A stretch of 64,000 nucleotides of DNA from Perkinsus chesapeaki ATCC PRA-425 (GCA_013115145.1 JAAPAO010000141.1:1-64000); one strand, 5' to 3'. Numbered from the stretch's first letter, positions 1 through 64,000 are shown. The notes: generated by a model not told the origin, from the letters alone. A program made the numbers and translations.

Positions 1-123
1 GGAAAAATGTTACTAGTGATACGGAGGAGGAGATATAATAGAAAGGAGTTTGATAGGAAATATGTTACTATTGATACGGAGGAGATATAATAGAAAGGAG
101 TTTGATAGGAAAAATGCTACTAG
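1..123. repeat. Tandem repeat, ~52-55 bp unit, ~2.3 copies (may continue left of the window)
   Basis: ggaaa(a/t)atgttacta(g/t)tgatacggaggag...atataatagaaaggagtttgata starts at 1 and 56, with a partial copy at 108. Confidence 0.8.
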
Positions 124-199
124 GGAAATAGTAAATCTGATATGTACTGGTATGAATGTTCCTGTATATGACAGCAGCCAAGACGAGTTAATAAAAGCC

Positions 200-612
<413 letters not shown>

Positions 613-697
613 TCAGCCCTGAGTTAGGGACGTTATGACGTTAGGGATAAGGTGAAGCTCACAAAGCACAAGATATGCCCATCAAGGACCCAGCAGA

Positions 698-3600
698 TTA
701 GGGCGGTACGAAAGGGTTGATGGAAGCCCAAAAATCATCCAAGAACGCGGCTCGAATGTGAAGTACAGAAACAACGTTTGAATTTAAATCAGAAACACAA
801 ATCAACAACATGCTCAATTCGTATTGGCCTCTTCCGCACGCGAAAGGATTTCTTTCAAAACGGCCTCGGGGACCTAGAAATATCATATTATCGTGCGCAT
901 GCGTGTAAATTATTGTTAGTACCTTGAGTATCTTGTCTATCTCTTCTGGATTGTCGTTACCATACAAATATTTATTATCATTTTCTCGACGCCTAACTTC
1001 TTCAACTACGACTGTTGGCAGGGCTCGGGCACACCTTGGAACAAATGAGCAACACAAAAGTCGTTTCCAACCTTAGAAGTTGCTCCGGGCTCATCCGCGA
1101 CACCAGACTGGAGAAGTGATTTAGCAGTTTGGGATGCAATTTGTTGGGCTCGAAAGCCTCGCATATCTGAGACAAAATATGCATCCACTGGGGATAGACC
1201 TCACGACCTTCAGAATGACAAACCGTTAAGCTAACTATTAGGCTGAATCTCCTACGCGAGCAGATACTCGAATTTCAGCAACACTGGAAACAACCCCCTT
1301 CCCAGCTCCAATATCGTTTCAGCGTTGCGACATTGTACCGAAAATTAAATGCAATGCACGAGAGATCCCGGTCTCGAGAATTCAAACTCTCCTTATCGAC
1401 TCTTGCTCACCTGGGAGGCTATCTCTTCTCTGTCAATCGCTGATGCTCTCCACAACAGACTTCCACTGTACTCGCTACGCTCACCGGGATGGAAGACGGC
1501 CGACTCGGACGATGATGACGGCGATCTGGAGAAATCTAGCGGAGCGAAGCGTCTCATGTTCTACCTTTTTTGTGAAAGACGAACACTCAGTTGTTTCAAG
1601 CATGCATCAACCGTTCCCTCAAAGCGGTCGCCGAATCCAGCATATGCTCTAAATTCCAGCCTTCCAATCGAACGACCCAGGTTCTATCCCCGCACCTCGC
1701 AATTAATCCGCATTGATCCTCACTGAGTCGGTCTGATTCTTCATCGATCAGTTCCTTCATTCCAATAAGGAAGTCCTCTCTACTCGTTAAATATGAATTC
1801 CCGAAAGCCTCTACGAGACCGTGCGGCACGAGCTTCTTCTTCTCCGCCAGAATTATCCCAACTAGTCTGAAGTAGCATCTCGAGAAGAGTGGCGGTGAGG
1901 CTGCTCAACCTGTCCTGGTCCACACATGCCCAGTGGAGGACTCTGATGGCTCGGTGAAGATCATCCACAGTAGAGCAGACGACTCGAGTGAGACTGTCGG
2001 GTACTGAAGAGATTGATAACAACTATAACTCACCGGTAACAGTTTACCATGTAACTTAGCGACTTTTAAAGATTCCACCAAATCGATCAGTCGATCGATA
2101 TTAACGGATATCTTACCAACTTCAACCTCAGTAACAGGCATGCCGAACTCATCCAGTTCTTCCTCTCTCTTATACTCACCCTTAACCTGCAGCATAACAC
2201 CTAATAAAAATCCAACCATTTAATTTACACCTACCGTCATGCTGATGACTTCCTCCCCTCTCACAGCACGACACTCCATCACTGTCCTTTCAACTATGCC
2301 CGCCAATTCTTCTAAGATATCTTTCGAACCTTCAAGACCATGTACCTAAATAACCCAGATCATCAGCGAACAGAAAGGAAAACGATATAGTTGATAAAAG
2401 GGGAACTCGGAAATGTAAAAGAGCAGCAAATTTCACCATTTGAAAATAATGTCGAAAGATGCAAATCCACTCGGTAAGGAAAAGTTGCTTGAGAGCCGAA
2501 GGATTATAGAGATTGGATAGATGGACTAACATGCTTACCGCTCTGGCTAGGACAGCTATCTGGCTCATATCCAACATGACTCCAGATGCCAAGATCAGCT
2601 TTGCTATCTCCACACCTGTGACGTGACGTGATAATCTTCGAAATGCATTAACCGCAACTATGTACTCATCCACGCATTCTTCGATAACATGTTGATTAGA
2701 GCTCCTGAGGGTGGTAGAGTCGGGATAACAGCCATCAACTCCTCTATGGTCGATTAATTATCAAGTCATGAGACGGACTAGCCACTTATATACTATTTCC
2801 GTTAATGAGCAAGTCGATAGTTGATTCTGCTGCTCTGATGATCTCTCTCATTATCAGTTATATCTCTCCCCTCTCGAGTGTCCCGCTTCAATCCCATTTT
2901 ACAAAATGATAATGCCGAAGGATGATTTTAATAGATTGGATAATATATTGAAAAAGATCATGTGAAGTGCGAAGATACGAAATATCTTTGTTTATTATCT
3001 GTTATACGCGTACACTGGAGAGATGGCTACCGTGAGGGATAGTGAAACTTACAATGTAAAGGCACAGCAGTCGATGAGGTCATTTGGTGTAGCTCCATTC
3101 AATACAGCTCTTGAGAATGCCACTATCATTTTAACCGTAATTTCAACTTGTCTTTTTGGTGATATTGATACAGACGGCTCTGATCCAACAAGTGGATAAC
3201 GTATACTCTCCATTTCCTGTACGAATGCCAAAGCCAACATTACGTAGGTACCGGTATGGTCGAATCTGATAGAAAAAGGGGAATGCTTTATCGCGGGTGT
3301 AGCAAGTCATATGCGATCGCATATCTTCTATACTAAATCAACATATAAACTATTTCTTCAAATAAAATGATAATTTTCTTTAACATATGAATTTAGTCCC
3401 GTTGAATCACTCAGCAATATCACCGACGTATAATACATATATTCTCTATTATTATAATATAAATAATAATACACAGCATGAAAAGGTTCATCTCTATGCA
3501 TGCAGGACACCTTCACTTTCCCCCAAGACTCCCCACTCACCCGAGCCTTTGGTATGCCTCCGCACACTCGGCACAGCTAAGCAAAGTCAGCTGCGGGAAT

Positions 3601-3971
3601 CTTTCGAGCAACTCGGAGCTGAGCTTCCTTAACAGCCCAGGATGGGCAGTGCATTCGGCTGCTGCAAAGGCGTCTGATAATGATAATACCATTTAAACCT
3701 CCAGTATGGTAGATGAGCTTACTCAGCAACTTCCTTATTTGTTTAACTGTAAAACAATGGCTGATGTACTCTGCTCTCCGACAGATAGCGTCCCAAAAGC
3801 CCTTGTCAGTTTTGTAGCTCACATCAGCACCTTGTGATTCGGTAGCTACATGTATTAAGTCTCCAGGGGGGAGGTTGGCTATGGGCAGCCACCTGAGGAG
3901 GGCCACGGAGTAAAACGCACACAACTGGTGCGAAATTAACTATGCGTTCCTCACCGCGCAGCCCTGTACAT
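698..3971 (-). CDS. Multi-exon hypothetical alpha-helical repeat protein (HPR/OPR/RAP-like, possibly organelle-targeted)
   Basis: ATG 3971 gives MYRAAR|CAFYSVALLRWLP (presequence-like). A chain of minus-strand exons (FWDAICRRAEYISHCFTVKQIRKLLSK; MESIRYPLVG; EYIVAVNAFRRLSRHVTGVEIAKLILASG; EEELDEFGMPVTEVEVGKISV; REDFLIGMKELIDEE) ends at a stop at 698-700. Family assignment is by resemblance only. Confidence 0.5.
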
Positions 3972-3985
3972 TGCGCATGCGTGCA
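3972..3985 (-). promoter_or_regulatory. Candidate promoter element TGCGCATGCGTGCA
   Basis: Directly abuts the inferred ATG (3971) of the minus-strand gene. Confidence 0.45.
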
Positions 3986-5106
3986 GCAGATTCTCATCTT
4001 TTCCAAGCTGTCTCCTCACTAACTTGTTTCCTCAATTTCCGACGAGACAACATAACCCTTCTTAAAGTAGGTGCATATCACATGTCACACAATAGCATAA
4101 CCGTCAAAGGCATCCTCATCATCGCCCCCCTTATGAAATCAAATTTTCGTCTTTTCAGTCGTAAAAAGGGGTCACTACGGCAAAAAGCCTCTCCATTTCC
4201 CTCCTTCCCATGCAGTTTGATAATTCCTCATTATACAATTAGGTACATCAAAATTAAATTTCAAAGCTGATTTCCTTCATCCTACTGCTCGACAATTATA
4301 TGTCACCCCCATCGAGTCGCCCGAGTGGTGCATAGTTTACCCACACTATCGTGAAATGCCGTAGTGAGTACCGAGCATTTCAATGTACGCTACCTCCAAT
4401 ATATCCCCAGCGCATCAATAAAGATGCGCTGACCTCACCTCCCATCTCCTCACTCACGTTTTAATTCCCGAAGTCCTTTTTGTTAATAACACTTTTCGTA
4501 GCCTGCCATTAGGGAGAGTGTCGTCAGGTAAATCCTCTCCGCGCCACCTGGACAGGAAAAAATAAACTAAAATTTTCCCTTCAATAATTTTACTTTCCTT
4601 CAAAGTCCCAACCCCTGTCCATAAAAGGCGATATCTCTTTCCCCATCCATGCTTTACGCTGTTTCTCGCGCGCCCTGAAATTAACGCCGTGCAAAAATGC
4701 GAGGCCCCCTGCTGACTTTCGTGCTTGATATTCACTTTGTCGTTTTCCATTTCCTTCTTGCATTATAAAATCTCCAGTCGCCTTGTAAGCGTCTTTATTG
4801 ATCATCTCCGCTAACGGAATGCTAACCTGTTCGGTCCACCTGAGAATGCTAGCACCTCACCACCGAGGAGGAGGAGGGACGAAGAGCTGCCCTGGAGATT
4901 TATGGACATCATAATAAGTTGAACATTGGGAAGCGGGTGAAGGCTGATATCAGGCCAAAACTGTATCCGAGAGGCAAATCTCAGACATTAAACTATCCAA
5001 ACTCCTCCTCCTCCTTTAGGGTCCGATATTTACCATCCCTCTGGCAACTGCTATATGCCCGGTATGGTTTAAATCGCAATACCACATTGTATTTAGAAAT
5101 AGAATG

Positions 5107-5200
5107 CATTACTGCACGATAGTTACGGTACGAGTGCAGCAGCCGACATTACTGCACGATAGTTACGGTACGAGTGCAGCAGCCGACATTAATGCACGAT
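5107..5200. repeat. Tandem repeat, 40-bp unit, ~2.3 copies
   Basis: cattactgcacgatagttacggtacgagtgcagcagccga at 5107 and 5147, partial at 5187. Confidence 0.92.
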
Positions 5201-6089
5201 TTTTTCTAACACAGATACTCCTCAACTGTGAATGTCATGATTGGAGTAGGCCAGGCCCCCATCGAGTGGCTAGCCTCCTTGTAACATATACTCTTCCATC
5301 TTTCCTGGATTTCAATATTCCCCCAGTCTAACGCTCCCTTTCCCTCCGACACCTCAAACTGAAATACTCAGTAAGGAGCTCTGTGATGAATGCCGTAAAA
5401 GCAAGTATACGATAAAACGGAAAATATTGCTCCACTATATTAATAATAAGAATATATGAACAATAATTTATCATTTATACCTACTCTCTCCTTCCTCCAC
5501 CTCCTCCACCTGTCGACCCAACTCACTCTAGCCTAGTCGATCGAGCAGCTCCATTGGTTGCAAATCCACGCACTCTAAAAGATACCCTTAAAACCGTTGA
5601 ATACCGAGGCAAAGTGGACATGAAGAATCTAACTGAATTATACCTTTTTTCCTCAACTAACACAAATCTTATTTGCCGTCTTGAGATACTTTTATATACC
5701 ACAATCATCATCATCATCGACAACAGCAACAAAAGCTAATTACGACGCTTGATGATCTGCCACGTTGAGAGGACCTGAATTTCACTGAATGTCGAAAAGG
5801 AAAGAAATGGTTAATTCCGGCGGTGGTCGATGATGCACTGGGCCGATTATACGTCAAGTGATCGATGAAGAGAGATGCTCCAGCACTACTGCAGCCGAGT
5901 TAAATAATATATATATGTCTGGACATGAAACGGTTGATCGATTTCGACGTGAGTTTTGAGCCATCTGGCAAAATGCTGCCTTTGCAGGCAATTATGAAAA
6001 GGAAGGTGTGTTATATTTCTTTGTGGAACCTCCAGAATGAAATCACTTAAAATCAGTCCTACACAGTAGAAGGAGGATGATGATCGAAA

Positions 6090-7334
6090 GACTGGGAAGT
6101 CACCTCTTCAACAGCGTCGGTGTCGAAGTCATCTCGCCCACCAAACTCATCAAATCCAATAACGGAGTGCTCGGTTTTGCCTGAAGGACGAAACTCATAC
6201 CGACTTCTCCTCTTTCATCTCCAAAATGATGGATGATGCTATCGTCTTACCATTCTTAATCAGCATTATTGTCGGTAACATCATAATGCGAAATCGATCG
6301 CAGAGGAACGGCGACTGAAATTCGAAAAGTTTAATTTCCATTGCTCATCATCAAACCCATGACGAAACTAGACACGCTCTGTAGATTCCTATTTCAAAGA
6401 GTACTTTGTCGGAGTACTATTTATAATATAAAATTATAAGCAATATGTATATATGTATAAACAATACAATAATATCAATATGAGTTTCCACCTTGACTTC
6501 ATTATCCACCCGATAAAGCGAGGCATCCCGAAGGAAGGAAGTAATCCACTTCATGTTGCTTATTGGTAACATATTATCATCCATCAAACTTTCTCATATG
6601 TAACGCTTCTGCCTTATTGAGCATACTGCCTGTCTCATTCTTTGTGCAAAAATAAAATTATAGAACTGATATTATATTGAATGCATAATCTCACCTTCTC
6701 GGCATTTATTTTCACAAATCGTGTGCCAATATACTTCTCAGCAAGTAGAGTTAAATGCCTGAATTGAAATATCCTATCCGGGGATAGAACGCATGACCCC
6801 TGACTTATCAATGATTTGACATCTCCAAGTAGTTGGCCTGTAAAAATGGCAAACCATGAGCTTCGACTCCTTAGCGGCCTGCTTCAGATAAAAATAATGC
6901 AAGTTCACGATAAAAAAATTAATAATATAAACGTCATAATAAAGTAAGTGCTGTAAATGCTATAAGAGGTTTATATAAAAATACAACCAAATTCACCTCG
7001 AAGAATTCTCGTTCAGAATAAAGTTCCTTATATTCCCCATGGCCCTTCGATCGAAGGTCCTAAAGATGGTGTTAAGGGGCTTGCAGCTGAAGAGGAAACT
7101 CACCAAACTGGCTTTATAATCTTCCTTCATTTCTTCTAATCTCTTACGCCTGATCTCCTCTATATCATCCTCATTTAAATTTTCCAGCCTAAGGTACCAA
7201 AGCTGACCTAATTTGTATCTTGCGCGGATGAACCTAGGATACTTTTCAATTTCATTGTCAAGCTGTTCTTCTTTTTCCTTCATTGCTGTAATAAGCGTAT
7301 CAGCTAGCATATCCCCTACCGTACGTTGTGACAT
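6090..7334 (-). CDS. TXNDC9: Phosducin-like / thioredoxin domain-containing protein 9 (PLP1/TXNDC9 family); last exon(s) probably extend to ~5750
   Basis: Spliced exons: MSQRTVGDMLADTLITAMKEKEEQLDNEIEK|LENLNEDDIEEIRRKRLEEMKEDYK|SKGHGEYKELYSEREFFE|AAKESKLMVCHFYRPTTWRCQIIDK|HLTLLAEKYIGTRFVKINAEK|SPFLCDRFRIMMLPTIMLIKNG|KTEHSVIGFDEFGGRDDFDTDAVEE. Matches the family hallmarks GHGEY, CHFY, F.KINAEK.PFL and LPT. Confidence 0.88.
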
Positions 7335-7899
7335 CTTTACTGTTAAAATATATAACTATCAAAGATGATGCATATGCGTTTAACAACGAGTTTAACAGCA
7401 AGATATCCAAACAGTGATATCGGGGGATCCCCGATGAAGCCTGAAGTCCATTCCGATTGGTTAACAACTTACAGAAACCTAAGATAAGGTAAATCATCAC
7501 GCACAGTGAACATCATCACAACAGTTGCTGTCAAAAGATGGAACGCACAAAAAAGTCAAACAAAAAGCGCTTCGCTTCGCTTTTATACGCGCACGCCCAC
7601 GATCGGCCCATCATTAGCATGTATTATAAATGACCCAATTCTGGTGAATTTCTGGTTGATCTAGATTAAACATAATGAACAGCACTCATAAAGTGTGTAT
7701 CAGTTGTTGAGTTGACTAGTTAAACGAACCTATAATAAATCGCCCGCCCAAGATCGAGCAATAAGTCATTTCCTCGAGCAAAGATACATTTCCGGGGGCC
7801 ATAAGTGAGAAGATTACGATACCCTTTTATAGGAAACCGTACAGTAGAGACCAATAGACCAAATTGGAGATTCACTATGTCATCTATAACTCACTTCAT

Positions 7900-9460
7900 A
7901 ACTCATAATGCTATTGGAATCTGAGCTTCAAGATTGAACGAGGTTCAGGCGATACTGTTCAGTAATACCTTGTCAACATGCACATTATTCATACCATACT
8001 TCTCTCAAATCTCCCCTTAATAACTGCCTTGAGGTCGCTGAAGCCAGACGATCGTCAAGTTGCTCAATGGCTCAAGGTGAGCGCCTTAAATGGTCCGAGG
8101 TAGAGCACGTTGCTGATTTAGAGAGGCCTTCGCATCGACGCTTATCCAGAAGATAAGCTATGTATGATATTACCAAATTCACAAAGCTCTGACACGTCTA
8201 TCTCACTTAATGTCGAGGAAGGCGAGGATACTGCAACTGTTACCATTGCTAAGCTCGAGTGTGACTCGGAAAATACCAACGACGATGATGATGCTTTAAC
8301 CTACGTTATGTGAGTGGCATTCCGCACGTTGTTGATTTCACTGGTATCATTGTCAGCAAGAATGGTGAAGTTAACATCGACGGTGAGACCTTTAACGACC
8401 CTCTACATGACATGGTTATTCGACCTAGCTCTAACTTTGAACAGATGTGTGAAAGAGCCAGCCTTGCCTTGTACTACGAAGCTGGAGGCCAATACGAATC
8501 GAAATCCAATGCTTATGATATTCTACTGGATAATCTATGTGTAACTTACAGCTCGGCAAGGCACCGTGCTTCCCATTGAAATGCTAACCTCAAGCTGGTC
8601 GATGTGATTTCGGCTGCGCTGTTTTAATATCATCAACTGGGAATGTTATTTGCCGTCAACCTAAAGTGCAGAGTTATCTCATACGATACTGGTCTACTGG
8701 ACAGCTTTCGTAACATCCTCCTCTCTCCACAATGACAATCTTGTCCGCATCAATGGCATGGTACCTTCTTTGCAGTACTGTTGTGGTCGGTGCGACTGCC
8801 CGTAGTTTATTTAAGAAGGTAGGATCATTGCTATCGTACGTTTTGAAAGGTAATTTATTCGTATTTATAAATGTCAACTGAAACGTATCGACTACGGTGA
8901 TGGTAGTTACTTCAACTTGCTCTATTTTTGTGAATACAGAATATCTTAGGTGCGATGCGGTACGTCTACGACTATAATAGAGATGAGCCTCTAACTGGTA
9001 TGTGGTTCAAAAGGGATCAACAGGGTAGGCTTGAAACTGAACGAGTGACGTGTCCGAAGGGTTACATCAGCCATGAGTATGATATCGTCATTAATAGGTG
9101 AGAAAGAGATACTAGAAATATTAGTATCTTGTGGAGAGTCAGCTTTTTAGTTACGATAATGGTACGATTGTGGCTGTGGATATGCATGGGTATACAACAA
9201 AAGCTGAGGACCCGATTTATAACCTGAATGTCTCACCAGCAAGTGGTACGGGAGACGTTTCTGCCACTATACAGCAGCAGCTCTTGTACGGCATGTCTAA
9301 AGGGTCGAAGAAGCTTCCAGAGACCTGTGATGAGATACTAAAAGCTCTATGTTCAGTTTATAAGCAAGCTTTGCCTCCTTCTGAATTACCTTTGCACGGC
9401 CAGCATCCCCTTGACTTTTATACCAGCGTTCCACGAGTCACGACGGTTCAGTTGTTGTAG
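7900..9460 (+). pseudogene. Fragmented hypothetical coding sequence, possibly a degraded gene
   Basis: Exon-like stretches (VEEGEDTATVTIAKLECDSEN; SGIPHVVDFTGIIVSKNGEVNIDG; YDNGTIVAVDMHGY) are separated by an apparent frameshift near 8308 and by in-frame stops. No family recognised. Confidence 0.25.
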
Positions 9461-9575
9461 ATATCCGATCATCATGTTTATCATGTCTTTGTGTGCTTTT
9501 TGTGGTGTAACTGTCTTTCACATCAGTTTTGCGTTATACTTGCATTATGCCGCCAGTTAACGGTTTCTATAATCA

Positions 9576-10440
9576 ATGTTCATCATCAGTTTCATTGGTA
9601 TTGCCTCGCACTTCCTCTTCGTTGTTTTTGCTTTGACGTCAAGACCGGCAACCGAGACCAGCAATGATATCGTAAGCGGAGTTGTCCGGAGTAACAGTAG
9701 ACAGTTTTCCAAATATAGTTACCTATTATCAAAAAAGCATATCTGGCTTCCATGCTTCCCCGAGAACGTTATCATCGTTTATCTCCTATTCGCGAACCAG
9801 AGTATGCAAGGAGCACCGCCAGTGATGGTCGTCGACATGAAGAAGTGTAAGATTCCCTTCTCTGCTGTACTTGAATTTCACTAAGTTTAGAATGAAATAT
9901 CAGCAACAAGGCGACGCAGCCATGCTCAGCAAAGAAAGAACGAAGGTGAGTGTCACCACCGCTTTCGCGCAGTTGCCCAGTTATTTAAAAACAGACCTTA
10001 TTGATGATGATAGTCACAAAAAACGTGAGCTAGTGTTAAACATCCCTGAGAGAATAATACATTCCATGCTTTCTTTGACCTAGGAAAATTTGAATCTCCT
10101 CCGCATTGGAAACACTTTCCTGACCGAGGAGCGTGTCTCTGTGAGGTTCCCAGCAGAAAGTCTCCAGAAAAATCATTACTGATGTTTTGTGGGCTAAAGA
10201 AGGTAACGACTTTGCTCAGGTAACCGACTCTGATAGAAAAAATGACGCCAGTGCAAGATAAGGTTATTTTTACTTTTGTTACCTTTTATATTTTAGGGCG
10301 CAAAGTAAGCCTCGAAGGGATACGCCGCAATGGGTGCGAACAGCTTGGGAAAAATTAAGTCTACTGGAGTCGAGGGTAGCACCACTGACAATTTGGCCGT
10401 GATCGACACAGAAAATGTAGAGGACGATAATAACTAACGA
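9576..10440 (+). CDS. Small secreted hypothetical protein A (paralog of B)
   Basis: MFIISFIGIASHFLFVVFALTS signal peptide followed by short GT-AG exons. 3' end approximate. Confidence 0.55.
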
Positions 10441-10948
10441 GGCAGAGGAAATGTATAAGCCGATATGAAGGATTCATTGGAAGCTTTGTTGGAATAGGTT
10501 ATCGATTGTGTCGACTGATGTTTCTATTGTGTGGTAGTATCCTTGGTCAAAGACTTCGTTAGCTGTTGAATAAAAATACGATGTTTATTTGCATGGTTGT
10601 TAATGTGAAATTGTACATTATCATTTTGCGTTATACAATATTATCGACGTGTTGCTGCATGTAGCTCAATACTCCGTCCCTCAACGTCCCTCTTCGTCCT
10701 GTGAGACCCAGCTAAACCAGTATTCACCTTCTGCTGGGGGGGATACCAGCTCCCACTTCAACTCAGTATCAATCCAGCGTCTTTGATTGCACCCTTAATC
10801 TCGGCCACGTATTCCCGACGTCTTTGGACCTCGTTGCTAGAAGATAACAGGTTATACGGCGTCTCCAAATTGAGCAAGGATATACCAAGCTCCTGCACTA
10901 TTGCTGGTATACTTCTATTATGGTATCAGTTAACGATTTCTATTATCA

Positions 10949-12050
10949 ATGCTCATCATCAACTTCATTGGTATAGTCTCACACTTCCTCTTCGTCGCAT
11001 TTGCCTTAACATCTGAGCCTCGAGAGGCTCAGCAATCTGCAGACGACGAGAGCGGTAAGCGAGACTACTGCTGCTGCCTCGGTGAAACGCAGTAGATCAA
11101 ATGCTCTTTTTAGGACTCCGATACGGGGATAGTATATCCTCATATGGCGAATTGGAACCGACATTCGAAACTTTTAAGGGACGGCCTGGTGGCTCTACTA
11201 ACATACCGCAAAAGAGGAGCGGAAAGAAGCATACTCGTCCGAACACCCTGGCTCTGTAGGATCTCATATCGCCGAGAAATGCTATTTCTGGATTGCTATG
11301 TCTGAATTCTTGTCACAGGAGTAAGCCTGCGCCGCCTTCATTCTCGATGGGAGGAGTCATGGATGATAAGCAAGCAAGTGACGATAAAGGAGCGATGAGC
11401 AAAAGTGGTAAGCTCCTCTTCAGCACTGATTCTGCAGTTGGCAAATGACTACTAACGGTTGCTGCTGTCAGAAGGACCTTTCGAGAGCAGTTTCACTTTC
11501 ACTCACGACGTGGTGCCTTCCGTTGACAGTTTTCTCGAGCCCGTGGGGCAATCCGATGTCACGAAGTTCAGTTCTTTTCCGAGGTAAGCTATCGGTGCTG
11601 CTTTTCCGGCATTTTCATTTCAGACGGAATTATAGGTTTCCAGCCACCGTGAACCCCGCCGGCACCGAGGGTGATGCAGGCATAAGTGGGGCTATGAGTA
11701 CAACGGGTGGCTATCATCAATCTAACTGTTTAGAGCCTCAACAAGCTCATCCGGTCGACAGCAAGGAACTAAGATTCGAGGCGGAGAAGATGGAAGAGGC
11801 AACAAAGGAGGCAGAGAAGTTTAATACCTTACCAAAGGTAAGATGATGCAGGATGAAGGATTGAATGAGAATGTGTACTTTGATAACAGGCTAAGAAGTT
11901 TGCCAGCAAGTTAACAAGGAGGGAAAGTACTCTGAAGAAACGGACCATATCTAACCCAACAAACTTCGGCCCTCTAAGTGACCATCTTCCAATAGAGGAG
12001 AAGGTAACATTATTGTTTATCATTATATAGATCTTTTCGTAGTGATACGT
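10949..12050 (+). CDS. Small secreted hypothetical protein B (paralog of A)
   Basis: MLIINFIGIVSHFLFVAFALTS signal peptide; its DNA and the ~20 nt upstream are clearly homologous to 9554-9640. 3' end approximate. Confidence 0.5.
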
Positions 12051-12483
12051 CCTCTACGAAGATGCAATGTTGTTGATATGAATGCTGGTGGTGGTTGTTG
12101 TTGTTGTGCAGCGTTATTCACTTGTTTGGTTACCCAATCTGTTGCATTTTACTCTGTCCTTTTCTTAGATTGCTCTGTGTGTGGGTGATCGAATGGATCT
12201 TATAATGAGAACCTGCCTCTCGATAAATATACATCCTGCAACCTACTCCCTAAAGTGCTCTAGATTCGCTCGCTTACTTTTCCTCATCACGTCTCATCCT
12301 ATCTTTTCTTCGTGGTCGGAGGAACTTTCGTCGTTTTAAAAAGTTGCTATTCTACTCCCAATACTCCACAAATAAGTATACCAAGTATAATATGAAGGGT
12401 CAGGCAAGCATCGTGGGGGCTTCACGAGAGACTTCCCTCTCTATAGCTTGCTCAGCGTTGTGGTTGTTCTTTCGCGCTCCTAA

Positions 12484-12766
12484 ATGCGTATCATCTCTCT
12501 AGCTGCCATTATTGCCATTATACAAGTAACCTCTACCGACTCACTAGAGAGTGAGAAAAAGAAAAGCAAATTCAGTAAAGCCTTCTCCGACTTCAGCAAG
12601 AAGTTCAATAGGAATCCCGAGAGAGTTAGTTGATAATTTATGTAGCCTTAAGTATGTCTGTTTTCAGAATGTTAAGGAGAGGAAAAGGCTAAGCAAGGAG
12701 GACATTGGAGAACCAGAGAATTTTAGACATGTCGTAGGCTACGAGTTGGTTCCATTACCATCATAG
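12484..12766 (+). CDS. Small secreted protein with WASP-like basic region and CRIB-like motif
   Basis: MRIISLAAIIAIIQVTSTD signal; intron 12625..12667; exon 2 reads NVKERKRLSKEDIGEPENFRHVVGY. An alternative 33-nt intron at 12734 would give NFRHVSHK and extend the ORF. Confidence 0.65.
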
Positions 12767-13441
12767 AGTCACAAGACAAAAACGATTACGTTTTTAATCG
12801 TTTCGGCAAAGCTCACGTGAAGAAGCGGAGGGGATTTAGTATATGATGAAAATCCTATATAGCTTGTCCGTACCATGTATACAACATTTTCAGAAAACTG
12901 ATAAAAGTTCGTAAGAGCAGCCGGAAGATACACGGCGATGGTTGTTGATGTTGATAAGAGTTTGGTAAGGTATTGAATATAACCTCGCTGTTCTACAGAT
13001 GATGATAATCATGTTGTTGTTACGTTGCGTTGCCGTAATCAGTGTTGCGTAATCTCGAATCTCCCTATTTACAAGTATGCCAAGCGACGCTACTTTGCTC
13101 CTTGGCTCCATCAGATTTTCAGACTTCGACTCTGCGGCTTGGTATTTCCCAGCTTTCTCTTCTGACCTGCCGAATCGGCTAGTCGGCTATGTCTTATAAA
13201 TCATCATTTATCTGTATACTACATTCTCCAGTGAGTGTTGGAACATTTCTGAGCCAAAGTCAAAAGTAGTGAGTACTTGTATGTCATAATGATACTATTT
13301 TCATTGTCTTGTATCATTTCTGACCTTAAAGGTTTACAACTGTCCAGCTTTGTAAGAATCCATTCGACAGAAAGCCTGTCATTTGCGGCCAATACTGCCT
13401 TTGTTTTATCACTGCTAAGTTACTTGTTTATGCCCTCAACC

Positions 13442-14160
13442 ATGCTAACTATTCTCCTCATTCTCCTCACACTTCTTTTTCACGTGCAACTTAGTTCAGC
13501 TAAGGCATGTTTTCGTCCTCTATTCCCCCTTCATCACTTCTCTTCAGAAGCCTTGTCAAGTTGTTGAAGCTTCCGAGGGTGCCCCTTACTGTCTGGTCTA
13601 CTACACTGATGAGCGTGGCGAAATTAGCCCAGATTCGAGCTTTTCGTTCACAATCGATAGTGACAACAAGCTGGCTACAAGAATGTTAACCTGCCGTAGA
13701 ACCAAAAAATACGTGAAAAGAGAAGGGTATACCATTAGGGGCCTTGGAAATGTAACCCTTAGCCACCATCTGACTCGGCGCCTGTGCCCCGAGCTGCAAC
13801 GAAGGCATTTCTTCTGGCACATCTATGTAGCTGAAATTGTTTTCTTACTGAAAGCTGTCTAAAAGGCGTTTTTGACATTATTATTGCTACTGCAGGTCTG
13901 ATGGTGATAAAATAGGTGTCGTCGACAACGGAAAGAAGAGGAATAAGCCGAAGGAGATATCAGATCCTGCGAAGAAGATGCCGAAAGTGTTGTTGAGTGG
14001 CGACCATGTTAAATGCAGTTCGGCTTTCAATGTTTTGGCCAAGGAAATGAGAGCTACCGAAGAAGACTGTGAAAATATTCTCGAGAAAACTTGCATTTTT
14101 TATGAGGGCCTTGAGAAAGAAACTAAGAGGGGGTTTTTTTCTTTTAGACGTAAATGAAAT
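13442..14160 (+). CDS. Secreted Cys-containing hypothetical protein
   Basis: MLTILLILLTLLFHVQLSSAK signal, a probable GC-AG intron, then KPCQVVEASEGAPYCLVYYTDE ... LCPELQRRHFFWHIY ... HVKCSSAFNVLAKEMRATEEDCENILEKTCIFYEG. Confidence 0.55.
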
Positions 14161-14258
14161 GAGCTAACATGAGACCTTGAAGTTGTCTGAGGTGATACTG
14201 CTGCTTTAGTTGTCGCATGGTTGTTGGGGGCTCTTCTACTCGAAGGTATTTTTTGAAC

Positions 14259-14760
14259 ATGAAGCTGCTGCTCTTCAACTTTGCATCATTCTTATTCATT
14301 ACTCACGCCATTAGAAGCAAGCCAGACACTGCTTTAAGAGGGAAGTATGTTACCACTATTGACGTGCACCATTACCCCAAAAGACATATTACGGAACCCC
14401 TCGAAGCGAAGGAGCCCAGGAGAAAACGCGTTACGTGGGCTGATCAAGAAATGGGCATCGAATTCCCTCACTATGAACGCATGGGTACGTCTTCGTGGGG
14501 CTGCTGAGATGATGAAGGTCCGAAAGTTTATTTCTAAAAATTGTTCACACCGATTCGGTGTGTAATATATCATATCAGTCCTCCCAACTTTGTCTATCCG
14601 ACAGTCATTCAGTTTTTGGTGAGAATTCTTCTCAACTCAGCCCCAGAAGGTACTGAAGAAGCAAAGCCTGTGCTACCCTACTTGTAGATGTAATCCGTCT
14701 CTACTAACCGTTGCTCTTTGGGAGTATGTAAGGGTCACATCTCGGCAATAAAGTGCACAT
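14259..14760 (+). CDS. Small secreted protein with PP1-docking RVxF/W motif (RKRVTWAD)
   Basis: MKLLLFNFASFLFITHA signal; RKRVTWAD at 14421-14444 is in frame with or without the 39-nt intron 14345..14383. 3' end approximate. Confidence 0.55.
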
Positions 14761-14930
14761 TTGTCCTCTTCAGGGATACTAGAAGGCCTCCAGTGAAGGC
14801 AGATATATGAATTTATTGTGATGTTGCCTGTGATTGACCCGCGTATTGAGTTGTTAATTCGCTCAAGTGCAGTTGGATAATTAACAATCATAGTGCAGTT
14901 GAATAATTATAGTCAGCTCACATATAAGCC

Positions 14931-15540
14931 ATGAAACTCGTGTACTTCTCGTCTTCCCTCCTTATCGCTAGTAAACCTTTTTCAAGCGTAGCTATCGAGT
15001 TAAGCGCCGTTAAGAAGGAGAAAGTATCGCAAAGGAGCTGGCAACAGAGAACTGAAGACAGAGAAATCCTCGAACAAGCTAAACCCATCATATTTCCTGG
15101 TGAGGAGAAACAGTCGGAGGGTAGGACCCCACCGGGAGCAGTGAAAAAAAGAGCTCGCTTTGCTGATGAAGTCGGCGGAAAGGTATCGGAGACTTACCAA
15201 GGGACAAAAAAACCGAAGGACCAGAGACCGAAGGGGACCAAGAAAGTGCAGATTGGAGCAGTAACGCGGCGAATTATGTCATACAAATGATTGCCCGCTT
15301 TTTACCGTCAGCCCACCGCAGTGAAAAAGACACACTTCTCTACGGTTGCTTTGCCAGAAGATAAGTTGGTGGAGCTACTAGGATACCATAAAATCGATGA
15401 TCCCTCATTGGCTTCGAAGGTGAACTTACCCTCAATGTATTGATGATATTTCGTAATTTCAGTACACTTTTCAAGTCGAAGAAAAGATATCAGCAGACGG
15501 CGATAAGTACTGTGAAGTTGGCCCTGATGATGGGTCTGGA
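14931..15540 (+). CDS. Small secreted basic protein with RVxF-like motifs
   Basis: MKLVYFSSSLLIASKPFSSVA signal-like N-terminus; KKRARFADEVGG at 15144, KKVQI, and downstream KKTHFS. Exon structure and 3' end approximate. Confidence 0.5.
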
Positions 15541-16739
15541 TATTTCATATCACTCCTTTTGAAGGGCAAAGGGGAACCTATAGGAACTAAAGAAGTTATT
15601 TGTCGAGGCGGCTCTCATGTGAAGTAAGTATCCCTCTCTCTTTTGCTTGAGTAAGCTCGAGGCTCTAGGACAGTTGAATCGGGTGTATTGCGGTGCCTGC
15701 CAGTGATCGGGGTGGAATGAGCTGATAAGATGTTGAATCAGATAAGCAGTTGGTGTATATACATTATACACCTCCCGCATAGTTCTAGCATAGCTCACGG
15801 ACATATGTGCTGCGTGTGAGTTGAAGTCTCTTCTTCGTTAATGACGATTATACAAAGTCTAATTAGTTCAGCTCCTCGGCTGCCCTAAACTCTATATAGG
15901 TCGACCCTACCTGGAAAAGCGAACCCCGTCATAAATCTATTTTTCTCAGAGGAAATGGTGAGGATGTTCTCCATGAAGATTCACAGACTGGACTTATTAA
16001 AGTTTTTAAGGATCCTCTCGCACAGGATCGTTTTAAGGATGTTAACCAATACGGCAAGTGCACTCTGACGGTTGACGCGCTCTCACAGAAAATTGTTGAC
16101 ATTGAAGACGTTGGGTCTCGTGGTTCCTATTATGCCCTCGACAAGGCCCTCTGTAATTTATACGCTGAAGCTGCTAAGAACGCCACGTCTGTACGACAAG
16201 AGACTCGAGTTTAGTGAAAAGTGTGGATGGTATTGTGATGATGATGATATAAATGATGTCATGCTGTGGTGTGCTGTCGTCAATCGTATCTTGTGTTTAC
16301 CAAATAGAAACAGATACAGTACGGGCAAGCTAGAGACCCAATTTCGTGTGGAGAGTTCAACTTCTAAACTACTGCTCGTATCAACCTGAAATTTGGCATG
16401 GGAACTCTCCTAACACGGATACATCGTTAAAATACTCCACGGACTTGGTTTTCGAAGGAAAAATTTTTGGTACTTTTCTGCACCTCTTTTTTATCTGCGT
16501 ATAAAATAGCTAAAGCATAGCGCAAGCCCGCCGACTCGCTCGGTGTCACTAAGCTGTCGTATCTTGTTTGCGTCCCTCCGATGCTTCTTGGTTCGATAAC
16601 CTTCTTGGCGATAGTATTGCAACAGATCACTGCGTCGCTACTGGCCAGCCGGAGGAGGAGGAGGAGCGGAAAATATTCAGTGAGAAAGGTGAGCCATTGC
16701 CGACGGCTCAGTGATACGCTTGTAACTAAGCTTTCAAGG

Positions 16740-17970
16740 CTCGACTGCCCTCGCAGATCAAAGAGGAGCGTCCGACGAAGATGATGAATGGGACAGAGGA
16801 TAATGTTGAACTGCTTAGAATGGCAAGACGTGATGGAATTACGACAATGTTGGTACCGGATATGCCTATTGAAAGGGCGAAAGTCCGAGCTCTGGTAGGC
16901 CGAAAGTTGGAATAAATCGATACCGTCTTTGCTATTTCCAAATTCTTGGATGACCATTGATTATTAATGTAAGTGAATTATCATTTCAGGAGTCCAGTGT
17001 AACCGAAGATAGTGGAATATCATCCCCTACCCTGTGCCAATGGAACGATAAGTTAGCATTATATGACTTGATAAAAACACCAGTATTTGGGGGCTTTCCG
17101 AAACCATTAGTCCTAACCGCGAAGGAAATGGATCGTCGTGTAAAGGAAATGGCAGAAATGTTCAAGGTGGTTGAAGCTCACGCCGAAGATGATAATCATA
17201 TGAGTGAAGTAGAAGAGAAGACCCCGTCACTTCTTTCACTGGATATTTTTAATGCTTCTATTGGAGATGCTGAAGTAACTCTCAATTATTTTGAACCAGA
17301 GGACTTTCCAGATGGCATTGCGCCTCTCGGGAAAAGACCACATGAGAGATACCTGAACCTAGCACTTTTCCTGGTGGACGAACAAGAGAGAGATGAACAG
17401 CAAGATAAGTTCTTATCAAAGCCGTTAGAAAATGCTATGACGAGAAGTGCTAGGAAGTGGGCAGGAAAGGGGATCATTGAGATTATGGATAGATTGAAGC
17501 CCACACTGGTGTCGTGGGGCTTGACGGAGCCGTACGTGTCTTTTGGGCAGATTAATAATGATATCGTTATCGCACTCAAGAAAAACCGCAAAGAAAAAGC
17601 TTGTGAGGGGATTATTCTTGGTAACGTAAAGGTGAACCCATACCTACACTTACTGATCGACAGAGCAAACCTCGGTGAATGGCCGCTATTTTACAGTCCG
17701 GCGGACTACTTGGCTTTTGCCGAACGCCGCAAGGATAGTGAATTGATGACCTATGATGAAGTCAAAGACGAAATTGACAGATCGGGCAGGATCAAATTAT
17801 CTACTGGTGAACAAAGGAACCTACACATTATAGACCAAGTGCTAGGTGTTATGTTTACAACACCAACCATAAAGGACACACCGAAGAAGGACACACTATC
17901 CCACCGATGGGTCGAGGCTGTGAGAAGCTCCCTTCGGCGGCAGACTTATGATTTTCACCGTGATGATTAA
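16740..17970 (+). CDS. Hypothetical protein with an unusually long (~1 kb) terminal exon; 5' exons probably start near 15950
   Basis: Open frame 16957..17970 (337 aa), probably entered via the acceptor at 16989; upstream exon AFKARLPSQIKEERPTKMMNG...KVRAL. No family recognised. Confidence 0.6.
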
Positions 17971-18172
17971 TGATGTGACTGCAGATGTTGATGTCATACA
18001 GAATGTTTTGTGTTACCAAAGTGCGCAATATGGGAGAAAATATTAGCAACCAGTTGTTGGGGATTCGAGCTGCTAATCCCTCTCGAGGATCGTGAGGCGG
18101 ACAGTCTCCGGTGTAGGTCGAGACGCTCAGCCGTACGTGGATAATGTGTCTGTCGGCCGCGGATTCATCAAA

Positions 18173-18245
18173 TGAGCCTCGCTGGGAATCGAACCTCGAA
18201 GTTCAGATGTGAAGATGGACACTTTACCTACTGAGCTAAACCTCG
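18173..18245 (-). pseudogene. Full-length (73 nt) tRNA-like pseudogene with A- and B-boxes but broken stems
   Basis: Reverse complement CGAGGTTTAGCTCAGTAGGTAAAGTGTCCATCTTCACATCTGAACTTCGAGGTTCGATTCCCAGCGAGGCTCA. A-box TAGCTCAGTAGGTA and B-box GGTTCGATTCC are at canonical spacing; acceptor, anticodon and T stems do not pair. Confidence 0.6.
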
Positions 18246-18384
18246 ACGGATTCATTACCGAAAGTTGGTAGATAATCGATTATTCTGGCGCGCGCTTCCA
18301 AAGTACGCGTTGGTGAGTGCTGCAGACTCGGCGACCTTATTGTCTCAGCCTATCTTTTATCCCTCTTTGGAGGGTCTTTTTATA

Positions 18385-20975
18385 ATGATACTATCTATTA
18401 ATGATGAAGCAATTGATTCTCCAATAGCTATTAGGACTACTTCAGAGGGAACTGCCATAGTCTTCCAGGTTACATTATTAACACACATTCTATATAGGAG
18501 TATCTTTCTTCAGATTTCAAGCTTGTTAACCTGGCTTCTCAGAATCCTAATACCAATAGTCGTCACTGCTTTATATCTTAAGGTAAAGTTCATCTCATCG
18601 GAGCCTCTCGAATACATTAAATTAGTTCACGAACCACGGAAGAGTCGATGATCGCCGCCGCCGTGATGTGCCGCAAGGAGACTATTTAAACGTTACTACA
18701 GTGAGCCCAGCTCAACCGCGACCATTTGGCAGTCCAACCAGGAGAAAGGTCAGGAGCTGTCTCATTCAGCCAAGTTAACTTAAATTATCAGATTATCCCA
18801 CCTACGGCTTCGTCTCGTTGTAGCTCGAGAGCGTCTCCTGTGACGCGGGGAGTGTATCCAGCAACAAGCAAACCAGCTCGACAGGAGGCCAATCAGAGCT
18901 TGGCGGCTTCTAAGGTAAGGCTTTACGTTACTAATAGAGTGGTAACTCGGTCGGGTAGGATGAACGGCGTAATGACAAAGTACTTGGTAAAGAGGATATG
19001 CTCAAGGGTGTTGGCGAAGGTGGACAGGATGACGCAGGTTCGATCCCGGGTGAGGGCATCTTCAGTTACTAAATGCCCGGTAGAGCTCGAAGGCCTCGGC
19101 ATATCTTCCCAAGCTGAAGTGGCGAGTCGAGACGTGACCTCCAAATCTGATGGTGAGGAATCTTTTCGCACTATGAAGATTCCTTTGAGGTTGGTTTGTC
19201 AGCGTCTGGGTCGACTCCGCCGCCGGGTTTCGAACCTGCAAAGGAAACGCCGGTCGATGGGAACGAAATGAGTAGGGCTGAATCAGGAATAGAAATTAAG
19301 TCCAACTTGTTGAAAGGTTTCACCACGAAAAATGAGAATGCCCGTCGAGCCTTGGAAACCGCGATTGAGCAGTTCCCGACTGAAGTAGGACTTTCGACGA
19401 GACGACTGTTGGTGGATGATGTCGTCTTGACAGGCGGCAAATGTCTGCCAGGAAGTCCTGCAATCCTTGACAATGGAGGGGGTTGTTATTGAGCCACAGA
19501 CGTAGGGCGGAGCGAAGCGTGGCAGGTTTCAACATTTTGTGTCATAACCAGATATGAGGCAATGATTCGCGCGGCTGAGGTATCTGGTGATTCGGAACTC
19601 GCCGGAGTTCTCTTCAATGGTGTTAGTAAGTTAACGTTGGATTTTATAAGGGAAATGTTTACTCTTTCCAGGCATGCTTGTTGGTGGTGACTCTCGGAAG
19701 GGGGATGAGCAGCAGCCCGCCAGGGGGAAGGATGATGAATCTTCGACGATTAAAAGTGATGGGAAGTCTGAAGTAGGCGATGAGTCGCAGGTTCAATCCC
19801 GGGATAGGAGCTTTTTAGGAGGCTGCTGCTGCTTGTCGTGGGCCTGTTGTGGGTTCGCAGTCGCCTCCTGGACTCTCCACTGCAGCAGCTACCCCATTGA
19901 CTTTGGTTCCGCAACAGGAGGGCAAGAACCAAACACCACCACAGATGCAATTGAATGCCAAAGCACCTGAGTTTGTGCCTTCTGGAGGGTATGGAACGGC
20001 CCCGACGACAAGGTTAGTATTTCAGGGATGTGATGGCGCTTCTTTATTATTTCGACTAAATTACATTCTCCTTTTTATTTTTATTATCAACTTCTTGGAG
20101 ATGGTAATTATTAAATCTTCGCCCTCGTACACTTCTCGATCCTCGGAGAAGATCCCTACTACGCTTAGCATTTGTGAACTCTTGACGGTATTCATTAGTT
20201 TCGTGGCGCGCAAGAAATTGGTGGTCCGTGATCAGGTTCCTAGATTCACTGATGGATCATCGTCGTGCTGTGGCAGCTGCAAGATATTATCAGAATCAGT
20301 TTGCGGCGGCTCGATATATGGGAGGGGTAGTCGAGGAGGGCGCGCAGGTTCGATTCCCACTGTCGGTATTTCCAGCTTGCTGCCATGGCCAAAGCTCAAA
20401 TGCAAGCAGTCCAGCTGGCGCAGGCTCAGGGATCTTATATCGGGCGAAACTATCCTAGTGCGCCAGGTAGTGGGGTGCGGGTTTATTGGAGAATAGTTGA
20501 TGATGGTGGTAGTAGGAATGCCTACTATTGAAGGAGATACGTTGGGGGATTGGGCAGCCGCGAGGGCTGAGGAGGAAGCACAGGTAGGCTTCATATCGAA
20601 AAGGCGTGGGTTCGATCCTAGGCAAGGGCGTTTCGTCAGGTGCAAATGCGCGTTAAGAAAATGCTTGAAGAGAAGAATGAGAGAAGTCAGAAAGATCCTT
20701 CTATGAAGGGTAGGACGCCGGGGTGATGGATCGAACCTGGGTGGATGGATCCCTGCGGTGTTCAGTTATTGCTGATTCCTCCAGGGTCGGTGGAGATAAG
20801 ATGAATAATAAGGACGTTAAATGTAGGGTGGATGCGTTGGTTAGTTGAGGGAAATTTGGTAGTATTAGGCAGCAAGAATACTACGGATGGTTCTGAAAGG
20901 ATACCAGTGAAGATTTCAGTTGATGAGCTTAAACAAGCTGATGCACAGAGAAGGAAAGAGCTGCTTGGAATATAG
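18385..20975 (+). CDS. Hypothetical protein with PAM2 (PABP-binding) motif, a PPR-like helix and a possible N-terminal TM segment
   Basis: Spliced exons keep an open frame. LNAKAPEFVPS (~19960-19990) matches PAM2; YEAMIRAAEVSGDSELAGVLF is PPR-like; LLTWLLRILIPIVVTALYL is hydrophobic. Start codon uncertain. Confidence 0.55.
19020..19065 (+). other. Intron (46 nt) carrying a tRNA 3'-end/B-box element, sense
   Basis: gt...GCAGG TTCGATC CCGGG TGAGGGC A TCTT cag; splicing restores the frame GVGE|VTKCP. Confidence 0.8.
19773..19818 (+). other. Intron (46 nt) carrying a tRNA 3'-end/B-box element, sense
   Basis: gt...GCAGG TTCAATC CCGGG ATAGGAG C TTTTT ag; splicing restores KSE|EAAAAC. Confidence 0.8.
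20327..20375 (+). other. Intron (49 nt) carrying a tRNA 3'-end/B-box element, sense
   Basis: gt...GCAGG TTCGATT CCCAC TGTCGGT A TTT ccag; splicing restores YMGG|LAAMAK. Confidence 0.8.
20584..20639 (+). other. Intron (56 nt) carrying a tRNA-Leu-like 3'-end/B-box element, sense
   Basis: gt...AGGC GTGGG TTCGATC CTAGG CAAGGGC G TTT cgtcag; splicing restores EEAQ|VQMRVK. Confidence 0.75.
20710..20765 (-). other. Intron (56 nt) carrying a B-box element, antisense
   Basis: Forward ggatcgaacctggg = reverse complement CCCAGG TTCGATC CATCACCCCGGCG. Confidence 0.65.
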
Positions 20976-21157
20976 ACCGTAGTAAAGCGGGGATGGCGGA
21001 GCGAAGCGATTCATGTTTGGCATTTTTCAGATTTTGAATGATGTTTATGATTACTGAAAAACCTTGATAAAGTTCCTGTGAATTGCCAGCTGTTATAAAA
21101 AAGAAAGTAAAAAAAGATGAGAAGAGAAGAGTTGTGTCTTCGAATATCTTTCATTAT

Positions 21158-21171
21158 TGCACGCGTGCGCA
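21158..21171 (+). promoter_or_regulatory. Candidate promoter element (reverse complement TGCGCACGCGTGCA) upstream of the Maf gene
   Basis: tgcacgcgtgcgca lies ~190 nt upstream of the ATG at 21357. Confidence 0.45.
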
Positions 21172-21356
21172 AATTCTTGCGAGTGCGCATTGTGTGTGAT
21201 GGATGAAGATATGTTGCGGACGGCGCTGTATGAATTGGGTAAATGTTAATATAGCCATCTCTCTAACAAGAGCATGAGCTAATGACGTGTCTAAGAATTC
21301 ATATCATTGTTGAGTTTTAAAGTTATGTTATAATTGTTGGGTTGCATTTAGTCAAT

Positions 21357-23025
21357 ATGAAATTGCCCTTGCCAGAAGCCTCAGTGAGGCTGCAGGAGTT
21401 GCTGTGGACGAATGATGTTGTTTTGGGTAATATTGGATGGGGAGGGGATCGAACCAGGGACCTTTGGATGACAAATCAGAATCTGAGAGATTGCGAGATT
21501 TTAAATAGGTGGGAAAATTTTACTTCAATTGACTCTGTTGAATTTGATATTGGTTTCTTTATTGCAGGGAGTCGGTCGTTGGGGCGGAGAAAGGTTCTTG
21601 ATGGCTGCGGGTGCCGGTACATCGCCACGATGGATCCAGCGATAGATGAGAAGGCGATACGAGGGACTACGGCAGAAGTGAGGCAGATACGGCAGCGTGT
21701 TAGGAGTAGAATATGGAATTATATTTATTATTTACTGTGCTATATTTTTGTGAAATCTGTCCTTTCGTGAAATGCACGCACAGTAAAATTTAATGTTTTT
21801 AAAAGGAGATGAGCACATACCCGATATCGATGATATTAGTTATAATATATTAATAATTATTGTTGATTGATGAGCACTAGGTTGGAGTTCAGGAGACGTG
21901 TCTGGCAGTGGCTAGAGGAAAAGCAGATGAGTTGGAGAGACGGTTGAAGGGGAAGGATGTGTTGTTGCTGTGTGCGGATCAGGTGGGTCTGGCTGAGGTG
22001 CCGGGTTCGATTCCTGGTATGAGCAGGTAGCGGTTTGTGATGGAGAGATGAGAGAGAAACCGGAAAGTGCGGACGAGGCCAAACGGTAGAGGTTCTGGCT
22101 ATTGGAGGGAAAAGTTCTTTGGAATTTTGCTTGAGTTGTTTATTCCGGAAAAGGAGATGTATCACTAATAGTTGTAGGGTTGTGGATGATGTGTAGAAAT
22201 CTCTACAGGGACTTGGAGATGTTGGTATGTTTTCATCACTGTCATCGGTCAAGTCTGATTGGTAAATATCTTTGATAGGTTTATTAAAGACTACTCTGCT
22301 GGTAAAGAAGTTGTAACTTATACAGCATTGGTGTTGATTGACTGTAAGGATGGTCGAAGTGTGGAGGGGGTACATAAGGCAGCTACTTGGTACTGATGGT
22401 TGGGTAACCTGATATAAAGGTTCATTTCCAACACTGATTTACTATTGTTATATAGGGAGATAATATTTATACTCATCCCTTGTAGTGGAGGTTTAGTGCG
22501 GGGAATTGGTTGGCAAACATTCCTCGAAGTGCAATTAATTTGTTATTTGTGGATTATGGAGAATGCCCCTCCTGCCTCCCTCCTTAATTTGTTGAATGCC
22601 CCTCCCTCCTGCGGAGTTTGCTTTTTAATAGCATCCTTCGGTGTGCTTTTAATCATGATAACCAGTCGACTCTGTGTAGATAGACTTTCCAATCACTTGA
22701 CTATTTTCATCGAAACATTATATCGCAGTAGTCCAGCAGGATATAGCCCTCCGCTCTGAAGCGTAGCAGCCCAACCTTCGCAGGTTCGATCCTATCCCGG
22801 AGGATATAATAAATAATATTATCGCCAACAGCAATTGTTTAGTGTATCGATGTGCAGGTAGTTTCTGCATAGACGATGTCATGGGCCCGGTAGGTTACAA
22901 TAAATCTTGCAATCTTTGCGAATCTTGCATTTCCTCAGTTTGTCAAAAGTATCGAAGGCGGCAGTGACAGTGTAATGGGGTTACCTTTGGGGCTTCTCCA
23001 GGAGCTATTAGAGAAGATTCGATAG
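21357..23025 (+). CDS. Maf-like nucleoside triphosphate pyrophosphatase (Maf/YceF, m7GTP/dTTP type)
   Basis: Spliced: NDVVL|GSRSLGRRKVLDGCGCRYIATMDPAIDEKAIR ... CLAVARGKAD ... LLLCADQ|VAVCDGEMREKPESADEAKR ... CAGSFCIDDVMGP|FVKSIEGGSDSVMGLP...KIR*. All Maf motifs present. Confidence 0.9.
21427..21567 (-). other. Maf intron (141 nt) carrying a tRNA-Phe-like 3' half, antisense
   Basis: Reverse complement ...CCAAAGGTC CCTGG TTCGATC CCCTC CCCATCC A next to the donor; splicing creates the conserved LGSRS. Confidence 0.85.
21983..22026 (+). other. Maf intron (44 nt) carrying a tRNA 3'-end/B-box element, sense
   Basis: gt...GAGGTG CCGGG TTCGATT CCTGG TATGAGC Ag; splicing creates the conserved ADQ|VAVCDG..REKP. 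Confidence 0.88.
22763..22831 (+). other. Maf intron (69 nt) carrying a B-box element, sense
   Basis: gt...TTC GCAGG TTCGAT CCTAT CCCGGAGG A; splicing restores SEA|NCLVYRCAG. Confidence 0.7.
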
Positions 23026-23053
23026 GAGAAGCTCATACCGGCATTTTCTCATT

Positions 23054-23067
23054 TGCACGCATGCGCA
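23054..23067 (+). promoter_or_regulatory. Candidate promoter element (reverse complement TGCGCATGCGTGCA) upstream of PAP
   Basis: tgcacgcatgcgca lies ~235 nt upstream of the PAP ATG. Confidence 0.45.
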
Positions 23068-23120
23068 AACCCGATATGATGTTTCTGTTGTGCAGCCAGA
23101 GTCGAGTTTAGTTTATCGTG

Positions 23121-23152
23121 GTTACCGGGTTCGATTCCCAGGTGGGGCACCA
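23121..23152 (+). other. tRNA 3'-end element ending in CCA, upstream of the PAP ATG
   Basis: GTTA CCGGG TTCGATT CCCAG GTGGGGCA CCA. Confidence 0.65.
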
Positions 23153-23299
23153 ATTAAGAATGCCTCCGGATTAGGGCAGATTATCTATGCGGTTATTGAA
23201 GGGACTATTGAATACGTGAACTACCGGAGATGGAATAATGCTGAGTTATTAATATTTCCATCATTACACTTCTCCTTAGGTTTCCCTCTGCCTTCTTTA

Positions 23300-28553
<5,254 letters not shown>

Positions 28554-28708
28554 AATCTTATCAACCTACGAGTGTTGCGCTGAAGCTAACCTAATTAGTA
28601 TCCTTGGAGTGAAATCGATCAGATGATCGATATGTGCTTTGTAGTTGTTATTGTGTTTTTGTCTCTATGTCTTATAGAGTGTGAGTTTGCGTGCTGCTGA
28701 ATATTATT

Positions 28709-31700
28709 ATGATGCGACAAAGTGAACAATTGATAGGGAATGCTCGACGGTCGGGGGGCAAGAGGTCACGCCGACGACGACCAAGTCGGTCTCGAAGTGT
28801 TGCTGGACTTAATGATAATTCAAAAACGACGACAATGAATAGACTGGAAAAAATACAAGAACAATTGGAGTTTTATGTAAGTATCTTAGGTTGAACCATG
28901 CAAGATACGAAATGGGTTCATTTTTTTAGTTCTCGGATGCGAATCTCCGTCGAGACCGCTATATCACTGAGGAGCTTGCACAACGAGATGTGCAAGGTGA
29001 CGGTCAGCCTTGGGTGCCAATCGATGATATAATTGAATGGGGAGAGCTCAGAAAGTTAGGGTAAGAGTCACGCGCCGCAAAATTAAAAAAGTGATCCTGG
29101 TTTTTCAAGTTCGGTGGGATTTTGTGAAATTAAATTTCCGAAAAAACTAGATGTATTTTTGCAAAGAGAACCTTTAGAAAATTGCAACTTCTCGGTAGCA
29201 TCATAAATCATGTTTCAGATGCACCGATACAGAGCTACTCGCAGCTATTAATAACAGTGAAGTGCTCGAACTAAGTGAGAGAGAGTAAGCAGCATATCTT
29301 TACGCACTGTAAAGATTTTTATGCTTTAGTGGCAAGCGCTACGTGAGCCGTAATTTCCGACTCTACCCGATGTTGGGGAACATTGTTATCGATGGGCAAG
29401 TCGCCGATTTCGAACGGCGGACGGTTTACATGGAAAATTTGCCGTTCAATGTTAATAGGGAGATGATGAGTAAGCGAGAAGAGTTGGGGAACAATAACCC
29501 AGTGATAGATAGTTCGATCGATCGGATACTTACATAGAACTATATTTGAAATGCATTAAAATTTCCGGGCCAATTTCAAGAGAGCGGTCACTTGTTTAAG
29601 CCGGTAATTATTGCAGTCTGGTTGCCTCCAAGGCTGGTCAACACACTTAGAGAAATTAGTCGTAGAAGATCCAGTAAAGGAGCCCGAAGCTCTGAATAAA
29701 CGGATATCTTTTCGCCGTGTTCTTTCTTCAGAAAGCGTGGCGTCCGGTGAAAAGTTCGGATTTGCTGTGACGGTTGATTATATCGCATTACCGAGTCATC
29801 CTCGAACGGGTAGGAGAGTAATGCATGGTGCCGGGATTGAACCCGGGTGGTGGTTTTCAGGTGTCAATCTAGGGTATTGTTTTGTTGAATATAATACAGA
29901 GGAGGAAGCACGGACAGCAAAGCGACAGTTAGACGGTAAGTTTGAGGAACTAGGAAAGATATTTTTGAGGTTGGAAATATATTACCCGTATACTCGTAGG
30001 TAACGTAGGGTTTTGGAAGTATTGTGATCTACCGTATGCTATATCACTTGGTATTGTATCATCCCCATGTTATGATTTTTTACCACGTTCGGTGGGTGTT
30101 GTCTCGAATAAAAGGCCGGCTTGGACAAAGCTACACTCATTTTCCACCGTCCCATTAGCTACGGAAATGTCTCTTGCAAAGCGTAAATGTATTGGTGATT
30201 TATTGGGTTATTTATTCGACTTTTATGGTACAAATAGATCGTTTTCCTACTGTTATTTAAACCAAGCTATGTTCGAAGCTTGTTAAACACTTTTAGACTT
30301 CATTTTTATTTGATCAGGCAAGTGGCCTAAAGACTGGGAGATCAGATCTGACGGTCGAAGGTTGAGGGTTATTACAGGTGGAAAATTTAGATATTTGCGA
30401 GAGTTATATTACAAGTAAAATGCCAAGGGCGGGGATCGAACCAGGGACCTCTTGGATGTTAGGGCGAAGAATGTGAATAAGATTGATAACCACCACTCAT
30501 ATGCGGATACATTCGATCCTAGCAAATGGCTTGTCCCTGACATTGACGGGTAGGCGTGGGTTCGATCCCGGCACCTGTCATTTTAATTATAGGAGATCTG
30601 AAGATAGCACTAGTACCGTTCCACCGTCTGGGCAAGTACGAGACGAAGATGGTCGGAAACGACGGAAAATGGAACCGAATGAAAGTAGGGAAAGTAGTTG
30701 CGATTGGAAGAAAATATTTTGCTCAAGTTGAATCGCCGGAGGATTCGTGCAGTTCTTCTTCTGCCCACATAACGATTAGCTCTTCCTCGACTTCAAGTGA
30801 TACCGAATCCTCATCCTCTTCATCGAGTTCGTCAAGTAGCTCATCTTCTGACACCTCTAGCTGTACCTCTTCGACCGACTCGGACACCCAATATGGTGCG
30901 GGTGTGGTGCCAAAACCACAGGATGATATTTTCAGCTATGCCGATACGGTAAGTTGGATTTTTGAAGAAGAGGAATTGTCGCCATTCTTTTTCAGAATGA
31001 GAAGATTAAACAGGAAGTCCCTTCAGTAATACGAAAGCTTTCGGTAGGTGGCACGAAATCGATCAATCGGGCGAGCGCTTTTTACACTCAGTTATTGCAT
31101 GTAAGCGGATTGCCGCCGGTGAGTTTACTGCAACTTCGTCAATGGATGGGGCATAGTACAGTGACACAGCACGTCGATATACGGCCGCCGAAAGGAGGTA
31201 GGTTTGGCAGAGGTCGTGGGTTCGATCTCCGCCGAGGGTATTTTTCAGATCGCGGAGGAAATAATTGGGAAGCTTATATAAGATTGCGGAGCAAAAAAGA
31301 ACGAGACTTCGCTGCTATGGATCTGAGGTAAGAAAGATATTTCTTAGGTTAGAAAATGATCAAGTTATTGCTCAGCAACACGGGGCCTTTGTTGACTGTG
31401 AACGGCTCTGTTCGACCTGTAATTAACAAGCTTGATGGAGCGGAGTGCGCGGTATACTGGAAGGAGGTAGGAGTCAGAGGATATCTTGGGTACCTACTCG
31501 CGACGATAGGAAATTATATATTCGACGTTCCCACTGCGCACCGCAAGGGGGACAATTTGTGTGATACTGTGATTCTGAGTAGTAATAAGTATTACTCCTC
31601 CTCGCCGAGTTTTTCACCGAATCATTATTGGGATATACCAATGGTGACGCGAGAATGCTAAATTTTCCGGAATTTTCCCCGTACATTTTCAGGAAGATTT

Positions 31701-32596
31701 ATTTCTCCGCCGACATGTGGTCTGTGCACGTAACAATAATTTATCTATTCTTCCGGGTGCGCAAAGATACGTCTCACAGGTGATGGCAATGAAGAAGGAG
31801 AACAGAGAGGCACCACCGGCAGCAATACCATCGAGAAGATTCAAACCGGCAAAAGAATCTGTCCACATCGTGAGTCGAACCTGCGACCTTTAGGGTGAAA
31901 TGTATGGATGTTATCTATTCAGCCATTTCCGCGGCTTACGGGCGGTCCGCGAGGAAGCGATGATGACGGTGCTGGCGGTAAGCCAACGGCGTGGACGGAC
32001 GCTGCCAGCGGGAATAAGGAATGGAGGCAACCAGGAACCGGAAAGCTGTGAGTTTAAAAATGACATGTGCCGGGATTGAACCTGCGTGGCTGTTGTTTTC
32101 AGATACGGTCTTAGCCAGACAGAGCGTCGATGTGCAGCACATCTGGAAAGGGTTGGCATTCAATCGCTTGTTGATAGGATGCGGTTGCAGCAGCAGCCAC
32201 CACCGAGAGGCAGGCGGAGACCAGCAGGAGGGAGCATTGCAGGTGGTGAGACAAAAACGCTGTTAACTGGGAGTGATTGGCAGCTTTGTTGGACAAACCC
32301 CTCAACATTTTGTGGCGCGTGAGAACTACAAGTTGTGTACCATCTCGCAGCTTCGTATGCTGATGATACATTTTAAACGATATTCAGCGAACTTCAGTAG
32401 ATCTGCTGATACACGGTGGTATCATACATGATTCTCGCGCGCCACGAAATGGGTAACTGCATTACTGTCAGGAAGCATTCGTACAGGGCTCTCGGCTAGG
32501 ACTCAGCGTCGGAGCGGAGGGCCGGCTCGGTTTCCAGGACCGATCATGGCCTCGGGAACAGATGTGCGTCATCAAGGTGGACGATATAAACGGTGA
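28709..32596 (+). CDS. La-related protein, LARP7/p65-like (La motif + RRM + C-terminal xRRM); 3' end approximate
   Basis: KIQEQLEFY|FSDANLRRDRY (La motif); RTVYMENLPF and HPRTG|VNLGYCFVEYNTEEEA (RRM RNP2/RNP1); HVSGLP...HVDIRP...EAYIRL...KLDGAECAVYWKE (xRRM-type YW helix). Confidence 0.82.
29810..29860 (-). other. La-protein intron (51 nt) carrying a tRNA-Gly-like 3' end, antisense
   Basis: Reverse complement CCGGG TTCAATC CCGGC ACCATGC A; splicing creates RNP1 G|VNLGYCFVEY. Confidence 0.88.
30415..30522 (-). other. Intron (108 nt) carrying a tRNA-Phe/Cys-like 3' half + terminator, antisense; donor GTAAAA
   Basis: Reverse complement CCAAGAGGTC CCTGG TTCGATC CCCGC CCTTGGC A TTTT AC. Confidence 0.82.
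30550..30592 (+). other. Intron (43 nt) composed almost entirely of a tRNA-Leu-like 3' end + terminator, sense
   Basis: GTAGGC GTGGG TTCGATC CCGGC ACCTGTC A TTTT aattatag; splicing restores PDIDG|RSEDS. Confidence 0.85.
31198..31248 (+). other. Intron (51 nt) carrying a tRNA 3' half + terminator that serves as the pyrimidine tract, sense
   Basis: gt...GAGGTC GTGGG TTCGATC TCCGC CGAGGGT A TTTTT cag; splicing restores PKG|DRGG. Confidence 0.87.
31870..31922 (-). other. Intron (~53 nt) carrying a B-box element, antisense
   Basis: Reverse complement CTAAAGGTC GCAGG TTCGACT CAC; an alternative in-frame donor at 31861 would include the full 3' end. Confidence 0.72.
32048..32102 (-). other. Intron (55 nt) carrying a tRNA 3' end + terminator, antisense
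   Basis: Reverse complement GCAGG TTCAATC CCGGC ACATGTC A TTTTT. Confidence 0.82.
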
Positions 32597-32725
32597 TGTG
32601 CATGCGTGCAGATTTACGTATTTCATACCGACTTTTCCTCAGACGTTTGCGGAATCATCTCGTAATGCAATTGATTCGGTCGAAAAAACCTATCCCGCCT
32701 AGTAGCAGATTTACAGCACAGGTAT

Positions 32726-33552
32726 ATGGGCGTTGAGGAAATGTAAGATTTGGTAAGATGGCAAGATTTCAGGATTATCTGGCGGCCGAGAGATCATTGA
32801 CTTGGCGACGAGCGAGGGACGGATTGTCTGGCGAACGCAAGAGAGATGATGTGAGATTGGTAAAAGTGGAAAATAGGCGATAGGGATGGCGCAGGTTCGA
32901 TCCCGGGAGAAGGCATTTTTAGGAGAATCTTCTCCCAGTAAATCAGTTGTTCGTAGCCCAAATGGATATAGTCAGCAAGGAGAGGTAACGAACAAGCGAC
33001 GCGGGTTCGATCCCGGCATCTCACACTTTTAGGGAGCGCTATCTGAGTCTGTGATTGGGTCTAGAAAACGAAGACAATCGTGGGAAGGTCAGCGAGGGTC
33101 CAATCGACCGAGGAAGAGACAACGCCGCAGTGGGCAGAAGAAGAATAGTGCAAATCCGGGGTGGGATTTCACGTTAGACCGGATGGCTTCGTTATGGGAG
33201 CCTCTCATTCATTTATGGGGACATTTATGGGGCTTGTGTCTGAAGAGAGCGCAGTTTCAAGTCTAATGTCTCGGTAGCCAGAATAAATAGCTATGTTGTG
33301 AGGATCGCGAACATTCATCGGAGTTTTCTCCCTGTGTCCGCTGACATGTACATTGTTGGAGGGTCGATATTTATTCTGACACCTCTAGCTGTTTATTTTA
33401 GACCCGCAAGATTGACTGTGGAGGCAGCAGAGGCCGGTGAAACGAGGCAGGCGACGAGAGCGAACGCTCGAACGAAGGGGAGAAGGGAGAGAAGGAAGAA
33501 GCAACAAACAGCGATTCAGGAGGAAAAGCTGAACCGGCAACGATTGTTCTAG
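32726..33552 (+). CDS. Hypothetical basic protein (reading frame across exons uncertain)
   Basis: Several short exons separated by GT-AG introns; Arg/Lys-rich 3' exons. Confidence 0.4.
32851..32922 (+). other. Intron (72 nt) carrying a tRNA 3' end + terminator at the acceptor, sense
   Basis: GGC GCAGG TTCGATC CCGGG AGAAGGC A TTTTT ag. Confidence 0.8.
32985..33032 (+). other. Intron (48 nt) carrying a tRNA-Ala-like 3' end, sense
   Basis: GAC GCGGG TTCGATC CCGGC ATCTCAC A CTTTT ag. Confidence 0.8.
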
Positions 33553-34669
33553 TTGTGCACTTTTTACAGTTTCTATTAATCATTATCATCATCATACTGT
33601 GTTGCTACTTCGTTCAATAATAAAAGTAAAGTCTATTGTATATTCTACTCGACAGAGACAACTGAGCGGGGGCGAGTAGAACCTTAACTTATTTCCTATC
33701 GATAAGAGTAACAAGTTACTAGGGCAGTGTTTGCCGGTAAGGTAATTGTGATGCAAACTCAGAGCCAGTGTTAAAGAACTTGGCGAATTGGTGAAGAAAT
33801 TCAGCGCCCAATAGATCCCGAAGGTCGGATGGTGTTCGACCTGTATAGTCGCTGGTGATTTCATACGACTGGAGGCCTTAGACAGGAAATGTGTTTGGAA
33901 TCCTGGTTTCAGTAAACTGTGTACTCGGTCGGGTATATAGTGTTATATAGATGATTATAACGAGACCTATTGCCTACCATTTTGTTATTATCAGTTTGCT
34001 GTTAAGTGTGATTAGTACAACTACCTCTATGTAAAATGAGTAACAATACTTCTTATAATTCAAAGGCGTTCGGTTCGCATCTACAGCGTTTTAAGTGTCG
34101 TATCATCGCCTGCTTGATTGAACCAGAACTGCACCGTTTAAATACGTTGGATTGAGTTGTCTTTTGTATTGCAGGCCGCTTGAAGGAACGAGTTCTCTAT
34201 AAATAGATACTTAGTCTGTCGATGTGTTAACCAAGTCATCTTAGAATCATTTCTTACTGCTATATCACTCCTACATGTTAGTGGTTTGTCTTTAATGTTT
34301 CTGAGGGTCTGTTTCCTTCATTCTTCTTCTTCATCATCAACTGCTATGATATCCCCACTAACTCCAGTGTCGAGGGTTGGATATCGAAGGATATACAGAG
34401 GTCAGTGATACAAGGAAGCTACTCTAGCTCCGTCAACATCTGCAGTCCCTACTTCTGATTTCATCGTCCTCCATAGCAGAGCTTCTCTTTGCTGCTCACA
34501 CCTACTCTTCTCTACTGTAGTCCCACGTTGGTTTTTATACGGAAGGCCTTCCCGTATTTTGCAAACCACGCTGCCACACGTATCCTAGTTATTTGTATTT
34601 TATGCTTTCTACTCGATAGCTCTTTAGAATCCTAATCGTTCCACTATCGCGGGTATCTTCAATGTTACC

Positions 34670-37600
34670 ATGGGAAGGACTGTAGCGTTTCGTGTGTTCG
34701 CCATCCGCGCGTAGGTGTTGCCAACAATTTACTCTTTAGCATCCTCAAGATTCCAAGCCCAGATGCATCCTTCTGAAGCTCGACCGCCGAAGTTCATAAT
34801 ACCACCGTTCGAAGGAGACTATAAAAAAGTATATAAACATATGTGGAGGACCTTTAGGGTGAGAAGTGGGGACAAAGGGAAGTCAATCGATGCCTTGGAG
34901 CGTTTCATTGGTAACTATTATTATGGTACATTCATGCTTATCAATACCGCCTTCCTATGCTTTATTTCTCGGAAGTTCTCCACAATTATCTTCAATTCTT
35001 GCATCCTATAGTTTCAGGAACGTAAGAAGCTTCGTCTCGGCGTACTTTGCAATCCGCCTCATGGAGCTGCCAGTGAGCTTCCCGACCCGAAGGTGCTCAG
35101 GGATTGTAAGGCGCAGGTTCGATTCCCGGTATTGGCATTTTTAATAACAGATGAAGTGGCCCCGACATGCTATAGAGCAGCTGAGAGCCAGATTGTCGAT
35201 GATGAGTTTTGGCTGCAAATGTGTGAGAGGATACGTAAAAGCAAGGACACCTTATCTGTATCGGACATTGCTGCGGTGAGTGGGGGGACACGTCCAGATG
35301 CTCCCCGAAGGGGGAGGAGGGGGACTGCATTTTTTCATTATCACATTTCCACATCAGCCATTGATGATAACATTTCTGTGAAGCCGGTGAATCACTGAAT
35401 ATATACCCGCTACTGTCTGGAAGAAAATTGAGAGAATTCTCGTCGAGTTTTCGCATCACAGATTTCCCTATGGCGGTGCTTATACCAACACTTACTATTT
35501 TAATAAGGGGACGACGACACTCCTTCTCACATACTGAAGCATACTTGAGCCAGGAGGAAGGCTTTACTGGAAGTGTTGTTAATCTTCGCTCTTCACTATG
35601 GCTTTCTGTTGAAAACGTTATACAATTTCCTGCTTATTTAAGTTAGTAAAGTTGACTCGTTTTATCAGATATTGGATTCGCTTGTCATGGTCAACTATCG
35701 TGACACCGATCTGATGAGGATATTAAGTCGGGAAATAATAGATGATATGTTTAAGCTCACCTTCACCGAAGCTGCAGTAATTGATAAAATCTTTATAGCG
35801 CGTAATGGCGTATCTTTCAGGTCATAGTGAATGCATATAGTACATTTAATTGTGAATCGAAACCTCTCTTGGACGCAGCAGTAAAACACTGTCATGCTTT
35901 AGCAGCAATGAACAGGAAAGGAAATGATGTTAGAAGTTGTGCGGTGAGTTGAAGGGTAATTGGTATATACCGTATCATCATTCTCAAGTACCCGGATTCC
36001 TAAAACCACGATAAATGGTTCGGGTCTCTTAGGTTTTACTCTCTGGTTTGGCGCGGTTCAAACCTGAGAATGCAAAGGAGTTGGTAGAAGTGATACTCTC
36101 ATCAACAGCATTGAATGCAGCAGAAGGCGGTAGGTGTCGGGATCGAACCTGGGACCTTTCGATTACGAGTGCTTATCAGGCCTTACCGATCTGGCATCGA
36201 TTATTTCTAGTGCGGCTCGACTGCTCACCGAGGAGGGACAAACTACTGTGAAGGACGTCGAGGAGAGCGTACTAGCTGATATAAGTAAGCATCACATGCG
36301 GGGATCGAACCAGGGACCTTCCGATTCTCAGATTCGATTCTCGATCGGATATGTCTTTCATCCCCCGAAAGCCTTTACAGTGCGGCGAGCGCTTTCCATA
36401 CGTTAACCTTATTTGATGGGATTGTTAAAGATACCCCCGAGATGATGGAAGCAGCTTCGAGAAACGTAACCAACTCGAACGCACAGCGCTTCAATTTCAT
36501 CTCGATAGTTCCTGGTTGCGCTGGAGCGAGATCCGAATGCTTTACGAAGCACAGTACCCGGACCGATGCCGAAACTGCGGCTCAATAAACAAGTATAAGT
36601 TTGCGTCATAGCGCGGTTATACTATCCTGCCAGCCGCCTGCTCGACGAGATCCTCCTGAGGGGCCGGAGGAGTTGATGAGAGTTGGGTTCAGCGCTGAGA
36701 GGGCTGATGAGGAGGATGTGGATGGTATGAATGTTGAGCTAGAAGCTGAAAACGAAACGGAACAACAACAAGGCGAGGAGGTGAGCGGCAGCAGCTACTG
36801 TGTAGATATGGTATTGGAAATGAAGAGGCTTATTGCACCATTGGAGAGTCACTCTTTCAGTCGGTGAACGAATCATCGGAATATTCGCCTTCGTTGAACT
36901 ATTACCTAGAGAACCTCATTATAGTAACAATAGCACTCGAGTACTATGACGAAATTATGTTATGAAACAATTATAGAACGCCACAGGACAGCTCATCCAG
37001 CAGGCTCCAGTTACTACGTACTCCTCGAAGTGTAATTCAGGTTGTAGTTGAGGGCATGTCCGTCCTTGATGCCACATCGACAATGGGCCTTGGACAGGAG
37101 GATGAAGAAGAAGTTAAAGATGATGATATTATACTACATAAACTCCAACGAGAACGTAGCTTTGGTGAAAGGAAATACTTTATAACATCACGAGCAGGCA
37201 CGCCTCATTTAACTAATAAAAATAAACCAACCGCACCGATAGAATCGATTGCTGCTCGAAACAGAGTAGCTTCGGTTGTTGCAATTGCAGTTGGTAGTCT
37301 CGGTCGGATCTGGACCCAACTGAATAAGGACATTGAAGATCCAGACGAAAGCAAGAAAGAGGATGAGGTGATGGGTGAGTTTTCCAGGCAACTCTCGAAA
37401 GCTTCTAACTTTACTGTTTTCAGTGCCTCAGCGATTGGTGACGCCAGTTGAGACCGAGATGCTTGCGAAGTCTGAAGAAATTATAGCCTTTGGTTGCCCG
37501 GGGCTCACTTCGGCACAATTAGTGAACTGTTTTGAAACGTAAAAAGACAAAGTGTTTTTAGCTGCTGCCGTTTATTGCTGATTAGGTTAGCACTGCACAC

Positions 37601-37787
37601 GCCACACAAAACTCATCATCGAGTGCTAAATGCGATAAGCAATGAACTCGTGAGGAAATGGATACATTTGACGGCGGAGGAAATACGAAGACTAGAAAAA
37701 GGAATTGAAGCTTCCAAGCTGAGGAATCAACAATTATCATTCATGTTGAGAATGCATTCTAATAGACGTAAAATAGCAATGCCATGA
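34670..37787 (+). CDS. Multi-exon hypothetical alpha-helical repeat protein (HPR/RAP-like, presequence-like N-terminus)
   Basis: MGRTVAFRVFAIRA...; DEFWLQMCERIRKSKDTLSVSDIAA; LTDLASIISSAARL; HRVLNAISNELVRKWIHLTAEEIRRL; stop at 37787. Confidence 0.5.
35106..35150 (+). other. Intron (45 nt) composed of a tRNA 3' end + terminator, sense
   Basis: GTAAGGC GCAGG TTCGATT CCCGG TATTGGC A TTTTT aataacag. Confidence 0.85.
36130..36179 (-). other. Intron (50 nt) carrying a tRNA-Thr(CGT)-like 3' half, antisense
   Basis: Reverse complement CT CGT AA TCGAA AGGTC CCAGG TTCGATC CCGAC. Confidence 0.82.
36285..36331 (-). other. Intron (47 nt) carrying a tRNA 3' half, antisense
   Basis: Reverse complement CTGAGAA TCGGA AGGTC CCTGG TTCGATC CCCGC ATGTGAT G CTT AC. 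Confidence 0.82.
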
Positions 37788-38640
37788 TAATGATGTTGTT
37801 GGTCCAAGAAATGTTTCTGATATCATCTGATTTGATTTCTTCATTGAAGAGTTGAGAATTGTATCAAACGAATCCGATGCCGAACCGATAGATGCCATCA
37901 AACAATACAACACACCATCAACAATATTATAATTAGTAGTGTAGCAAAAATATATTATTGAGAGTATAACCACATTACAAATTGAGTCTATTATTGCATA
38001 CATCTCAAGAAGCTTCTAGCACCTATCACGAAATATAACGAGGCATTGACATCGCCATAGGTAATTGAATAATGAATATGGTTTATAATCGTTAAAAGTC
38101 CATTTCATCAAGTATTGTTACGGTACATAGAGTTAACCGAAACACATAATAAAAAGGAACAATGCTCATATGGAACAGCAAGGACAATAGTAATCCTGAA
38201 ATCTGGCCTCATGCTGCTGTCAAATGAGCTTTCGGTGCTGAACCCTTCTGGACACAACGCATTCGACTATTGCCAAAGGAGCTGTAATAGATAACATAAA
38301 TCGGACAAGAGAAAGTGTGTCAAAGCAACGATACAACCATACAATGTTGACGATACAATTTCCCTAGGGAGTGTTATCAAAGCGGATTATTACACCAATC
38401 AAGCAATGACGAGCTATCCCACTGCCAGACCTGTTCTATGACCAATTATAACAGCTATACAGGAGTAAATAGTGTACTTGATAGAAATACAAAGATTAAA
38501 GCTATAGCCTATTATTATAACTGATGATAACACAAGATATTATAAAGCAAGAGGATATCGCTTTCTAACCAACAGAGACAATTAACCATCATCAAACTGC
38601 TGTAGCTATTCCAACGCCAAAGCAAGCATCATCCCAGCGC

Positions 38641-38849
38641 TTATCGGTACCTATTAATAACAATAGTAATACACACTTTTGAGAATAATATTACTTGTGG
38701 AAACCAATATCGTTGGCCTTCTCCCTGAAGCACTGACGGCACATCATGAGACCGTACTTACGGATAAGACCGTGCTGGTTGGAGCATACACGGCATTGAC
38801 GAGAGCCAGGGCCGTAGTTACGGGGGCGAGTCATGTAGAGATCCGGCAT
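38641..38849 (-). CDS. RPS29: 40S ribosomal protein S29 (uS14), 54 aa, 2 exons
   Basis: Exons 38849..38695 and 38650..38641 encode [52 protein letters not shown]|YR*, with the CxxC...CxxC zinc motif. Confidence 0.97.
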
Positions 38850-38899
38850 AGTGATGGTAGTTGGCTAGCGAACTCTCTGATACAGCAATAAATAAGTCG

Positions 38900-40998
38900 A
38901 TAACCTACTATGTATCGAGCAAGCCTCAACCTCAGATACCACCTCCCCTTGACCTTCCCGATGTTCGAATACCATGCCCTATTCCCTCCCAAAGCTCCAA
39001 CGCACCGACGATCACCCGAGAGGCCTTCGAGCACGCCCTAGATGGAGCCAATCGATCGCGCTATAGCGGCAGAATTCTCGCTGAGTAAATGCAAGATTAC
39101 AAGATTTGTAGGCTCACCATGTGATCAATTCGGCGCATGACGATTCTTGTTGTTGAATGACCACTCCTTCATCTCGGTCTGTTATTGAGGACCTTCATCG
39201 TTCCCGAGGAAGGAGCTTTAATCGGCATAGGAATACCGAAAGGAGGCCGGTGAGTAGCTGCAGGAGTACCTATAACTAGGGAGATGCAAAAGCCGCCCCG
39301 AATTCCCTTAAAATGACGAGGGCTTGAGAGTGTCCAGTCTTATATGAAGTATTTTGTTATTAGAGTGCGAATCGTGGGGAGTTCCGCAGTGGCCCGGCTG
39401 ATGTATTACCACATGATGGGGAGCGAATGATGTAATAAATATAAATATAATAATATAATAGTCATTAATAGGGAACTGCCAGCTTATCGGCGAAGGAGAG
39501 CTGGAGGCAGGAATGTCTATTGTAATTCTGTATTAAGGGTTAATGTGTTATCGCTGTATTAGTGTATCCACAACCGGAGGCTTATGGTCGAGTGGCTGCT
39601 GCTTGTATCGGCGAATTTATAGATTTAGAGGAAATAAAAACTGGGTGGAACATAGTTAAAAACGGAGACAGAGATAGTTGTAGGGAGTATCTCAGCTTGA
39701 ATCGTGCAAGATACAGAATCGCTCAGATAAGGGTCCTGCTGCTGGACTTGTCGGTGGAGATCTGATCTCAGACGCAGTGTCAATCGAGAAGAAAGTGATG
39801 CAATAGCTTTGTCACGCGCCTAATAATTCCTCAGGTGCTCTACTTGACCGTTTGCGCCAATAACCTCGATTGTTATCTATTCTCATTTGGATGTGTAGTA
39901 GTCTGGGGAGCATCGGATAATCAAGTAAAACAACCCTCACTGGGATTAGAACCCACGGCCTTTTGCAGGTCGGCACGATACTTGACCTCGTTAAGCCATT
40001 AGTCCGTAAACCTCTAGCTCACCCGGAGCAAGACTTCATGCGTTACACCACTGAGGTGAGCCGAATTCCCTTTTCATAACATTAAAATTTGGTCAGCCTC
40101 CTGCAAGTGAAGACAACAATTCCGACACCCCTGGCGCAGCTGCTGCTGCTGGTCATCACCCATCTCGTCGTCCAATAGCACATGATAATATACGATTATC
40201 AGCATCGGGAGGCTGGAGGTTATAACACTCTCGAACATTTAGATAAACTATATTTCAGTTCTCTTATGGAGCGGCTGGCCCATAGCTACTCGTTGGCACA
40301 GAGTGTACGTGTTGATTCCTTCGAGACCATGTTAGATGGCGCCATTGAAAGTAGTAATGACAAATATAACATATTATTGAAGGATAGGGACAACTGATGT
40401 ACCCGAAAGAATGACACGTACAGGAACGGTTGGAATAAAAAAGAAAGAAGTTGCAAGACGAGTAAATATAAAACGACAATTCATGATAAATATTTTTAAC
40501 TATTCAGATGGGAAATTTATTTGTGCAAAGATGCGATTTGAACGTCTACAGTGATATACTTGGCACACCTGATGTGTTTTGGTGAGGGCAACAACCGGAT
40601 AGGAAGGATTGAGGAAAGGCAGGTTTTGGTAGGGACTTCGATGAATATGAAACTGTTTATGACAAATCAAGACGATATATGGACATCAACAGACGGGTGG
40701 AGATACTGAATCAGGTTAGTACAAGAATTCTTGCGGATAACCTCCTATCACCAATGAACTCAAGGGTTAAGCCAGTACACATTATATTACCATCTTATTA
40801 GCGTATGGAAGTACTGAACGATATGTATACGATGATTCAAGAGGAGCTACACGTCGCTCACGGTAACAAGCTCGAGGTGATGATGATGATGAGACTGTTT
40901 CATTTATTCTTATTCAGATTTGGGTCATCTGGCTCGTCGCTGTTGATGCTATTGTAATCGGCTTGGAACTGTTTCTCACGTATTGGCGCGAATTCTAA
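38900..40998 (+). CDS. RMD1/RMND1-like DUF155 protein (start codon uncertain)
   Basis: FSFGCVVVWG; ERLAHSYSLAQSVRVDSFETMLD; GNLFVQRCDLNVYSDILGTPDVFW; YMDINRRVEILNQ; MEVLNDMYTMIQEELHVAHGNKLE; WVIWLVAVDAIVIGLELF TM segment; stop at 40996-40998. Confidence 0.88.
39925..39968 (-). other. DUF155-gene intron (44 nt) carrying a tRNA 3' end + terminator, antisense; donor GTAAAA
   Basis: Reverse complement AAAGGCC GTGGG TTCTAAT CCCAG TGAGGGT TG TTTT AC; splicing restores WGASDNQ|VGTILDLV. Confidence 0.78.
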
Positions 40999-41099
40999 TC
41001 ATTTTATCAAATAATGTTTGTTTAGTTTATAAAACACAAAACATGAAATTTACGCAAATACCAACTGGAGCGACTTGCCAACATGTTCACGTGAATTCA

Positions 41100-43970
41100 G
41101 ACTTCTCATAAATCTAAGACGACATCAATAACAACAACTTTAAGGACTTTCTTACCACAACATCGCCCTTGGTTTCGGATGACTTGAGCTGTTTCTCCGG
41201 TTCTGGACCTTCGGGATCGGGGACTAATAATGTGTATCGATATTGATCAACATGAAATAATTTGCTTACATTCTTCCTCTTGGCCTTCACCTTGTTCACC
41301 CCCCAAGGCGCCAGCCGTCCCTGGCTCAGCTACTTTTTGACCTAAGGTCGATGACATGTTAATTTTGTAACGCCCAAAAGTTGATCATGCATTCGGTCTT
41401 ACCCGGGAAAAGCTTTTTGGCACTGTTGATGCCAGAAGCTATTTTATTAATAAATAACGACCCAGGAACAGATAGCTGAATTAAACTTGAACCTGAATAA
41501 TCATGTATAGGACAACGAGCAATGTGCGTACCATTAGTCTGCGGGGGAGGATCCCAATATTCTTCGGGGTGATCTTTTCCATCATCAACGGGACCTAATT
41601 TCGCCCAATATATTCAAAAATGTTTGGTTTATTATCTTACCGTTGGTTATTAAGGTATTTATCCTGATGGCATCAACCATAAGTGATAGTAGTGCAATGT
41701 AATAGATTGGTGACATTTATACAGTAATAGCTAATTGAGTAGTATCATATTAATACTTCTAAGCTTGTTCCCTAAACATCGCCAAGCCGATCGTAATGAT
41801 ATCTGCCAATTTGGGCGAGCGCCGCTCATAATGAGTTCTCTGGGCGCGCGCTTTTTACGTCAACTGAAAATAGAATGATTCTCGCTCGCCCAATGTTTTG
41901 TATGTGGTTGCTGGAGTACAGTAACTTGGGCAGGTTGAGGGTGTGTGGCCACATGGGAAATAGTAAGATACACCCGCGAGGAAGCGAGATGCACGAATTT
42001 ACTTGATAAAACTCAAGAATAGAAATATAAAAAGGATATTGATAATTATGACGATGAGAGATCGATGTTCTCCACGTATATAGCATCACGAGTCCCGATC
42101 TGAAAGGAAATGGAAAGTAAGGATCACTGCTAAGTTGGGTACCGGCTCCTCTTGTATTGTCTTTTCAGGTTCGGTCATCTCAAACTTTATCGGTCCATTG
42201 GCGTACTTGTCAGCTAAATCGGTTGGCACCTTACAAATATAAACTATAAATCTTCAAGGTTTTGGATTACTGTGAAATTTTTTGATTCCATCAACTGTGT
42301 GTAGCGTTGCTTTCGAGTTGTCACTTCATCAACTGAACACAACTAAATTAACACAACGTGTTGTCCCATGGCCCAGACCTACCATCGACCAAGGATGGCT
42401 GCGCGCTCAAATCAAAGTAGTTCTGCCTCGCTCTATCGACTATGCCATAAACGTCCAATTGATTAGCAGCTTCGGGGCCTGAGACTCTGTAGAAGAATGC
42501 TTTTAAGTAAAGGTTACCTAGTTGCTGTAGAATCGGTATTATAGAAGTGAAGGGTATAGAAGCTTCTTGCAACTGAGAAAGATATCATCAGAGAAATCAT
42601 GCTCCGCGGAGATACCTCATCAACCGCTGGAGGGGTGCCTAAATCGGATGAGCCAGTTTGATAAGGGTCAGCCGTGACATCGACAGTTGGAGATGGAGCT
42701 GTAACAGTGTCCTGAGAAATGAATAGGGAATGAAATAAATTTAAGTCACGTACCTTGGGTGGCATTTGTTCCCTCTGACGGGCTCCCATTGGACTTTGTT
42801 GTTGTTGTTGTTGAGGGGAGACGGTCATCGATTGTATTGCCTCTTGACCAGCCATTGTTGGTGGTGGAGTGCCACCAGAGCGCATGAGAGCTGCCTGGCG
42901 TGACTGAACCAATAGAACGAATGAATCACTCGAAGTGATATCGGAGTGATACATTGCAACTATTCGGTATAGTTATAATTTTGTTGGAAGGGACAGGTTT
43001 CCCAAGTCTTTTATTTCGGCGTTTCGGAGTTGAAAATTGTGCTCAATCTTGAGCTTAGGTAATACGGCTTACAAAAGACGCATAGTTATCATAAGTAAAT
43101 TATGTATGAATTGGGAGGCCCAAATGTAATGTCTGATAGTGTTGTGGACTTACATCAACCTCTAGGAACTTCTGAAGTACTCTGGTCCTCACGTCGGGTT
43201 CGATGGCCAAAACACCATCCATGTAACTAAAACCATGTACTAAATCTACTTAGCATCAAAGTGACGTATAACTCCACATCGTGTATAATATCGTTACTCA
43301 TGTCTGAATGTTTTTCTTCACTAAAGAGATACGATATCCCCAAAGTGTGCTGACACATTCATGTGTGAAGGTTACCCAGCGGATACACACAGACAGACGA
43401 CGGCCAGGGGTCACAAAAGAAATTTAATATTTCCAGAACTCTCGGTCTTAACGGATGCACTTGGAAGTACCTCTTCCACTAGGAACACATTACCAATTAA
43501 AACACTATTGTTTCATATTACACAATATTAACGCTTTCATGCTCGGTTGGGCCAGATTGAGCCCTATAGGTGATAGATGGGGAACTGCGCAACGCGGACA
43601 GTTTTTTCAATTTTGTCTATCCGGGATCCGTAAATGGGATAGTGCGTGAGTTTAAGGATAAGAGGATGCAATGTACTAACCTTTGAAGGCCCTTCTGACG
43701 CTCCTCGATGAAGTGCGGGTCCATTGTTCCCCATAGTTTCTTGCCTGGAATCTGAATACGTATATGCTTGTGAATGCATACCGATTACGCCGCTACTTTT
43801 GGTATGCGATCGGGATACTTCAACTTGAGATGGTCATGAAGTTCCCTAATTTCCCTGTAACGTCTGCTGACCGTCCATTTATCGCCGTTGGACAAGTTGC
43901 TCACTTCAATGAAATACTCGGTGTAACTGAGAGATTCTAAGACTATGTCGAGACGATGAACACGACTCAC
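41100..43970 (-). CDS. PX (Phox) domain protein; downstream exons to ~41100 probably belong to the same gene
   Basis: YTEYFIEVSN...WTVSRRYREIRELHDHLKLKYPDRIPK|FPGKKLWGTMDPHFIEERQKGLQ...VLAIEPDVRTRVLQKFLE is a complete PX signature. Confidence 0.75.
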
Positions 43971-44159
43971 CCGTCCTGAGAATTATTCCCGATAAATTTA
44001 GCTTTGAATCTTGGCAGTTGATAGGAAACTCCAGAGGGAAGCATTATTAAGGAAAGCTTCAAATAACATCGGCCACGATCGAACCACCCACTAATCGTAA
44101 CACAATAACATTCTTACTATACAATGTTTTGTAGTGTCGAGTGACAGTGAATACTTCTG

Positions 44160-44920
44160 CTGTCTGCGCTGCGCAGAAGTCGCTAGCATGCAGCTTGCAT
44201 GCTGCAGGGCACAAGTTCTAGACTATATACTAATAGTGTATATAAGATAATATATACTGTTGTATGTATTAGTCGGACTGTCCGACTTTAACATATACCG
44301 AGTCGATATAGTCTATGTGATAGACTTATATAGTCTATGAGGCTCTTTACATATTTCAGCATATTCGAGTGTTACAGTATTGAGGAGTTCACAAACCTAC
44401 AGTATCAGTGTTGACGGCTGTATGCAGTCAAACTCTGAAAAGCATCAAAGAGTCTGAGGAGCTCAAACTTAGCGCCCGAGGACCACAACTTAGAGTCTAA
44501 GCCTTAGGCGCTAAAGCTTCATGCCTTTGAAAAGTGTAACTAGCAAATATGCTACTACGTTGTACCCTCTTCAGCTGAGCCAACGCTTGCTATCAATAAG
44601 GTCAGTCGCCTCTGAGGAGTAATCAACTAAGAAGCCAGCCTGAAATGAACTAGAAAAATGAGGGTGAAAGTATGACAATGTAAGCTCAGAATTAGGTAAC
44701 CGGGAAACCGTAGCCCCAACCGGGTTACAGTCTGACAAGTTGTCAGTGGCAAGAATTGAATAATTCAGTTACTGAGTTTCAGTTCAGATTACTTACAATA
44801 AAGTTTGTTAAATGAACGTAACAATCTCAGTCATGAGTCTCACTTCTTGATCTCACTGAGTGAGTTCAACAAATAATACTGTTTATCCAAAATGCACCCA
44901 ATTGTCACTGACAATTTATC
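44160..44920. repeat. Island of short perfect inverted repeats, mostly with 1-nt spacer
   Basis: CTGCGC-T-GCGCAG 44164; AGCATGCA-GCT-TGCATGCT 44185; AGTCGGAC-T-GTCCGACT 44271; CTTAGA-G-TCTAAG 44489; CTGACAA-G-TTGTCAG 44732; CTCACT-G-AGTGAG 44852; AATTGTCA-C-TGACAATT 44900. Confidence 0.75.
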
Positions 44921-46249
44921 AGTTGCCAGTGGTACCTGGAACTTCATGGATCATTGATACCGCTGCGGCATCTTCGAAGACTTCAGCCTACTTTGATTCA
45001 AAGAAGGCCGTCAAGCTATGAGAGATTATCGTCACGGAGCGATTCAAAGTGGGTGAGTCCACAAGAATTCGACGTTAACAAATTGCACTACCCATCTACT
45101 TTTGGTCACGTAGCCCGCGATACAGCCGCACCGCTTAGTGGTTAAACCTTGTGCATCACACAAAGTACCAAAACAACAACCGTTCACGATAGTTGCCCTC
45201 ACCAAGTTGATGGTGGGTACGCGGAAGTTCCGCGGCGGAACTAGCCCTATAACGAGTACAGCTTTCTATTCCGCGCGGCACACCAGTGAAGATCCCATCT
45301 ACCGAAATAGGTACTCCGGTGGAGACATCATAACCCAGCAACCATCTGTGATACGATTGCTAAGCAATCATTGCTCAGCCAAAACCTACTGTTCTGCCTG
45401 CCACTCTAGATGCCCACGAACTTTGAAGCTAAACAAGTGTGAGTAAACCTACGACAGTACTATTGGCGCTATAGTGTTAAGCAATCTGACGACCAGCTTA
45501 CACACTCAGAGTGTAAGAAGAGTCGAACTACTTGTCAAAGAGTTTGACACTCTTTCCCCATCCTCAGGCCGATCCCGAAATGAGATGGTGCGGAGGTTCC
45601 GCAGCGGAACCGAGTTGCCAAGCTGGCAACCCGCCTTGCTTTGAGGTTAGCATTACCGATATGCCAACCTCAAACTTTGAGGCTCAAAGCCTCTTCGACA
45701 GGTTTATTGTCATATTTGTTGACGCCTGACATTCCCTGGTGTCGAAATAGATAACTGTGCCGCTTTCAGTCCAAACCTCAAAATGCTTGCTGGAGAATAC
45801 ACGCACATTTTAATGCACTGCGGGCACGGTAACCCCATACGCAATCCGTATTACGGATGGATCCGGTATTTTTATGAGATTTTTCGACCCTCACATATCA
45901 TACCCGTACATTTTCCAGCTCTCTTAGCTATACGGTATAGCCGATACCATCGACGAGTACTTCTGCTCTGTCAAGTACAGCGGGTGGTGGCTCATCTGAT
46001 GTGGGAAGGAGTATGAACAAATATGATAAGGCAACGACCAAGCCCCTCACGTGAGCGACATAGCAGAGATCTAGTACACCTGGTCCAGAACTACCACAGA
46101 GAAGTAGAGAGAAATATGTTCCCTTATAATAGATCGCTAGCTCTCTTAAACGCAAGAACAACTTATCCTTATTATACAATATTTGTTAATGTTTAGTGAC
46201 ATGTCGCTTCCCTAACATAGCAGATGTTGGAGAAGATGACGGCATTACA

Positions 46250-48130
46250 GACGCTGAAGAGGTGGTTGGTGCGCCGGACACTGATGGAGAAAAATGTATA
46301 TTCATACAAATATCATCATGCATTATGCAAAGAGCTTCTTCCTTCATCCTCACCCATATTAAACGCTTTAACTGCTCCTTCTAATGCATCCAATTTCCTT
46401 CCCAAAGTATCAACCTTCTTACTCGAGTTTTCCACCAACATTGACAAATGTGTGATATCTCTATGTCCCATTTGACTCGTACCTCACATAGTTCTTTAAT
46501 ATGAATCTTATACCGCATTCCTCACTAACTAGCTGCATACAGGACGCCAAAAACTCCGTCAATTTGATTTCTCCCGCCCCTGTCGGATCCATCAACGTGA
46601 ACAATCGCTCAGCATCCACCATTGGTATACCCAACGTTTCGAAATTCTCTTGAACCTGACGGCATCAAAAAAATGCCTATCATGGTTTTCTCCTGGAACC
46701 TCGCGCATTTTCCAGGCGGCCTTGAATTCGGCCTGGCTCAGAGTTCCAGATTGGTCAGCATCAGAAAGCTCAAAAATTCTCCTCAGAGAATTCGCTGCTG
46801 ATTTCTTCTCTTCTTCTTTAACCTGTTCTGCTTGTTCCTCGGTACCTAGCACAATCCTTCAATTTTGTATTTCCTTAATGATTCTTTCTACGTGTTGCAG
46901 TTCCCAAAGTATTTTCCACAATAACACCGACGACTATATTAAGCAGGCCGTATGTAGTCGAGAGGATTAATATCATAAAAATGAGACCCATCAGTGGTTG
47001 ACGGTGAATAACCTGAAGCAACAGGTAGATCGTCACCAGGGGAAGTTTTTGAGGTTTCGAGCAGTTACATGGCGAACAATACCGTCAGCCCAATTATCAA
47101 GGGTGATAATTTGCCATAGTGTAAGCATAGATCTCGGTACTGTACCAAAGTAGGTTGTATAAGGCCATTCTGTACCTTAGGGAATAAAGTAGCGAGTCCA
47201 CTAGGAACAGATTCTCATTGAAGAGATACGATAGTAAATACGAGCTAAGAGGGCGCCGCTCTGGTGGGATTTGTCGAGGCTATCTATGCCACTGGAAGAG
47301 TAGTGTAATAAGATAATGGGGAATACCATCGAATGAAACTGTTCCAAGATATGCCTCATGGTTCTGTCCAACCTGAATTGTGAGGAAAATTGCACAGACG
47401 TAGACAAGGCACACAAGGAAGACAGCCACCCACGCCAATGTTCGAACCTGAGAGGGACGACCTTGACGAAAATCGTCGTTATTACTACAAGCATACACTG
47501 TGTATTAAACCCTCAACGATGAGCCATAATTCCTTGAACATCCTCAATAGTCGAACAAATCGTACAAGCCTTAACATACGAACCACACGCAGGGTTGTCT
47601 GAGAAAGATACAGTGAGAAAGGACCCTCAAAGCAACTGGATTGCCGCGGTGTGCAAGTGTGAACAAGAAGAACAACACTTCGTAAGAACTTGTATATTAC
47701 CCTCCTACCAGAGCGCGAACATTTGATACGGCACATTCGCTGGCTAAAGTGAGAATCCAAGTATCCACGATGGCTAACCAAACCTAATAATGACATAGGA
47801 ATGTGGGCTAGGGCGGTGAAGATCTTACCAAGGCGAAATCGAGGATGTTCCAGGGATCCATAAAATAGGATAATCGATGAGTTTTCAGACGAAGAATCAT
47901 CTCCAATAGAAATACTACAGTGAAGACATTCTCACTGATATACCAGAACAGACGATCCTGATGAATATAACCAAATAACACATGCGTTTCATAGCGCATT
48001 CGAGAGGCGGTTGATGATGATGATGATGATCAGCGGAGGCCGCAAGTTGAGCTAAGATATTCTTATAAAATGAGGGATTTGGGCATCCCAGTCTGGGATG
48101 TCGTCCTGAACCAATTTCTACGAGGACCAA
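46250..48130 (-). CDS. Single-domain voltage-gated cation channel (Ion_trans) with C-terminal EF-hands; 5' exons may extend to ~48780
   Basis: S2/S3 ENVFTVVFLLEMILRL..YFMDPWNILDFALV; S4 LRVVRMLRLVRFVRLLRMFKEL; pore YFGTVPRSMLTLWQIITLDNWADGIVR; S6 LLNIVVGVIVEN; EF-hand DADQSGTLSQAEF. Confidence 0.9.
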
Positions 48131-49240
48131 TTAGCCGCTACTATCAGGTCTCCCTTTGCGGATAGCTTAGAAGCAGTGTGTCCATTCCCGTGGCGGCAAG
48201 ACTGCTCCATCGGGCCAGTCTTTAAGGACGCGGGAACCGACATGAAACATGATGTGAAAAAAAGAAATAGGCGACGAAGCAGCAGCATAGTAGAATGTCC
48301 TAGAAAGCATGCCTTCCGCCGTCGAAGTTCCGCACACAATCTCGTATACTCTTCAACATGCTTTATCATCGTATTGCCTACGAACGCATTTTAATCTCGC
48401 CAAGTGCGTAGCCAGGAGAACGGAGGATATCCTTTGAAAGCACCGCCGAGGCAACCGACAAAGTGACTACTTTTATCTCCTCTATTGGACTCTTGCATTG
48501 TACAGTAGATTGTGTAACACCTTCCTCGAGGAGTTTCTCTAAAATAGGATGATATTTCAGAAGCATTAATAACTTCCATTCTTCTACGTGTTGGATTATC
48601 ATCAGCCTCGATTCCAATGAATAACATATTAAGCACCTGATACGTTGAGTGATAACGCTTTTGGTAACGCTTGAGAATTCCGGTAATAATTCCTTCTATT
48701 GAGGATAGCTCATAATTTACATGGATGCACAATATTGTTATTATGTAGTGTATGAATAAGCTTGCCGCTACGTCAGGCACTTCTTTTAGGGACTATGATA
48801 TGGTTACAAGGAAGTGTGTATAAAGAGGCCAAGTGTTGGGTATTTTCACAGTTAGTTCTATCCACACTAACCCATCCCTCCCTCCCTCAGTGAGGATATA
48901 TATCATTTAATAGACCCTCCTCTCCCTAGTAGTACAATAAACAATCCAATAACAGCATTAAACTTAACTGTATCGACCATAGCTATTCTTTTAGGTTCAT
49001 GTTGTTGACCTAAATTAATAATATTAAACTATTTCTAAGATATTTCATCATCACCAATGAGATCGTCATATTCTTCATCACCACCCTTATAATCTTCTTT
49101 CATACCATACACTTTAGTCATACCCTTCTTTATTGTTATTAAGACTCAATAAAACTCAATCCTAGATCATCATCACTTCACATTGACATCGTTTTCATCA
49201 TTTAAAAACATGGGAAAGTTATGTAATTTATTATTATATT

Positions 49241-51253
49241 TTATTTATTATTCCCCTTTCCAGATTTCTTCTTCTTCTTAGCCTCCTTTTTAGCCTCTTT
49301 TCTAGCAGCCTTCTTCTGTTGCCTTTTACTCTTTGGATCGGCCTTCTGTCGCCCACTATTCTCCTGTTTTATCTTCTTCTCCTCCTCGCGTGTCAGTCCA
49401 CTTTTGGTTCCCTTTTTACCCTTTTTACCCTCTGCCTGCTGCTGCTGCTGCTGCTCGACCCCACCTTGTCTCTCTTGTTTCTGCTTCTTCTTTTTCCCTT
49501 TTCCGACTCTATTTGCTGATCGATCGAATGCCCCTGATATCCCCCCCTTCTTCCTCTTCTTCCCTGTGGCCAGTTCGGCGCCCTTTCCCTTCTCTTTATC
49601 AGCTGACTGATCGAATGCTCCCGACACCCTGTCATTTTCCCCCTTGACCAACTCGGAGCCCTCACCCTTCTTTTTATCAGCCGATACATCAAATGGCCCC
49701 GGCGGTAGCTTACTCATCTCACGTTTGACAGCAGCAGCATTACCATCAACCTTCTCGTTAGCTACTCGACTGGATGTTTCCCCTTCAATGTCTCCTCTAA
49801 TATTCTTCCTTGTTCCATCATCATTAGATGCTGCCTCCGATGACCCTTGCGAGGAGGTTTTGTCGCTCATCTTGCTTTGTCTATCAGCAGACCTATCGAA
49901 TGCACCGGACATTCTGCCTTCATTGAATGTGCTTGATGGTCTCTCATTATTATCGGTTCTTCTTTGACCCTTGCCATGATGACTAGTATCCTCTTGCTGC
50001 TGCTGCGGTCTATTCCTTCCATCATTCACTTCCTCTCTATTACCCCTTTGATTCATTACCTCTCTATTCCTTTCATCCATGTATTCTTCACTAGACTGCT
50101 GCTGCCCCTGCCCAGCTTCCTCAGCGTTACCATACTGTGATGATCCCTTATGCTGGGCCCCAGCCTTCCACTCATCCCCTCTATCAACCATCTTTCCGTT
50201 ATCATCACATTCAGTGCATTTTGTAAACAAATGTGTATGTTTATCATAAAACTCATACTCAGTCGAGCAGCACGCTGTTTCATCCAAATGAGCTGCCTTC
50301 CATTCCCTGAAACCAGTTTATATAACAATTTGGCGCCAACAACAATATAAAAGCTACAATGACGCCTCATAGACCAGATTATTGTCAGATCCTCTGAGAT
50401 TGGACGCTCCTTGAGGATCAGTGCATCCCTTCCCTCCACAGAGTTCATCTTCTATAAGCCATTCGCCAGCGTCAGGGTCGGAGTGAGCAGATTCCATTTG
50501 TTTGATAAGAGTTGGCCTGCCAGCTTTTATAAGCACCATACGCTGGTCCTCTTCCTCCTACTGTAAATGCCGAGCTTGCTCCATAATAGTCTTCCTTTGA
50601 TGATTCTTAAATCTACCGGTAGAGAACACTGGAACTTCACGTCTGAAAATAACATTATAAAACATATATCTATGTTATCTGTACATTGCTGGATCCTCGG
50701 GCTCAGGAACATCGATCGGCATAAACCTACTTTGATTACATAATAATATAATTACAAATACGACTACAAATCATTTCCAGATTGTTGGTCATTAGCTTCT
50801 GATCGTAAACCACTTTGGTCTGTCAGATCAGATCTGATAACAACCCTAACCTCAGCAAGGACAACAACACGTTACTTTTCATTAGACCTTTGTGATGATG
50901 AGGATGATGTACTCCTACTCCTACTACTAGTGCTTGTTGTTGATGATGTTCTCCGACTGCTGAATGCATCCCCATTAGTTCGGCCCCTTGACTTGGCCGT
51001 GTATGCCCCTCTGCCCTCCTCCTCATTAACACCCTTCTGGTTGCCTTTGTTCTTTTTACGTCTTCTACCAGCTAATCTAGAAATACCGTATACATATCTT
51101 ATTAATAAATGACATTACATTTCTATTGGATGCATCATTAATAGCAGTGATGTCATCCATAATATGGATGATCGCATGAATGATGATTATAATAAATTTA
51201 AATAATAAAGTTCTTCCACTAAAAGGAATAACCTTATCATCAAGTCTCGCCAT
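49241..51253 (-). CDS. Hypothetical protein with a Cys-containing middle and long Gln/Lys-rich low-complexity tail; 5' exons approximate
   Basis: 348-aa open terminal exon with SGAFD[RQ]SA[DN] repeats and a KKEAKKEAKKKKK tail; upstream short exons. Confidence 0.6.
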
Positions 51254-51436
51254 GGAAAGGGGGATCTCAACTCAAACGCGGTAGTGCACTCCGTCTCGTC
51301 TCTGGGCCGGGGCGAGCGCTATCAATGTTGTATGTTGTCACGTCGACCGTGACGTGGTGGTTAATCTGTCTATTAGGTTGTCAACTCGGCGTTCATCCAA
51401 TTGGTGACTGATTATTATAGATTATTGTTACTTATA

Positions 51437-53079
51437 ATGTTACCATTGCAAAAGCCTAATGAGGTCGGCAAGGTGGGTGACGTCATTTCTGATTGAAAAA
51501 GCGTATTTCGCTATTCCTTGTAGGCCCTTCTCGTCCCTGATGCCGCAACGCCTGCTAACTCATCATCAGTCTACACTAGATATCTGAGTCAATTCTATAA
51601 AACCAAGCTGTGCAAGTAAGGGGCATCCTAGTGTTATATCAAATGTTAGCTTCAACCTTAGATACCATGTTGAAGGCTATTGTAATCGTGGAGATAACTG
51701 CACACATGCCCACAGTATGATGACGTTACTAATGTCCATTCCCATAACTTTTTAGGCGTATCTGAGCTCGAATCGCAGCCTAATCTTTCTCGAGCTAGGA
51801 TGTGCCGCATACTCTTGCAGAAAGGTCACTGTGATGACGTTGATTGTGCTTATGCACATGACCTTGATACGGTAAACAACGAGCAGGATCTCTGAGGAAT
51901 CTTTGAGGATTCCCTATAGGTTAATTCGATTACCCTCATTTTCTAGGTTAAGTCCGCCAACGCCTTTTTCCGCACCAAACTATGTGATTTCGCAAAGAAA
52001 GGCCATTGCAAGCTCGGTGATAAGTAAGAGGGCTCTGCCCAAGTTAGTTGGTATCATTCTATTGATCAGATGTCGATACGCTCACTGCGAATCCGAGCTT
52101 ATTAGAGATGATTCGGGTTTTGATGATACAGGCAATTATGGATTACAGAAAGCTCATACTGTGGATACTCTTGACGAGCCAACACGTGATAGAAAGTTGG
52201 CTGCCATACATGGTAGACAGCGAAGGAAAAGGTATAGTTAATAATTATGCTCACAATAAATTTACTATCAGGCGTGGTCGTATGAATAAAGCTCATACCG
52301 CTCCTCTAATTGATAGTCCAAAAATGGATGGTAACACCCTCGTATGATGGTAGTTTAATAACCTCATTAGGTCATCGCCCGCCCGAAGTATTACCATTAA
52401 CCACTGCTCGAAAAGAAAATATTGCTCACACTTTTTTCCAACGGCCCCCTCCCGTTGACACTGGTGTAGATGCTATCTCAGGCAAGAAACAGCAAGAAGA
52501 ACAATATCATCAAATAATATATAATAAACGATATGTAAGTGATTTTATTATTTATTATTATTTTATTATTAGTCTGATATCGATTATAAAGATGAGATGG
52601 TATCTGGGGGTAGTACCATTGATCCTCCTACTTCTTCATGTATGTACTATTATTATCCTTCTCCTTTACCGGGGTTTACCGGTATTCCGTATGGTGGACC
52701 ATTTTCCAACAATACTCGTCCGCAACAAGAAGGATCGAGGAATAATATTCCTCAATATATCCCACCACAGGGTCCTCCTCCTCCTACTAGTGGTGCTTCA
52801 ACACCATGTATGATGTATATGGTTCCAGTACCAATGTCGCTGCCACAAGATTCCGCCAGACACTTTTCTGACCACCACCACCTTACAAGTGATGCTAGGA
52901 ACAGCAGCCGTAACGGTAATAATAACAAATACGTTTCGTTTTGTTTGATATTATTTACTTCAGTTTGCACAGCAGACAAGTCACGTAGCGGTCTCATGTT
53001 TGGTGGTGCATACGAGCTGATCAACAACTCGACTTGGTCGTCGTCGTCGCCGGTTGTTGTTAAGGATGATAAGCATTAA
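51437..53079 (+). CDS. Tandem CCCH zinc-finger protein
   Basis: QFYKTKLCK; RMCRILLQKGHCDDVDCAYAHD; FFRTKLCDFAKKGHCKLGDK|CRYAH; Pro/Tyr-rich low-complexity C-terminus. Confidence 0.87.
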
Positions 53080-53287
53080 AAGATATATATGTTTTATGAG
53101 TAGTTGCCCCAACGTTAGGCGTACTCATGTTTGACAGTTTCCTTCTGCTACCATTATTCCTCAATATCTTTTTAAATCGGACCGGTTCGTTTCTATTCCT
53201 TCTCAATGAGGCTTGTCATTTCATACATATCACCAGCGTTATATTATTGAGTTTAGTAAGCTAATAATATAGCTCATACAAGGATTA

Positions 53288-56200
53288 TGATGTTAAAGCA
53301 GCATCCAGGTGGTGACAAAAAAATAAAAAGAAAAATCGATGAACTCGAAATACAATTATCATCACCATTAACGCCGATCGGTAAGGAAGCTGTTGTCACG
53401 GCGGAGGTGATAAAATATGTCATGACGTCATTTTACGTTTTCTCCATCAGAAGTTGGCCAGGAAGCACCCCACTGATTCCGGAGCTGTGTTGGATGCCTT
53501 GGTCTCAGCAGCTACTTACAACCCTGCAAAGGCTACTTGCTCATCTGAGGAGGTGAAATGAGTGGGCCATCGGAGACAAAATGTCATCGAGATAACATCG
53601 GGCAGCGACGAGGCGGCCTCGTTAGTGTGATAGTTTCACACTCGGTCATCGATAGAAATTGAATGGATCATCTTGGCTTAATTGACATCGAAAACTATTA
53701 ATGAAATGCCGAGACCGACGAAGCTCAAAGTTCTAGTAGGTATTGAAATCATCATCACATCCAAGCAGAACAGTAGAAGCATTTATCATTCAATATTTGG
53801 TCGACGGCATGGAGAATGAAGAGTCCTCATCATCCTCATCACCGTTCAAAGCAGATGATATTACTAGTAGTATCCGACGAGCAATATCATGTATAGGATT
53901 GGATAATATAGAAGATGTGCCATGGTGGCTGATGGTCTATGTAATAACAACCAATAACAACGACATTTATTCTTGAAATCATCCACCTTGTTATTACTCT
54001 TTATACTCATTATACTGATAATCTTTATTTCCGATGATCTTCCATATTATTAATAAGTAAAATACATATTCAATATCTTTATAACGTATTATGCCAGAGT
54101 ATACGCGCCGCCACTTGCTGTCAATTATGTCTTACTGTAGTCCTTGTCTTATTTCTGGTACTACCATCCCATTTCTATGGCTTTCCCATCTCTTAGATCC
54201 ATGCAATAGGTTCGATGAAGAGTGATAAAGGTTTGCTCGAGGTCAATGAGCTCCTCAGCCGCAATCCATATCCTAGTTTGTGTAGAGTTGTGGTTAACGA
54301 GGTTATAGCTGGTAATACAGAGGAGGAAGAGGGTTCGATATTCGATCCTACAACAGGAGGATCGTCAGACGAGATATTTATCGTCGTAATCATTTGTTCT
54401 GGGGCGGCAGTCTGGTAATTACCAAACCTTTGTGATGGGCGGTTTTATTTTTCAATAGCTCTACTCGCCAATTTTGCTGCTAGATGAACCAGTTATATAG
54501 TGGCACTATTATTAACTCTACGGAATCCACATATTGTGCTGCCAAAATATATGGATTCCTCAGAGTCACCTTTGATCCCTGCTGCGCGCCGATAATATTA
54601 TATATGTTATTGGTCAGTTTCTGAGAGAATCGATGAGAGGCTGAGGCCATCTGTTGTGGTGTGCCTTGACAAAGTGCCAATCGACACATTAGAGGGACTA
54701 TTGGTGATGGAGGGTAAAGAGGGAAGAAGTCTAGGAGTACCGGGATGGATAAGGAATGATATTATTAATAGGGCTTTGAAAGGTGATAGGGTCAGGGGAA
54801 GTGCTGATTAATAATACTACAGCAAAGGCAGCAATCTGCATTATGTCATCTAAAACACTCAGTGCTTTATAATTATATTGTATATGTAATAGATCAATAA
54901 CAGTAACATCATATACAAATACTATTATTATAGTATTATTCTACCATTTGTTATCAATTTAATCACGACTAGCTGGCTGGACAACAAAGCTGGCAACCCA
55001 CCTTGAACCGTCATCATCATCACTGCTGCATGACGATGCTTCCCCCGTCCTCATATAAGACATCGATTCTTAGTGCATCCATCGATGTCTTCGATTTGTA
55101 ACTAATCGAACTGAATAGGCCCCCCTTGGTAATATTATTCTTTCTGTTGGTAGTTCCTATCACATTTGCTGGTCATCGCACATTCCACACCATGATGAGG
55201 CTGATGCTATTTAATAGCATTGGCAACTCCCTCAAGAGAGATGTCGCGCTGCTAACTGCGGAGAGGCTATTGAGGCTTGTTTACGAAGACAAAAAACAAA
55301 TGAATGAGATTCGTGGATTGGCAAGGATGCTCCGAATGGCAAGAAGAGTACGAGTGATCTAGTCTATTCGTATGGGCCATTTTGATCAGAGCTGCTGCTG
55401 TGATGAATCTGAGGTTTATCCATGCACTCTGCAGATTGTTGTTGCCATTACTCTATGGGAGCTGGGAGACGAAATTGATCGATCAACGGCTGAGGTGAGG
55501 GACATGGACATTGAGGGCTGATATGCGGCCATGGGAAGTTGTTGGTGGAGAAGATGTGCCCCGTGGGATAAAGAGGGTGCCCCAATCCTACCGGCGCGTC
55601 GATGCATTTGTGAATGAGCCATACTGAGATGAGAAGCCATTGTAAAAGTTGTTATCGTCTATGTTTGCCTTAATGTGAAGGAGAGTATTTAATCAATACT
55701 ATAGCATACTATAGCTTATCCCGGTCATGTTTGGTTGCTGGCAAATGCTGTACTAGCAATTCAGTCTTCCAGAGGGAAACTTGAAGATGCCGATGAAAAT
55801 GTACGGAATGATTTTACGACTCGAATTCTCTCTAGTATCCTCCTTATCTCTGATGAGGTTGGTGAGGTTCTTGGTAGGTATTAATCGAATCCTGTCCAAT
55901 AATCTACTCGAATGATCATCCAAGAGATCTTCTCATGTCATCTGTTATGTCTATACAGGATGACTATTTGATATCGAAGTAACGCTACCGTACCCAGTAG
56001 AGCTCATCATGCGGACTTGATATTTTAGGTTGCACGGGAAGCTCCGACAGGATAATCGCCAAACCTGTTCGGAAACTACTCCACCGTTGGTTGGTTGCTT
56101 GCCGATCACAATGATGTGGATGAGTTGGCTCATGGCCTCGCCCAGTTCGTACACAAACGAGAATTTGCCCTCCCTTGCAGTTGCGACAGTAAACCGATCA

Positions 56201-57350
56201 CGTGATCGATTTGTTTAATCCCTCTCCGATCATCAGTTGCTTTATCGTATCGGCGTGAGCAATTGTGTGGAAGACGCTGTGATGGTTCCATCACTTGTTT
56301 CAAGTGATGGGTTCTCTTTGCGAATGCTTCCTCAACTGATTCAAGTTATGCCATTACTCCAAGGAAACATCGAACAGCAGCAGGAGACAGCATTTGCATT
56401 GGCTAACCACTTTAAAGTTCATAAGAACGTCGCTAAACACGAATCTATCAAAGTGAGGGAGAAGTCATCTACTTTACCACCTCTTGAGAATGTTCCCTGC
56501 TCAGCCGTTTGTATATAGAACAATGACATCTTTATTTACCCTTCCGGAAGCTGCCTCGGCAATTGGGATGCATCTGATGAGGGTAGGTTGAGACTGACTG
56601 GGAGACCGACGGCGAAGTTAGGCTGTCGCTGATGAAGTTGGGGATAATAGTTTCAACAATTTAGATCATACCTGATAATTATATTGATAAATTATTAAAT
56701 AAGTTGCAGGAGGAGTCGGGTACTATGGAGGCATCCTATTTGCAACTGCTCGAGGACTACACTAAAGAGTAACTTCGATTGAGCAGGCTGAGTGCTTGAG
56801 AATGTTTAATAACAGATACCCAGCACGAGTAGCCAGTATGCATTTGGATAGAGTGCAATCGCTTATCACTGAAGAAGAGTCAGATCATAACAGAGCGACT
56901 GGGATACGATTGATACACATCCTCTGTAAGGTGTTCATTATCATTATTATCACTATTGGACTTGCAAGGTCGCAATAGCAAATACATTAATACTCGGGAA
57001 AATCTCTTAAAGGATTCATGAATATCACCGGAACTTTATTTCGTCATCAACCTACTGTTTTGCGTACATCAGGCAAGGAAGAGTGTATGGACGTCCTCAA
57101 AAGCTGGCAGATCTTCAAGCGCAAGCAAAAGTACTTGTTTGACCGACAGAAGTCTGGTGAAGAGACCAATCGTGAGGTAGGCTGCTGTTTCTCACCACCT
57201 TGACAGAGATTGGTTGTCGGCAGGTTTTGCTTTTGGCGGCCGATGTTGAACCTGGTATGTCCGGCGTCGAGTACATATGGAGTAACGTATCACCTTGTTC
57301 TGGACACTTGTTGTTCAATCCTCAGGCCTGGATTGCTTTAGCGACGGTAA
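53288..57350 (+). CDS. One or two multi-exon hypothetical proteins
   Basis: A chain of plus-strand exon-sized open frames bounded by GT/AG; no family recognised; a stop at ~55362 may separate two genes. Confidence 0.35.
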
Positions 57351-57392
57351 GCAATTTTAATTTATATGTGGAAAATTAATTATAATAATTTA

Positions 57393-57558
57393 AACAGCTG
57401 TTGATAATATAGGATGTCGTTATTAATAATAATATAAACCATTATTCATATACAGCAGTAGAGTGACTGGACAGGTGTTGATAATATAGGATGTCGTTAT
57501 TAATAATAATATAAACCATTATTCATATACAGCAGTAAAGTGATTGGACAGGTGTTGA
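57393..57558. repeat. Tandem duplication, 77-bp unit, ~2.1 copies
   Basis: tgttgataatataggatgtcgttattaataataatataaacc... starts at 57399 and 57476, with a partial copy at 57553. Confidence 0.92.
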
Positions 57559-57559
57559 G

Positions 57560-60405
57560 GAGAAGGGGGAAGGCATTACTAGACGATGCTTTGAACTGCC
57601 ATGGCGGCATAATCGCAGATCTTACCCCTATGAGGATTACCGAACTTGCCAATGCCCAATTGGACTCTGAATCAACCTCTGAGGAATCTTTGGTGAGTAG
57701 CTATCGATAAGTATTAGAATATCTTCCCGATTTAGAGAGCCATGTCGGCGTGCTTGGCAGCCCTGGCCGACATAGACATTACCAATATAGGTCGGAGCGC
57801 TTATATAGCTTCGAATGTGGCGAACCAAACCACATCGAAGGAGATATCTCCAATGGGAAGGAGGCTAAGTACGCCGCAGAGTTGTGTAGGGCAGAATCAT
57901 CCTAGGATGTTGCCTTATCAGATGGATATCTAAAATCGGTTTTAAGGCGATCCCCATTGGCCCAGCTGGCATTAACAAAGGGCGCTGGTCGAGCAACCCT
58001 TCCGGTGCTTAAAAGGTTACTGAAGACTGTTAGAGTACCTTCGGGAATTTTCGGAGGACCGTGAGACAAATCGATTGACACTAAGTTGGGTTGATCCTCA
58101 TACCAGATATATGGTAGCGACCAGCTGGAAAAAATTCATAAATAGATTGCTGAAAAGTGGCGAGGCGAAGCCGAATGAAGTGTACGATACTTTGATGGAA
58201 GGAATCGATACCACACCTGTAGGGTGAAGTGGGGTATAAAATGTGTATGACTTCATTGCATTAGGGCAACGCTGTGCTGGGACTGTCAGCATTGGGGAGA
58301 TGTCGACCGTTACAGTTTTCGATGAATGCTAAAGATGCCATAGAGAAAGTGTAAGAAATGTGCTGTTTATTATTTATTAATAATATCTGGTCTCTATCAG
58401 ACTCAACTCTGAGGTGGATATAGGTGGACAAGCTGGAGTTCGATCACTGGCTGTTATTGCTATGGCACTTTTACTTAAATCAATGCCTTATACACAAGCA
58501 CTAGCGGTTGCTGAGGTGAAATATATCTTTATGCCACTACCTCATCATTACATTTATATATTAATCAGGTTTTATTTGCCCCCGCCACAGAAGTATCCTC
58601 TTCATCCACTCTACTTGGTCCTATCCTATGGATGTTACCCTATTGGACTTTAATTGACCACACTCAAATTGAACGTGTCGTAGAGTAAGCCCTCCTCGTG
58701 CACAATATTATCTTTATTATTCAATCTAGTCGTTTAATATTGGGCTGCCGTACCCCATCAACTGCTTTGCCATCTGGATACGGGCTTACGTTGCTGGTCA
58801 CTCTTCATTGGGACGACCCTGAAGTTCTCCATTTCATACGCGACAAGCTCACAGAATCGACTCCGGTACCACCTCATGCAGATGATGTCTGCGCACGCGT
58901 GCTGGTATGTGGTGATGTCGTCGGCGGCGGCGATTCACAGGCTTTCTCTGGAGAACTTGGAGCTATCGGCGCAGGGTTGGCTGGAGTGGACTTGGAAAGT
59001 ATGCCGGGAAAAAAGCAAGTGTATCCACCATTGGTGTCTTTCAGATAGCGCAAGTGTTGAACCGCAACTCAGAGTTTTGTATCTGGGCTCACTTTATGGT
59101 TGCCCCGGTACTCTTCCTATTATACCCATGGATAAGCTTCACGCGCCACGAAATTGTGATAATCCTCTGACTATTGTCGACAAGTTGGAGAAGTACGATG
59201 ATGAATGCACAGTTGGTGTAGCGGTTCAATTGATGCATACTGCAGAATCGATCACTTGGGCGAGCGCTAATCGCAAACGACGAGAAATCAACAACCTGTC
59301 ATATATTAAGCAAGGCACTGCACTACAGTTAGTTATGGAAGCCTGCTCGGAGGCTTCTGAAACGTCACCGCGCCACGAAATGGGTCTGTTGGCAGTTAGC
59401 CAGTTGAGCGAAGCTCTTCCGCGTAAGGCCATGCGAATCATTCTAGATAGTGCCCGAAGTCTAAGCTCCGACTCCGAACTTAAGATACGCATTCTCAGCT
59501 ATTGTGGCGAAGTTGGTTTATCAGACCTCTTTACCTTATATGAGAGAGCTTCATCATTACCCAAGGAGAGTGTTGAGAACTTGCTATGTTCCATATCACT
59601 CTTGCCGCAAAATGTCTTTGATTTCGAAGGGCCCCTTATTGCTGCTTTAGTTGCAGTGGCGAAGGGAGCATTAAATTCGGTTGACACTTCCCGTATGTTC
59701 GTAACCGACCTCAACGCGGCTTTTAGGAAGTGGAAGGATTCGCCTGATGACGATGGCGCCTCACTGTGTCGAGAGATAGTAGAATCGTTAATCGACAAAG
59801 TTCCACAACTGTTTGCTCAACCTCATCTATGGCGCATCTGCCAAGCTATTCTTGAAGATAACATCGATGAGATCTCTCTGGTGCGAATTGGGAAGCTCAA
59901 TCCTCTCTTAGTAGCAAGGATACGCAAATTCCAAGCAAAGGTGCGGCAAGAAATCCTTCAAGATACTATCCTGAACAAAGAACGATTCCGCCCTGAACAA
60001 CTATTGAAGGTTGCGGATGACTTCGTGCAATCGTCGAACAACATCGATGAGAGTCGGAGGACCATTCTTGGCCTGGCTGAGAGGTTCAGGAGTAAAGACG
60101 ATGATTTGGTGGCCCGCGACATCTGTAGAGACCTCGCGTCTGCCATTAGCATAGCGATTGCCGGTCGAGGGGAAATGCGTCTGGCAGCGACTTCATTTGA
60201 TGTCACTGAGAGGATCGACGATATCTTACCAGTTGAGCTTGCCAATAACTGGAGACCTCCTTGCTTTGGTGTTATGAAGGATATCCAACGATCGATCGAT
60301 TATGTTGGAAAGTGCCTCACTTGCGGATATGTTTTTAATGACACTGACGATCCTAATGTCTACAAGCTTGTGCAGAATATGTTTGCTAACTGTTCGGTTT
60401 CTTAA
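57560..60405 (+). CDS. Hypothetical helical protein with a long (~1.35 kb) terminal open frame
   Basis: ORF 58876..60405 (509 aa), plus upstream exons; Leu/Glu-rich and helical, ending KCLTCGYVF...; may contain in-frame introns. Confidence 0.55.
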
Positions 60406-60502
60406 TCGTTATTGTAGATTTTGTCAATAAGTTGTCAAGTTGGTCTCATGCATGGTAAGCTGTAAAAATAAACGCAATTGAACGCTTAAGAGGAAATATT
60501 CA

Positions 60503-61945
60503 ATGGAAACTACGTCACATGCTTAAGGTTCTTAATTTAAGAAGGTATATATTATTATGTATATGATCCGTGGTAACCGTAACTTACCGTATTCGGACTG
60601 CATCGGCCAAGGTATTGTGATGGGTTGATAACTGTGCACGCTCTCACTCCAATAAGCCCCACATATTAATAGTAGTTTCATGAAGCCCAAGTGATGCCAT
60701 AAATAGATTGAACTTCCAATTGAACCTACCATTTGGCATTGTCAGTGTGTTTTCATATTTGTTTGAGATTGTCTCCACCTCCACCTCCTCCTCCTTCTCC
60801 ACTGCTCGGTCTGTCCTTCCTATGTATTCAACTAATCTAGACTCTGGCAACAACATCACTCATAATGAATATGACTATCTGATCATCTCTAATGAGATTT
60901 CCAAGGAAAACGCTGATGGCCGAGGGTACAGCAGCAGCATCATCATCACCTACTCAACCGTCCACTAGTTGTTGTTGTTCTCTTTAGTTTGTTAAATTAC
61001 CTTGACGCACCGCACAGGTGTGTAACAGCTGAAATGAGAGCCACTCTCATAACTTGGATAATTGAGGTGCATTACAATTTAAGCGATGATAGATTCAGAG
61101 AAGAATCATTATTTCTGGCCGTAATGGTATCCGCATCTAGCGTTGCTCATCAAGCTCATCAGATCGACATCATGGATCGATTCCTAGCTGCATCACCGGA
61201 CACAAGGAGTCGACACTTACAGTTAGTTGCTTGCGCTGCACTTCTCATCGCAATGAAGTAAGGGTAAGATAAGACGTGCAATTACTATGTCGTTAGATTT
61301 GAAGACCTCAGTCATCCAAGTCTATCAGCTATGGTTTCTACATGTGGTATCGGGACATATTCAGCAACACAATTAGCAAAAATGGAGACTAATATACTCA
61401 ATACACTTGAGTATGCACAAAGAGCAATATATAAGCCATTAACATTATAGATTCGACCTAAAACGCCCGACTGCACTGTTCTTCATCCAGTTCATCATGG
61501 GTAATTCTACTACAGAACTGGAGCGACGTCTGGCTGTGTAGCGTATCTGCAATAGTAGTCTCTTTTTTACATTTGAACAGTTACCTTCTCCGTCTCTCCA
61601 TCATTGAACCTCAATATATCGCTTATCCCAAAAGCCTTATAGCTGCGGGAATCTGTGCTGCAGCAGTCGGTATCCTGTGCCCACATCGTGTCTCTAGTAT
61701 AGAGTAAGTTCAATGCTGATGGGGCTCCCTATACTTTGATCAGATTCTATTATGATGAGGATCTAGTAGATGGATTGGCGAGGCAGCTTGTAGCTTTCTA
61801 CTATAGCGCCCAACATCATTATCAGTCTGATCCTCATCGGTACTACAACTCGGTCAAGGTGGTTTCAAGGACATCCCTTCCATTGGCTGATAAATGGCCA
61901 TATAGTGATGGCCATAGCGGTGGCATTGATGCCATCACCTTTTAA
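60503..61945 (+). CDS. Cyclin (A/B-type cyclin box); start approximate
   Basis: MRATLITWIIEVHYNL...EESLFLAV..IMDRFLA...LQLVACAALLIAMK|FED...METNILNTLE|FDLKRPTALFF...IIEPQYIAYPKSLIAA. Confidence 0.92.
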
Positions 61946-61989
61946 GATGAATTATTGTCACTACCGGTGGTTATTTGGTATGAGCCTTG

Positions 61990-63060
61990 AACATTGACAA
62001 GGCAGGCTCAATACCACATGCTTTGCTTATCAAGGCTGTTGTTCCGAGCCCATTCCAATTCACCAACGTGGAACTGCTTTCACGGTTGCATGCCTCTTCG
62101 TTACGGTGCACAATAGCATCATCATCACCAGTACTGTTTTGTTATGTTGTTGATTCAATCAACTTGGTTGATGAAACGTTCGCTTTGAAGCACTAAATTC
62201 GCAGAACGCTACATGGGATATCGGTAAGCGAAACATTGCCTTCCGGAGCTCAGCAAAATCTGCAGCCGTGTCTTTGAGATATCAGATTCTACACAATTTA
62301 CCTCATCCAACTGAAGGGCAGCAAAGAAGACTGCACAGAGAAGTAGGCTGGTCCCTCGACTCGGTCACATCCAATTACCCGGCAACTACTTCGATTCCAG
62401 AATGATAGTGATATCAATGGGGTCGGGAATCGCCAAGACAAGGCTATTATTGTGGAGGTAGGTAATGTTCGTACCTAGAGGGCAGCCGTTGGAAAGAATA
62501 ATAGTTATTATGACCTTCGATGAATATCTGAGCATAAGCTGGGAACACCGAAATATCATTTAGAGTGATCCTTCCTTCATTGTCAATAGTAAATGCTGTG
62601 GGACCAGTGTTCTGCAGCACAACCAGAAAAACGTCAGTTTTCCAAATCGTTCTGAAAGGATAATAGATATCGAAGATGACAGCAAGCAATTATTACAGAT
62701 TAGTCAGCTTCTTAGCTGGTCCATCAAATTGTACTACAGCTGAGCCATTGCCAAGTAATGGTGCATTACCTTCCCATGTGAACGTACCATCGGGTACACG
62801 TGGGCCTGAAATTGACGATATTCATCAAGGGATTCTCTTTCGATAAGTTTACTTTGGGTAGTTGACGGGGCGACCGTTGTAGATCCTAAAATAAACCCTA
62901 AATGGATTGATAGATATAAGCTCCATAATTACCTTTGTTTGAGCTACATCCATTGAACGACAGGATAATATAGGCACATAATATAATACACCCTTGATGA
63001 GAGGGTGACTTCATCATCCCAGAGGTTAAGAGCAGATCAATGAACAAGTGACGCCATCTT
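61990..63060 (-). pseudogene. Hypothetical coding remnants
   Basis: Exon-like frames (GPRVPDGTFTWEGNAPLLGNGSAVVQFDGP; LAVIFDIYYPFRTIWKTDVFLVVLQNTG) are followed by multiple stops. Confidence 0.3.
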
Positions 63061-64000
63061 CGCAAGAGTGTCACGGAAGTACCAATTGCTTAACGTAATT
63101 TGTTGCCTTCGTACAGTACTTGCGGCTCACAAATATTCCCGATTGGGTTTTCCGATGTTGCCTGGGGCAAATTACCTCAACGTTAGTTTTCTAGCTTGTG
63201 CAAAGATGATAATTCGCTTTTCTTTGCTTTTGTTCTTGTCCATGCGTACACGGATGGGGGCATGGTACGCATACTCACCAGCCCGTCGCCGCCGCGGGAT
63301 CCTCTTCCCACTGTGAAGGACTCCCTGGGCTATTTGGTGCAACATGACACAAACCGTTGAACTCAAAACAAAAAGTTAAAATGATCATTAATCTATAGTT
63401 CAGGTTGCACAACTGCGTGCCGACGCAGAAACTTTCTGCGGTGCAGCTCGGGTGAGGCGCCTTGAAACAGGAAGGCCAGAAAGGCGTTCCTGGCGCCTCA
63501 AAAGGCCAGAAAGGCGCCTCACCCGAGCTGCACCGCCAGCAGAAGGATACTTCGTAAGCTCTGACATCCAAGGCAACCTTTCGACAGGCGCCATTGGATA
63601 GATTTCGTTGCAAGTACCGCCAGCGGCTTTTGCAATATAGTATGCTTCTTGCGAGATTTATTGATACCAAAAACCCATGGCTCCAACATAGTTGATCTAG
63701 ACACCGAACGAGGTTCTACGAACACCTCGGCGTTTCTATGCCATACGCGTTGACTGAAAGCTGATCACTGCAGAGCGAGTGGTCCAGCAAATGTTGGGTG
63801 CTTCTCAGCTGAGAACTCAACAACTAGATCTGAAAAAGCGTTAACGTCGTTCGCGTCGTAGGAAGCTTGTCGTAAGCAATATCATGGCAAGTCAAGAATA
63901 CAATTCCGGAAGGGAAACAATGACAACGATCAACATCCGAAAAAGTCACTTAGTCATGGAGTTCGAAACATTCGATGTGTATAGCGACATCTTACAACTA

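Follow-up and report, generated by a model that had tools for sequence, protein, structure and literature searches.

The DNA analysed here (the window) is a 64 kb stretch of Perkinsus chesapeaki sequence. It contains a block of six neighbouring genes in which about a quarter of the tiny introns are largely the tail of a tRNA gene. The gene names PAP, La, RRM, PAM2, Maf and DUF155, given in an earlier reading of the DNA (the sequence-only reading), all hold, and the La-like gene has Pfam matches to RRM_1 and La. That reading had also claimed a tRNA 3′ end with a B-box in about 22 introns. We found 18 exact matches to GGTTCRANYCC in the window, compared with 0.33 expected and a maximum of 2 in 100 shuffles, which bears out the observation. 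All 18 are confined to 18185-36311. The looser GTTCRANYC has 27 matches in the window, 23 of which fall in 18–37 kb.

A family profile was built from 55 aligned copies, with the ceiling of shuffled sequence (8.9 bits) as the cut-off. In the 64 kb window 26 sites scored above it: 1668(+), 6766(-), 39925(-) and 23 sites in 18170-36324. There were no sites in 7–18 kb or 40–64 kb. The clustering of 23 of the 26 copies in 18.2 of 64 kb has a binomial p of 3e-10. Inside the block, ∼21 of ∼75 predicted introns hold a copy, versus 3 of ∼73 outside (Fisher p = 8e-5). The copies lie inside GT-AG introns of + strand genes in both orientations, as had been stated; with respect to the host genes, ∼12–13 run sense and 11 antisense.

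The consensus of the 55 copies is ARAGGTC-CCN-GGTTCGATYCC-NG(C/G)-NNNN-GGC-A-TTTTT, comprising the variable loop, T arm, 3′ acceptor strand, discriminator A and T-run. Every copy corresponds to tRNA positions ∼44–73 followed by a T-run, which matches the anatomy proposed before, with its terminator-like end. The T-run comes immediately after the discriminator in 33–41 of the 55 copies. A-box-like motifs were found upstream of 6 of 24 copies, compared with 3.4% of random 70-mers. The element copies clearly derive from tRNA genes. Neither ARAGORN nor Rfam called any of them a tRNA gene, including at E≤10. Nor did the 55 copies show an excess of T-stem pairing at 49-65, 50-64 or 51-63 (shuffle p = 0.48, 0.68 and 0.93). 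Without covariation in the T-stem, a tRNA-like fold is therefore not maintained. Paralogous copies have only the core (∼20–35 nt) in common.

The longest tRNA-like copy (18164..18241, - strand, 12.8 bits) is at the left edge of the block, upstream of the PAM2-protein gene. It carries an A-box-like TAGCTCAGTAGG (at -43) and the B-box GGTTCGATTCC, and neither ARAGORN nor Rfam called it a tRNA. Sense elements (+) occupy PAM2-protein gene introns of 46 nt (19020..19065, 27.0 bits, 5′ boundary less certain), 46 nt (19773..19818, nearly all element and ending in ...GCTTTTTAG), 49 nt (20327..20375) and 56 nt (20584..20639, profile-supported). The B-box at 19020..19065 is retained in the orthologous introns of P. 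olseni (51 nt) and P. marinus, and that at 19773..19818 in orthologues of 53 and 52 nt. Three species conserve the junction NQFAAARYMGG/LAAMAKAQMQA at 20327..20375, where their introns measure 49, 68 and 68 nt. The B-box at 20584..20639 is decayed in both P. olseni and P. marinus. The antisense element (-) of another 56 nt intron of this gene (20710..20765) includes a 23-nt block, GGATCGAACCTGGGTGGATGGAT, that is identical in P. olseni and lost in P. marinus.

The first Maf intron (21427..21567, 141 nt) has an antisense element (-) at its 5′ end (21442-21468) and is spliced to VVL-G/SRSLGRR; its orthologues in P. olseni (54 nt) and L009 (57 nt) have no intact B-box. The 44 nt Maf intron at 21983..22026, with a sense element (+), gives CADQ/VAVCDG, and its GGTTCGATTC (at 22004) is identical in P. 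olseni and L009. Some sites of the sequence-only reading had to be reassigned or dropped. The site at 22783, which had been called intronic, belongs to a doubtful B-box-like copy, GGTTCGATCC (22778..22794, +, 10.6 bits), and makes up the opening 10 nt of a coding exon of Maf (RFDPIPED...; Pfam Maf positions 126-157). The sites at 18186 and 23128 are placed upstream of coding regions, outside validated introns, and the profile gives no support to a copy at 36055.

Between Maf and the PAP start codon is a sense element (23125..23152, +) in the 5′ UTR, an outron or intergenic DNA. P. olseni and P. marinus keep its GGTTCGAWTCCC upstream of PAP, and L009 keeps it after Maf. A 53 nt PAP intron with an antisense element (24337..24389, -) is spliced to LFTFG/SHRLG. 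The T-run, as its reverse complement, gives this intron the 5′ splice site GTAAAA, and the B-box is retained in L002, L004 and L005. The PAP intron at 25100..25499 (+), with a sense element at 25104-25137 and the spliced product DDRSVR/CVNGTRV, is 400 nt in the window and 46 nt, nearly all element, in three other lineages. In the La-like gene, a 51 nt intron within the RRM (29810..29860, -) holds an antisense element and is spliced to HPRTG/VNLGYCFVEY. This intron is 46 nt in P. olseni, and the element is retained in L009.

Further along, the 48 nt intron at 30415..30462 (antisense, -) has the 5′ splice site GTAAAATGCC, a 3′ AG that is the reverse complement of anticodon-loop C32-U33, and a conserved junction, KFRYLRELYYK/AKNVNKIDNH. 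The 46 nt intron at 30550..30595 (sense, +) has GGTTCGATCC identical in P. olseni and L009. At 31198..31248 (51 nt, sense, +) the junction is QHVDIRPPKG/DRGGNNWEAYI, and the P. olseni orthologue is 73 nt with a partly decayed B-box. The 5′ splice site GTGAGT of the 53 nt intron at 31870..31922 (-) is within the antisense B-box region; the P. olseni copy is at 17247-17269. The antisense element at 32048..32102 (55 nt, -) has the junction KEWRQPGTGKL/YGLSQTERRC. A sense element of 27.8 bits (32884-32921, +), ending in GGCATTTTTAG, lies in an intron with tentative boundaries (32851..32923), and an intact B-box was not found at its P. olseni counterpart. Cross-species junction comparison supports a 48 nt intron at 32985..33032 (sense, +) and, in the helical-repeat gene, one of 50 nt at 36130..36179 (antisense, -). 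The helical-repeat gene also has a 45 nt intron at 35106..35150 (sense, +; junction ELPDPKVLRDY/EVAPTCYRAA; 51 nt in P. marinus) and one of 47 nt at 36285..36331 (antisense, -; junction conserved; 47 nt in P. marinus).

Outside the block, the 44 nt DUF155 gene intron at 39925..39968 (-) carries a decayed antisense element (GGGTTCTAATCC, 16.4 bits), and the P. marinus copy is likewise decayed. An outlying copy at 1668..1704 (+, 20.5 bits), within the region of a - strand thioredoxin-domain gene, is conserved in P. marinus, 3′ flank included. Another in that same gene, at 6766..6790 (-), scores 10.8 bits and has orthologues in P. marinus (27.4 bits) and P. olseni (24.5 bits). The array had been described as bound to one interval. 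This is true of the 23 copies in 18.2–36.3 kb but not of the two conserved thioredoxin-gene copies at 1.7 and 6.8 kb.

The element segments are spliced, as had been claimed. At 16 element introns the junction peptide is conserved in P. olseni or P. marinus, and the intron lengths differ by non-multiples of 3. The annotated PAP proteins of these two species run uninterrupted across the positions of three element introns. The T-run end of the element is a splice site in both orientations. In at least six sense copies the 3′ splice AG is exactly 19 nt past C62, and several antisense copies use GTAAAA (TTTTAC reverse-complemented) as their 5′ splice site. Many of the introns of 43–56 nt are indeed mostly filled by the element. 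Their short length is not special, because element-free introns of this genome are also 40–55 nt. At 20609, at 21446 and in PAP intron 2 of the window the B-box has decayed and the intron persists; the element is therefore not required for splicing.

We compared the window with the syntenic loci of P. olseni, P. marinus and a fourth lineage, and found the B-box at the same introns and in the same orientation in all of them. Four-fold degenerate sites served as the neutral rate. Their identity to the window is 0.36 in P. olseni, 0.42 in P. marinus and 0.37 in L009, and 0.50 between P. marinus and P. olseni, although differences in G+C between the genomes may exaggerate this saturation. Retention was scored as a B-box with ≤2 mismatches at the same intron and orientation (chance ∼0.037 per site). 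It was observed at 14 of 19 sites in P. olseni (p = 9e-17), 10 of 13 in P. marinus (p = 1e-12) and all 5 comparable intronic or intergenic sites in L009. The B-box is thus conserved among orthologues beyond the neutral expectation set by four-fold sites that are 36–50% identical between lineages. Since it has stayed intact across at least four Perkinsus lineages while silent sites were randomised, it is a selected element.

Ungapped identity is 0.6–1.0 at 10 core positions, with the minimum at the degenerate positions 57 and 59, and 0.25–0.35 beyond -10 and +27 of the same introns. The peak coincides with B-box positions 52–62. Sense and antisense copies are retained about equally. Conservation that peaks at the core, a T-stem without covariation and equal retention in both orientations point to a sequence-specific DNA site, and the sequence evidence favours selection on the B-box at the DNA level. 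Weak conservation continues past the B-box: upstream it takes in AGGTC, and downstream the acceptor strand and the T-run. The P. marinus and P. olseni versions of a thioredoxin-gene copy agree at ∼86% of positions over 35 nt. Selection may therefore act on a unit larger than a B-box.

We propose that the copies are ancient tRNA-gene fragments that now serve as selected double-stranded DNA sites for the B-box-binding module of TFIIIC, a reading on which our judgement of the sequence evidence is evenly poised. Ancient tRNA gene pieces, from the variable loop to the Pol III T-run, now fill most of many short GT-AG introns in the block; they plausibly arose by insertion, after which the T-run came to serve in splicing. 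The T-run end supplies the polypyrimidine tract and AG in sense copies and the GTAAAA 5′ splice site in antisense copies. The elements have ceased to be tRNA genes, and purifying selection acts on the base sequence of the B-box, along with a few bases next to it, whichever strand carries it. Each copy would be an extra-TFIIIC (ETC)-like site that lacks a Pol III gene, and the block would then carry ∼20 such sites in 18 kb. TFIIIC is the putative reader, and its binding might have a boundary or architectural role, or might modulate Pol II passage through the host genes.

Unrelated motifs of 15–20 nt are conserved in other short PAP introns (AATCGATCACGTGATCGATT, AATTTCGTGGCGCGTGA and others). 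The introns of these compact genes thus seem to harbour conserved motifs in general, intronic conservation is not specific to the B-box, and another factor could read the B-boxes. The extended motif AGGTCCCNGGTTCGATYCC would then be one of several Perkinsus intronic cis-regulatory motifs for an ordinary transcription or chromatin factor, and conservation does reach a few bases 5′ of the canonical B-box. We consider this rather unlikely. The invariant G52, G53, T54, T55, C56, A58 and C61 are B-box consensus positions, the variable 57 and 59 are its degenerate positions, and the derivation is visibly from tRNA genes, whose established reader is TFIIIC. It is similarly doubtful that the element acts as RNA, either as a protein-binding site in pre-mRNA that influences splicing or intron fate or as part of a short Pol III transcript that terminates at the T-run and yields small RNAs like tRNA 3′ halves. 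Sense and antisense copies are different pre-mRNA sequences yet equally conserved, no tRNA-like fold is kept, introns outlive the B-box, and Rfam and ARAGORN give no signal. What fits an RNA role is the T-run, which antisense copies keep despite the non-consensus GTAAAA site, together with the upstream A-box-like motifs and the weak conservation of the acceptor part; independent Pol III transcription may occur from either strand.

The copies could also be an introner-like mobile element or its neutral relics, spread locally, creating introns by T-run plus AG and decaying without function. The largely filled introns of 44–56 nt, the fixed AG spacing, the GTAAAA sites and the decay of some copies in one lineage agree with this. 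In addition, none of 14 Perkinsus PAP introns is common to Vitrella or Prorocentrum, and these introns were therefore gained in the Perkinsus lineage. Against it, the core is intact at orthologous copies in four lineages with silent sites near saturation, and there was no recent spread, as paralogues have only the core in common. We saw no case of intron presence versus absence between the compared lineages, no target-site duplications on inspection of exon flanks, and, by profile scan, no detectable derivatives in other introns of the window. We therefore regard this explanation as distinctly improbable, although only its lack of function is contradicted; an insertion origin fits TFIIIC sites too. 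The tRNA-derived introner of the sequence-only reading survives in its tRNA-gene origin and its T-run at the splice site, but the copies are ancient and orthologous and thus not a currently mobile introner. Because the copies are close together (23 in 18 kb), gene conversion among them, or from tRNA genes, could mimic selection by keeping a 20-nt core uniform, and strong conservation is limited to that common core. Such concerted evolution without function is very improbable. The isolated copies at 1668 and 6766, 11–17 kb from the block, are conserved in two or three species with their copy-specific flanks. Orthologues have in common copy-specific variants that conversion would erase, for example GGTTCGATTC, found at 22004 in three lineages, and the GGTTCGAATC that precedes PAP. 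The common tract is also very short for conversion, and alignments suggest that copies group by orthology, not by species.

Budding yeast ETC sites, fission yeast chromosome-organising clamps (COC) and human ETC or Alu B-box sites consist of a B-box alone, with no functional Pol III gene. Their primary sequence is conserved between species, either orientation works, and they are sometimes clustered. As putative TFIIIC sites, the Perkinsus elements resemble them in all these respects. They differ in lying within, and mostly forming, 44–56 nt spliceosomal introns of protein-coding genes, in their density (∼20 in 18 kb across six genes) and in retaining the whole 3′ third of a tRNA gene, terminator included. 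We know of nothing comparable described in the alveolate lineage, and a literature search found no published description of such intronic B-box elements. For ETC/COC-type sites the search turned up PMC5356446 and PMC7014570.

As in introners, a repeated family forms whole introns and the element ends are splice sites. Introners are present in numerous, almost identical copies that are specific to a lineage and were inserted recently, and these often carry terminal inverted and direct repeats (PMC7789003). The Perkinsus copies, in contrast, have only ∼20–35 nt in common, are orthologous across deeply diverged species and under selection, and show no terminal repeats. The introners in this comparison are those of Micromonas, Aureococcus and Amoebophrya and the fungal introner-like elements. 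SINEs retain a tRNA-like 5′ head that includes both the A and the B box, followed by a tail that is LINE-related or rich in A. The Perkinsus elements, like tRNA-derived SINEs and tRNA pseudogenes, come from tRNA genes and have a B-box, but they consist of the tRNA 3′ part together with the T-run terminator of that gene. The A box is mostly gone from them, and neither a tail nor a target-site duplication is seen. Genes for tRNAs that are nested in introns of protein-coding genes are known in animals and plants. These too are intronic and in either orientation to the host gene, whereas the Perkinsus elements have no tRNA fold and no ARAGORN or Rfam call, in introns too short for a whole tRNA gene.

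The sequence-only reading had further suggested that an intronic array of TFIIIC sites defines a chromosomal domain. A selected DNA-level B-box is favoured by the sequence, but "defines a domain" exceeds the data, because copies occur outside the block, gene order varies and other introns carry other conserved motifs. Within the block, gene order differs between lineages and the elements remain with their genes. P. olseni has no copies in the 12 kb and five genes directly upstream of the PAM2 gene and 17 copies from that gene onward, and the high-density block begins at the same gene in the window and in P. olseni.

The B-box consensus GGTTCGANTCC is matched by the elements, and the pattern GGTTCRANYCC had 18 exact matches in the window against 0.33 expected, all of them at 18185-36311. 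A looser B-box pattern gave 27 matches, 23 of which lie within this region. When the copies were aligned on the motif, the common part was the 3′ third of a tRNA gene, with the variable loop AGGTC, then the T arm, a 3′ acceptor strand that ends in GGC, the discriminator A and finally a T-run. The family consensus is ARAGGTC-CCN-GGTTCGATYCC-NG(C/G)-NNNN-GGC-A-TTTTT. We built a family profile from 55 aligned copies and took the best shuffled-sequence score, 8.9 bits, as the threshold. The profile found 26 sites above this threshold in the window: 1668(+), 6766(-), 23 sites within 18170-36324, and 39925(-). No site exceeded the threshold at 7-18 kb or 40-64 kb. The excess that the sequence-only reading had reported is thus borne out, and the shuffles rule out a chance or compositional origin of the motif. 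One of its sites, at 36055, has no profile support. The sites are clustered (binomial p = 3e-10), and copies are carried by ∼21 of ∼75 predicted introns in the block (18.2-36.3 kb) compared with 3 of ∼73 outside it (Fisher p = 8e-5). The elements are not limited to one interval, as had been proposed, because copies also occur outside the block, including those at 1.7 and 6.8 kb.

G53, T55 and C56 are identical in 55/55 copies, and G52, A58 and C61 in 54/55. The constant bases G52, G53, T54, T55, C56, A58 and C61 are the fixed B-box positions of GGTTCRANYCC. A T-run adjoins most of the 55 copies on the 3′ side. An A-box-like motif, TRGYNNAN(1-3)GG, was found within 70 nt upstream in 6/24 copies (B-box at 18186, 19037, 20347, 30559, 32894 and 33004) compared with 3.4% of random 70-mers. 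Some of these motifs fall within coding exons and may be partly chance. A perfect TAGCTCAGTAGG at the right distance is present only upstream of the B-box at 18186.

ARAGORN called no tRNA genes in the window or in loci L001, L002, L004 and L005 (the last three from P. olseni, P. olseni and P. marinus, respectively). Rfam gave nothing at gathering score in the window and no tRNA at E≤10 over 17-41 kb. Among the 55 copies, the T-stem pairs 49-65, 50-64 and 51-63 are formed in 47%, 71% and 35%, which is no excess over column shuffles (p = 0.48, 0.68 and 0.93, respectively). True or split tRNA genes were rejected on these negative ARAGORN and Rfam results, the non-complementary acceptor strands and the absence of T-stem covariation. 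In a known tRNA-derived SINE, a tRNA-like 5′ head that includes the A and B boxes is joined to a body and tail, and target-site duplications are present. In contrast, the copies hold only the 3′ part of a tRNA and share no body or tail, which sets them apart from such a SINE, and inspection of the flanks revealed no evident target-site duplications. A role of the B-box as branch point was also rejected, because yUnAy fits neither strand and the introns outlive B-box loss.

The gene models were made with a small dynamic-programming gene finder using splice-site matrices together with cross-species evidence. Its training set was the introns that conservation with a syntenic Logan contig had defined, and tblastx of related loci guided it at a later stage. 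Exons were mapped by exact spliced matching; tblastn fused exons over in-frame introns. Minus-strand models within the block are artefacts of the gene finder. On the + strand the order is the PAM2-motif protein gene, Maf, PAP, a La/RRM gene running into a hypothetical gene, and the helical-repeat gene; the DUF155 gene follows a - strand ribosomal protein gene. Pfam matches and the annotation of related loci are concordant and support the identities first given to the PAM2, Maf, PAP, La/RRM and DUF155 genes. A PAP exon of the window has 95% identity to a P. olseni protein, and the only matches of a 509-aa ORF were one Logan and one P. olseni protein (46-49% identity). The window was accordingly assigned to a Perkinsus species. 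Exact look-ups of this ORF and of protein P0004 returned no match. The match of protein P0006 in the representative search, a WD40 protein, was spurious.

At 16 element introns compared with P. olseni or P. marinus, the junction peptide is conserved and the intron lengths differ by non-multiples of three. For example, the introns are 49, 68 and 68 nt long at the junction NQFAAARYMGG/LAAMAKAQMQA, 51 and 46 nt at HPRTG/VNLGYCFVEY, and 45 and 51 nt at ELPDPKVLRDY/EVAPTCYRAA. The annotated P. olseni and P. marinus PAP proteins are continuous across three PAP element introns. Splicing of the first Maf intron (21427-21567) joins VVL-G/SRSLGRR. These 16 junctions and the PAP proteins support the view that the element segments are spliced introns. 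Three sites need to be corrected as to position: 22783 lies at the beginning of a Maf coding exon, and 18186 and 23128 are both upstream of coding regions. Ordinary introns in this genome are also 40-55 nt, so the short length of the element introns is normal; their unusual feature is the element that fills them.

The ends of the element supply or adjoin splice sites. In sense copies, which have the orientation of the + strand host genes, the 3′ splice AG comes after the T-run (...TTTTTAG), and in at least six copies it lies exactly 19 nt past C62 (...GCATTTTTAG). Several antisense copies have GTAAAA as 5′ splice site, which reverse-complements the T-run plus AC; two of these have a 3′ AG that likewise reverse-complements the anticodon-loop C32-U33. 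Element and intron therefore largely coincide. Several element introns, including 29810-29860 and 21427-21567, lack in-frame stops, and the length of one is divisible by three. Gene finders that are naive or ORF-based can therefore read through such introns and insert peptides like GAGIEPG and GSNQGP, which matters for annotation. Stop codons are often absent from the element introns.

Orthologous copies were collected from a 3.4-kb ‘P. olseni’ contig (L002), the syntenic 24 kb of P. olseni contig JABANP010000031.1 (L004) with its leftward extension (L008), the syntenic 23 kb of P. marinus GG674496.1, and a 4.9-kb Logan contig (SRR12548988) of a fourth lineage, L009. The fetched loci hold 17 copies in P. 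olseni, 13 in P. marinus and 6 in L009. Nearly all fall in the introns that carry the window's copies, and in identical orientation. The B-box, with no more than two mismatches to GGTTCGATCC, is kept at 14/19 window sites in P. olseni and 10/13 in P. marinus, where chance is ∼0.037 per site (p = 9e-17 and 1e-12, respectively). Four-fold degenerate sites have 36%, 42% and 37% identity to the window in P. olseni, P. marinus and L009, and 50% between P. marinus and P. olseni, which indicates that silent sites are near saturation. At these sites P. marinus and P. olseni are closer to each other than either is to the window. Set against such silent sites, the B-box is conserved between species beyond neutral expectation. 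The ungapped identity of window and P. olseni copies is 0.6-1.0 over ten core positions, with the minimum at 57 and 59, the two degenerate B-box positions. It is 0.6-0.7 in AGGTC and ∼0.35-0.65 in the acceptor part, and drops to 0.25-0.35 beyond -10 and +27 in the same introns.

The B-box is lost in single lineages at some sites, and in every such case the intron itself is still present. At 20609 and 21446 the B-box is intact in the window only and the introns persist elsewhere. The three other lineages retain the element in PAP intron 2, which in the window measures 415 nt (24568-24982) and lacks it. Another PAP intron of the window (25100-25499) is 400 nt long but 46 nt in the three other lineages, where it is nearly all element. 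These enlarged introns of 415 and 400 nt are 46-88 nt in P. olseni and P. marinus, and one of the two lost the B-box element during expansion.

The block is dense in all lineages compared and starts at the same gene, the PAM2 gene, in P. olseni, where the 12 kb and five genes directly upstream of it hold no copies. In P. marinus the PAM2 gene, PAP and the helical-repeat gene adjoin, with Maf, La and the hypothetical gene absent between them, and in L009 La directly follows Maf without PAP. Elements remain with their introns in these rearranged gene orders. The proposal of a dense array that forms a chromosomal domain holds in part: the cluster is present in all lineages, but gene order is variable and copies occur outside the block. 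As judged from these alignments, the array is best described as a conserved high-density cluster, short of a demonstrated chromosomal domain.

The elements had also been proposed to be an introner-like element derived from a tRNA. Splice sites supplied or abutted by the element (...TTTTTAG; GTAAAA) fit this origin, but the evidence does not support an active introner. The core consensus is all that paralogues have in common, and the many near-identical copies that would mark a recent spread are absent. The acceptor and flanking parts match between orthologues and differ between paralogues. Moreover, every comparable element intron has an intron at the matching place whether or not the B-box is intact, and no presence/absence difference between lineages was seen among these introns. 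Nor are all Perkinsus introns decayed copies, because ∼70 other predicted introns have no profile score above 8.9 bits. Amoebophrya introners, which carry inverted and direct repeats and non-canonical splice sites (PMC7789003), are a different kind of element. When PAP (window 23300-28553) was compared with its Vitrella (L006) and Prorocentrum (L007) counterparts, none of the 14 Perkinsus intron positions was shared with the introns of Vitrella (8) or Prorocentrum (11), which implies a wholesale turnover of introns in the three lineages. Introns with and without the element are alike in this respect, so the outgroup comparison cannot separate the two classes.

Because T-stem pairing is no better than in shuffles, a tRNA-like fold is not maintained; it is the primary sequence that is constrained. 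The lineages keep sense copies about as often as antisense ones. In the host pre-mRNA the two orientations differ in sequence, whereas in double-stranded DNA they are one and the same site. Given a primary-sequence constraint, both orientations and the fixed B-box positions, the simplest reading is that the copies are a set of extra-TFIIIC (ETC)-like, putative TFIIIC sites. Another factor may be the reader, as conserved motifs of several classes seem to reside in Perkinsus introns. A larger selected unit, with Pol III transcription or another RNA-level role, has some room left by the retained T-run, the A-box-like motifs upstream of some copies and the weak conservation beyond the B-box. Gene conversion among clustered copies could mimic selection. 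However, conservation of the isolated copies at 1.7 and 6.8 kb includes the flanks particular to each, and copy-specific variants are common to orthologues.

B-box-only TFIIIC sites are chromatin organisers in yeasts and mammals. The copies resemble such sites in the conserved primary sequence of the B-box; they differ in being clustered, inside short spliceosomal introns and from tRNA-gene 3′ ends. We know of no comparable sites in alveolates, or of sites built into spliceosomal introns, and full-text literature searches returned none that describes elements of tRNA-like or B-box type within Perkinsus introns. We regard as rather improbable a fuller scheme in which the block would be ∼20 TFIIIC-bound B-boxes derived from tRNA genes, one per short intron over a series of neighbouring genes, acting as a conserved architectural or boundary unit or as a Pol II brake, where the fragments would have seeded the introns and the Pol III terminator become the splice-site pyrimidine tract. 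If true, such a scheme would tie the promoter elements of Pol III to the origin of introns and to chromosome organisation in an alveolate. Perkinsus species matter as parasites of oysters and clams, and to our knowledge almost nothing is known of their gene regulation. The locus offers ∼20 orthologous sites per species in at least four Perkinsus lineages, with natural losses as controls. Three questions thereby become open to direct test: does TFIIIC play a conserved part beyond Pol III transcription in this group, can introns arise from tRNA-gene fragments, and why do tiny Perkinsus introns keep conserved motifs at all?

The two ‘P. olseni’ loci, L002 and L004, differ at 14% of four-fold sites and 14% of PAP residues, so the deposited assemblies may include divergent haplotypes or cryptic species.

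Inside the last PAP intron, 28197-28297 is an AT-rich array of ∼4 head-to-tail and inverted copies of GGAAATTTTGTAAAATTTCC, for which Rfam gave microRNA-family matches only, weak and sub-threshold. The PAP introns 26409-26459, 27337-27382 and 27446-27507 have their own 15-20 nt blocks conserved across species, e.g. AATTTCGTGGCGCGTGA. PAP intron 9 (26776-26823) contains the palindrome AATCGATCACGTGATCGATT with a CACGTG core, which is kept in four Perkinsus lineages. The core GATCACGTGATC reappears in an unrelated intron at 56.2 kb (56189-56236), giving 2 matches against 0.25 expected.
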